Shown piece after piece: positions 1-64,000 of a stretch of 64,000 nucleotides of DNA (position 1 is its first letter; each line of letters starts with the position of its first letter). The stretch is taken from assembly GCF_018350175.1 (NCBI RefSeq), contig NC_058368.1, positions 85,996,001 to 86,060,000 on the forward strand, in the 5' to 3' direction. Under the pieces are notes generated by a model. The model did no database searches. It was not told where the DNA came from and saw only the letters and a program-made list of their open reading frames with translations. The position numbers and the translations under genes were made by a program. The stretch is from Felis catus. Its lineage: Eukaryota.

Positions 1-164
1 TTAGAACCAGAAATGAATTGAGGAATGGTTTAGCGGGAAGCAGACAGGGAATGGGGTAAAGGCAGGCTGCCACTTAACTATGTTAGAATGGAGACTAATG
101 ACACTATGACACTAGTTGCTTATGGATCGCAATCGGTGGCCCTTCATTTAATTTGTCAAATGGA

Positions 165-384
165 GGGGCGCCTGGGTAGCTCAGTCGGTTAAGCGTCTGA
201 TTTCAGCTCAGGTCATCATCTTGTGGTCTGAGAGTTCGAGCCCTGGGTCAGGCTCTGGGCTGATGGCTTAGAGCCTGGAGCCTGCTTCTGATTCTGTGTC
301 TCCCTCTCTCTCTTCCCCTTGCCCACTCATGCTCTGTCTTTGTCTCAAAAATAAAAATTAAAAAGTTACAAAAAATAAAAAAAA
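165..384 (+). mobile_element. CAN-SINE (tRNA-derived carnivore SINE)
   Basis: ggggcgcctgggtagctcagtcggttaagcg head with Pol III A/B boxes, CT-rich tract and A-rich tail; 19-bp TSD atttaatttgtcaaatgga at 146-164 and 385-403. Confidence 0.95.
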
Positions 385-1190
385 ATTTAATTTGTCAAAT
401 GGAAAACTCCTACCTTCTTAGGATATCTTTTGACTTCCAAAAAATTGTGAAACTTATGAGCTTTGTTTACCATTAGGAACCATAACATTTTTGTTATATT
501 TTACACTTTTGTTGTATTTCAAATAAAATATTGTCATTTGATTTCCACAAATACACTGTGAAGAAGAAAGGTCAGGTATTAATATACTGTTCCACAAAAT
601 AATGCATGGTAAGTATTCTTAGGAGATTTCTCAGTTTATATTACTAATTGGTATAATATTCACATTCATTAGACAACTTTAGAAGCACATTTACCAATTG
701 AAAAAAGTACAGTCTAGATATCAGATATTACTTTGTAAAAATGCCCGTTAGCAACTGAGTTGCAATGTCTTTAAATTCACATACTATATTTACAGTGCTA
801 ATATATGGTTTCAGTTATTTTTATATTATATTAATACTATTGGAACTATATCTGTGGTTACAGTAAATAAGTAAATTTATTTTTAAGTAAATAAATTATA
901 AGTCATAAATAATAAAGTAATAAAGTAAATAAATTTTTAAGTAAATAAATAAATTTTATTTATAGTAAATAAGTAAAAATTTATTTTTACCTACAACTAT
1001 GGAACTTCTTTCACAGCAAAAGTACTTTTAGCCTATATTAACAGAATCCTGGGTAATTGGGTAAATATCTGGATCATTTTACCTCTGACTTGTGTGCTTA
1101 TGTTTTCACCATTTTAAAAATTATTTTTGGATTCATGTATCTATGAAAATATGTACCCATGTGAAGGCACTTTTAAGAAAAGTAATTCAG

Positions 1191-1413
1191 GGGGCACCTG
1201 GGTGGCACAGTCGGTTAAGCGTCCGACTTCAGCCAGGTCACGATCTCGCGGTCCGTGAGTTCGAGCCCTGCGTCGGGCTCTGGGCTGATGGCTCAGAGCC
1301 TGGAGCCTGTTTCCGATTCTGTGTCTCCCTCTCTCTCTGCCCCTCTCCCGTTCATGCTGTCTCTCTCTGTCCCCAAAATAAATAAAAACGTTGAAAAAAA
1401 ATTAAAAAAAAAA
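1191..1413 (+). mobile_element. Young felid-type CAN-SINE
   Basis: Head ggggcacctgggtggcacagtcggttaagcgtccgacttcagccaggtcacgatctcgcgg; poly-A tail; 16-bp TSD aagaaaagtaattcag at 1175-1190 and 1414-1429. Confidence 0.95.
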
Positions 1414-1990
1414 AAGAAAAGTAATTCAGTAAATCCGCTTAAATTTCAAAGAATGATTTAAAGCAAATTTTAAATTACCAAAGCACTTAGATTTCAAGAA
1501 AAAATATATAATTGTTTCTCATTAATTTGTAAGTTGAATAAGATGGACTTGGACTTGAATCCAAACATTGACAGATATTAGTAATCATAGTTGGACAAAC
1601 CTCTCCAAATCTTTGTTTTCACAATTACAAAATAAAAAAAATTCCCATCTCATTGATTTGTTATGAGAATTATTTATAAATGCTCTTCAAACAGCCTGAG
1701 GCACATATAAGTGTTCAGTGTACCACTGGTCATATTCATAAAATATTTTGACAAGAATATATCTGCCTGTTTATATACTCATTTTTTTCCATTCTGCATA
1801 AATCCTCAGTTTCAACTTAAGTGTGTAATTTGATAAATGGAGTGGTATAAAAAGCATGAGCTGAGGGAAAGTAGCAGCTACATTTGAAGAAACTACAAAA
1901 AAATTCTAGATAGAAGAAGGGTCCTTTTATATTGTGTTAATTGTTTTTTATTATTATTGATCATGCTAAGACTGACATGTTCTTCCATAG

Positions 1991-2449
1991 TAAATAATAC
2001 CTTGGATCCTGGCATAGTTCACCGTCCAAATGTCTGAGGACAACTGAAGTGTGAAAGAAGTTGATATCTCTTGGGAACTACCCAAAAGAAGGAATCCATT
2101 GGATAAGTTATTCTGGGTTTTAGGTCAGCATTTTTTTCTTTTCTTTTCTTTTCTTTTCTTTTCTTTTCTTTTCTTTTCTTTTCTTTTTCCTTGAAGGTAA
2201 ACACTACTGGGAAGTGAGTATGAAAAATAAATTAAACTGGACTCTAGGTATTTGTAAGGATTCTGTCAGCAGACAGGGAGAACTCATGCCGCCACCAGAG
2301 ACTGTACTCTGGACACTATGCTTTAATAGAAGTAATGGCTACAAAGCGCTTGAAAATCCATGGATAACACTCGACCTTGAGGAATCTCTGGAAATTATTG
2401 GTATCTTCCTGGATTATGAGGCTGAGAGAGTCTCCTTTTTAATGTGACA
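1991..2449 (+). pseudogene. Disrupted B30.2 (PRY/SPRY) terminal exon of a TRIM/butyrophilin-family gene
   Basis: Follows a splice-acceptor-like tcttccatag (1981-1990). Reads (V)NNTLDPGIVH.. /frameshift/ SEDN*SVKEVDISWELPKRRNPLDKLFWVLGQHFF [TTTTC repeat] LEGKHYWEVSMKNKLNWTLGICKDSVSRQGE..WTL..YKAL..IGIFLDYEAERVSF /frameshift/ NVT. This matches the B30.2 motifs LDP, HYWEV, W-x-x-G, GIFLDYEAG and SFYNVT. Similarity is lost after NVT. Confidence 0.9.
2131..2188 (+). repeat. (TTTTC)n microsatellite inside the B30.2 exon
   Basis: About 11 tandem ttttc units between the VLGQHFF and LEGKHYWEV codons. Confidence 0.95.
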
Positions 2450-4794
2450 ATTAAAGGAAGGTGTTCTTTGTGACTGAGGAAAAATTGCCCTATTTTAAAT
2501 CGACTGAAATTTGGGATTTGTATATCTAATATATTAATATTATAATTCAGATATATAAATATTTTATTTTAGAATTCAAATGATGTGCTTCTTCCTTCAA
2601 ATAAATCTAAAAAAACTCTTTGATGTCATAAATTATACCTTTTTATCATTTCAATCCCCTATATACCTATTTGTTAATGGACAATAATTGCTTGATTGGA
2701 ATTACACGCTGTAGAATTTATTTGATGACAATTCAAATCTACAGAACATAAATAAAATATCCAAATAAAGTACATATTTGTGCAAGTTGTGAAAGAAAGT
2801 TAATTCTCAGTTGATCCCTGATAGGTATGATTTCTCCTTCCTTCATGGTTTGAGATGGAAGAAAATATGGGCTCTACTCTTCATCACCAGGAAATTTGTA
2901 GGAGCCCACACTCTATTAATATGGCCCAAACCTAAGGAATAATGACGGCTTTGAAAAAGAGAGTTCTAAACCTGTACTATGTACAGTACACTCCAAAAAA
3001 TATCTTCAAGTGAATATGTCTTCCAGTCACTCATTTCTTCACCATTTTACCTTCACGTTGTTTTGAAGTTTCAAAGACAATCTTCAACTTAATTTAATAT
3101 AACAGTATCATTGATTCATCTACTCAACAAAAGCTTATTAGGTACTAGATATATATTTGTTTTAGATATCCATTATCTACAGCACTGCAGATTGTCTACC
3201 TGTAACTGTAACTATGTACCTAGTACTGACAGTAAACAGGAAAACACTGGCAAATAGTTACTAATTTCAAAATGCTGTGTGGGAAAATCAAGGTATCCAT
3301 ATAAAGAATGATAGTGAGTGGATTCACTTTAATCTCATCATCAGGAAAACCGTTACTTGGAGGGTGATGAATTAAAGGTGATATTTTGCACATGCATAAG
3401 TGGAAATGATTTTGTTCAAAACAACAGGCAAAATACAGAAAGAGTGGGCCTGGGTGAGAAAGTAGAAGAAGATCTATAGGGCTCAGATGAAATTGGGGCA
3501 GAATGCTTTTAAATTAGGCTGCAGAAGTAAGTAGCTGAAACAACGTGACAGGCTGAACTGAAATGGATTTTCTTTCTACTACTAAAAGATTATTTGGGTT
3601 TATTTTAATAAAATATTTAATATATAAGTAAAGAAATGTTAAAATGAAATATTTGAGCAAAACAAAATAATAGGAGAACTATTCCAAATTGACACCAACT
3701 CTATCACCATAGGGCGTTTTAAAGGAGGTGGCCTAAATCTGGTTACATGAATATGACTGCTCATGGCTTGGAAAATATATGGAGTAAAAAGAGAACATGA
3801 AGGTTTTAGGAAAGATCTGTGGTTGTATTTTGAATTACTGTCCCAGAAAAACAGATGGTATGGTTGTGTGACCCTCACTTAAAACATATGGGAAAGAGTT
3901 AAGAGGTTAGTCTGTCTCCTGAAATTTAAAGAACACAGTGGACCTATCTTTGCCTTCTTCCTGGGATATTGAAATTGACAGAAGGGCCAGGAGATACTCG
4001 GTAGCAGGATGCAGGAGTGCTGCATTTTATGACATGTGCCCTGAGCATATCTGGGTGAGGATATTATGTTTCCAAAGGCTAGAATATGGTCCATGCATCC
4101 TCTGGGATGCTGCCTGCAAAAGTAAATACATATCATTGGAAATTAGATTATGTATCAAAGGATGCCTGGTGCCTGAGATAGAAATCTTGAAAAGCGAAAA
4201 TATAGGCCTATTTCACTTTCTTCAAGGTAACAGGAGGAAAAGAAGTTTCTCAAATATTTGGTGTTTTTAAAGTACCAAAGAGGGGGAAATGAGCTTGAAA
4301 TGCCTTTTAAATGTAACCCATTACAACAATGATCGCGAAAACTTTCTCACTCTTGTTATAAAAGAATAATAATAGTAATAGTAATAATAATAAGTGTACC
4401 TAATTTCAACAATAATTATAAGTGTTGTCATTTATATTACCTCGCTCAGACACTTCACAGTTCCCGACAATGTGTATTTTCCCTTACTGCAGTGAGTAAT
4501 ATACCCACCTCGCTCAATTACAGGTGTTTTCCTGGTAACCTTTCGCTAGAGGGCATTGATAAATGCTAAAGGGTAAAGGCATCTATCATATAGATGCATC
4601 TTTCCACTAACAATAAACTGTCTTGTAGAATAAGATTTAGAAAATGGAAAATTCAGGGCAAAGAGGAAATTCATGACAAAAATAATTTTCCAAACATAAC
4701 TATTCCAGTTACACAAGACACGATACAATTTCATTGTGCTGAAAGGCCTGAAATTCTGTTTTAATTAAAAATAAGAAAATGAGAAAAGAGTAAA

Positions 4795-6378
4795 TGACAG
4801 AGTTGTAGGGTGACTCCTCTAAGCCTGCCTAGTCCTTCAAACACACCTAGATAAATAACAAATCATTCTGGACATCCAAGAAATCAATATCAAGACTGAG
4901 AGAACAAAACAAGAGCATATCTACAAGTAAAAGAAAACCAACTCTTGGAAGGTAAGAACTGCATAGGGTTGATATGGGGAGGAAAGAACTGTGAGTGCTC
5001 CAAAAGGGAAGCATCCTTGACTACAGAGAGAGGAATCAGCTAGTAAGCATGAGAGAGAGAGAAAGAGAAAGAGTGAAACAGCAAGCAGGGAATTGCAGAA
5101 GGAAATCTCTTCCCATAATCCATGGACTGGGAAAAGGAGAGGGGCTATTTCAAGTCATTATAAGCAGCAGAGCACAGTCTGCAGTTTTAGAAGTACATGC
5201 CATCGCCCAAGGTCATGTCTGTTCGGTTTAGCAGTGCTCCTGTGGTGAAGAAGGGTAGAGACATGGGACTGGGCAGCATGGTCTGCGGATCACTTGGCAT
5301 AAATAGTTCCTCTTTTAGAAGTGTATTTTGGAGTTGGGCCATAGCTTCTCTGGGCCAAACGAACTGGTGGTGTCAGTGTGTTGCCTTGTTCATTAGAATA
5401 GGGACAGGGACACTAGCTGAAGACAACAAACTGGATTCTGTATTTTTGCTGAGTATTACCATAAACTTTGAACCATTATGTAGTTGTGCAAGCACTTTTG
5501 TGGGATGAACGAGCAAATCACAAAAACACAGCGGAATCCTCCTCCATAGGAGCCGTGCAAGTTCATGATGTATGGGTTCATAAAATTTGGAGTTTTGAAA
5601 CCCAGCCAAATGTCTGATATGTGACACAGCAGTACTGTGCCTCCTGACAGGCAGACAGCTCAGACACAGACAAGGTGAAGGCAGGGATCTGACAGACTTT
5701 GGGGACACAAGATGGGGATTACTATTCTGTGAGGGCTTAGTAAAGAGTAGTTGGTACAAACTACCCACTCCAGGGAGAATAAAGTGGGAGGTTGAGACCC
5801 CCCAGCTCATCACACTGACCAACTTCAGTGAGCAACACAGCACCCCAAAGTGGAGACCAGAGCTCTTTACACCAACTCCTCCCTGACCCCTGCTGGTGAA
5901 TCTCCAGTAGAACATGTACTCCTGAGAGTCATTCCAGCAGGACCCTTCCCAAAAGACCAGCACAAACTCCTCACACCAAGCCTACTGATCATAGAATGTT
6001 CCAAAGCTTCAGTGGAAGGGAAGTAGGATCTAGCTTCTATTTATTTTATTTTATTTTATTTTATTTTATTTTATTTTATTTTATTTTATTTTATTTTTAT
6101 TTTTTGTTCTATTCTATTCTATTCTATTCTGATCTAGCTTCTTTTAACAAGAAGACCAAAACACACATAGTTAAAACTTGCCACGCAATGGACAATGGCC
6201 AAACACTCTCCAACTGCAGGCAAGGAGAAACTCTTCAGAGTACTGAATTGGGAGTGTGCATAAACAAAACACCAACAGTAGAGTACATATAGAGCCCCCC
6301 CTCCATTTTTTTATGGACCTCTTCTTAATATAGTCATTGCTCTCAGGAGCAGGAATATGACAGGCTTCCCAACAATCA

Positions 6379-6419
<41 letters not shown>

Positions 6420-6990
6420 CAAAAACAAACAAACAAACAAACAAACAAAAAACCCACAGTGATCTAGATGAAATTAAATGATGGAAGAATACACCTCAAA
6501 AGAAAGAACAGGAAGAAGGGATGACAAGGGATTTAATAAATACAGATAAAAGCATGATGTCTGAAACAGAATTAAGAAAAAAAAATTAAGATATAAAAGA
6601 ATAGAAAACACTAAACAATCCCTAAAGAGATAACTAACACTAAGGAGAAAACAACTAAAAACTGGTGAACCTGAAATTAAAAATTCTATAACTGAAATGT
6701 AAATCTGACTGGATGGCATGACAGCAAGAATTGTTGAAGGAGAAAAATAAATTAATGATATTGAAGATAAAATTATCGAAAATGATGAAGCTGAAAGGAA
6801 GAAGGGAAGAAAGGTATTGTACCAAAGGTAGACTTACAAAAGTCAATGACTACTTAACTTGTAATAAAATCTCTGTGATTTAGAAGAAGGAGGAGGAGGA
6901 GGAAGAGGAGGAGGAGAAGGAGGAGAGGAGGAGGAGAAGGAGGAGAAGGAGAAGGGAGAAAATGTGGCAAAAGGTTCATTTGACGATTTG
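4795..6990 (+). mobile_element. Carnivore L1 5' portion (5'UTR plus decayed ORF1 N-terminus)
   Basis: GC-richer 5'UTR-like sequence resembling the other L1 5'UTRs in the window. From ~6480 reads WKNTPQKKEQEEGMTRDLINTDKSMMSETE, homologous to the ORF1 starts at 11269 and 16951. Contains (TTTTA)n ~6040-6130, (CA)n ~6381-6417 and a GA-rich tract ~6882-6960. Confidence 0.75.
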
Positions 6991-6999
6991 TATGCTTTT

Positions 7000-7197
7000 G
7001 TAATTGTTTTTAATGTTTGTTTATTTTTGAGGAAGGAAGACAGAATATGAGTGGAACAGAGGCAGAGAGAGGGAGACACGTTATCCCAATGAGTCTCCAG
7101 GCTCTGAGCTGTCAGCATAGAACCTGATGTGGGGCTCAAACTCACAAACTGTGAGGACATGACCTGAGTCGAACTCGGGGAAACCAACTGAGCCCCG
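7000..7197 (-). mobile_element. CAN-SINE, diverged and partial
   Basis: T-rich tail then gagagagggagacac..ctccaggctctgagctgtcagc..gtggggctcaaactcacaaactgtgag, the reverse complement of a SINE body. Confidence 0.85.
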
Positions 7198-7199
7198 AC

Positions 7200-7518
7200 T
7201 GTGTATTTTATAGTTCCATGAAAATTTTAGAATTGTGTGATCTAGGTCTGTCAAGAATGCCATTTTGTTTTTGTTTTTTTTTTTTCTTTGAGAGGTTTTG
7301 CATTATATGTCTAGATTGATTTGGGTAGCATAGACATTTTAACAATAATTATTCTTCCAATCCATGAGCATGGAATGCTTTTCTGTCTTTGTGTCCTCTT
7401 CAATTTCTTTCATAAGTTTTCTATAGTTTTCTGAGTATAATTATTTTACCTCTTTAGTTAGGTTTATTCATAGTATCTGATGGCTTTTGGTACAATTGTA
7501 AGTGGAATTGATTCTTTG
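7200..7518 (-). mobile_element. L1 ORF2 fragment
   Basis: Homologous to 13220-13510 (gacattttaacaata..ttcttccaatccatgagcatgga). Confidence 0.85.
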
Positions 7519-8744
7519 ACAGGTATTTTTCTTAATGTGGGAATAAAGTGAAAATTGCCAAAGCAAGCCTAAAATAAGGTGCAAGAATAAAGATGCGGAT
7601 TTTGTTGAATGGAAACCGTGATGTCATCAGTGTTAAATCCTGTGGCTGTCCAATTGCTTTGCTTCTATGGCATAAAGAGAATTCTGGAAAGCAGCTCGAG
7701 TGTCTTGTTCTTGATTCCTGAGCCATGAGACAGTTGAAGATCCTTGGCAATACCAGTAACAGAAGGGTTATCAGAGTAATTTATGAGTTGTGTGGTCTGG
7801 GATAAATGTTTCTTTCAGAAATATTATGGAGGCCATTTTTCACCTCTTTTTACAACCAAATAACACAGAAGCTCTAATTGCAGCTGACAGCCACAAAGGA
7901 AAGAAAATCAGTGCTTGAGCATCAGTCACTGAGGCTGATTGCTGATGCTGAATTCTGGAGATCGTTTTCCTCAGGAATGTGCCAACATCCACTTCTCTGG
8001 GAAGTAAAGAACTTTTGAGAGCCACAGAAGCTGTTAGGGAGATGGGTGCATGAGCAAAGCTGATGGGCTGGGGAAAATATACAGTTTGGGTTTCCAAATA
8101 CAGTCTGAGAGTGATGCCACAAGTGAGGAAAGGGAAAAATATGGTGAGAACAAATCTAAACAGCTTTCACGGACTGAGTGTAATCTATAGGAGAACTGAG
8201 GAAGAAGAGAAATGCCAAGTGGTTGCCATGTAAAGAGAACTAAGAGAAGGTGCTCTCACCCTTTACAGGTCTGGGTGGCTCATCCTGACCATCTGTCCAA
8301 CAAGTCTGCTAAGGGACATTAAATCTCTCATTTCCAAATGGAAAAGAGTGATACACAGTTATGTCAGTCTCTGATTAGAAGGTCCCTCTCCTTTCTATGG
8401 CCCCACGCCAACTCCTTTCCTATAGAGGGAACTACACTAAAAAGGTGGAGAACACAAATATTTGGAGACTTTGGGGCAATGGGATATAGACATATCTACG
8501 TCTGGTTTATTGCCTAAACAGAAAATGCAGCTCTTTGCAGGTATAACACAAAAAGCAGCACACACTAAGAGGGCTTGCTCAGTGTGATTCCTGATAATGG
8601 CTTCCATGATGATGTATAATGCTCACTACAGGACTGAGCTAAAAGAGGATGAAGTGCTGGCTCTCATTCTCTTTTCCATAGCAAGATCGACAGACACCCA
8701 GGGACCAAGGGAGGGGTGAAAATCAGCAGGTGAAATAGAACACA

Positions 8745-9545
8745 TTTTAATAAATGGTGATCAGGAAAGTAGGTATTCATATGGAAAATTTTCAATGCAT
8801 TCTTACTTCATATCACACATAGATGTCAACTTTAAGTGTATTTCAGTCTTAAATATAAAAAAAATTATACAAAATTTAGAAAATAACATGAGTCACTGTC
8901 TTTATACTCTTAGGGAATATTTCAAATAAGACATAAAATTACTGACACTAAAACAAATGGATGATTTTTACTATATTAAAATAAGCCAATTATATTAATG
9001 AAAACAAAACATAAAGAGGATCAGAAGCAACAAAATCAGAAAGAGTATTTTCAAAAATATGAGGAAAAATACATATAAAAATTAAGTAAAGCCAAAAAGC
9101 ACCTCAAGAAAGAGTTAATCCAGACATCTAATAAACAAATGAATATATTCAACATTTTTTCCATTAGGAAAATGCAAATTAAAACCACAGTTATATATTT
9201 TCCTATGACCAGCATGTTTCCATATATTAAATATTGAAAGAATAACACATATTGGTAAGGGAAAGAAACAAAAGAATCCTTCATAATGTACTGGTGTGAA
9301 TATAATTTGCCATAGTAATTTTGGAAAAATTTTTGCATTATGCAATTTAGGAAACACTCTATGACCCAATAATCAAAATTTTAAAAACAAAAGGTAAGTA
9401 ATTGTATTCCTAAAGGCAACAAGAAACAAGTATATAAATGTCCTTACAATATTGTTTATAATATTCCCAAATGGATAAAAAGAACTAGTGTCCATCAAAA
9501 TATAGATTGAATGCATACATTTACATATATGTATAAAATATAAAA
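8745..9545 (+). mobile_element. Ancient L1 (L1M-type) ORF2 3' fragment
   Basis: Degenerate L1 3' motifs, e.g. attaggaaaatgcaaattaaaaccaca and ctatgacccaataa. Confidence 0.6.
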
Positions 9546-9549
9546 TTTG

Positions 9550-11540
9550 GGACTGTGATTCAAGATGGCAGAACAGCACGGAAGCTCTCAGCTTGTCTCT
9601 GTCCCTGAAAACACAGCTAAATCAGCACAAATCTTGGAAATAGATATGAGGATTTTACACAACTTGGAAAATTATCTCAGGATTGACACAAAAATCTGCA
9701 ACACTTTAACCACAGAACCCAGAGGGTAAGTAGTGCAGAGAGGTAAACTGGGGGAGAGAAAACTCAAGGAAGTTAGGGAGCTGTTTTTGCAGAGAGAAGA
9801 CAGAGGAAGATAAACGGGGGGAATGTGGTGCATCAGGAGAGTGCAGGAAAAGCACTCCCCTAAAAGTAGCTGGAGAGAAAGAAAGAGTGAAAACACTCAC
9901 AAGGGACTGACCAAGAAATATATACCCCAAAGCCATTGGTGGGGAGAAAGGAGAAGGTTTCAATACCATTAAGATTCTATGAACAGTGGAGCACAGAGTC
10001 TGAAATTCTGGACCCCAGTGCCTGGTGGCACTCTTGTGAAGAAAAAGCATGAATCCCCAGAAACAGACAGCAGGGTCTGAAGCGTCCATGTGCCACACAG
10101 GGATAAGTGGTTCCCCCATGTGAAGAGCATTTGGTAGAATCCATATGGCCTCCCCACATGCAAAGTTTCCAGTGGACCTCAGAGAACAACCACATTTGCT
10201 GGGATTGGGACAAAGACTTCAGAGTGAGGTGAAACCTGGTGCAGGCTATGTGTTGTGATTTTCCAAAATCCCTGAAAATCTGCCACTGAGTGATCACACA
10301 TCTTCTGGAACAAGCCAGCACCTGACCATTGCTCAGCAAGACCCTACCCCAGAGATTTGGAGTGGGACTAAGCTCCAAGGTTCTCTGAAGTGAGGAGTTT
10401 TGAAACACAACTCTATCTGAGATAAAATTCTGGAGGAAGGCTCTACCTGGCAGCCTGATGGAATAGACATGGACAGGGTAGAGACAAGGAGTAGACTGAT
10501 GCCTGAGACAAGGCAGGGGTACATGATCTCAGGTCAGTGAGATTGCAAAACTCCTGTTCCAGAGACTAGGAAGCTGGGTGAAGCCATTTCCACATCACCT
10601 GCACCACACATACACGTGCATAGACTTGCATGCACACCATACCAATCCACCACAGTAAGCTAAGAAGCACCACCTAGTGGACAACGGAAATTTTATACCA
10701 ATGCCACCCAACTGCACCCTCCTAACACATCCCCTAGAAGACCAGCACAAGTACATCCACCTTCTTAGTATATGGACCATACAGTGCTTCATAGTTTTTG
10801 TTCTAGGGGAAGCTGGATGTAACTTAATTCAGATTTCATTCTGTTTACTGGTTCATTGATTTGTTTTTTTGTTTGTTTTTGTTTTGTTTGTTTTGCTTCT
10901 GATTTGATTAAAGGGTTTTTTCTTTTTTTTCTTTTTTCTTTTCTTGGATACAGAAAGAGAAAAAATATTTTCTTTTTTTACATTGTTTTTTTAAATTTTT
11001 TAAATTATTTTCTTGCCGGTTATTTTTGGTAATGTTTTAAATCAGTTTCACTTTATTTCATTTCATTCTACTTTATTATATGCATTCTTTCATTTTTAAT
11101 TTTTTTCTTACTTTTCTTTTCATTTCTTTGTATAACTTTCTTTTTTTTCTCTACGCTATCAACCTTATTTTCACAAACAGAACAAACACACAGGATCTTA
11201 TTTCCTTTATTTGATTTTTTGTTTTATTTTTTTTTTACTTTTTATTTTATTAATTTTTTTCTTCTAAAATGACAAAAGGAAGCAATTCACCCCAAAAGAT
11301 AGAACAGGAAGAAATGGCAGCCAAGAGCTTAACCAACACAGTTATATGCAACATGTTTGAACTCAAATATAGAACTACGATTATAAAAATACAAGCTGCT
11401 GTTGAAAAAAGCATAGAATCCCTTTCTGTGGAGATGAAAGAAGTAAAATCTAGTCAGGGCAAAATTAAAAATGTCAGTTGACATGTAATCTTAATACTTG
11501 ACACAGTAACAAGGATGGGAAAAGGAGAGCAGTGCATCAG

Positions 11541-11543
<3 letters not shown>
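9550..11543 (+). mobile_element. Carnivore L1 5' portion (5'UTR plus ORF1 N-terminus), 3'-truncated
   Basis: Starts near caagatggc (YY1-type L1 start motif, ~9561). ORF 11269-11481 MTKGSNSPQKIEQEEMAAKSL.. is an ORF1 N-terminus. The 5'UTR is homologous to the reverse complement of ~29850-31095. Confidence 0.85.
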
Positions 11544-11614
<71 letters not shown>

Positions 11615-11667
11615 ATATATATATGTATATATATGTATGCATATATATGTGTATATATATGTATGTA

Positions 11668-11698
<31 letters not shown>

Positions 11699-11716
11699 GT
11701 TTGTATGTATGTATAT
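11544..11716. repeat. Compound (TA)n/(TG)n microsatellite, probably the decayed tail of the adjacent minus-strand L1
   Basis: Alternating ta/tg/tatg runs directly abutting the L1 3' end. Confidence 0.9.
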
Positions 11717-14700
11717 AATTTTACTTAGTTTTATTTTTTATATGAAATTTATTGTCCAGTTCGTTTCCATACAACAACCAGTGCTCATCCCAACAGGTGC
11801 CCTCCTCAAGCCCATCACCCACTTTCCCCGCCCTCCCACCCCCATCAAACCTCAGTTTATTCTCAGTCTTTAAGTGTCTCTTATGGTTTCCTCCCTCCCT
11901 CTCTAACTTTGTTTTCCCTTCCCCTCACCCATACTCTTCTGTCAAGATTCTCAGGATCGACATAAGAATGAAAATAAATGGTATTTGTCTTTCTCTGTAT
12001 GACTTCTTTCACTGAGCATAACACTCTCCAGTTCCATATACATTGCTATAAAAGGCCATTTTTCAATCTTTCTCATTGCCAACTAGTATTCCATTGTATA
12101 CATAAACCACAACTTCTTTATCCATTCATCTGTTGATGGACATTTAGGCTCTTTCCATAATTTGGCTATTGTTGAAAGTGCTGCTGTAAACATTGGGGTA
12201 CAAGTGCCCCTATGCATCAGCACTCCTGTATCCCTTGGGTAAATTCCTAGTAGTGCTATTGCTGGGTCATAGGATAGGTCTATTTTTAATTTTTGAGGAA
12301 CCTCTACACTCTTTTCCAGAGTGGAGGCACCACATTGCATTCCCACCAACAAAATAAGGGGGTTCCTGTTTCTCCACATCTTCTTCAGCATCTATAGTCT
12401 CCTGATTTGTTCATTTTAGCTACTCTGACTGGTGTGAGGTGATAGTGTGGTTTGATTTGTATTACCCTGATGAGGAGTGATGTTGAGCATCTTTTCATGT
12501 GCCTGTTGGCCATCTGGAGGTCTTCTTTAGAGAAGGGTCTGTTCATGTTTTCTTCCCATTTCTTCACTGGATTATTTGTTTTTCGGGTGTGAAGTTTGGT
12601 GAGCTCTTCATAGATTTTGGATACTAGCCCTTTGTCCAATATGTCATTTGCAAATATCTTTTCCCATTCTGTTGATTGCCTTTTTGTGTTGTTGATTGTT
12701 TCCTTTGCAGTGCAGAAGCTTTTTATCTTCATGAGGTCCCAATAGTTCATTTTTTCTTTTAATTCCCTCGCCTTTGGAGTTGTGTCAAGTAAGAAATTGC
12801 TGCTGCTGAGGTCAGAGAGGTCTTTTCCTGCTTTCTCCTCTAGGGTTTTGATGGTTTCCTGTCTCACATTCAGGTCCTTCATCAATTTTGAGTTTATTTT
12901 TGTGAATGGTGTAAGCAAGTAGTCTAGTTTCATTCTTGTGCATGTTGCTGTCCAGTTCTCCCAGCACCATTTGTTAATGAGACTGTCTTTTTTTCCATCG
13001 GATATTCTTCCCTGCTTTGTCAAATATTAGTCCGCCATACATTTGTGGGTCCAATTCTGGGGTCTCTATTCTATTCCATCAGTCTATGTGTCTGTTTTTG
13101 TGCCAATACCATGTTGTCTTGATGATTACAGCTTTGTAGGAGAGGCTGAATTGTGGGATTGTGATGCCTCCCGTTTTGGACTTCTTCAATATTACTTTGG
13201 ATATTTGGGGTCTTTTTTGGTTCCATACAAATTTTAGGATTCCTTGTTCTAGCTTCAAGAAGAATGCTGGTGCCATTTTGATTGGTATTGCACTGAATGT
13301 GTAGATTGATTTCCGTATTATTGACATTTTAACAATATTTATTCTTCCAATCTATGAGCATGGGATATTTTTCCATTTCTTGGTATCTTCTTCAATTTCC
13401 TTCATAAGCTTTCTATAGTTTTCAGCGTACAGATATTTTACATCTTTGGTTGAATTTATACCTACCTATTTTATGATACTTGGTACCATTGTGAATGGGA
13501 TCAGTTTCTTTATTTGTCTTTCTGTTGCTTCATTATTAGTGTATAAGAATGCAACTAATTTCTGTACATTAATTTTGTTTCTTGAGATTTTGCAGAATTC
13601 ATGTATCAGCTCTAGCAGACTTTTGGTGGAGAGTATCAGATTTTCTATGTTCCCTATCATGTCATCTGCAAAAAGTGAAAGCTTGTCTTCATCTTTGCCA
13701 ATTTTGATGCCTTTGATTTCCTTTTGTTGTCTGATTGATGATGCTAGAACTTCCAACACTATGTTAAACAACCGCGGTGAGAGTGGAAATCCCTGTCGTG
13801 TTCCTGATCTCAGGGGGAAAGCTCTCAGTTTTTCTCCATTGAGGATGATATTAGCTGTGGGCTTTTTATAAATGGCTTTATGATGTTTAAGTATGTTCCT
13901 TCTATCCTGACTTTCTCAAGGGTTTTTATTAAGAAAGGATGCTGAATTTTGTCAAATGCTTTTTCTGCATCGATTGACAGGACCATATAGTTCTTATCTT
14001 TTCTTTCATTAATGTGATGTATCACATTGATTGATTTGGGAATATTGAACCATCCCTCCAACCCAGGAAAGAATCTGACTTGATCATAGTGAATAAGTAT
14101 TTTTATATGCTGTTGAGTTCGATTTGCTCTTATAATGTTGAGAATTTTTACATCCATAGTCACCAGGGATATTGGCCCTTTTTTTTTTGCTGGGTCTCTG
14201 TCAGGTTTGAGAATCAAGTTTTCCTTCCCTACTTTTTGGAACAGTTTGAGAAGGGTATGTATTATCTCTACTTTAAATGTCTGGTAGAATTCCCCAGGGA
14301 AGCCACCTGGTCTTGGAGTCTGATTTGTTGGGAGATTTTTGATAACTGATTCAATTTATTCACTGGTTATGGGTCTGTTCAAGTTTCTATTTCTTCTTGT
14401 TTCAGTTTTGGAAGTGTGTGGGTGCTTAGGAATTCGTCCATTTATTCCAGGTTGTCCAGTTTGTTAGCATGTAAGTTTTCATAGTGTTCCTTGATAATTG
14501 CTCATATTTCTGAGGGATTAGTTGTAATAATTCCATTTTCATTCATGATTTTATCTATTTGGGTCATCTCCCTTTCTTTTGGAGAAGTCTGGCTAGAGGT
14601 TTATCAATGTTGTTTATTCTTTCAAAAAACCAACTATTGGTTTCATTGATCTCCTCTACTGTTTTTTTTTTAAGATTCTATATTGTTTATTTCTGCTCTA

Positions 14701-15870
14701 ATCTTTATTATTTCTCTTCTTCTGCTGGGGTTGGGGTGTCTTTGCTGTTCTGCTTCTATTTACTTTAGGTGTGCTGTTAGATTTTGTATTTGGGGTTTTT
14801 CTTGCTTCTTGAGATAGGCCTGGATTGCAATGTATTTTCCTCTCAAGACTGCCTTCGCTGCATCCCAAAGTATTTGGATTGTTGTATTTTCATCTTCATT
14901 TGTTTCTGTATACTTTCAATTTCTTCTCTAATTGTCTGGTTGACCCATTCATTCTTTAGTAGGGTGTTCTTTAACCTCCATGCTTTTGGAGGTTTTCCAG
15001 ACTTTTTCCTGTGGTTGATTTCAAGTTTCATAGCATTGTGGTCTGAAAGTGTGCATGATATGATCTCAATTCTTGTATACTTGTGAAGGGCTATTTTGTG
15101 ACCCAGTATGTGATCTATCTTGGAGAATGTTCCATGTGCACTTGAGAAGAAAGTATATTCTGTTGCTTTGGGATGCAGAGTTCTAAATATATCTGTCCAG
15201 TCCATCTGATCCAATGTATCAGTTAGGGCCCTTGTTTCTTTATTGATCCTGTGTCTACATGATCTATCTACTGTTGTAAGTGGGGTATTAAAGTCCCCTG
15301 CCAGGGGCACCTGGATGGCTCAGTCAGTTAAGCATCTGACTTTGGCTCAAGTCATGATCTCACAGTTTGTGGGTTCGAGACCCGCATTGGGATCTGTGCT
15401 GCCAGCTCAGAGCCTGGAGCCTGCTTCGGATTCTGTGTCTCCCTGCCTCTCTGCCCACCCCCCCACCCCCCCACCCCTGCTCACACTCTGTCTCTCTCTG
15501 TCTCTCAAAAATAAATAAATGTAAAAAAAAGTCCCCTGCCATTACCACATTCTTATAAATAAGGTTGCTTATGTTTGTGATGAATTGTTTTATCTATTTG
15601 GGGGCTCCTGTATTCAGTGCATAGACATTTATAATTGTTAGCTCCTCCTGATGGATAGAACCTATAATTATTATATAATGCCCTTCTTCATCTCTTGTTA
15701 CAGCCTTTAATAGTCTAGTTTGTCTGATATAAGTATGGCTACCCCAGCTTTCTTTTGACTTCCAGTAGCATGATAGATCATTCTCCATCCCCTAACTTTC
15801 AATCTGAGGGTGTCCTCAGGCCTAAAATGAGTCTCTTGTAGACAGCAAATAGATGGGTCTTCTTCTTCTT

Positions 15871-15901
<31 letters not shown>

Positions 15902-17733
15902 ATCAATTCTGATACCCTATGCTTTTTGTTTGGAGCATTTAGTCAATTTACATTGAGTGTTATTATTGAAAGATATGTGTTTATAGTCATTGTCATGTAT
16001 GTAGGCTTCATGCTTGTAGTGATGTCTCTGGTAGTTTGTGGTCCTTGCAACATTTCTCTCACAGAGTTCCCCTTAGGATCTCTTGTAGGGCTGGTTTAGT
16101 GGTGATAAATTCCTTCAATTTTTGGTCTTTTTGGGAAAACAATTATCTCTCCTTCTATTCTGAGTGGCATGCTTTCTGGACAAAGGATTCTTGGCTGCAT
16201 ATTTTTTTCTGTTCATCACATTGAAGAGTTCCTGCCATTCATTTCTGGCTTGCCAAATTGCAGTAGATAGGTCTTCTACTACCCTTATGTTCTACCTTTG
16301 GAAGTTAGAGCCAGTTTTTCCCTAGATGCTTTCAGAATTCTCTCTTTATCCTTGTATTGGCCAGTTTCATTATGATATGTCATGCAGAAGATCGATTCAA
16401 ATTACGTCTGAAGGGAGTTCTCTGTGCCTCTTGGATTTCAATGCCTGTTTCCTTCCACAGATCAAAGAAGTTCTCAGATATGATTTTTTCAAGTACACCT
16501 TCAGCCCCTTTCTCTCTCTCTTCTTCTTCTGATATTCCTAAGATATGGATATTGTTCCATTTGATTGCGTCACTTAGTTCTCTAATTCTCCCCTCATACT
16601 CCTGGATTTTTAATCTCTCTTTTTCTCAGCTTCCTCTTTTTCCATAGTTTTATCTTTCAATTCACCTCTTCTCTCCTCTGTCTCTTCAATCCATGCTATG
16701 ACTGCCTCCATTTTATTTTGCACCTTATTTATAGCATTTTTTAACTCCTCATGACTATTAGTTAGTCTGTTGATCTCTGTAGCAATAGATTCTCTGCTGT
16801 TCTCTGTGCTTTTTTCAAGCCCAGCAATTAATTTTATGACGATTATTCTAAATTCTTGTTCCGCTGTAATGCTTAAGTCGGTTTTGATCCATGCGTTAGT
16901 TGTCACTACTTTCTGGAGTTTCTTTTGAGGAGAATTCTTCTGTTTCATCATTTGAGTAGACTCTGTGGTGGCTCCAAACTTGAGGGCACTTCCCCTATGC
17001 TGTGTTGAGTAACTTGTGTTGGTGGGTGGGGCCGTAGTCTGCCCCCATGTCTGCCCCCAGTCACCTCTGGGGTCACAGTCAGAGTTGTGTGTACCTTATC
17101 TTCCCCTCTCCCAGAGGCAGGGCTCACTGTGGAGTGGTGTGGCCCTTGTCGGGGCTACTTGCACACTTCCAGGTTTGTGGGTGCAGTTTCAATGGGATCT
17201 GGCCAAGGGCATATTAGACAGGGTGGATCCGCAAGGAGCACAGGGACTAGAGGGGCAGGCTTAGCTTGTTTTGCCATCAGTGGTCCCCTGCAGGAGGGTC
17301 CCTGCAGCACCAGGAGGGAGGCAGACCTGTCAGAGGGATGGATCCACAGAAGCACAACATTGGATGTTTGTGCAGTGCAGGCAAGTTCAGTGATGGGAAT
17401 GTGTTCCCTTTGGAATTTCATCTGGGGGATGGGAGAGGGAGATGGCACTTGCCAGTGCCTTTGTTCCCCTGCTGAGTGAGCTCCATCTTCTGTTGCTCAA
17501 CAACTCTCCCTTCTGGCATCCACTCACCCTCCCTGCTCTCTGAGAGCAGAGCTGTTGACTTTTCACATTCCAGATGTTAAGTTCAGCTGGCTGCCAGAAC
17601 TCACAGAGTCCAGCCCCTCTGCTTTTGCAAGCCAGACCCTGGGGGCTCTGCCTTGCCTGGCATGCTGCCCTCCACTGCCCTGGCTCCCTCCAGCCCATCC
17701 TTGTAGCACACACCGCCTCTCCGCCCTTCCTCT
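11717..17733 (-). mobile_element. Near full-length felid L1 with inactivated ORF1 and ORF2
   Basis: 3' end tatgaaatttattgtc. ORF2 pieces: 12083-12391 C-terminus, 12385-13023, 13466-13771 with the RT motif LFADDMI, 14843-15310 with endonuclease motifs GDFNTPL and SDH. ORF1 starts at 16951 (MMKQKNSPQKK..). The 5'UTR runs to ~17733 and lacks about the first 150 nt seen at 33213. Many frameshifts. Confidence 0.95.
15304..15527 (+). mobile_element. CAN-SINE inserted in the L1 endonuclease region
   Basis: 14-bp TSD aaagtcccctgcca at 15290-15303 and 15528-15541. Confidence 0.95.
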
Positions 17734-19390
17734 ATCATTGTAGATTTGATTTGTATTTCCCCGATGATGAGTGATGTTGAGCAACTGTGTCTTCTATGGT
17801 AAAAAAGTGTCTATTCATATCCTCTGCACATTTTTCATTAAATTATTACTTTTGGGGTGTTGAGTTTTCTAAGTTCATTATATTTTGGATACTTACTCTT
17901 TATCAGATATGCCATTTACAAATATATTCTCCCATTCCATAGGCTGCCTTTTAGTCTTTTGGGTTTTTTTTTTGCTGTGCAGGAACTTTTTATTTTGATG
18001 AATTCTTATACTTTATTTTTGTCTTTGTTTCTTTTGCCTCAGGAGATATATCTAGTAAGAAGTTGCTGAGGTCAATGTCAAAGAGGCTATTGCCTGTGTT
18101 CTCCTCTAGGGTTTTTATAGTTTCCTGTCTCACACTTAGGTCTTTCATACATTCTGAATTTATTTTTGTGTATGATATAAGACAATCGTCCATTTTCACT
18201 CTTTTGCATGTTGCTTTCCAGCACCTTCCCATCGGGTATTCTTTCCTGCATTGTTGAAGACTGATTTACCATATAGTTGTGAGTTCAGTTCTGAGTTTTT
18301 TATTCTGTTTGATTGATATATGTGTCTATTTTTGTGCCAACAGCATACCGCCTTGATCATTACTGCTTCATAATAGGTCTGGAGATGTGATGCCTCTATC
18401 TTTGCTTTGCTTTTCAAGTTTGCCTTGTGTGTTTGGTCTTCTGTGGCTCCATACATATTTTAGGATTATTTGCTGTAGCTCTGTGAAAAATGCTGGTGGT
18501 AATCTGAATTGGATTGCATTAAATGTGTAGACTGCTTTGGGTAGTATAGACATTTTAACAATGTTTGTTCTTCCAGTCCATAAGCCTGGAATGTCTTTAC
18601 ATTTTTATTGTGCATCATCCTCAATTTCTTTTATCAGTGTTTTATAGTTTGCAGAGTACAGATCTTTAACACTTTAACTAGGTGAATTATTAGATATCTT
18701 ATGTGTTTGTTTCAATTGTAAGTGGGATCAATTCCTTGATTTCTCTTTCTGCTGCCTCATTGTTGTATAGGAATACAAGATTTATGTATGTCGATTTTGT
18801 ATCCTGGGTCTTTACTAAACTAGTGTGTAACTTCTAGCAATGTTTTGGTGAGTCCTTCTGCTTTCTATATAGGGTATCGTGTCATGTGCAAATAGGAAAC
18901 ATTTCACTTCTTTCTTGCAGGTTTAGATGTCTTTTATTCCTTTGTCTTTTCTCATTGCTGTGGTACTATGTTAAATAAAGTGATGACAGTAAGCATCCCT
19001 GTCTTATTCCTGACTACAGAGGAAAATCTCTGTTTTTCCCCATTGAGGGTGATATTAGCTGTGAGTATTTTGCATATTGCCTTTATTGTGATGAATAATG
19101 CTAACCATACTTTTTTGTCATGAATGGATCTTGCTTTTGTCAAATGTTTTTTTCTGCATCTATTGAAATGATCATACGGTTCTTATCATTTCTTTTATTA
19201 AAGTGGTGTATCATGTTGATTGATTTGTGAGTATTGAACCACCCTTGCAAACCAGAATAAATACCACTTGATTGTTAGTTCATGCCTCAGAACTACCTGC
19301 TATTTTGGGGGATTTACATTAGAAATTCAACAGAACTTGAGTCTGAGATATAATGGAGCCTGTTGGTGGGATCTCAGGGCAAAATTATCC
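17125..19390. repeat. Left arm (donor) of a ~2.27 kb near-identical inverted duplication
   Basis: Reverse complement of 33959-36224. The ORF track shows identical translations with a constant coordinate sum of 53350 (e.g. 17990..18232 vs 35118..35360; 18368..18553 vs 34797..34982). Confidence 0.97.
17734..19275 (-). mobile_element. Older L1 ORF2 fragment
   Basis: Decayed ORF2 peptides ([41 protein letters not shown]). Confidence 0.9.
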
Positions 19391-19649
19391 TTAGGGAACC
19401 ACAAACACCATGGGTGATCACCTGATGGTAGATACACTGAGATGGCTGTGAGTTTAATCAGTGAAGTAATCAGTCCCTAACAGCCCATAAGACCCTGATA
19501 ATAAAGTGACATAAAATACCCTGTGCTTCCTAAACAGTGTGTAGGAGGTGTAGAAGCATACTTCTCCAGGAGACGCAAAAACAGTGAACACTTAATGACG
19601 CCATGGCATTCAGTGTATTCTAAAGGATGAGGAAGGGAAAGGATACCCA

Positions 19650-20636
19650 TACCAGAAATAAACCCAGGAATATATGGTTAACTAATGTACAACAAAGAAA
19701 CCAAGAATATACTATGGTGAAAGTATAGTCTATTCAGTGATTGTACATCCTATGCATTTTCAGTCAGAAAACTGTGTGGCCACCTGCAAACAAAAAATAA
19801 AATTGAACCATTATCTTGAACCATACACAAAAATTATTTTAAAAGTGTTTGAAGACAAATGTAAGAATAGACACCATAAAACTTCTGGAAGAAACAGGTG
19901 GTTAGCTTCTTGACACAGATATTTATAATAGTTATATAAATCTTACACAAAGACAAAAAGAAGAGAAGTAAAGATAAGTGGGGTACATTAAACTAAAAAT
20001 ATGCACACCAAAGAACCATCAACAAAATTAAAAGTCAAACTACTGAATAAGAAAGGTACTTGTAAATCATATTTATCCTTAGGGAAGCTAGTATTCAAAA
20101 CAGATAAAGAACACACAATTTCAATGGCATAAAAATTGGTTACAAAATGGACAGAAGACATGAATAGAGTTTGTTTTCCAAGGAAGACATATAGATGGGT
20201 AAAAAGTTAAAGAAAGAAAGAAAACAAAAGATGTACAACGTCATAAATAATCAGGAAAAGCAAACAAAAACCACAATGAGATATGACCTTACACATTAAG
20301 AATATCTATTTTCAAAAAGACAGGGAATAACGTGTTGGTGAGGATGGGGAAAAATGGAAATCGTTGTTTTTTATTGGGGAGAATGAAAATTGGTGCAGCC
20401 AGTACAGAAAACAATATGGAGTTTTCCTCTTGAAACTAAAAATGGAACTACCATACATCCATAAATTCCACTGCTGGGTATTTATCCAAAGATTTCAGAA
20501 ACACTGCTTTTAAAGATATATGCATCTTTATGTTCATTGATCATTCCTGTGTTCATTGCAGCAGTATTGACAATGGCTAAGAAGCTAAGACAGGGAAACA
20601 ACTTATGTATCCTAAGAACCCATTAATGGTTGAGTG

Positions 20637-20672
<36 letters not shown>

Positions 20673-21180
20673 TTACTCATTATATATTGCACAGACTATA
20701 TTTAAATGCACATATAATAAATATGCTTGTACACATATATATGTATAAATATACATATACATGCATGTCTATTTATTAAAACAATAATATAACATAGTAA
20801 ATATAAATGCACAAAATATAGATATTATAAATATAAATATACATATATATATAATATAGATATAATAACTATATATTTATATATGTATATCATATTTAAA
20901 TATTTAAATAAAAGTGAAATATAATTACAAATTTATATTAAATACATTTATACAGGTAATCAAATCTTGCCATTTGTTACAACATAGATTAGACCTTGAA
21001 GGTATTATTTTATGTGAAATATATTAGAAAGAGAAAAACAAATACAAAATGATCTCTCCTATGTATGGAAGATAAAACAAAACACAACAAGAAAACAAGC
21101 TCATAGACACAGAAAACAGATTGGTGTTTGCCAAAGTGAGGGGGTGAGGATTGAGAGAAAGGAGGAAAACAAATACTTTT
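19650..21180 (+). mobile_element. Old L1 3' fragment (ORF2 end and 3'UTR) with an internal AT-rich expansion (~20640-20950)
   Basis: L1 3' motifs aaggaagacatatagatgg, aaaaccacaatgagat, aaatcttgccatttgttacaaca. Confidence 0.8.
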
Positions 21181-21462
21181 TAGAAAAACAGAAAGAAATC
21201 AGGGGAAATAAAAATAAAGCATTCAAAATCATATCACAAGTGTGTAGAAACAAAATATCTGATAAAAGTGTCCAGTCAACTTAAAATAAAAAGGATAACA
21301 TATTTATTAAATTGCACTGGAATGCTTAATAGCATTTAGAAGAAAATATACTCCTACTTACAAGAATTGCATGCAATTAATTACATACATGTTTAAAATC
21401 ATTTTTTTAATAAATCTAAATAATATCACTGATGTTTCTATGTATTTGTTTAAAAAATTCTT

Positions 21463-21738
21463 GGGTGCCTGGGTGGCTGAGTTGGTTAAGCATCCAAATT
21501 TTGATTTTGGCTCAGCTCATGATGTCATAATTTTTGAGCTGGAGCCCCATGCAGGGCTCTGCACTGACAGTTCAAAGCCTGCTTAGGATTCTCTCCATTC
21601 TCTCTCTCTACCACTCCCCCTTTCACTCTGTGTGTCTCTCTCTTTTTCAAAAACAAAACAAAACAGAACAAAAAAAAAAAAAACAAAGATATAAACAAAC
21701 AACCACAACAACAACAAAAAAACCACACACAAAAAAAT
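21463..21738 (+). mobile_element. CAN-SINE, diverged
   Basis: gggtgcctgggtggctgagttggttaagcatcca head, CT tract, long A/CA-rich tail. Confidence 0.9.
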
Positions 21739-21963
21739 ATTTAAAACATTGTTTTCAATCTATTTGAATTTTTTATTGAACAATACAGGTATTTAAATAG
21801 ATAATCACATTGGCATATTTGAAATATATATATTTCTTATATATTGTTCACAAAACAGGACCCTTGTTTCAACAGAAATTTTAGAGAACTTTGATCATTG
21901 TTTTGTGTCTGACAAAACACGTCTTGACATGTCTTAGGAAGGAAAAGTTCCGATGTCTATGTT

Positions 21964-22022
21964 TTGTTTTGTTTTGTTTTTTTATTTTATATATGAAATT
22001 TATTGTCAAATTGGTTTCCATA
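21964..22022 (-). mobile_element. Extremely 5'-truncated felid L1 3' tip (59 bp)
   Basis: tatgaaatttattgtcaaattggtttccata matches the L1 3' ends at ~11742 and ~58077; 7-bp TSD ctatgtt at 21957-21963 and 22023-22029. Confidence 0.8.
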
Positions 22023-22362
22023 CTATGTTAAAACTAAATAGTCACTTCCTTTTTTGACTCTCAGTTATAGGAAAGGAATATAATCATACTTTCTATTAAA
22101 TCTTTTAATTTCAAACTTTAAAGTGGGTGCCTTCAAATAAGCAAGGGATATGCACATTCACTAAGCAAACAGCACAAGAAAAATAAATAAGTGTTTATTG
22201 CAATTCATCAAGTTTTCAGAGGAGCTCATCATATGATTTTTGAGCTGTGAATGGTGTGAGTCATATTAATTAATCTCAGACACATTTTGGAAATTGATTT
22301 TGGTTATGTATTTTCCAGACATCACTGGGCCAGAATTTCTGAAGAGTCTTAAAGTCTCTCAC

Positions 22363-22556
22363 TTTTTTTCTTTTTTTAATGTTAATTTATTTCTTTTGAG
22401 ACAGAAGAGAGCTAAAGAGAGGAAGGGACAGACAGAGAGGGAGAGAGAGAATCCCAAGCAGGTTCCATGCTCAGTGCACAGCCTGATGTGGGGTTTTATC
22501 TCACAACTGAGAGATCATGACCTGAAACAATATCAAGTAGTTGGATGCACCCCCAG
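22363..22556 (-). mobile_element. CAN-SINE, diverged
   Basis: T tail, gagagagagaatcccaagcagg..gagatcatgacctga, ending gcacccc. Confidence 0.85.
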
Positions 22557-23829
22557 ATGCCTCTGTCACTCTTTTTAATATAATATTTTCTGCTTAAATT
22601 CTACCGATTTTTTTTCTATTAAAAAAATGAATTTACTTTAGTTAAGAACCTTAACTAATTACATTTCAAACCCCAAATTAATTCAACTGGAAAACCTTGG
22701 TAGTAAAGAGTAATGCCTAATGAACCTTTGGCCATTGATACCAAACAGTGAATGTCTTTTTTTTTTTCAAAATTTGAAAATGAAGTTATGTGATATGAAG
22801 GAAAATTAAGCAAACTCTTCCTTTTTTAAAAGATTAATCATACACGTTCTTTTGATAAAAAATTTCCCATCATAGTTACACCATTTCAAAATAAAGCTTT
22901 TAAACAGTAAATAGTCAAGAAATCTCTAAGGACTCACTTAGTTTTAGTATAAAAGCATCCATAATTACAGTATATAATCTAACATGCAGATCTTCTATTT
23001 GGGGGGAAAATACTTATATCTAATTCTAATATATCAGTCATTCATCACTGTGATGCTTTGGATATTACAGGGCTTTGTACATGTTAATTCTAGCTTCCTT
23101 ATTTACACCCACTCTTATATAATAAAGAGTATAGAAGACTTACTCCGTAAATAGTGATGACTGTTCATTCATAGTGCCCAGGTGTAGAACTAGCCTGCAG
23201 GTAATGGGAAGACTTTTGTAAGGTAGTCATTAAACAGGTATCTCTATTGAAAACCGTGCTACAGAGAGGTTAATAATAAAGCAAAGCACCCAAATCTCAT
23301 TCAGTAGAATTATAAGAATATTAAATGTATAATGAAATGCTGATAACAGAAATCATCTTATGAAATGGAGTTAGTGGCTTTTGGGGTTGTGAAATGAGTG
23401 TTTTGAAAGACAACTGGGAAGTGGCTCAGACTGACTAATCTGCACTAAACAGTATATAACTCCCATCAATCCTTTTAGAAAAAGGCTCTCATTATTCCAT
23501 AGTCTATTCTTCATTTTCCTGATCACAATTATCCCGATCATGTAGACCTGTTGTAAATGACTTTCTTAGATTCATCTAGTTACTTCCAGAGTCCTTCTCA
23601 TAAAATATATAAACTTGTATTTCCTCCTTACTGGTGAGAGAATGTCTAATTCTATACAGAGTTCTTTGTCCAATCTCCATACCTATCACTTCCCCTGAAA
23701 ATAAGGGAACAGAAGAATCATTTTTTCACCAGGCAAGGGTAAATATATATATATAAAGGGTAAATATATACAAAGGATAAATATATATGTACATATATAT
23801 ATACACATATATATACACACATATATATT

Positions 23830-23860
<31 letters not shown>

Positions 23861-24261
23861 GTATATATATATTAGATTTCAAAGAAACCTGGGAACGTGA
23901 TAACACTTTCTGTTATTTTTCCTATTTTAGCCATTTGGGAAGAGATGTTAAGTATATATGAATTATTGTAATGTGTGATACCATCATGTTGGATTGTTTC
24001 CATTATCATTTCAATATATTAATAAAATCTTACTACCCACAGGCTAAGGGAAAATATTTGTTCTTTCTATTTATTGAAAAATTACCACAAAGAAAACAAA
24101 TAAAAGAATATAAAATTATTTTGTCAAATCTCAATTATTTCAATTTTCTAGATTAATATAATCCCTGTCTTCATTCTTGGAATGTCATTGCTCCTAATGA
24201 GTGTAAAAGGTGAAAAAGATGGAATTTTAAGGCAGCAGGATTAAAGAGAACTTTGTCAAAC

Positions 24262-25190
24262 TTATATAGAGCAGATCCCCTGAATCACTCTTCTCAGGGC
24301 TCCCATCACCTCCTTGTTTCTCAGGATATAAATGATGGGGTCAAGCATTGGGGTCAGAATAATGTAGAAGACACCAGAACCTTGGCTTCTGTGGGAGATC
24401 TCAGCGATCTTGGGCATAGGTAAATGTAAGCAAAGGGTGCAGAGTAGAAAGTCACCACAATGAGGTGTGTGCTGCAGGTTGAATAGGGCTTCTTCCTTCC
24501 TTCTGTTGAGTGCATGTGGCAGATAGCATGGAAAACTCGGCCACAGGAACATGCAATGCCGATGAAAAGAAATGCAATCAAGAGTGTGGTGCTCACAAAC
24601 ACTGTGTACTCATAGATCATAGGTGTCCATGCAGGCCAGAGTCAACATGGCTAGGACATCACAGAAGAAATGGTTGATGAACCCGGATCAACCATAAGGG
24701 ATATGGAGGGCATATACAGTGTGGGCACAGGAGTTGATTGAGCCCATTATCCAAGATCCTGTTATTATCAACACACACACTTTTTTGCTCATACGAATGG
24801 GATAATGAAGAGGAAAGCAAATAGTCACATAGCGATCATGGGACATGGAGGCCAATAGTAACCCATCTGCATCTGCTAAAGTCAAAAAGAAGCTCTGTAT
24901 CCCACACCCAATGAAGGAGATAGACTTGTTTCCAAAGACATAATTGGATGCCATCTGGGGAATGATGGTGGAGATGAAGTTCAAGTCCATGAGGGAGAGG
25001 TGACTAAGTAGAAAATAGATGGATGTGTGGAGATGGGTGTCCAGGAGGATGAGGAGAATCATGGACAGGTTGCCAAAAAAAGCCATTAGGAAAATGACAA
25101 TAATGAGAATGAAAAGAAACAACCCAATTCTTGATGGGGGAAAAACCCCAATAAAAGGAAGCCTGTTAATGTTTGGCTGTTATTTTCCAT
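24262..25190 (-). pseudogene. Olfactory receptor pseudogene, OR2L subfamily-like
   Basis: ATG at 25190 (MENNSQTLTGFLLLGFFP); GNLSMILLILLDTHLHTSIYFLLSHLSLMD; MSHDRYVTICFPLHYPIRMS; INHFFCDV; EGRKKPYSTCSTHL; TPMLDPIIYILRNKEVMGAL; TAA at 24262-24264. Lesions: -1 frameshift ~25135, TGA at 24688-24690, +1 frameshift ~24620, -1 frameshift ~24375. Closely resembles the human OR2L2/OR2L3 protein pattern as recalled, not searched. Confidence 0.95.
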
Positions 25191-26112
25191 TTTCTACTCA
25201 TTGGTATTCTTGAAGAAAGAGAAAAACTCATATGTGAAAAATAAAGAAATGTGAGTTTTTACATTTTATTCAAATTATTTTAGTCTAATTCTGAAGTTTT
25301 TATGGAATACCTTGTTCCTTAAATAAATAATCAACATTTCTTACTTTGAGAAAGAAGTTATATGATGTTTCACAAAGTCACAAGGTAAGGTGGTAAGCAT
25401 ATACATTCCAAGTTTTCTGTAAAGAATCCATGAAATAATAAAAGGTAAATATTAATACTCACCTGAGTGTGATATGAGTAATTCTATGCCCTTCATAAAT
25501 GTACACATACAAAATATTAAATTTTAATTTAATGTAAGCATAATTCTTATTGCCAAGACTGAGCACAAGTTGACTAATAATTCAAATGAATATAGGTTTG
25601 GCTCATGTGTATTTTTAATATATCATTTAGACTAGGACTTTATTAAAATGAAAGATCTCCCCATCAGGAATTCATTCATAACCACTAGATGGTTATTTTA
25701 ATTTTGACAAAGTAGACAATTTTTGATTGCCTAAAGAATCTTCAAATGGATTGCTTTTTACCCATTAATTCTGCTTCTAGTCACTAAAACAGTAATATGT
25801 AGGCTATGTATAGACTATGTAAAAAAACTCTAACCTGTATTGATTACATTGACTCCTCCTGACAACTTTGACACATAAGCATTGGATTAATCCTACTGCA
25901 CAACATTGACAATATTTGTCTGAAGTGACATACTGTATGAGATAAAGATAACATTTTGCTCCTGGGCCATTTCTATAAATGGAAGGGAAGACTCAGATGT
26001 AACCTTTATTTTCCATTTCACTAACATCCTGGACAGGTATAAGAAATTATGCTAAGTCGAAACAAAATTCTGAGGCTGGTATCATCACCCACAATTGTAA
26101 AATAAGCATCAT

Positions 26113-26330
26113 GGGGTGCCTGGGCGGCTCAGTCAGTTAAGAGTCCAACTTCAACTCAGGTCATGATCTAAAGGTCTGTGAGTTTGAGCCCTGTGTCAGG
26201 CTTTATGCTGACAGCTCAGAGTCTGGAGCCTGCTTCAGATTCTGTCTCTCCCTCTCTCTCTGATCCTCCCCTACTTGCTCTCTGTCTCTCTGTCAAAAAT
26301 AAATAAATAAAAACATTAAAATTTTTAAAA
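26113..26330 (+). mobile_element. CAN-SINE
   Basis: ggggtgcctgggcggctcagtcagttaag head, CT tract, A tail. Confidence 0.92.
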
Positions 26331-26954
26331 TAAATGACATTCACAGAACTTGAGTAACTTATCATGAGCTAAAAAGATACAGTTTATCCTGTACCTTATG
26401 AAAAGCAAGGAATCACAAAGAATTGCTCACGTTAGCCACCCCAAACTTCCAGTAAAGTAGCTATTTAAACAAGAATTGTCTATGTCTACTAGGCAGTATA
26501 TGATGGCAAATGTCTCTAATAAATTATTTTGTGCTCAAATAAAATTGGTTTTGAGATTAAAGTCACACATTTTACATTTTCTCCTTAGAAACATGTTTCC
26601 TCTGTCCTCCTGCTCTTCCTGTATTCTCACTGGCTCCCTGCAACAACACAACAGCTCACACTTGGTCTCTACTAAATGGAAGAAGAGAGGCCTCACAATA
26701 TCATTTAGCAATAAATAATATCACAGGACTTTTAAATGAAGTGTAAGCCATAGTTTCTTTCAATCAAAAAGTGTCACAGTCTAACAGCATGTTCATGAAA
26801 GAACACTCATGTTGTCTGTAAGTCAGGTTGCAGATACACATATTCTTTCAGTTGCTTTGCAAATTTGAAAGCGGCTGATATGTTGCATTTCTGTTACTCT
26901 CCTTGCATTAGTTTCTTTTTCCTATCCTTTTCTTCAGAAGTTTGAAATTAAATT

Positions 26955-29900
26955 GGATTCTATGTACTTTTAGATTTCTTCTTTAACTTATTATTTAGCC
27001 CACTCATGCTCTAGAAGTATGTTATTTAGTCTCCAAGTATTTGTTAGCTTTCCAGATATTTGTCTTGTGGTTGATTTTGAGTTTCACAGCATTTTGGTCT
27101 GGAAATATGCAAAGCATGATCTCAATTGTTTTGTTCTTTTTTTAGGGATGATTTGTGTCCCAGTGTGGGGTCTATTCTGGATAATATTCCATGTGCACTC
27201 AAGAAGAATGTGCATTCTGTGGCTTTAGAATGAAATATTCTGAATGTATATGTTATGTCCATCTGGGTCCAGATTGTCATTCAAATCTGTTGTTCCCTTG
27301 TTTATTTTCTCTTATATGATTTGTCCATTGCTGTAATGACTCTTATGGGAAAGTGTCTCAATGAGCAACAGCTGTGTGCTGGCCCACCCCTGTATGTTTG
27401 CATGACAATGCTGCTGCTGATGACTGGAGACTGCAACTGGGTGCCAGCAGCCCCAGAAAATTTTGTGCAATCGTGTAGCAGCAGTGTTTCAGGGATTCAG
27501 CAAGTGTTGTAGTGTTGAAGTATCCTATTATTATGGTACTATTGTCAATGAATTTCTGTATGTTAGTGATTAATTGATTTACATATTTGGGTTCAATCAT
27601 GTTTGAAGCAAAAATGTTTAAAATTGTTAGATCTTGGATGGCTAAATCCCTAAATTCTGATATAATTCCATTCTTCATCTCATGTAACAGTCTTTACTTT
27701 AAAATCTAGATTTTCTGATATAAGTATGATTAATTAGGCTTTCTTTTGGCGACCATTAGCATGATAGCTGGTTCTCCACCCCCTTACTTTCACTCTGAAC
27801 GTGTTTTAGGTCTAAAATGAGTCTCTTGTAAACAGCATATAGATGTATTTTATTTCTTATCCATTCTGGTACCCTGTGTCTTTTGATTGAAGCCTTTACC
27901 TATTGACATTTAGAGTGAGTACTGAAAAATATTAATTTGTTACCATTGTGTTGCCTGTAGATTTAGAGTTTCTGATGGTGTTCTCTGATCCTTTCTTGTC
28001 TTTGTTGCTTTTGACCTTTTTTTGTTGTGTTCTGTCTTTTCTCCCCTCATAGAGTCCCTCTTAAAATGTCTTGCAGGGCTGGTTTAGTGGTCACACACTC
28101 TTTTCATTTTTTTAGTCTAGGAAACTTATTTTAATTTATTTATTTTATTTTTTTAAATTTGCATCCAAATTAGTTAGCATATAATGCAACAATGATTTCA
28201 GGAGTAGATTCCTTAGTGCCCCTTACCCATTTAGTCCATGCCCCCTCCCACAACCCCTCCAGTAACCCTCAGTTTGTTCTCCATATTTATGAGTCTCTTC
28301 TGTTTTGTCCCCCTCCATGTTTTTATATTATTTTTGTTTCCTTTTTCTTATGTTCATCTGGTTTTCTCTTAAAGTCCTCATATGAGTGAAGTCATATGAT
28401 TTCTGTCTTTCTCTGACTGACTAATTTCACTTAGGATAATACCCTCCAGTTCCATCCACATAGTTGCAAATGGCAAGATTTCATTCTTTTTGATTGCTGA
28501 GTAATAGTCCATTGTATATAAATGCCACATCTCCTTTATGCATTGATCCATCAGTGGACATTTGGGCTCTCTCCATACTTTGGCTATTGTTGATAGTGCT
28601 GCTATAAACATGAGGTGCATGTGTCAGTCTGGGAAACATTTTATCTTTCCTTCTATTTTGTATGATAATCTTGCTATATAAAAAATTATTGCTGAATATT
28701 TTTTTTTGATTCAGCACATTAATATATCCTGCAATTCCTTTCTGGCATACCAACGTTTCTGTGGATATGCCTACTGTGAACCTGATCTGTCTGCCCTTGT
28801 AGGTGAAGGAGTTTTCTCCCCTTGCTGCTTTCATGATTATTTCCTTGCCTGGATATTTTGTGAATTTGACTATAATATGCCTTGTTGATGGTCATTTTTT
28901 GTTGAATCTAATGGGAGCTCTCTGTGCTTCCTGGATTTTAATGTCTGTGTTTTTCCCTAGGTTAGGAAAGTTTTCCAATTTGATATGTTCACATAAACCT
29001 TCTACCCCTTTTGCTCTCTCTTCATCTTCTGGGACAACTGTGATTCAGATATTATTCCTTTTTAATAAGTTACTGACTTCTCTAAGTCTTGTATCATGCT
29101 CTTTTAACTTTGTTTCACTCTTTTTTGTTCTGCTTCATTATTCTCCCTAAATTTGTCTTCTATAGCACTGATTCACTGATCTCCTTCGTTCATCCTCATT
29201 GCTGTAGAAAGCATTTAAGATTGAATCTAGTTATAGCATTTTTAATTTTGTCCTGACTAGATTTTAGTTGTCCCCCCCCCAAAGAAAGGGATGCTATGCT
29301 TTTATCAACCCCAGCTAGTATTCTGATTTTCATGATTCTAAATTCTAGTTCAGACATCTTGCTTGTATCTGTGTTAAGTCCCTGACTGTCATGCTTTTCT
29401 GTTCTTTCTTGTGGGGTGAATTCTTTCATTTCATCATTTTGAAGGAAGAAAAAGAATTAATAAAATAAAAAACATTCAAAAATTAAAATGAACACAAAAA
29501 AATCAGATAAATGATGCTAGTTCCTAGGTGTTTTTTGGTCTGGTTGTTGAAAGAAGTTTTATAGAGTAGAGAGGAAAAGAAAAGAAAAGAAAAAAAAAGG
29601 AAAACTTTTTAAAATTAAAAAAAAAAGAATTAAAAAAGATGAAAGTAAAACAGAATTTTAAAATGTACAAAAAAAGTAAAAAAAAACTAGAAAAAGTAAA
29701 GAATTTTTAATAAAAATGGAAAATAAAAATACGCTTTTCTCTTTCTGTATTCAAGAATAGGAAAAGAAAAGAAACAGGAAAAAAAATTGAACAGATGGAC
29801 CAGCGAACAGAATGACATACGATTGAGATTTCATCCAGTTTCCCCTAGAAATCAAACTATGAAGCACATTATAGTCTATAACTAAACAGGCAAAGAGGTT

Positions 29901-31095
29901 TGTGGTATTCTTCTAGAGCACAGTTTGCCCATTTAGATGGGGCTTTGTGTAACCGGTCCATTCTCCACTATATGGAGCTGCTTAGTTTATTGGGTGGATC
30001 ATTGTGGCCTGTGCAGGGCTTGTATTTGCATTCATGGGAGGGGTAAAAATGGTGTCACCCATCTACCAAGTCTCTAGTATCACAACTCTGTGTTCTCACC
30101 GACTGACAAGCACCCCTACTTTGTCTCTGGCTTCCATCACTCTCTGCCTATACATTTCTGTGACCAAGTTGTCAGCCTCCCAGGTGACACCTCTGTCCTG
30201 AGTTTTATATCAGATAGAGCTGTTTCCAAACCTGTCATTTCTGAGAGTGTTGCAGCTTTGACCCTCTCAGACCCTCAGGGGGCGTGTCTTGCCAAGCAAG
30301 GGCCAGGTGCATGCCCACCCCCTGGTACATTCACGTGACCACTCTGCTGCAGTTGCCCAGAGACTGCAGCCAGGTGCCAGCCCACCGCAGAAAATTTTGT
30401 GTGGTTTTATAGCAGCAGTGTTTCAGGGATTATGGTAAATCACAACACCCATCTGGTGCCACGCTTCACCCTTAATGCCCTTGTTCCAACACCAACAAAC
30501 GTGACTGTTTCCTCGCATCTGCTGGGACCTTTGCCTTTGGGGAGGCTGCACAACCTTTACCAAATGTCATCTGAACAGGGAAACAGCCTCTCCCCATGTG
30601 GCCTGAAGACCTATCAGACCTCACTGTCTGCACCTAAGGATTCACTCTTCCCACCTGATCTCTGTCAAGTATCAAGCTGCAGAGTTTCAGACTCTGTGCT
30701 CCTCTGTTTATAGTGCCTTAATGGAATTTAAACCCTCTCCTTTCTCCTTTCTTGTTCAGCCTCTTGCAGTCATTTTCTACTTTTTTTTTTTTTTTTTGGT
30801 TCAGTGCACTTTTTATCTACAGCTGCTTTCAGAGGAGTGTTTTTCTGTACTCTCCTCCCTGTCTCCATCCTCTCTCCCCAAGCAAAAACAGCTCCCTACC
30901 CTCATGACCGTTCTACCCCAGTTCACCTCTCTGTGCTGTGTACCTGCAGAGTTCTGTGATTCAAGTTGTGCAGATCGTTGTGTTAATCCTCATATCACTT
31001 TGCTAGTTGTGCGAGATGGTTTGGTGTTGATCTAGCTGCATTTCAGAGATGAGAGAGACAAAAAATGAAAGTTCCATGTTTCCCTGCCCTCTTGC
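26955..31095 (-). mobile_element. Older carnivore L1 5' half (5'UTR, ORF1, endonuclease region)
   Basis: Endonuclease remnant (TIIIGYFNT) ~27000-27900; ORF1 remnants 28000-29430 (MKEFTPQERTE..NTDTSKMSELEFRI); A-rich spacer; 5'UTR homologous to 9560-10800. Confidence 0.85.
28126..28625 (-). mobile_element. 5'-truncated L1 3' end nested in ORF1 of the older L1
   Basis: ORF2 C-terminus 28378-28620 (FIAALSTIAKVWREPKCP..); TSD agtct(a/g)ggaaac at 28114-28125 and 28626-28637. Confidence 0.9.
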
Positions 31096-31104
31096 CCTCT
31101 CCCA

Positions 31105-33212
31105 GCTTTCTTTTTTCTTTTTAATCAGTCTGGCTAAGGGTTTGTTATTCTTTCAAAAAACCAGCTTCTGGTTTCATTGAACTATTCTACTGTTGTTTTG
31201 TTTTTGTTTTTGTTTTTGTTTTTTTTATTTTGGTATCATTGAATCCTACTCTAATCTTTATTATTCCCTGTCTTCTGCTGGTTTGGGGGTTTCTTTGCTG
31301 TTTTTCTCCAGCTATTTAAAGTGTAATGTTAGGGTGTGCATTTGAGACTTCTCTTCTTTCATTAGGGATGCTTGGATTGCTATATACTTCCCTCTTATGA
31401 CCAGCTTTGTTACATCCCAGAGGTTTTAAGCTGTCATGTTTTCATTTTCATTGACTTCCATGTACTTTACAATTTCTTCTTTACTTTCTTGGTTAACCCA
31501 TTCATTCTTTACTAGAATTTTCTTTAACCACCAAGTATACATGATCTTACCATTTTTTTTATTATTATTGTGGTTGATATCAAGTTTCATAGTGTTGTGT
31601 TCTGAAAATATGCAAGGTAAGATCTTGATCTTTTTGTAATTGTTTAGGGTTGTTTTGTATCTCAGTTTGTGATCTATTCTGGAGAATTTTCCATGTGCAT
31701 TTGAGAAGAATGTCTATTCTGATGCTTTAGGATAAAATTTTCTGAATATATATGTTACGCCCATCCTGGTCCAGTGTGTCATCAAAGCCATTGTTTCCTT
31801 GTTTGTTTTCTGCTTAGACTATTTGTCCATTGTTGGAAGTGGGGTGTTGAAGTCCCCTGCTCTTATGGTATCAATTTTTATGATTTTCTTTATGTTTGTA
31901 ATTAATTGCCTTATATATGTGGGTTCTTCCACCTTCGGTTATGATCTTCTTGGTGAATAGACCCTTTAAAACTGATATAATGCTCTTCTTCCATATTGTT
32001 AAGGTCTTTGTTTTAAAATCTAGTATCTTATAAGGATGGCTACTCCAACTTTCTTTTGGCAACCATTAGCATGATAGAGCATTCTGCATCCCCTTAGTTT
32101 CAAGCTGAAGGTGTCTTTAGGTCTTAAGTGGGTCTGTTGTAAAGGGCATATACATGGAACTTGTTTTCTTATCCATGCTGTTACCATGTATATTTTGTTT
32201 GGAACATTTAGTCCATTCACATTTAGAGTGAGTAATGAAAGATATGAATTTGTTGCCATTGTGTTGACTGTAGAGTTGGAGATTTTAGTGATGCTGTTCT
32301 TTCTGTTCTTTCTGAGATGTTATTCTCTGGCCACATTTAGTCTTTTTTGTATTTAATCGTCCACACAATTTGGGTGTTATCTTTCAAAAATAGCAGAAGT
32401 TTAGGTGGTTCAAATGTATAAACATCTAGTAATAAAGTGATTATACATTATCAAGGTTTTATTTTACATTATTTTGTAAATACCAGATAAAAATAATAGG
32501 TATTATTACCACAGAGGATATGTCATTCACTGTAGTTTGTGATAGTTTGAAACCATATGTAATAATTGTTTTGTTTTGTTTTGTTTCATCTTTTCTCCAT
32601 TCAAAGAATCCCCCTTAGATGTCTTGCAGGGCTGGCTTAGTGGTCACAACATCCTTTAGTTTTTGTTTGTCTGGGGTAACTCTTTATCTATTTTCCTCTT
32701 TTGAATGAAACCATTCCTGGATTAATAATTATTGGCTGAATACTTTTTTTCTTTTAAAGCACATTGATTATATCTATCCTATATTTCTGGCCTGCCAAGT
32801 TTCTGTAGATAAGTCTGCTGAGAACCTGATCTGAGTTCCCTTATAGATTGAGGATTTATTTTTTCCCTCTCTTGGTTTTTCCTTAATTCTTTCTTTACCT
32901 GTGTGTTTTGTGAATTTGAATATGATATGCCTTGTTAATGGTGTTTTTTGACTCTACTGAGAGTTCTCTGTACTTCTTGGATTTTGATGTCTGTGTTCTT
33001 CCCCAGGTTAGGGAAGTTTTCCACTGTAATTTTTTCACATAAACCTTCTGCCCTTTTTTCTCTTCATCTTCTGGGACTCCTATGATTCAGATGTTATTCT
33101 TTTTTAATAAGTTACTGACTTCTCTAAGTCTTGTATGGTGTTATTTTAACTTTGTATCCCTCTTTTTTTCTGCTTCATTATTCTCCTTAAGTTTGTCTTC
33201 TATATTGCTGAT
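31105..33212 (-). mobile_element. Older carnivore L1 fragment (ORF2 N-terminus plus ORF1 C-terminal part)
   Basis: ORF 32020-32259 MATNSYLSLLTLNVNGLNVP.. is the ORF2 start; the ORF1 part is homologous to 28040-29170. Confidence 0.88.
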
Positions 33213-33959
33213 TTGGAGAAGATGGCGGTGTAGGAGGATGCTGGGCTCACCTCGTCCTGCTGATTGATTAGATTCCACTCACAGCAGCCTACATAACCCA
33301 GAAAACTGCCAGAAGATTAGCAGAACAGACTCTCTGGAATCAAGTGCATACAAGAAGCCCATGGAAGAGGGTAGGAAGGGCAGAGAGGCAGCGCATGCTA
33401 CATCAAGGGAGCTGGGGCAGTGCAGGGGCAACCCGCCAGACAAGGCAGAGCCCCCAAAGTCTGGCTTGCAAAAGCAGAGGGGCTAGATCCCCTGAGTTCT
33501 GACAGCCAGCGAGGCTTAACATGTGGAATGTTAAAAGTCAACAGCTCTGCTCTTGAAGAGTGGGAAGGGTGAGAGGACAGCAGGAGGGACAGTTGTTGAA
33601 ACCAGGAAGGACAGAGCTCAGTGGGGGAACAACAGCACTGGCAAGCACCATATCCCTTTCCTATCTCTCAACCAAAATTCCAAAGGGAGCCAGTTCCCAT
33701 CACCAAACTTGCTTGCACCGTGCAAACACCCAGCCCTGTGCTTCTATGGATCTATCCAACAGACAGAACTCCCTCCCTCCCAGTGCTGCAGGGCCCCTCC
33801 AGTAGGGGAACATCTATGGCAAAGCTAGCTAACCTTGCCCCTCCCACCCCTGTGAACCTTACAGATCCTCTCGGCTAATACTCCAGATCCCATTGAAGCA
33901 GCACCACAAGCCTGGCAGTGTGCAAGTAGCCCAGACAGGGGCTACACCACTCCACAGTG
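33213..33959 (+). mobile_element. Felid L1 5'UTR, first part (interrupted by the inverted duplication)
   Basis: Begins ggagaagatggcgg (YY1-type motif); homologous to the reverse complement of 17125-17733; stops abruptly at ..ccactccacagtg. Confidence 0.9.
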
Positions 33960-36224
33960 GATGATTTTGCCCTGAGATCCCACCAACAGGCTCCATTATA
34001 TCTCAGACTCAAGTTTTGTTGAATTTCTAATGTAAATCCCCCAAAATAGCAGGTAGTTCTGAGGCATGAACTAACAATCAAGTGGTATTTATTCTGGTTT
34101 GCAAGGGTGGTTCAATACTCACAAATCAATCAACATGATACACCACTTTAATAAAAGAAATGATAAGAACCGTATGATCATTTCAATAGATGCAGAAAAA
34201 AACATTTGACAAAAGCAAGATCCATTCATGACAAAAAAAGTATGGTTAGCATTATTCATCACAATAAAGGCAATATGCAAAATACTCACAGCTAATATCA
34301 CCCTCAGTGGGGAAAAACAGAGATTTTCCTCTGTAGTCAGGAATAAGACAGGGATGCTTACTGTCATCACTTTATTTAACATAGTACCACAGCAATGAGA
34401 AAAGACAAAGGAATAAAAGACATCTAAACCTGCAAGAAAGAAGTGAAATGTTTCCTATTTGCACATGACACGATACCCTATATAGAAAGCAGAAGGACTC
34501 ACCAAAACATTGCTAGAAGTTACACACTAGTTTAGTAAAGACCCAGGATACAAAATCGACATACATAAATCTTGTATTCCTATACAACAATGAGGCAGCA
34601 GAAAGAGAAATCAAGGAATTGATCCCACTTACAATTGAAACAAACACATAAGATATCTAATAATTCACCTAGTTAAAGTGTTAAAGATCTGTACTCTGCA
34701 AACTATAAAACACTGATAAAAGAAATTGAGGATGATGCACAATAAAAATGTAAAGACATTCCAGGCTTATGGACTGGAAGAACAAACATTGTTAAAATGT
34801 CTATACTACCCAAAGCAGTCTACACATTTAATGCAATCCAATTCAGATTACCACCAGCATTTTTCACAGAGCTACAGCAAATAATCCTAAAATATGTATG
34901 GAGCCACAGAAGACCAAACACACAAGGCAAACTTGAAAAGCAAAGCAAAGATAGAGGCATCACATCTCCAGACCTATTATGAAGCAGTAATGATCAAGGC
35001 GGTATGCTGTTGGCACAAAAATAGACACATATATCAATCAAACAGAATAAAAAACTCAGAACTGAACTCACAACTATATGGTAAATCAGTCTTCAACAAT
35101 GCAGGAAAGAATACCCGATGGGAAGGTGCTGGAAAGCAACATGCAAAAGAGTGAAAATGGACGATTGTCTTATATCATACACAAAAATAAATTCAGAATG
35201 TATGAAAGACCTAAGTGTGAGACAGGAAACTATAAAAACCCTAGAGGAGAACACAGGCAATAGCCTCTTTGACATTGACCTCAGCAACTTCTTACTAGAT
35301 ATATCTCCTGAGGCAAAAGAAACAAAGACAAAAATAAAGTATAAGAATTCATCAAAATAAAAAGTTCCTGCACAGCAAAAAAAAAACCCAAAAGACTAAA
35401 AGGCAGCCTATGGAATGGGAGAATATATTTGTAAATGGCATATCTGATAAAGAGTAAGTATCCAAAATATAATGAACTTAGAAAACTCAACACCCCAAAA
35501 GTAATAATTTAATGAAAAATGTGCAGAGGATATGAATAGACACTTTTTTACCATAGAAGACACAGTTGCTCAACATCACTCATCATCGGGGAAATACAAA
35601 TCAAATCTACAATGATAGAGGAAGGGCGGAGAGGCGGTGTGTGCTACAAGGATGGGCTGGAGGGAGCCAGGGCAGTGGAGGGCAGCATGCCAGGCAAGGC
35701 AGAGCCCCCAGGGTCTGGCTTGCAAAAGCAGAGGGGCTGGACTCTGTGAGTTCTGGCAGCCAGCTGAACTTAACATCTGGAATGTGAAAAGTCAACAGCT
35801 CTGCTCTCAGAGAGCAGGGAGGGTGAGTGGATGCCAGAAGGGAGAGTTGTTGAGCAACAGAAGATGGAGCTCACTCAGCAGGGGAACAAAGGCACTGGCA
35901 AGTGCCATCTCCCTCTCCCATCCCCCAGATGAAATTCCAAAGGGAACACATTCCCATCACTGAACTTGCCTGCACTGCACAAACATCCAGTGTTGTGCTT
36001 CTGTGGATCCATCCCTCTGACAGGTCTGCCTCCCTCCTGGTGCTGCAGGGACCCTCCTGCAGGGGACCACTGATGGCAAAACAAGCTAAGCCTGCCCCTC
36101 TAGTCCCTGTGCTCCTTGCGGATCCACCCTGTCTAATATGCCCTTGGCCAGATCCCATTGAAACTGCACCACAAACCTGGAAGTGTGCAAGTAGCCCCGA
36201 CAGGGGCCACACCACTCCACAGTG
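33959..36224. repeat. Right arm (derived copy) of the ~2.27 kb inverted duplication
   Basis: Reverse complement of 17125-19390. About seven differences seen by eye (33963, 34016, 1-bp indel ~34235, 34307, 35990, 1-bp indel ~36170, 36203). Confidence 0.97.
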
Positions 36225-36713
36225 AGCCCTGCCTCTGGGAGAGAGGAAGATAAGGTATACACCTGTCTGACTGTGGCCCCAGTGGTTGGCTGGGAGCAGA
36301 CATGGGGTCTGACTGCAGCCCTGCTCACCAACACAAGTTACTCCAGACAGCACAGGGGAAGGGCCCTGCAGTTTGGTGCTACCGCAGGGACTACCCAAAT
36401 GATGAAATGGAAGAATTCTCCTCAAAAGAAACACCAGAAAGTAGCGACAGCTAACAAATTGATCAAAACTGATTTAAGCAATATAATGGAACAAGAATTT
36501 AGAATAATAGTCATGAAATTAATTACTGTGCTTGAAAGAAGCATAGAAAACAGCAGAGAATCTATTGCTATAGAGATCAAGGCATTGACAAATAGTCAAA
36601 CAGGAACTAAAAATGCCATAAATGAGGTGCAAAATAAAATGGAGGCAGCCATAACAGGGATTGAAGAGACAGAGGAGAGAATAGGTGAATTAGAAAATAA
36701 AATTATGAAAAAA
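36225..36713 (+). mobile_element. Continuation of the L1 begun at 33213 (end of 5'UTR plus ORF1 N-terminus), 3'-truncated
   Basis: Resumes at the homologous position after ccactccacagtg. ORF1 MMKWKNSPQKKHQKVATANKL.. differs clearly from the 16951 copy. Confidence 0.88.
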
Positions 36714-37494
36714 GATACCTCCAAGAAAATCAACAGCAACAATGATTCTATGCCTTTTTTAATTGGAGACTTAATCTGATGCTTTGTTTTGTCTGCCTTG
36801 CTTGGTTGGTTGTCGTTTTGTTTTGTATTCACTTGGGAATGTCCACTGACACTTAGACAACGTAACTTAAGTTACTAAAAGCTCAAGATAGATAAGCCAA
36901 TGTTGGGGAAGAACTTTTAAAAATGTCTTTATATATTTTCATAGGTGTGTTAAGGTCAAGTCAGTAGTTAAAGAAACATATTTATTTAGTTTGTTCCAAT
37001 ATTATTGCATCCCTAAAATTTTATGGAGCATACATTGTATATATTGTTCAGTAAGTTCACAGTAATGTTGTATCTGCACATATTACATATTATTTTATTT
37101 CACAATTTTGATTATCATGGACAAATAATTAATAATTAAATGGAATGTGGTTAGTTTAATAAAAATATATATAAAAACTCTTAAAATATCACAAATGTGA
37201 AAGCTATCTTTAATTTACTTTAGGTATGACATATTTTCCAATTTTTCCATTCTGTTTGAAATAAGACATTAAACTATTAAAACTTTTCATTAATTAAACT
37301 AAATAATGCAAATTATGATATTGCTAATTTTAATGGAATAATATTAAAAAATGTTTAACAATGCAGTTTCATTGCAGATTATCTTAAATGTTCTTCTGTT
37401 TTTCCTGGCATCCAGAAATTACAGCAATCACAATTTCTATTTGGAAAAATACAACAATGGTCAAGTTTTAAAAATTTATCAGGTTTTTAATTTA

Positions 37495-37679
37495 TTTGAT
37501 TTTCTGATTATAACGTGTGTCAACATCACCTTCATTATATCTGGTATTTGGAATTCCTTGAACCTGATGGATATGTATGTTTATTTTCCTCTCAGGATTT
37601 GGGAAGTTTTTATTAATCTTTTCTCAACTTAGCTTTCTGCCCCTAACATTTTCTCTGCCCTCTGGGATTTTCATGACGT

Positions 37680-37726
<47 letters not shown>

Positions 37727-38200
37727 GGATTTTTAAAGGATCCCATAAATTTAGTAGGCTGTTTTTTTAATCTCTTTTTTAGTTTAATTTCCTTTTATTC
37801 TTCTGATAATCTGCCTTTGAGCTCACTGATTCTTGTACTTCATGAAGTCTGTACAGCCTTTCTATTGGTCTTTTTCAGTTCGATCACTGTGTTCTTCAGT
37901 TCTAGGATTTCCATTTTGCTGTTTTTTGTGTTTTTAACCTCTTTGCTAAACTTATCATTTTCCTCAAGTATTGCTTCACTAATTTTGTTGAGTTGCTTGT
38001 CTGCTCTCATTTAGGTAAATATTCTGAATTCTTTGCAAGGTAGTTTTTAGATCTCCATTTCTTTGGGTCAGTTGCTTGTGATTTATTTCATTTTGACAGT
38101 GTCATGTTTCCCTGACACTTTGTGAATCTTGTAACACTATATTGGTGTTTGCATATTTGGACAGGTAGTCACTTTTCCAGTATTTATAGACTAGATTGCA
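37495..38200 (-). mobile_element. Ancient L1 ORF1-region fragment with a (TG)n microsatellite (~37678-37722)
   Basis: T-rich L1 antisense texture, e.g. ctcaggatttgggaagttttt and ttcttcagttctaggatttcc. Confidence 0.6.
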
Positions 38201-38379
38201 CAGGAGAAGTCTTTTACCAGTCAGTTTAGCCAGAAATTTTGGATAAGCCAGCTGGAAGTTACCACAAAGGGAGATACTCCCAGAGTCCATGGGTAAGTGG
38301 GCTGGACATTTGTGTCCACAGTGATCATGGCTGCTCACTTTACTGTCTTTTCCCCAGGGGCAATTGAAACTGTGCCTTC

Positions 38380-38602
38380 GGGGCGCCTGGGTGGCGCAGT
38401 CGGTTAAGCGTCCGACTTCAGCCAGGTCACGATCTCGCGGTCCGGGAGTTCGAGCCCCGCGTCGGGCTCTGTGCTGATGATGGCTCAGAGCCTGGAGCCT
38501 GTTTCCGATTCTGTGTCTCCCTCTCTCTCTGCCCCTCCCCCGTTCATGCTCTGTCTCTCTCTGTCCCAAAAATAAATAAACGTTGAAAAAAAAAAAAAAA
38601 AA
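38380..38602 (+). mobile_element. Young felid-type CAN-SINE
   Basis: CpG-rich intact body, pure poly-A; 14-bp TSD gaaactgtgccttc at 38366-38379 and 38603-38616. Confidence 0.96.
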
Positions 38603-41249
38603 GAAACTGTGCCTTCTACTTCCTTAAATTTGTCTTTTCCCATTCCTGTGCTTTAATCCAGAATCCAGAACCCTCAAAAATGTGTGTTTGTGGATGGATG
38701 GCTATTTGTATCCACATATTTGTGAAGAGGTGTAGGCCAGAACCTCCCATTCCTGTATTATCCAGACATAATTACCATATGTAGAGAGGTCAACATAACT
38801 CTGTACTCTGTCATGGAAGTGGTGAATGAGACACAGCCCTACCATGCCTCAGCAAACTCAGAGTGTAGTGATCCTGAAATACCCTATATTCTCCCAAAGT
38901 GCATTAAAAGGAGGTGAGGACTGAGTATCATAGATATCCCCAGGAGACACTACAGAACAAAGTATGTTGTGGAGCCATGGTATTTACTTTATTCTAAGAA
39001 TTGAAAGAAAAAAGAAGTAGAAGCAGAAGCAGAAGCAGAAGCAGAAGCAGAAGCAGAAGAAGAAGAAGAAGAAGAATAGAACATGCATACAATCCTGATC
39101 TATTTACATTTAATTTCTGTGTTCAGTCCATTTGAATTTTTCGTAAAATTACACAGCTCTTAAATCAATTATCACATTTATTTATATTTTGTTAGGTATG
39201 TATGTACTTATTTATTTATTTTTATTTTGATCCCAGTATAGTTAACATATGGTGTAATATTAGTTTAGGTGTACAATATAGTGTTTCAACAATTCTATAT
39301 ATTACTCAGTATATATCCCCCTGTCAAACTCCCTTCTGGTAACCATGTATTTTGTTTTCTATTGTTAACAGTCAGGGGTTTTTTTTTGTATCATTCTTTT
39401 TTTCTTTTACTTTCTTCATTTTATTTGTTTCTTAAATCCCACATATGAGTGAAATCAGGTAGTATTTATTATTCTATCACTGGATTTTACTGCTTAGTCT
39501 TCTGCCATTTTTAATTGAATTATTTGTTTCTTTTGGTGGAGAGTTTTATAAGATCTTTATATATTATGGATAACAACCATTTATCAGACATCTCCTTTGC
39601 AAATACCTTCTCTCATGCAGTAGGTTGTCTTTTACTTTTTTTGACTGTTTCCTTTGCTGTACATGTTTTATTTTTATGTAGTCCCAATAGTTCATTTTCA
39701 TGTTTCATTCCCCTTGCCTCAGGAGACATACCTACAAAAGTGTTGCTATAGCTGATTTCAGAAAAATTATTATCTGTGCTCTCATAGAATTGTTATGATT
39801 TCAGGTCTTGAATGTAGGTCTTGTGTCCATTTTGATTTGACTTTTGTGTATGATGTAAGAAATTTTTATACCTTTGCACATAGTTATCCAGTTTCCCAAC
39901 ATCATCTATTGAAGAGACTGTCTTTTCCCATTGGATATTCTTTCCTCCTCTGTCAAATATTAATTGACCATATAATCATGGCCTTACTCCTCGGCGTTCT
40001 AGTCTGTTCCCTTGATCCATGTACCATGTACTATGCCAGTACCATAGTGCTTTAACTGCTACAACTTCATAATATAGCTTGAAATCTGGAATTATGACAC
40101 CTCCAGGTTGTTTTCTTTTTCAAGATCACTTTGGCTACCCAGGGTCTTTGGTGGTTCCAAATGAATTTGAGGATTTTTCAAATGAAAAATGCTGCTGGTA
40201 TTTTGATGGGAATTGCATTGCATGTGTAGATGCTTTATGTAGTTATAAACATTTTAACAATATTTCCTCTTCCAATCCATGAGTATGGAATTTATTTGCA
40301 TATATTTGTATTTTAGATTTCTTTCACCTGCGTTTTAACGTTTTCAGAGTACAGGTGTTTCACTCCCTTCGTTCAGTTTATTCCTTGGTATTATATGATT
40401 TTTGGTGCAATTGTAAATGGGATTCTTTTCTTAATTTCTCTCTGATGCTTCATTATTGGTTTATAGATATGCAATGGGTTTTCTTTTCAATGATACTGTG
40501 TCCTGAAAATTCATGGAATTCATTTCAGTTCTGTTCATTTTGGTAAAGTCCTTATATTTTTCCACCTATGTCATCAGTAAATGTTTAAATTTTATGCGTT
40601 CCTTGCCAGACTGGATGCCTTTATTCCTTTTTCCTGTCACATTGCTGTGACTAGGACTTCAAATTGTACCTTGAATAAAAGTGTTAGAGTGTACATCTAT
40701 GTCATATTCTTTACCTTAGTTGAAAAGCTCACAGTTTTTCCCTAGAGTAGGATGTTAGCTGTTTTTTTTTTCCATATACAGACTTAAATAGGTAGTGTTA
40801 TATTCCCTTGTAACCTACTTTGTTGAGGGTTTTTATCATGAATTCATGTTGTACTTTGTCAAATGCTTTTCCTTCATCTATTGAAATGATCATATGGATT
40901 TTTATCTTTTCTCTTGCTGATGTAATGTATCGTATTGATTGATTTGAGAATATTGTACTACCTTTCTTTTCCACAAATGAATCCAAATTGATTGTTCTGA
41001 TAATTTTTTTTCATGTATTGTTGCATTCTGTTTTCTAATAATTTGTTGTGGGTTTGTATCAATTCATTAGAGATATCTACCTATAGTTCTTTGTCTCTGT
41101 CTCTCTCGCTGTCTCTCTCTTCCCCTTTGTACTGCATTTATCTGGTTTTGATATCAGGATAATGCTGCCTTAACAAAATGAATTTGGACATTTTCTTTCC
41201 TCTTGTATTTTTTTAGTACTTTGAGAAGAATAGGTAATACCTCTTCTTT

Positions 41250-41675
41250 GTTATTATTTTTTTTTTGTATTGCATTTGTTGTATCTTATCTTATTTTATT
41301 TATTTTATATTTTATTTTTTTTAATTTACATCTAAGTTAGCATATAGTGTAACAATGATTTCAGGGGTAGATTCCTTAATGCCCCATAAACCATTTAGCC
41401 CATCCCTCCTCCCCAAATCCCTCCAGTAACCCTCTGTTTCTTCTCCATATTTAAGAGTCTCTTCTGTTTTGTCTCCTTCCGTGTTTTTATATTATTTTTG
41501 CTTCCCTTACTTTGTGTCCTTCTGTTCTGTGTCTGAAAGTCCTTGTATGAGTGAAGTCATGATATTTGTCTTTCTCTGACTGAATAATTTCGCTTAGCAT
41601 AATACCATCCAGTTCCACCCATGTAGTTGCAAATGGCAATATTTCATTCTTTTTGATTGCTGAGTAATGCTCCAT

Positions 41676-41767
<92 letters not shown>

Positions 41768-43561
41768 CCACATCTTCTTTATCCATTCATTCATCGATGG
41801 ACATTTGGGCTCTTTCCATACTTTGGCTATTGTTGATAGTGCTGCTGTAAACATTGTTGTGCATATGCCCTTTTGAAACAGCACACCTGTATCCCTTGGA
41901 TAAATACCTAGTAGTGCAATTGCTGGATCGTAGGGCAGTTTTATTTTTAATTTTTTGAGGAACTTCCATACTGTTTTCCAGAGTGGCTGCAGGAGTTTGC
42001 ATTCCCACAAGCAGTACAAAGACATCCTCTTCTTCCACATCCTCACCAACATCTGTTGTTGCCTGAGTTGTTAATGTTATCCATTCTGAAAGGTATGAGG
42101 TGGTATCTCATTGTGGTTTTGATTTGTATTTCCCTGATGATAAGTGATATTGAGCATTTTTCATGTGTCTTTTGGCCATCTAGATGTCTTCTTTGGAGAA
42201 GTGTGTATTCATGTCTTTTGCCATTTCTTCACTGGACTATTTGTTTTCTGGGCATGGAGTTTCATAAGTTCATTACAGATTTTGGATACTAACACTTTAT
42301 CTGATATGTCGTTTGCAAATATCTTCTCCCATTCTATCGGTTGCCTTTTAGTTTTGTGGATTGTTTCCTTTGCTGTGCAGATGCTTTTTATTTTGATGAA
42401 GTCCCAGTTGTTCATTTTTGCTTTTGTTTCCCTTGCCTCTGGAGACGTGTTGAGTAAAAAGTTGCTGTGGCCTAGATCAAAGAGGTTTTTGCCTGTGTTC
42501 TTCTCAGGATTTTGACGGCTTCTTGTCTTACATTTAGGTCTTTTATCCATTTTGAGTTTATTTTTGTGTATGGTGTAAGAAAGTGGTCCAGGTTCATTCT
42601 TCTGCATGCCACTGTCCAGTTTTTCCAGCACCAGCTGCTGAAGAGACTGTCTTTATTCCATTGGATATTCTTTCTTGCTTTGTCAAAGCTTAGTTGGCCA
42701 TATGTTTGTGGGTCCATTTCTGGATTCTATATTCTCTTCCATTGATCTGAGTGTCTGTGCTTGTGCTAGTACCATACTGTCTTGATGATTACAGCTTTGT
42801 AATACAGCTTGGAGTCTGGGATTGTGATGCCTCCTGCTTTGGTTTTCTGTTTCAAGATTGCTTTCAGTATTTGGTGTCTTTTCTGATTCCATACAAATTT
42901 TAGGATTGTTTGTTCTAGCTCTGTGAAGAATGCTGGTGTTATTTTGATAGGTATTGCATTGAATATGTAGATTGCTTTCGGTAGCATTGACATTTTAACA
43001 ATATTTGTTATTTGTATCCAGGAGAATGGAATATTTTTCCATATGTTTGTGTTTTCTTCAATTTCTTTCATAAGCTTTCTATCCTTTTCAGTGTATATAT
43101 TTTTTACCTCTTTGGTTAGATTTATTCCTAAGTATTTTATGGCTTTGGGTGCAATTGTAAATGGGATTGATTATTTGATTTCTCTTTCTGTTGCTTCATT
43201 ATTGGTGTAAAGGAATGCAACCGCTTTCTGTGCATTGATTTTAATATCCTGCAACTTTGCTGAATTCATGGATCAGTTCTAGCAGTTTTTTGGTGGAATC
43301 TTTTGGGTTTTCCATATGGAGTATCATCATGTCATCTGAGAAGAGTGAAAGTTTGATCTCCTCCTGGTCAATTTGGATGCCTTTTATTTCTTCGTGTTTT
43401 CTGATTGCTGAGGCTCAGACTTCCAATACTTGTTGAATAACAGTGGCGAGAGTTGACATCCCTGTCTTGTTCCTGACCTTAGGGGGAAAGCTCTCATTTT
43501 TTCCCAGTTGAGGATAATATTAGCATTGGGTTCTTCATATATGACTTTTATGATATCAAGG
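41250..43561 (-). mobile_element. 5'-truncated L1 (2.3 kb) nested in the older L1
   Basis: Perfect 17-bp TSD ggtaatacctcttcttt at 41233-41249 and 43562-43578; ORF2 C-terminal peptides at 41594-43071. Confidence 0.95.
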
Positions 43562-45188
43562 GGTAATACCTCTTCTTTAAACGCCAGTAGAATTCACCTA
43601 TGAGGTCATCTGGTTATATACTTTTATTGCTTACAGAGCAGGTTATAGACTTTCTGATTACTGATTCAATTTCATTGTTGGCAATCAGTATGTTCGAATT
43701 TTCTATTTCAACCTGATTCAGTTTTACCAGGTAATGTGTGTTTAGGAATTTACCTATTTCTTCTAATTTGTCTGATTTGTTATTATATACTATTTCATAA
43801 TCTCTTCTTACCATTTTTATTTCTGTAATGTCGGTTGTTATTTCTCCTTTTTCATTTATGATTTTGTTTATTTAAGTCCTTCATTTTATTTTTGAATCTA
43901 GTAAAGGTATATCAATTTTTTGATCTTCTCAAAGAACCAGACTGTTTCCTTGTTCTGTTCGTTTTTTTTTCTCTTTTTTTTCTTTCTATGTCTTTATATC
44001 TGCTCTAATCCTTATTATCCCTTCCTTCTACTGTGCTTTTTGTTTGATTGTTTGTTTTTTGTTTTTGTGTTTAGGTTTTGTTTGTTTTTCTCTTTTACCT
44101 CATTTATATGCAATGTTGTATTATCTGACATCTTTCATGCTTCTTGAGGTAGGCCTGCATTGCTATTGCAACTTACAGCAGCTTTTCCTGCATCTCAAAG
44201 ATTTTGGACCATTTTGCTTTCATTTTATTCTATCCCCATTCATTTTATGACTTCCTCCTTGACTTCTTTGTTGAGCCATGCATTGTTTAGAAGCATATGA
44301 TTTAACCTCCACTTGTTTGAGTTCTTTCTAGATTTATTCTTGTGCTTCATTTCTAGTTTCATGGTATTGTGGTCAGAAAGAATTCATACAATGGATGACT
44401 TCAATCTTTTTGAGTTTGTAGACAATTGTTTGTCGACCTAATATGTCATCTATTCTGGAGAATATTCCATATGCTTTTGAAAATAACATATAATCTGCTG
44501 TTTTAGAATGGAAAGTTCTGAATATATATGTTAAATCCATCTGTCCAAAAATCAAAGTCACTGTTTCCTACTTGTCTGTCTAGATGATCTATCTGTGTAT
44601 TGATGTAAGTGGGCATTTAATTTCCCCTAATATTATTGTATTACTCTTGATAACTCACTTTATGCTTTTTATTAAATGCTTTATATATTTGGGTGTTTCT
44701 ATGTTGGGTGCATAAATATTTACAACAGTTATATTTTCTTATTGAATTTGTTTCTTTTGTGTTTATATAATTTCCTTCATGTCACTTTTTTCTTCTCCTT
44801 AGTTTCCGTTTATTAAATTTATTTTATAGCCAATTTTTCCTATATAATTATTACTACCACTGCCTTTTAACAAACTTTTTCATAATAAATGCTTCTCATT
44901 CCCTGCACTTTCAATCTGCATCAGCCCTTATGTATGAAATGAAACTTGTGACAGTATATAGATGGGTCTTGATATTGTTTATTGATTTTTAATCCATTAA
45001 ATCACCCTATTTCTTTTGACTAGAGCGTTTCACCCATTTACATTCAAACTAAATAATGATAGATATTTATTTACTGCAATTTCGTTACTGGTTTTGTGGT
45101 TGTTTATGGTGTTCTTTTCTTTAAGTTTTAATTTTATTCCAGTTGCATAATCAACAGTGTACTTTTAGTTTAAGGGGTACAATTAGGT

Positions 45189-45397
45189 GGGGTTCCTGGG
45201 TGGCTCAGTCAGTTAAGTGTTCCACTTCAGCTCAGGTCATGATGTCATGGCTCATGGGTTTTAGCACCACATCGGGCCCTGTGCTGACATCTCAGAGCCT
45301 GAAACCTGCTTTGGATTTTGTGTCTCCCACTCTCTTTGCCCCTCTCCTACTCACACTCTTTCTCTGTCTCTGTCTCAAAAGTAAATAAACATTAAAA
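45189..45397 (+). mobile_element. CAN-SINE
   Basis: ggggttcctgggtggctcagtcagttaag head, CT tract, A tail. Confidence 0.9.
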
Positions 45398-45726
45398 AAG
45401 AGTACAATATAATGATTGAACACTTTCATAGAATACCCAGTGCCCATAACAAGTAAACTCTTTATTTTCCATCAAATATTTAACCCATCCTCCCACCCAA
45501 CTCCCTTCTGGTAATAATCTGTTTGTTCTCTATTTTTAAATGTCTGTTTCTTGGTTTGACTCTCTCATTTTTTTATCTTTGCTCCTTCTGTTTCCCCTTA
45601 AATTTCACATGTGAGTGAAATGATACGGTATTTTTTTTTTCTGATTGACTATTTCACTTATCATATTCTCCAGCTCCATCCATGTTGCTGCAATGCAGAG
45701 ATTTCATTCTTTTTTATGGCTACCAT

Positions 45727-46145
45727 TATATATATATATATGATATATATTATATATATAAGATATATATTATAAGATATATATATAATAGATAATATAT
45801 AATAGATAATATAATATAATATAATATAATATATATTATATTATATAATATATAATATATATTTATATATATTATATAAATATATTATATATATAAATAA
45901 ATATATATAAAAATATATATAAATATATAAATATAAATATAAATAAATATAAATATAAATATAAATATAAATATAAATATATTATATATAATATATAATT
46001 ATATAATATAATATATAATAGATAATATATAATATCTTATATATAATATAATATTATATATAATATATATTATATATAATATTATATAATATATATATAA
46101 AACCACTATATACCATTATATATATATATATGTATATATATATAT
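45727..46145. repeat. Long, almost pure A/T low-complexity tract
   Basis: About 400 bp of ta, ataat and ataaat units. Confidence 0.95.
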
Positions 46146-46249
46146 TCATTAGCCTGTGGAAACTTGGGCTATTTCCATAATTTGGATATTGTACATAATG
46201 CTGCTACAAACACCAGGTGCATGGATCCCCTTTAATTACTATTTTGTAT

Positions 46250-46447
46250 TTTTTTTAGTTTTATCTACTTATTTTGAGACAGAGAGAGAGAGAGAGAGAG
46301 AGAAGGAGTGAGAGACAGATTTCCAACCAGCCTTCATATTGTCTGCATGTACCTTATGTGGGGCTCACTCTCACCAACCGTGAGTTCAAGACCTGAGCTG
46401 AAATCAAGACGCGCATGCTTAACTGACTCAGACATTCAGACACCCCA
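46250..46447 (-). mobile_element. CAN-SINE, diverged
   Basis: (GA)n tract, gacctgagctgaaatcaag..gcttaactgact..cacccc. Confidence 0.85.
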
Positions 46448-47615
46448 GTATTTTTTAGTCTTTATATGAACATCTAGTAGTACACTGGCAGGCTATTAAG
46501 GTAGTTTTATTATTAACTTTTTGAGGAACCTCATACAGTTTTCCGGAGAAGCCGCACCAGTTTTCTTTCCCATTAATAGTGCAAAAAGATTCCCTTGTCT
46601 CCACATCCTGGCCAACATTTGTTTTCTTCTGTTGTTGATTTTAGCCATTCTCACAGGTGTGAAATGATATCTCATTGCAGTCCTAATTTATATTTCTCTG
46701 ATGATCAGTGTTGTTGAACATATTTTCATGTATTTGTTGTCATCTGGGTATTTTCTTTGGAAAAAAATGTCTACTCCTGTGCTGATAATTTTTAATAAAT
46801 TACTAGTTTTTTGGATGTCGACTTTCATAAGTTCATTATATTTTTTGGATACTAATCCTTTATCAGATAAGCTGGTTTTAAATATATTCTATTCAGTGGG
46901 CTGTCTTTTAGTTTTGTTGACTGTGTCCTCTGTGCAGAAGCTGTTAATCTTGATAAAGTCTCAGTAGTTATTTTGTGCTTTTGTTTCCCTTATCTCAGAA
47001 GATATTTGTAGCATTAAATTTCTACTGCAGGTCTCAAAAATGTTACTACATGTGGTTCTCCTTTAGGATTTTAATGACTTCCTGTCTCACATTTAGGTCT
47101 TTCATGCATTTTGAATTTATTTTTCTATATGATGTAAGAAAGCGGCACAGTTTTATTTTTTTACATGGTTCTACCCACTTTTTCTGGCACCATTAATTGA
47201 AGAGAATTTTTTTTTCAATTGGATATTATTTCCTGCTTTGCTGAAGATTAGTTGATCATACAATTGTAGATTCATTTGTGGGTTTTCTATTCTGTTGCAT
47301 TGATCTATAAGTCTGGTTTTGTGCTAATACCATTCTGTCTTGATCACTACCACCTTGTAATATAACTGGAATTCTGGGATTGTGATAAATAAGTCCAGGT
47401 TTGCCTTTTTTTTTTTTTCAAGGTTTCTGGGTATTCTGTGTCTTTTGTGATCTCATACAAATTTTAGGTTTTTTTTTTTCACACTGCTTTAAAAAATGCT
47501 ATTGTTATTATGATAGGGATTACGTTAAATGTGTAGATTGCTTTGGGTATTATAGACATTTTGCTGATATTTTTTTTTTTTTGCCAACATGAGCCTGGTG
47601 GAAGAAAAAAAATAT

Positions 47616-47653
<38 letters not shown>

Positions 47654-49317
47654 GTGTTCAATTTCTTTCAGTATTTTATAGTTTTAAGAGTATAGGTTTC
47701 ACTTGTTCTGTTAAATATATTCCTAGATTTCTTGGGATTGGATTTTAGGACAAGTGTAAATGGCCGTGTGCTTTGTGCACTCTGCTGTTGTGTTTTGGCC
47801 CATTTATTCTTTAGGCTAGTCATCTTCAGAAGTTCTCCTTTCCTGCTGTGTGGATTTTTTGGTCTCTGGCCTGCATATGGGAAGTTTTAACTAGGTGTGT
47901 TCCGATCTGCTTTTGCAATGAAACCTGATACCACTTACATCAAAACTAAGGATGTGCAGAACTCTGTTTTCAGGAATCATGGTGCTGGCAAGGGATTCTA
48001 CTGGTCCTCTGGGGGAGGGACATGCCATGCAGGGGCTGAGAAAAGCATGAGTGAGAAGAGCAGTCCCCCAGAGCACAGGGGCCTGGGGCTTGGTGTAAGC
48101 AAGTTTGGAAGCTAGTGTTGGGACTGTGCTGCTCCCTGAAGGTGGCTATACATTTATGCTAAGTAGTGGGGGAGGGAATGGTGCCAACCAGTCCCTTTGT
48201 TCCTGGAGAGGTATCTCCTGAATGCTGCCTCTCAGATATGTTCTAGGAAAATTGAATAATCTTCCTCCTGTGTGCCCCATGTGTCCTTCAGATAACTGTT
48301 TCCATGCTATCTGCCCCTGGGTTGTTTGCTTGCTTTTTTTTTTTTTTCAAGAGCAGATCTGTATCCTCCAGGTTCTATCTCAACCAAGGCCACTGACCAT
48401 TAAAACTTCACCATTTAAGTCCAGCTGGTGGCAAGAACTAATGATATTCTGCCCTTTTTTTGTTTTCTAAGTCAAAAACCTGGGGAAACACCCCTCTTGT
48501 GAGTTCCCTTGTGGTTTCCCTCTCTCATACCTTTATAAGTGACCACAGCCCCCTCTCCTCTGTAGCACCTACAACCTGTTTCCCACTTCCCAAATCACAT
48601 CTTAGCACTTCCTTGTTTCCTTGATGTTCCTCTTCTCTCCGTTTAGTTATGGAATTTGTTCTCTAAGCTGTCAGGTCTATTTATGTGGTATTGTTGATTT
48701 GATAGTTATCTTGTTGTGTTTGTGGGATAAGGCAAGGGTACAGCCTCCTTCTTCACTGCCATCTCCCTCTTTTTGATGTCTTTTCTGATCCTTTCTTCTC
48801 TTTCTCTCTTTTAGAGTTTGTTGGATTTCTTTTGTGATATAGCTGAACTACTTTCTCTTTAATTTTGGCATATCTATTACTGGGTTTTGAATTGTGGTTA
48901 TCATTTAGTTTGCATATAACTTGTTCTGCATATAGCAGTGTATATAAAGGTGCAGTAGCTTAAATGAATCAATTTTTTACTTCTCTACCATCTACGTTTT
49001 AAGTATATGATATCATACTTTTTATATCCTTTTGTGAATCTCTTGAGTGATGTTTTGAAATATACTTATTTTGACTGCTTTTGTTTCCTACTTTTCTTAC
49101 TCTTAATTATGGTCTTTCCTTCCCACTCAATGAGCCCCCTTTACATAACATATCAGGCTTAGTGATAATGGATTCCTGTAAATTTTGTATGTATGGGAAC
49201 TATTTATCTCTCCTTGTATTCAGAAAGATACCCTTGGTGGATATAATATTCTTGGCTGCAGTTTTTTCTCCCTTCACCTCTTTGAATATATCATGCCATC
49301 TCTCTCTCTATATATAT

Positions 49318-49540
49318 ATTTTTAATTTTTTAAATGTTTATTTATGTTTGAAGGAGAGAGGGAGAGAGACAGAGTGCAAGCTGGGGAGGGCTGAGAGAGG
49401 GGGACACACAGAATCTGAAGTGGGCTCCAGGATCTGAGCTGTCTGCACAGAGCCTGATGTGGTGATCAAACTTGTAAACCATGAGATCATGACCTGAGCT
49501 GAAGTCAGAAGCTCAACCAACTGAGCCACTCAGGTGTCCC
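49318..49540 (-). mobile_element. CAN-SINE
   Basis: gagatcatgacctgagctgaagtcaga..ctgagccactcaggtgtccc. Confidence 0.92.
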
Positions 49541-51809
49541 ACTATTCTCTTCTGGTCAGTAATTTCTCTGCTAGAAAATCAGCTGATAGCCTGATGGGGT
49601 GTCTCTTGTATGTAACTGTTTTCTTTTTTTCTTAAACCTTTATTTGTTTGGTTATTTATTTCAGGTTTTTATTTAAATTCTAGTTGCTTAAAATATAATG
49701 TAATACTGATTGCAGGAGTAGAATTTAGTGATTCATCACTTACATGTAACACCCAGTGCTTACTGTTTTTAAAATTCTCTATCACTAGGGGTTTTTGTTG
49801 TTGTTTTGTTTTGTTTTGTTTTTGTTTGTTTTACATTTTAATACTAGCTGTCTTGGTGTGGATGTTTTTTGGTTGATTTTGTTGGGGACTCTCTTTGCCG
49901 CTCGTATTTGGATTTCTATTTCCTTCTTATTTGGGAAATTATCATGTATTATTTCTTCAAAAAAAGTTCTGTCTCCATTTCTCTGTCTTCTCCTGTGATA
50001 CCTATAATGTGGATGCTATTACACTTGATGGTATTCCTGTATTCCCTAAATCTATTCTCATTTTGCATTTTCCCCTCACATGTTCAGCTTGATTACTTTC
50101 TATTACTTTGTCCTCTAGGTTGCTAATTGTTCTTCTGCTTCTTCTAGTCTTTTATTTATTCCATTTAGTGTACTTTAAATGCCAGTTATTGAGTTATTGT
50201 GTTCATCATCACTGTTGGTTCTTTTTTCTGTTTCTTTTTTATCTCTTTGTTAAAAGTCTCACTGATGTTCACTCTTTTCTCAAGCCCCACATATATATTT
50301 ATGACCATTACTTTAAATTCCTTATCATATATGTTAGTTAACTCTCTTTCATTTTGGTCTCCTGGTGATTCTGTTCTGCTTTTCATTTAGGACACATTTA
50401 TTTGTCTCCTCATTTTGTCTAACTCTCTATGTCCATTATGTGTGTTGACGAAGTCATATATGTTTCTTCGTCTTGAAAGCACTGGCCTTATGAAGAAGAG
50501 GTCCTATGCTGCCCTGAAATGCAGCGTTACCATTTCATTAGGACCTGGTGCTTCAAAGTGTCTGCTTTGTGTTTTGCGTGCACTTGATGCTGTGGCCAAA
50601 CCACTTTTTCCTTCAGTTCAGTTGTCTAAAGTGGCTCTCTTTTCCATTGTGGCAGTATTTTGTCCCAATGGTGTTAGTGACCCAGTGTGGGTCCTGCTTG
50701 GCCTTGGATTGAGACATACGAGGCATTTTAAAGAGGCAGTACCACCAAACTATAAGGCACTTTCCTTGTATTTACACCCTAGAAATTTTCGTTGGTTTGT
50801 GGCACCTGTAGCCAAACCAACTGTATGCCACAAGTTCATTGCTGAGGCATGAGTCTTTGTTGTTATCATTCCCTATCTCTAGCGAGGGGGTATTTTGGAT
50901 ATGTGCTGGCACCTGTCATGGCTGCTTGCCTACTGCCAGGCTTGTGGCAAACTTTGGATGGGCTCTAGTCTAGAGAGTGTTGGATGCTGCTGTTTCATAT
51001 GCGATAGACAGATGTGTAGTGTTAGCAAGGTGTGTCTGCAGGTCTTCTATGGGCGGTGGGAACTCTAGCTGCAGACAGCTAGGTCAGGAGAGTTGGAGGG
51101 GGCAGATGCACACAGCGAATATAGGGACACTGCATCAGTGTTAGGCAGTTAGGCAGGGGGATCAGAAAAGTCCTGTTTCTTGAAGGAGGCCAATTGTTTA
51201 TAAAGGAGGTAGGGGATGGGAAATGGCACCTTGCAGCTTTTTTACTCCTGGAGAAGTCTCCCAAGGATCTCTGTCCCTCCAGCACAGGCTTTGATATCAG
51301 TAATTAATATTCTTCCCATATGCCCCACATTTTTGCAAATCACTTCTTCTATGCTGTATCTCTTTGGGCTACCTTGCAGTCTTTTCAAGGGCAAAGTCTC
51401 TGTTTCAAATCACCCTTCTCATTCTCCCAGAGCTTAAAAGTTCCAGGTTTTAAGTACTGCTGGCTGTAAGTTCTTGCAAAAATTTAGCCCCTTAATTTTT
51501 TAAAGTCAAGTGTTATGGGGACTTGTCTTCACTGTGTGGGTTACCCAGTGCATAGGTCTTTTTCTTTCCCTTCTCAGTGCCCACAGTGTTCTTGACTCCC
51601 ACAGTCAATCCTGTGGGTGTGTTGAGCTACAGATTGTATCTTTGCCCTTCCTACTTTCTTTGATGTAGTCTTTTCTCAACATTTAATTGTGTTTTGTTCT
51701 CTCAGTGTTTCGGTCCTTATGTGGGTTGCTTACACAGATGTGAATGTTATCTTGTTGGATCCATGGGACAAGGTGAGTTTAGGGTCCTCTTAAGACATTT
51801 TTCACTGAA

Positions 51810-51976
51810 CCTCTTTTTTTTTCCTTCCCCTCCCCCATGGGTTTCTGTTAAGTTTCTCAGGATCCACATAACCATATGGTATCTGTCTTTCTCTGTATGG
51901 CTTATCCAATTTGACAATAAACTTCATATATTGAAAAAAATAAAAATAAAAAAAATATTCTTTATATAAAAAAAAT
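51810..51976. mobile_element. Miniature 5'-inverted (twin-primed) felid L1 insertion
   Basis: 51810-~51904 is L1 3'UTR in minus orientation; ~51905-51976 is the L1 terminus ccaatttgacaataaacttcata plus A-tail in plus orientation; 15-bp TSD acatttttcactgaa at 51795-51809 and 51977-51991. Confidence 0.85.
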
Positions 51977-52435
51977 ACATTTTTCACTGAAATCCACAAA
52001 TGCTTACTTTAAAAAAGAAGCCTCAAATTCTGTTCCCATAAGGTGATGCAAGGGACTCTGAAGTCACTTCCTCCCCTCCCCACCAAAGCCACTCATATGT
52101 ATAGAGCAATTCCTCCTGAAGAAATGTGAGCTGGGTGAAAAGCATCCACACTTCAAATGATAGAAAGAACATATGCAGAACAGAAAGAGACATGGAGACT
52201 TGATTAAAAACAAAACCAACCAACCCAACAAACAAAAAGCAAAACCAGAAAGACAAACAAACAAACAAAAAATATAAAGCAAAACAAAACAAACAAAGAA
52301 ACAAACAAAACACCTCACATCACAATGCTTTGAAATGCAGTCAGCAAGGATACTATCTTGAAATGATCTGTCTTCCCTGGGGAACAGGAAAGAAAAAACA
52401 AAAAATCAAAACACCACTTAAAAGTGCAAATAGAA

Positions 52436-52835
52436 TGTAAAATCATGGGGACCATCAAGCAAATGGTCCAGAAATAGGTTTTGAGATGTTTTCAGTGCAA
52501 ATAGGTAGTTTTATTAAATCACAGGGACAGGATCCATGGGCAGAAAAAGTTGTACTTGTTACTATGAAGAGTGACTGATTATCTACTTTTTTCTTAGGTT
52601 TGTTAAGGATAAGTAACTCTCTAAGGAATTTGTGTGTTGAAAGTGAGGTTTACAAGGACTTTCAGGGTTGGACTCTTGTCAAGATAAGGTTACCTTTTAT
52701 TATCTAGTATAACATTAGTCATGAGACCCTCTAGAAACGTCATCTTCTGCATGTCTCAGATGTGCATCAGTGGGACACATGTTGTAAGGTGATTCCTTTT
52801 TGGTTCCATTTTTCCTGCCTTCGTTTTCCTCATCA
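52436..52835 (-). mobile_element. Probable solo LTR (~400 bp)
   Basis: tg...ca termini, AATAAA on the minus strand (~52510-52515), candidate 5-bp TSD tagaa/taaaa; family not recognised. Confidence 0.5.
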
Positions 52836-53009
52836 TAAAAGTTTCAGGACTTGAATTTCTACAAATGGCAGAGGAGCTGCTGAAACTTTCTCTGGGATGG
52901 AGAAGTTGGTGAAGACCAAGGTTTACATTCTCCTTTCAGTTTAACAGCATGGACAATAGCAAGATTCTCATGCTCTACCCTGCTTGCCAATTAAATGAGC
53001 CATGGCTAT

Positions 53010-53850
53010 TACAAAAAATACACCAAATATGTGTTGGTCAGAAGTCCAGAAAAGAGGATTCTGGTGCACTGCTGTTGGAAATGTAAATTAGTACAGTCAC
53101 TATATACATGAGTATGGGAGTTCCCATAATAATCAAAAATAGGATATATGATCCTACAACCCAAATTCCTGGTATATATCCTAAGGAAATAAAATCCGTA
53201 TATTAAAGAATTATATGCACTCTTATGATTATCGCAGCATTATTTATAATAGGTTAGATATGGAAACAACCAACGAGTAATCAACAAGTGAATGGAAAGA
53301 AAATATAGTTTTTATAGTAAATATGGGATATTTAATGTTTGTAAAATCCTTGAAAATGGAAATACTTCCATTTGTAGTAGCATAGATGAAACTGGAGGAC
53401 ATTATGCTAAATAGAATAAGCCATATAGAGAAATTCAATCAGTGCCCAATTACACTGGTAGGTAGATTTTAAAACTGCATCAATAGAAGCATGCAATTAA
53501 ATGGCAGTAGTCAATAGCTGAAGGGAATGAGAAATATGGGGAGATATAGGTTGAAGTCTATAAAACTCCATAATGCAAGATGGAGATCTCTTATAGGGCA
53601 ATGTGAATATAGTCAACAATACTGTATTGTATGCTTGAAATTTTATAGAAGAGTTCATTTTAAGTGAAGTCAAAGGGCAAAAAAAAAAGTTAAGAAAGAA
53701 AGAACTGTGTAAATTGATGGATATGTTAATTAGCTTGATTGTGGTGATTAATTCACAATGTGTATCTCTTTCAAAATATCAACTTGTATAGTGTAAATAG
53801 ATACAATTTTTACTTGTCAAGTATATTTGAATAAAAATGGAAGAAAAAAC
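53010..53850 (+). mobile_element. Old L1 3' end (L1M-type)
   Basis: tgcactgctgttggaaatgtaaattagtacag; atgaaactggaggacattatgctaa; atggatatgttaattagcttgattgtggtgat; terminal aataaaa. Confidence 0.85.
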
Positions 53851-53941
53851 AAGAATTAACATAGATTGTACAAGATAGTGTAACTGGACATTACAAGTGT
53901 GCTTTGCATAAGTCATTACTGAAAAATAGGTGTGACATATT

Positions 53942-54146
53942 ATTTAATTTTTTATGTTTATTTATTTATTTTGAGAGAGACAGAGACAGTGCAAATGGGG
54001 GAAGGGCAGAGAGAGAATCCCAAATGGGCTCTGTGCCACCAGCACAGAGCTCAATGCAGGGCTTGAACCCATGAAGGCATGAGATCATGATCTGAGCCGA
54101 ATCCGAGAGTCAGAGACTTAACTGGCTAAACCACTCAGGCACCCCT
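53942..54146 (-). mobile_element. CAN-SINE
   Basis: Ends ccactcaggcacccc; flanks ggtgtgacatat / ggtgtgatattt resemble a TSD. Confidence 0.9.
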
Positions 54147-54613
54147 GGGTGTGATATTTATTACTTTTATTACCATCATTCCAGCAACATCAGGAAAGCT
54201 ACCATGAAGTTAGTTTTCATCTAAGTATCTGTTATGCCTACATTTATCAGCAATATATTCCCCAGATTATTTCTATGTACCATTCCCATCTTGTTTTCAA
54301 AACGTTTCCTCAATTCTGTGTGTATATATTACTTCATTTGAAGCTTAGTCATACACATACAAAGCAAAAAGATAAAATACAAAGGTGAATCACAGAAAGC
54401 AGTAACCTTAGGCACAATTTGTGTTTGAAAAATATGGGATAACTGAATACTTTGAGTATTTCGATGAATACTTGAATTTTTTTCTGAATGTCCTTTAAAT
54501 TTTGAAAATATATAATTGCCCCAGAAACAGATAAATTCAGATTTTACTATTTTACCTTGTTTATAAGTTCAATTATATATAATTATATATATATACATAC
54601 ATGTATTTATATG

Positions 54614-54647
<34 letters not shown>

Positions 54648-54725
54648 CATACATACATATATATACATATATACACATACATATATATATACATATATGT
54701 ACATGTATATATATATATATATGAG

Positions 54726-55175
54726 TTTATTTATTTATTTTGAGAGAGAGGAACAAAGCAAGTGAGGGAGGGGTGGAAAGCGAGGGAGAGAGACAGAATC
54801 CCAAGCAGGCTGCACACCTTCACCACAGAACCCAACACAGAGCTCTAAACCACGAATCATGTGGGGCGCCTGGGTGGCGCAGTCGGTTAAGCGTCCGACT
54901 TCAGCCAGGTCACGATCTCACGGTCCGTGAGTTCAAGCCCCGCGTCGGGCCCTGGGCTGATGGCTCAGAGCCTGGAGCCTGTTTCAGATTCTGTGTCTCC
55001 CTCTCTCTCTGCCCCTCCCCTGTTCATGCTCTGTCTCTCTCTGTACCAAAAATAAATAAACGTTGAAAAAAAAAATTAAAATAAATAAATAAATAAATAA
55101 ACCAAGAATCATGAGATTAAGACCTGAGCTGAAAGCAAGAGTGGTACCCTTTATGAGGAGCCACCCAGGCCCCCC
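54726..55175 (-). mobile_element. Older CAN-SINE interrupted by a younger SINE
   Basis: 3' half 54726-54861 and 5' half 55098-55175 (gacctgagctgaaa..gagccacccaggccccc). Confidence 0.85.
54863..55097 (+). mobile_element. Young felid-type CAN-SINE nested in an opposite-strand SINE
   Basis: 16-bp TSD taaacca(c/a)gaatcatg at 54846-54861 and 55098-55113. Confidence 0.95.
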
Positions 55176-56380
55176 AATTTTATATTTTTGAATACAATTG
55201 AGACAAGGAATCATTGAATTAGATATAAGATTCATATGAATTAGAATGATGTATAGGAAATTATAAATTTGCATTGCAACCATGTAACTACTATGCTGTT
55301 TACCAAAATACTTCACACAAAAGAGGAGAGGGAAATATAGGGTTTCATTTATAAAATGAATAAATCGCAGCAATAAAAGACATAGCTTGAGAAATACAAT
55401 CAATGATATTGTAATAACTTTATACTGGGACTACATTTTTGTGTAACTTTATACTGGTAACTACATTTATGGTGAGGGTAGTAGATGTATAAACTTGTTC
55501 AGTTAGTATGTTGTACACATGAGACTAATGTAACATTATGTGTCACTTATATGTAATTTTTAATTACATATTATATATATACGAATATATATATATACAT
55601 ATATATATGAATAATATATATATTCATATATATCCAAAAGTAATAAAATGGAAATTCTACTCTGTACAATTATCATTGAGAATTTGGGGTCTTATATGTT
55701 AATTTTGTTCTTACACAGAGTAAGTCATTATTGTGTTAAAGTGATCACCTTAAAATTATAAAGATTTTAATACAAACAGTAATCCAAACTGCCAAAGGAT
55801 TAACACAATGGAATCAACATACGTGTGAACACATCACTTACTTGCATGGAAGAGCTCTACTCCTGGAGAGTATAACTCATGTACACATACAATATTAAGG
55901 CTTTCCCCACCAGCTACCATTCCCCATGTCCAGAGGATTAATCACAGGCTCTCAGCACAATGCACCTTCTCTCCCTCAATAAATACAACTTATCTTTCAA
56001 ATGCAATTGCTTCTGAAAATATATTAGTACGATTATGGACAAATAAATTCTCACATTTGAAGTTCCTTTTGCATCCATGTATTGATATTTAGTATATATT
56101 TCCTCACAGAATTGTGAAGTGACTATATTTTCATGAACATGATGTCAGTTAGTAGAGACTTTAGTCTTATTCAGCATAAGTCCAGGAAAGAAGTTCATAG
56201 ATAACATCAGTTATTGACTCTCTTACTCATTTTACTATGGTGCTCTGCTGTTTTACAATAGATTATTAGGAGTAACACCAATTCCTTTCAAAATTGTATA
56301 ATGATATACTTTTTAGGCTTAAAGAGAGGTTCATTTTTTTAAGTATGCAAGTATTTAGGCAATTAATTCATTTTGTAATG

Positions 56381-56414
<34 letters not shown>

Positions 56415-58016
56415 TTTTAAACCTATTTCAATCAAATAAAAATTTATTCTTGAAATACCTTGGTTAGTGAGATAATGTATCAAATGCATATTTTAATTGT
56501 TTATAAACAGCAGCTCTTAATTAATTCTAATGAAATTCTTTTAAGCACTTGCTTAAAAGTCTTGCCAACTATGTAATGCATCAAAATAAGACACGAACCT
56601 TTTTTTATCTTCCAGTTTTACAACATCACTGAATTTAATACTTGACAGTGGTCATCATAGTGTCATTATATGAACAGTTATTTTTCTTAGCAGATATCTA
56701 TGAATATTTTCCAAACAAATGTATACACTCAGCTTTTATCCTTGAGCTTGATATTTTAGATAATTTCATGAAGACTCAGGAACAACCGTAATTCAGGTTT
56801 TTCTTTAGAGGTTAAAAGTAAGACTACTTTTGTTGTGTGTGTTCACTTGTGAAAGTTCAGTGAGACTTGAATAATGTAGTTTAAATCACTAATAGCTCAA
56901 GATGACCTCAGGCCAAGATTGGAAAGGAGTTCTTATCATTTATTTGCAAGTTTTCAGATATATATTTAGGGACAATTTAGTTGGGGAATCGAATATTTAA
57001 CTTTTGATATTCTTCTAACATTATTATGTCTCTAAAGTTTTATAGAGTCATATATTTTACATACTGTTATTCAGGAATTGCATAAAATAGTGTGTAAACA
57101 TATTAACTTATTTGGCCCTTTGGAGAACATTGGCTAGAAAAATTGCTACACTATTATGAAATATGATGAATTTAATGTCAACACATAAGGAGTAATTCTT
57201 AAATTATCACACAATTTTGTATATTGCTTAATTTAGTATAGATATTTATTTTTGAATGTTTCCAATTAAATTGGAAATTACTGTTATATTATAAAATGTA
57301 TTTAAAATTTACAATAAGTAATAAAATGACATACCACTGTTTTTGATGGTCTACTCTTTAGATAATTTTCATTAATGTATTTATTATTGCAGATAATAGC
57401 TTAAATATTCTTAGATTTCCTATTGTCTCTAGTATTTTCATCAGTAATTTGTGTATATTTGGAAGGAGTGCCACCAGTCTAGTTTAGAGGGTTTATTCTA
57501 ACCTTGTTATCATAAAATATATACAACACAAAATTGGCAATTTTAACAAGGTTTGACTGTAGAATTTAATAACATTAAGTGCATTCACATTTTTGTTCAT
57601 TTATCATTACCATCAATTTCTAGAATATTTTCACCGTACCAAATTGAAGCTTCACATCTTATAAATAGTAATACCCTATTCCCCTACCTTACAGTCTTGC
57701 TAACATTTCCTTCTGTCTCAATTAATTTACCTATTCTAATACATCATAAAAGTGGAATCATACAGGGGTGCCTTAAGGGCTCAGTCAATTAAGTATTCAA
57801 CTCTTTATCTCAGCTCAGGTGTTGATCTCAAAGTTGTGAGTTCACACCCTAAGTTGAGCTTCACACTGAGCATGCAGCCTACTTAAAATGAAAGACCAAA
57901 TATGTGGAGTTACACAATATTTTTTTCTTTTCTGCCTGAGTTATTTCACTTCAGAAAATGTTCTCATATTTTTTTGTTTTGCTTTTCCTTTTTTTATTAA
58001 ACTTTTAAGGAATTTC

Positions 58017-58065
<49 letters not shown>

Positions 58066-58427
58066 AATATACATATATGAAATTTATTGTCAAATTGCTT
58101 TCCATACAACACCCAATGCTCATGCCAACAGGTGCCCTCTTCAATACCCATCACCCACCCTCCCCCTCCCTCCCACCCCCCATCAACCCTCAGTTTGTTC
58201 TCAGTTTTTAAGAGTCTTTTATGGTTTGGCTCCCTCCCTCTCTAACTTTTTTTTTCCTTCCCCTCACCCATGGTCTTCTGTTAAGTTTCCCAGAATCCAC
58301 GTAAGAGTGAAAACATATGGTATCTGTCTTTCTCTGTTTGATTTATTTCACTTAGCATAACACTCTCCAGTTCCATCCATGTTGCTACAAAAGGCCATAT
58401 TTCATTCTTTCCCTTTGCCACGTAGTA
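58017..58427 (-). mobile_element. 5'-truncated felid L1 3' end with a (TA)n(CA)n tail
   Basis: Matches 11740-12090; TSD taag(g/a)aatttc at 58006-58016 and 58428-58438. Confidence 0.9.
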
Positions 58428-58722
58428 TAAGAAATTTCCTACATAAACACACAGTATTATGTTGGTTCAGGTTGTATGATATAGTGATTCAACAATTCTC
58501 CTAATTAATCAATGTTCATCATAAGTGTACTCTTAATACATATCAACTATCTCTCCCAACCCCCACCCACCTCCCTTCTGGTACCCATCAGATTATTCTC
58601 TATAGTTGAGTCTATATTTGTCTTTTTTTTTCTTTATTTTGTTTCTTAAATTCCGCATATGAATAAGTCATATGGTATTTATCTTTCTCTGACTGACTTA
58701 TTTTGCTTAACATCATACTCCC

Positions 58723-59748
58723 TGCTGAAGCCAAGCTATCCAACCAGCCTGATGGTAGGGCCCAGGCGGTGGATGGATCAGGACTGCATGGCGGTTCACT
58801 GAAAGTGAAGCTTCTTGTATGCAAGCTTTTATGTAATTTGGCCTTAGTGTTGGTCGGGGCAGCCTCCTGACCAATGAAAATACCTGGGGATTTGTCGGTT
58901 GGGGAATTGCCCACAACAGGTCCCCCAGGAAAAGAACCATTGGGGAAAGAAATAAGATTCCGCAGGGAAATTATGCAACCTTACATCTAACCCTCGCCAC
59001 TCCCTATAAAGACTCCTCTACCTAAAGGAAGGATAGCCCCATATATTTCCCAGCCAAGGAGGGGAAAAATGGGTTCAAAATCCCCACTCCAGCAACAAAG
59101 AAGTGTATCTATGGATACAAGTTACTCCAACTCCTAGGCCCACTTGGCCCCCAGGAGGCATTCCAGATGATAACTGGACCTGGTGGATTAAGATACAGAA
59201 TGGTTCATTAGTTCCTAGGTATACATTGTCTTTCTGGGAACGCATGATGTGTGGGTTGCCAGGTCCCTCTTGGCTCCCTCCTGGCACCTCAGACCAAAGC
59301 AAATGCCTTTGTTATTTGTACTGCAAATGGTTGAAAGGAACAATTAAGAAGTCATATCCCTGTAAATGTTCCACTTGAGATGTTGAGAGATAGATGACCT
59401 TTCATGAAAATATCAAAGCAAATGCTTTATAGACTATAAATAAACATAGATACATAATGAAATTAGTATGAAGAAACTAATCAATAAGCAAAAGGCAGAA
59501 GGGAATGTTACAAAGAAATAACCATGAGGTTATTGGGTGATTACACAAAGGAACATTTTTAGAAATAGGTAAAGCCAAGAAACACAGATGACACACGCTA
59601 CAAGGAAATTGCTAACAAATATAATGCCACGTTTGCCACAATAAAGTGGCCAGTCTAACACATTGCTGTTGTCTGCGTCCATTTGTTATTTTTGCCGATG
59701 CTGTTCATCCTTTGGGAACCCCTGGACCTGCTGGGGCTGAACTCGGCA
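58723..59748 (+). mobile_element. Solo ERV LTR (~1026 bp), ERVK/betaretrovirus-like
   Basis: Termini tgctga.. and ..tcggca form an imperfect inverted repeat; 6-bp TSD actccc/actctc (58717-58722, 59749-59754); TATAA at 59620 followed closely by AATAAA at 59640-59645; the host L1 is colinear across it. Confidence 0.85.
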
Positions 59749-60834
59749 ACTCTCAACCTGCCCATGTTGCTGCAAATGTCAAGATTTAATTCTTTTTTTA
59801 TGGCTGTGTAATATTCTATTCTGTATTTATACGTCTTCTTTATCTATTCATTAGTCAATGGACATTTGGGCTTGTTCCACATTCTCACTATTGTAGATAA
59901 TGTTTCAATAAACATCAGGCTGTATGTATCCCTTTGAATAAGTATTTTTGTATTCTTTGGGTAAATGCCTAATGGTATATTTCATGAAGTATATTACACT
60001 TCAAAAGTGTAAGAGGGTTCCCATTCCTCCACCTGTTGGCCAAAGCTTCTTGATTCTTCTGTTGTTAATTTTTGTCATTCTTACAGGTATGAGATAATGT
60101 CTCATTGTAGTTGTGATTTCTTTTTCCCTGATGATGAGTGATGTTGAGCATCTGTATGTCTTCTTTGGAAAAAAAAATGTCTATTCATATCTGCTGCCCA
60201 TTTTCCATTAAATTATTTGTTTTAGAGTGTTGAGTTTTCTAAGTTCATTATGTTTTGACTACTAACCCTTTATCGGACATGCCATTTACAAATATATTCT
60301 CTCATTCCACAGGCTGCTTTTTAGTCTGTTGTTTTCTTTACTGTGCAGAAACTTTTTATTTTGATGAATTCCTAGAGTTTATTTTTGTCTTTGTTTCTTT
60401 TACCTCAGGACACATATCTAGTAAGAAGTTATTAACACCAATGTCAAAGAAGTTACTGCCTGTGCTCTCCTCTAGGAATTTTATAGTTTCCTGTCTCACA
60501 CTTAGGTCTTTCATACATTCCGAGTTTATTTTTGTGTATGATGTAAAAATTTGTCCATTTTCGTTCTTTTCCATGTTGCTTCCCAGTTCTCCCAGCACCA
60601 TTTGCTGAAGAGACTGTCTTTTCCCCATAGGATATTCTTTCCTGCATTGTTGAAAATTAACTGACCATATTGTTGTGGGTTCGCTTCTAGGTTTTCTATT
60701 CCGTTTTATTGATGTATGTGTCTATTTTTGTGCCAATAGCAAACCTCCTTGATCATTAGTGCTTCATAATATAGCTTAGGTCTGGAAATGTGATGCCTCC
60801 ATTTTTGCTTTTCTCTTCAAATTTCCCTCAGGTA

Positions 60835-61056
60835 GGGGCGCCTGGGTGGCGCAGTCGGTTAAGCGTCCGACTTCAGCCAGGTCACGATCTCGCGGTCCGT
60901 GAGTTCGAGCCCCGCGTCAGGCTCTGGGCTGATGGCTCGGAGCCTGGAGCCTGTTTCCGATTCTGTGTCTCCCTCTCTCTCTGCCCCTCCCCCATTCATG
61001 CTCTGTCTCTCTCTGTCCCAAAAATAAATAAACGTTGAAAAAAAAAATTTTTAAAA

Positions 61057-61085
<29 letters not shown>
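60835..61085 (+). mobile_element. Young felid-type CAN-SINE
   Basis: Long poly-A; 16-bp TSD aaatttccctcaggta at 60819-60834 and 61086-61101; absent from the paralogous site ~18420. Confidence 0.96.
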
Positions 61086-61092
<7 letters not shown>

Positions 61093-62005
61093 CCTCAGGT
61101 ATTTGGTCTTCTGTGGTTCCATACAAATTTTAGGATTATTTGCTGTAGCTCTGTGAAAAATCCTGGTGGTAATCTGACTTGGATTACATTAAATGTGTAG
61201 ATTTTTTTGGGTAGTAGTGACATCTTAACAATGTTTGTTCTTCCAGGCCATAAGCCTGGAATGTCTTCCATTTTTTTTGCGTGTGTCATCCTCAATTTCT
61301 TTTATCAGTGTTTTATAGTTTTCAGAGTACAGGTCTTTTAACACATTAGTTAGATTAATTCCTAGATATCTTATTGTTTTTGGTTCAATTGTAAGTGGGA
61401 TAAATTCCTTGATTTCTCTTTCTGCTACCTCACTATTGTTGTATAGGAATACAAGATTTATGTACATTGATTTTTTTTTATCCTGTTTTGGTAGGTCTTT
61501 CAGTTTTCTATATAGGGTGTCGTGTAATGTACAAATAGGGAAAGTTTTACTTCTTTCCTGCAGATTTAGATGTCTTTTACTCCTTTGTCTTGTCTCATTG
61601 CTGTGGCAAGGAGTTCCGCTACTATATTAAATAAAGTGATGAAAGTAAACACCCTTATCTTATTCCTGACTATAGAGGAAAAGCTCTGTTTTTCCCCATT
61701 GGGGGTGATATTAGCTGTGGGTATTATGTATATTGCCTTAATTATGCTGAAGAATGTTCCCTCTAACCATACTTTTTTTTCTTTTTTATCACGAATGGAT
61801 GTTGCTTTTGTCAAATGTTTTTTTTTTCCCTGCATTTATTGAAATGATCATATGGTTCTTATTCTTTCTTTTATTAGTGTGGTGTATCATATTGATTGAT
61901 CTGTGAATATTGAACCACCCTTGCAAACCAGGAATAAATGTCACTTGATTGTTAGTTCATGCCTCAGAACTACCTACTATATTTGAGGATTTACGTTAGC
62001 AATTC

Positions 62006-62783
62006 TCAAAATCACTCATCATCAGGGAAATGCAAATGAAAACCACAATGAGATACCACCTCACACCTGTCAGGATGGCTAACATTAACAACCCAGGCAA
62101 CAACAGATGTTGGGTGAGGATGCGGAGAAAGAGGATCTCTTTTGCATTGTTGGTGGGAATGTAAAGTGATGCAGCCACTCTGGAAAACAATATAGAGGTT
62201 CCTCAAAAAACTAAAAATAGAACTACCCCTGACCCCATAATTGCACTACTAGGCATTTATCCACGGGACACAGGTGTGCTGTTTTGAAGGGACACACACA
62301 CCCCCATGTTTAAAGCAGCACTATCAACAATAACCAAAGTATGGAAAGAGCCCAAATGTCCATTGATGGGTGAATGGATATAGAAGATGTGGTATATATA
62401 TACAATGGAGTATTACTCGACAATCAAAAATAATGAAATCTTGCCATTTGCAACTACATGGATGGAACTGGAGGGTATGATGCTAAGTGAACTTAGTCAG
62501 TCAGAGAAAGACAAAAATCATATGACTTCAGTCATATGAGGACTTTAAGAGACAAAACAGATGGACATAAGGGAAGGGAAACAAAAATAAAATATAAACA
62601 GGGAGGGGGACAAAACAGAAGAGACTCATAAATATGGAGAACAAACTGAGGGTTACTGGAGGGGTTGTGGGAGGGAGGATGGGCTAAATGGGTAAGGGGC
62701 ACTAAGGAATCTACTCCTGAAATCATTGTTGCACTACATGCCAACTCATTTGGATGTAAATTTATAAAAAAAATTAAAAAAAA
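62006..62783 (+). mobile_element. 5'-truncated L1 3' end (~780 bp)
   Basis: ORF2 end, 3'UTR and A tail; TSD ag(c/a)aattc at 61998-62005 and 62784-62791; the empty site is visible in the paralog at ~19320 (acattagaaattc). Confidence 0.92.
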
Positions 62784-64000
62784 AGAAATTCACAAGAACT
62801 TGATTGTGGGATATAATGGAACCTGTTGGTGGGATCTCAGGGCAAAATTATCCTTAGGAAACCACAATGACCATGGGTGAACACTTGATGGTAGACATAC
62901 TGCAATGGCTGTGAGTTTACTCAGAGAAGTAATGATTCCCTAAAAGCCCATAAGACTCTGATAATGAAGCAACGTAAAATACTCTGTGCTTCCTAAACAG
63001 TGCAGAGGAGGTGTAGAAGTATACTTCTCCAGGAGACACAAAAACAGTGAGAATTGCATTGTGCTATGACATTCAGTGTATTCTAAAGGATAAGGAAGAG
63101 TAAGGAAGCCCAGACCAGAAATAAATCCATGAATATATGGTTAGCTAATTTACAAGAAATAAGCCAATAATATACTATGGTGAGAGAACAGTCTATTCAG
63201 TAAGTGTAAATGCTATGCATTTTCCAGTCAGAAAACTATGTGGCCACATGCAAGCCATTATCATAAACCCTACACAAAAATTATTTTAAAAGGGATTGAA
63301 GACAAATGTAAAAATTGACACCATAAAACTTCCAGAAAAAACAGGTGGTTAACTTCCTGACATAGATATTCATAATACTTATTATTTTTAAATATTACAC
63401 AAAAGGCAAAAAGAAGAAAAGTGAAAATAAGTTGGGCTATATCAAACTAAAAATATACACAACAAAAAGAACCATCAACAAAATTAGAAGACAAACTACT
63501 GAATAGGAAAATATACTTTTAAGTGATATGTATAATAAGGGAGGCTAGTATTCAAAATAGATAAAGAAGACACAATTTCAATAGCACAAAAAATGATGAC
63601 AAAATGGACAGAAGACATGAATAGACATTGTTTTCCAAAGAAGACATACAGATGGACAAAAAGTTAAAGAAAGAAAAAAATAATAAAAGGATGATCAACG
63701 TCGTAAATAATCAGGGAAAAGCAAATAAAAGCCACAATGAGATATCACCTTACTCATTAAGAATAGCTATTTTCAAAAATACAGGGAATAACATGTTGGT
63801 AAGGATGTAGGTAAATGGGAATCTTTGTTCATTTCAGGGGGAATATATAATGAAATGCTGCTAACAGAAATCATCCTATGAAATGGAATTAGTGGCTTTT
63901 GGGGCTGTGAAATTTGAGTGTTTTGAAGAATAACTGGGGAGTGGCTCAGACTGATTAATCTGCACTAAATAGCATATAACTCCCATCAATCCTTTTAGAA

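Follow-up and report, generated by a model that had tools for sequence, protein, structure and literature searches.

In L1 recombination-mediated inversion (L1-RMI), L1 elements in opposite orientation span the breakpoints and become chimeric, and the event is diagnosed by TSDs that do not match; the human cases have a mean size of 14.3 kb, according to the excerpted account (Lee et al. 2008, PMC2603318). Eight L1-mediated human inversions have been reported with a median similarity of 97.1%, none of which is given, in the portion of that source considered here, as having added complexity at both breakpoints (PMC9675761). Rearrangements of the DUP-TRP/INV-DUP type have been described at PLP1 and MECP2, their first junction (Jct1) being attributed, in the extract of the report used, to homologous or homeologous BIR and their second (Jct2) to MMBIR or NHEJ (PMC4352052), and one-ended invasion is covered, in part at least, by a review (PMC4888836). 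Human structural variant catalogues, as far as their excerpts go, contain dupINV/INVdup layouts of the form a c' b' c d or a c b c' d, and inverted duplications are there the commonest inversion class (277 of 733), with a median of 284 bp (PMC5338099, PMC12350158); breakpoint homology was present in just 8.8% of inverted duplications (PMC12350158).

The locus analysed here lies in a stretch of 64,000 bp from Felis catus, hereafter the window, which is AT-rich (36% GC), contains no N and carries many L1 and SINE copies. Self-BLAST paired 16635-19390 with 36715-33959 on the minus strand at 97.1% over 2759 columns, and global alignment of 33960-36243 with the reverse complement of 17106-19390 revealed 7 differences in 2284 bp. 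The near-perfect inverted 2.27 kb copy described in an earlier sequence-only reading is thus upheld; the pairwise alignment that it proposed, once run, also shows the claimed fall in identity, to 401 of 474 columns (84.6%) past 36243. The copied DNA is a dead L1 with about 115 bp of flank, and the 2.27 kb segment occurs in two copies only, with no part triplicated. The features of the locus, in which X and Y are two L1s of opposite orientation, are the following.

9658-11547, plus strand: L1 D, the 5' half (5'UTR and ORF1 start) of an older L1 apparently split by X
11536-11547, minus strand: 3' copy of the 12-bp TSD of X, identical to 33201-33212
11548-17105, minus strand: left L1 A, 3' part, ending in the TSD of X
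17106-19390, minus strand: left arm of the copy, from self-BLAST and alignment, its flank continuous in the paralog at 60-63 kb
17125-17731, in the left arm: Y5, a 5'-truncated L1 5'UTR
17735 to about 19275, in the left arm: O, an old L1 ORF2 fragment, then about 115 bp of flank
17125-33959, no strand: inverted segment of about 16.8 kb, relative to the state before X was split, from the split TSD and the opposite D and C halves; limits approximate, the crossover lying anywhere within the 1.1 kb common to both L1s
24300-25190 (approximate), minus strand: olfactory receptor pseudogene in the inverted segment (Pfam 7tm_4, E 1.5e-15)
31114-33212, minus strand: C, the 3' half of the older L1 (rest of ORF1, ORF2 start)
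33201-33212, plus strand: 5' copy of the 12-bp TSD of X
33213-33959, plus strand: X5, the 5' end of L1 X, from the first bases of the family to the break, aligning from the 5' end of the family member L001
33959-33960, no strand: non-homologous junction, 1-nt microhomology, mismatch at 33963
33960-36243, plus strand: right arm, matching the left arm at 2277 of 2284 positions in the global alignment
36209-36243, plus strand: 35-bp tract within which the homologous junction falls (X5 and Y5 have 16 bp of it in common, A and B 19 bp)
36244-36715, plus strand: B3, the end of a 5'UTR and the first 105 ORF1 codons, then cut off
60102-64000, no strand: old segmental paralog of 17735-20368 and 23324-23480, 82-91% identical, without L1 Y, used as outgroup

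L1 A holds the end of the 5'UTR, ORF1, ORF2, the 3'UTR, an A-rich tail and (CA)n/(TA)n; a SINE is inserted into it at 15304-15530, and its ORF2 pieces match Pfam RVT_1 and Exo_endo_phos. D aligns to an independent L1, E (in the region of 29168-30310 and 30415-31011), and ends at the ORF1 position of E where C starts. E is itself interrupted by a 3' piece of a younger L1 (28125-28625), 90% identical to 62291-62782. X5 and Y5 are identical in 480 of 614 columns. L1 Y lacks its first ~160 bases and is joined straight to the old ORF2 (17731-17735 and 35615-35619), a join that is not in the paralog. This L1 5'UTR family carries a long open antisense frame (35871-36473, minus, 200 codons; 17009-17479, plus, 156 codons). 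Among proteins predicted from public contigs, 142 or more contain it; it may reflect base composition only, or might be an ORF0-like frame. Elsewhere in the window, 45727-46145 is a degenerate, self-complementary (TA)n tract of ~420 bp, and an old repeat has two copies, 36816-37479 and 56828-57496, which are 63% identical; at this identity, and in the wrong orientation, they were dropped as candidates for the flank of the paralog.

The TSD of X reveals an inversion, probably older, beneath the copy. Directly behind the A-rich tail and (TA)n of the L1 that ends near 11550, the minus strand repeats the 12 bases that precede the L1 start at 33213. Within the window the motif is present once more, at 54257, which makes three occurrences; the two copies flanking X (33201-33212 and 11536-11547) are identical, and D and C agree mutually where E differs, at 3 of the 12 TSD positions. 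D (plus strand, to 11547) and C (minus strand, from 33212) fit end to end on E with an overlap of exactly 12 bases, a fit unaffected by the 4 or 5 of the 12 TSD bases that are also readable as (TA)n; D is the farther of the two from E (235 of 316 columns identical, against 269 of 317 for C). The split TSD and the D and C halves on E show that L1 X was originally one element inside D-C, with its ends at 33213 and 11548. The DNA between the two L1s (~17 kb) is accordingly inverted, with one end of the inversion inside X, and both L1s are chimeras produced by the inversion. A (minus strand) and X5/B3 (plus strand) are elements of the same class, in opposite orientation at both breakpoints; the TSD copies of X now stand on differing, oppositely oriented elements, and the TSD of Y is gone with its 3' end. 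It had been proposed that the original L1 resumes at 36225, which is not borne out: since both L1s are chimeric, the one resuming there may differ from the one that breaks off at 33959, with 36225-36715 possibly being part of the other. An interpretation of X5 and C as a twin-primed element was rejected, B3 and C being from different ORF1 subfamilies.

The date of the inversion and its crossover point can be approached only by inference. The crossover load test with a distant outgroup in the window gave 54:34 on the 5' side, and 16:35 and 23:16 on the 3' side, from a poor alignment; CpG retention carried no information on the point. With L001 as DNA outgroup the loads were 53 for X5 and 43 for Y5, and 32 for A3 and 35 for B3; a further candidate outgroup, L002, was dropped, being without a DNA match to the window. 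With an amino-acid consensus built from 120 relatives the loads were 19:12 and 12:6, biased by a query composed of Y5 and B3 (Fisher P 0.08 against a downstream crossover, with the same bias), and the per-relative correlation was -0.10 (P 0.57) in the 32 of the 120 that cover both sides. These loads are flat or conflict with one another and do not place the crossover. At 36715|36716 the rest of the L1 of B3, and of the old ORF2 hosting it, is absent; this cutoff could stem from an independent deletion, or it could be where the old inversion has its other end, a non-homologous one. The olfactory receptor pseudogene, which has frameshifts and stops, is the only gene in the inverted segment; it and the paralog at 60102-64000 are markers of an old receptor-cluster unit that has been duplicated. 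The unit at 17735-25190 and its paralog now have the same orientation, so that they would have been opposite before the inversion, which is feasible in receptor clusters; a second inversion is a possible alternative.

The seven differences between the arms are at 33963, 34016, 34233, 34307, 35990, ~36172 and 36203. That at 34233 is an extra A within a run and that at ~36172 an extra C, carried by the left arm at position 17181; the five others are substitutions, every one a transition. Four lie no more than 348 bp from the left end of the right arm and three no more than 254 bp from its right end. Between them 34308-35989 shows zero differences, this largest gap of 1683 bp having P = 0.0007 for seven uniform sites, and the arms, identical over the middle 1.68 kb, are 1.1-1.2% apart at both ends. 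The sequence-only reading saw a cluster of changes by the non-homologous junction; this is confirmed, but three more beside the homologous junction had been omitted. The 60-63 kb paralog, which runs through 19390/19391 with 341 of 400 columns identical beyond, does agree with the left arm at 33963, 34016 and 34307, as had been noticed, and 34233 cannot be polarised with it. Near the homologous junction, it is the left arm that has the non-family state at two of three sites (~36172 and 36203), 35990 being ambiguous. The original argument for the right arm as the derived copy was therefore weak, since the left arm carries derived changes too; the left-to-right direction itself is favoured by the relatives described below.

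The nucleotide shared at the left junction is G (33959 = 19390); the microhomology, put earlier at 1-2 nt, is 1 nt and not 2, for the L1 family has A next. Neither TSD nor poly-A was found at the ends of the 2.27 kb, in agreement with what had been claimed. Positions 33959 and 36225 are neighbours in the family, as seen on L001, which indicates that the target site lost only 0-19 bp and is otherwise intact around the insert. Outside the window, the 33959 junction was spanned by 0 of 3 hits and matched by 0 of 8 exact look-ups, both weak and insensitive tests, and a protein-level search, insensitive because P0001 shares words with the query, gave no candidate for the empty allele (X5 joined to B3). 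The conserved 5'UTR motif had 0 matches among metagenome contigs. Word shares of 0.63-0.74, obtained in 19 of 24 runs among those listed, cannot separate the models, as every one of them retains nearly all words.

The relatives are proteins predicted from public contigs in the non-coding frame across the right junction, 120 of them among the matches listed; being translations, they leave the synonymous sites 35990 and 36203 invisible. One orthologous cluster of three (P0001, P0122 and P0121) was found among the 120 listed. Both sides of 17105-17125 are A-type in P0001 and P0122, which also have the extra-C frame of the left arm; over 114 residues the left arm differs from P0001 at 3 and from P0122 at 2, and there is a frameshift at the motif besides. 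The left element is thus intact in a genome that is, by a rough estimate, ~1% or more distant. At 36198 (17151 in the left arm) both arms have a common state that is missing in X5, L001, P0001, P0122 and four other relatives; six of seven motif-bearing proteins have L at this position and only P0121 has R. As both arms are changed at 36198 and P0001/P0122 are ancestral, the arms appear to have been made alike after that split, and the intact left element in P0001/P0122, together with the absence there of the change common to both arms, favours copying from left to right, while the extra C at 17181 points in the opposite direction. P0121, present in two contigs, is identical to the left arm over 134 of 134 residues, the four A-type positions within 36244-36265 among them, and matches B3 at residues 2-23, the switch falling inside 10 bp (36266-36275); left-type sequence joined to B3 thus occurs outside this assembly. 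P0121 may represent a third allele with its switch point 22-32 bp farther on, and could be a converted arm or the other inversion arrangement. Three junction forms are thereby seen within 50 bp: A-type throughout, a switch at or before 36243, and a switch at 36266-36275.

We favour, with a probability of roughly 0.55, an old L1-L1 inversion and, later, a one-ended templated copy made into a break at 33959; the anatomy of the junctions is read directly, and from it we infer the repair pathway, the order of events and the template. In the older event, homology-directed exchange between the opposite L1s X (full length, with TSD) and Y (5'-truncated), now ~80% identical, would have inverted ~17 kb and left both L1s chimeric. 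In the younger, the right-hand L1 would have suffered a double-strand break at 33959|36225, and the right end of this break would have invaded an inverted copy of the same 5'UTR, primed from the 19-35 bp perfect tract. One-sided invasion is reportedly treated by Belmaaza and Chartrand (1994) and Richardson and Jasin (2000). Either the left element in cis or a homologous chromosome with the other arrangement may have served as template; the latter would give perfect homology beyond 36276 and so remove the difficulty of invading an 80% match. Synthesis would have copied 2.27 kb past the end of homology before end joining to the other end on 1 nt, and error-prone synthesis near this second junction may have left three substitutions and a homopolymer slip within 350 bp. 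The SDSA/BIR-like repair proposed in the sequence-only reading is supported as to junction anatomy (one homologous and one 1-nt junction) and left-to-right direction, but it missed the underlying inversion.

The inversion step is supported by the split TSD and the 12-bp overlap of D and C on E, and the templated copy into a break by the adjacency of 33959 and 36225 in the family. A younger date for the copy is suggested by the shared state at 36198 and by the count of 7 differences, where ~23 would be expected of arms 1% apart. P0121, which joins left-arm sequence to B3 in independent data, supports the two-event reading, as do rearrangements at inverted repeats with a like pair of junctions and point mutations near the second, in the portion of the report drawn upon (PMC4352052). 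Several observations count against it. The right arm is without the extra C found in the left arm, P0001, P0121 and P0122, so that a recent copy requires a 1-bp reversion or a sequencing error; 36203 (perhaps also 35990) looks derived in the left arm within 255 bp of the other junction, which would be chance under two events; an identity of 78-85% is unusual for invasion, against the median of 97.1% in L1-mediated human inversions (PMC9675761); P0121 requires one more event; and neither the 33959 junction nor the empty allele was found in other data, by searches that were insensitive. No function is proposed for the copied dead L1 and its flank.

A single old inversion with duplication at one end (INVdup), the arms of which were later homogenised, is the strongest competitor, although clearly less probable than two events. 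X would have broken at 33959|17124, its 3' end invading Y and copying 2.27 kb; the intermediate would have been cut as a half-crossover and the 5' end of X end-joined to the freed end. The right arm would then be the original position, and the likeness of the arms due to gene conversion or to a middle levelled by the assembly consensus. One event would thus cover the split TSD, both junctions and their coincidence at one L1 position; the derived changes adjoin the new junction of each arm (33963, 34016 and 34307 on the right, 17181 and 17146 on the left), ends 1.1-1.2% apart around an identical 1.68 kb are what old arms with a converted or collapsed core would show, the family state at ~36172 is kept in the right arm without reversion, and P0121 resembles a longer left-to-right conversion tract. 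The main obstacle is 36198, derived in both arms and ancestral in P0001/P0122, which demands micro-conversion or reversion at a site between two unconverted ones 31 bp apart; the DNA-outgroup load test, moreover, did not put the crossover at the motif (53:43; 32:35). If this old event is instead made recent, of the age of the 0.3% arm difference and with Y5+B3 as the ancestral right element, it agrees with everything inside the window and predicts a Y5-B3 join in the 1%-distant genome; P0001 and P0122 join Y5 to A-type sequence, which makes it very improbable unless they represent a deep haplotype carrying the derived allele.

The layout is also what an assembly of an inversion heterozygote would produce from the left breakpoint of one arrangement and the right breakpoint of the other, a join at 33959 showing one 2.27 kb stretch twice; we regard such an artefact as unlikely. 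P0121 could then be the other arrangement, a divergence of 0.3% between the arms is about that expected between alleles, and the look-ups and hits, weak as these tests were, did not recover the 33959 junction from other data. The window contains no N, however, and the join is gap-free with an overlap of just 1 nt. Overlaps of 1 nt are not normally joined by overlap or k-mer assembly. The five substitutions, all transitions, also speak against an artefact, as do the end of X5 at the exact resumption of B3 and the stretch 36244-36265, B-type here and A-type in P0121, both of which would have to be coincidence or mosaic consensus. L1-driven insertion of a transcript of the left element, by transduction or twin priming, would explain L1 sequence at both ends of the copy; with TSD and poly-A absent at both ends of the 2.27 kb, and a copy that takes in 1.65 kb upstream of the donor 5'UTR and stops at the homologous 5'UTR position, it is scarcely credible. 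The three junction forms within 50 bp suggest a further, rather speculative reading: the ~80% identical pair of L1 5'UTRs may be a recurrent breakpoint, the inversion polymorphic, and the duplication the result of a break beside the inversion breakpoint, repaired off the oppositely oriented homolog in a heterozygote. If true, this would be an example from nature, resolved at the sequence level, of a duplication allele arising from heterozygosity for an inversion, and of exchange that recurs at an identity far lower than is considered necessary.

The consequences for the animal are likely to be small, since the duplicated DNA is a dead L1 and no functional gene is affected. TSD forensics recovers here an inversion hidden beneath an apparent insertion, and calls of 'inverted duplication' at inverted L1 pairs should be read with the warning that they are open to misreading. 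If the three alleles are real, they offer a cheap way to ask if recombination between diverged L1 pairs is repeated, and if duplications at the breakpoints arise in inversion heterozygotes.

Compared with described systems, the inversion is, by the TSD test applied to this sequence, an L1 recombination-mediated inversion: it shares with L1-RMI, as set out in the excerpted report, opposite chimeric L1s, mismatched TSDs and a size near the human mean, and differs in that 2.27 kb is also duplicated, the L1s are 78-85% identical, the TSD of Y is lost and the crossover is unplaced (PMC2603318). The junctions resemble those of rearrangements of the DUP-TRP/INV-DUP type, where in the part of the report at hand one junction also lies in an inverted repeat, within a perfect tract that is short (24 bp in that report, 19-35 bp at this locus) and the other has 1-4 nt of microhomology with point changes nearby; unlike them, the present locus has no triplication, is on the kb scale and involves diverged L1 5'UTRs instead of low-copy repeats (PMC4352052). 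As in the dupINV/INVdup layouts of the catalogues, again from their excerpts, an inverted duplication abuts an inversion breakpoint, here with 2.27 kb and a homologous junction, in contrast to the inverted duplications recorded there (PMC5338099, PMC12350158). Drosophila inversions from staggered breaks likewise have an inverted duplication at one breakpoint, but those breakpoints are, in the extract available, mostly without inverted repeats, whereas here each of two L1s has its breakpoint at the same position (Ranz et al. 2007, PMC1885836). The event is of a known class, unusual in degree only.
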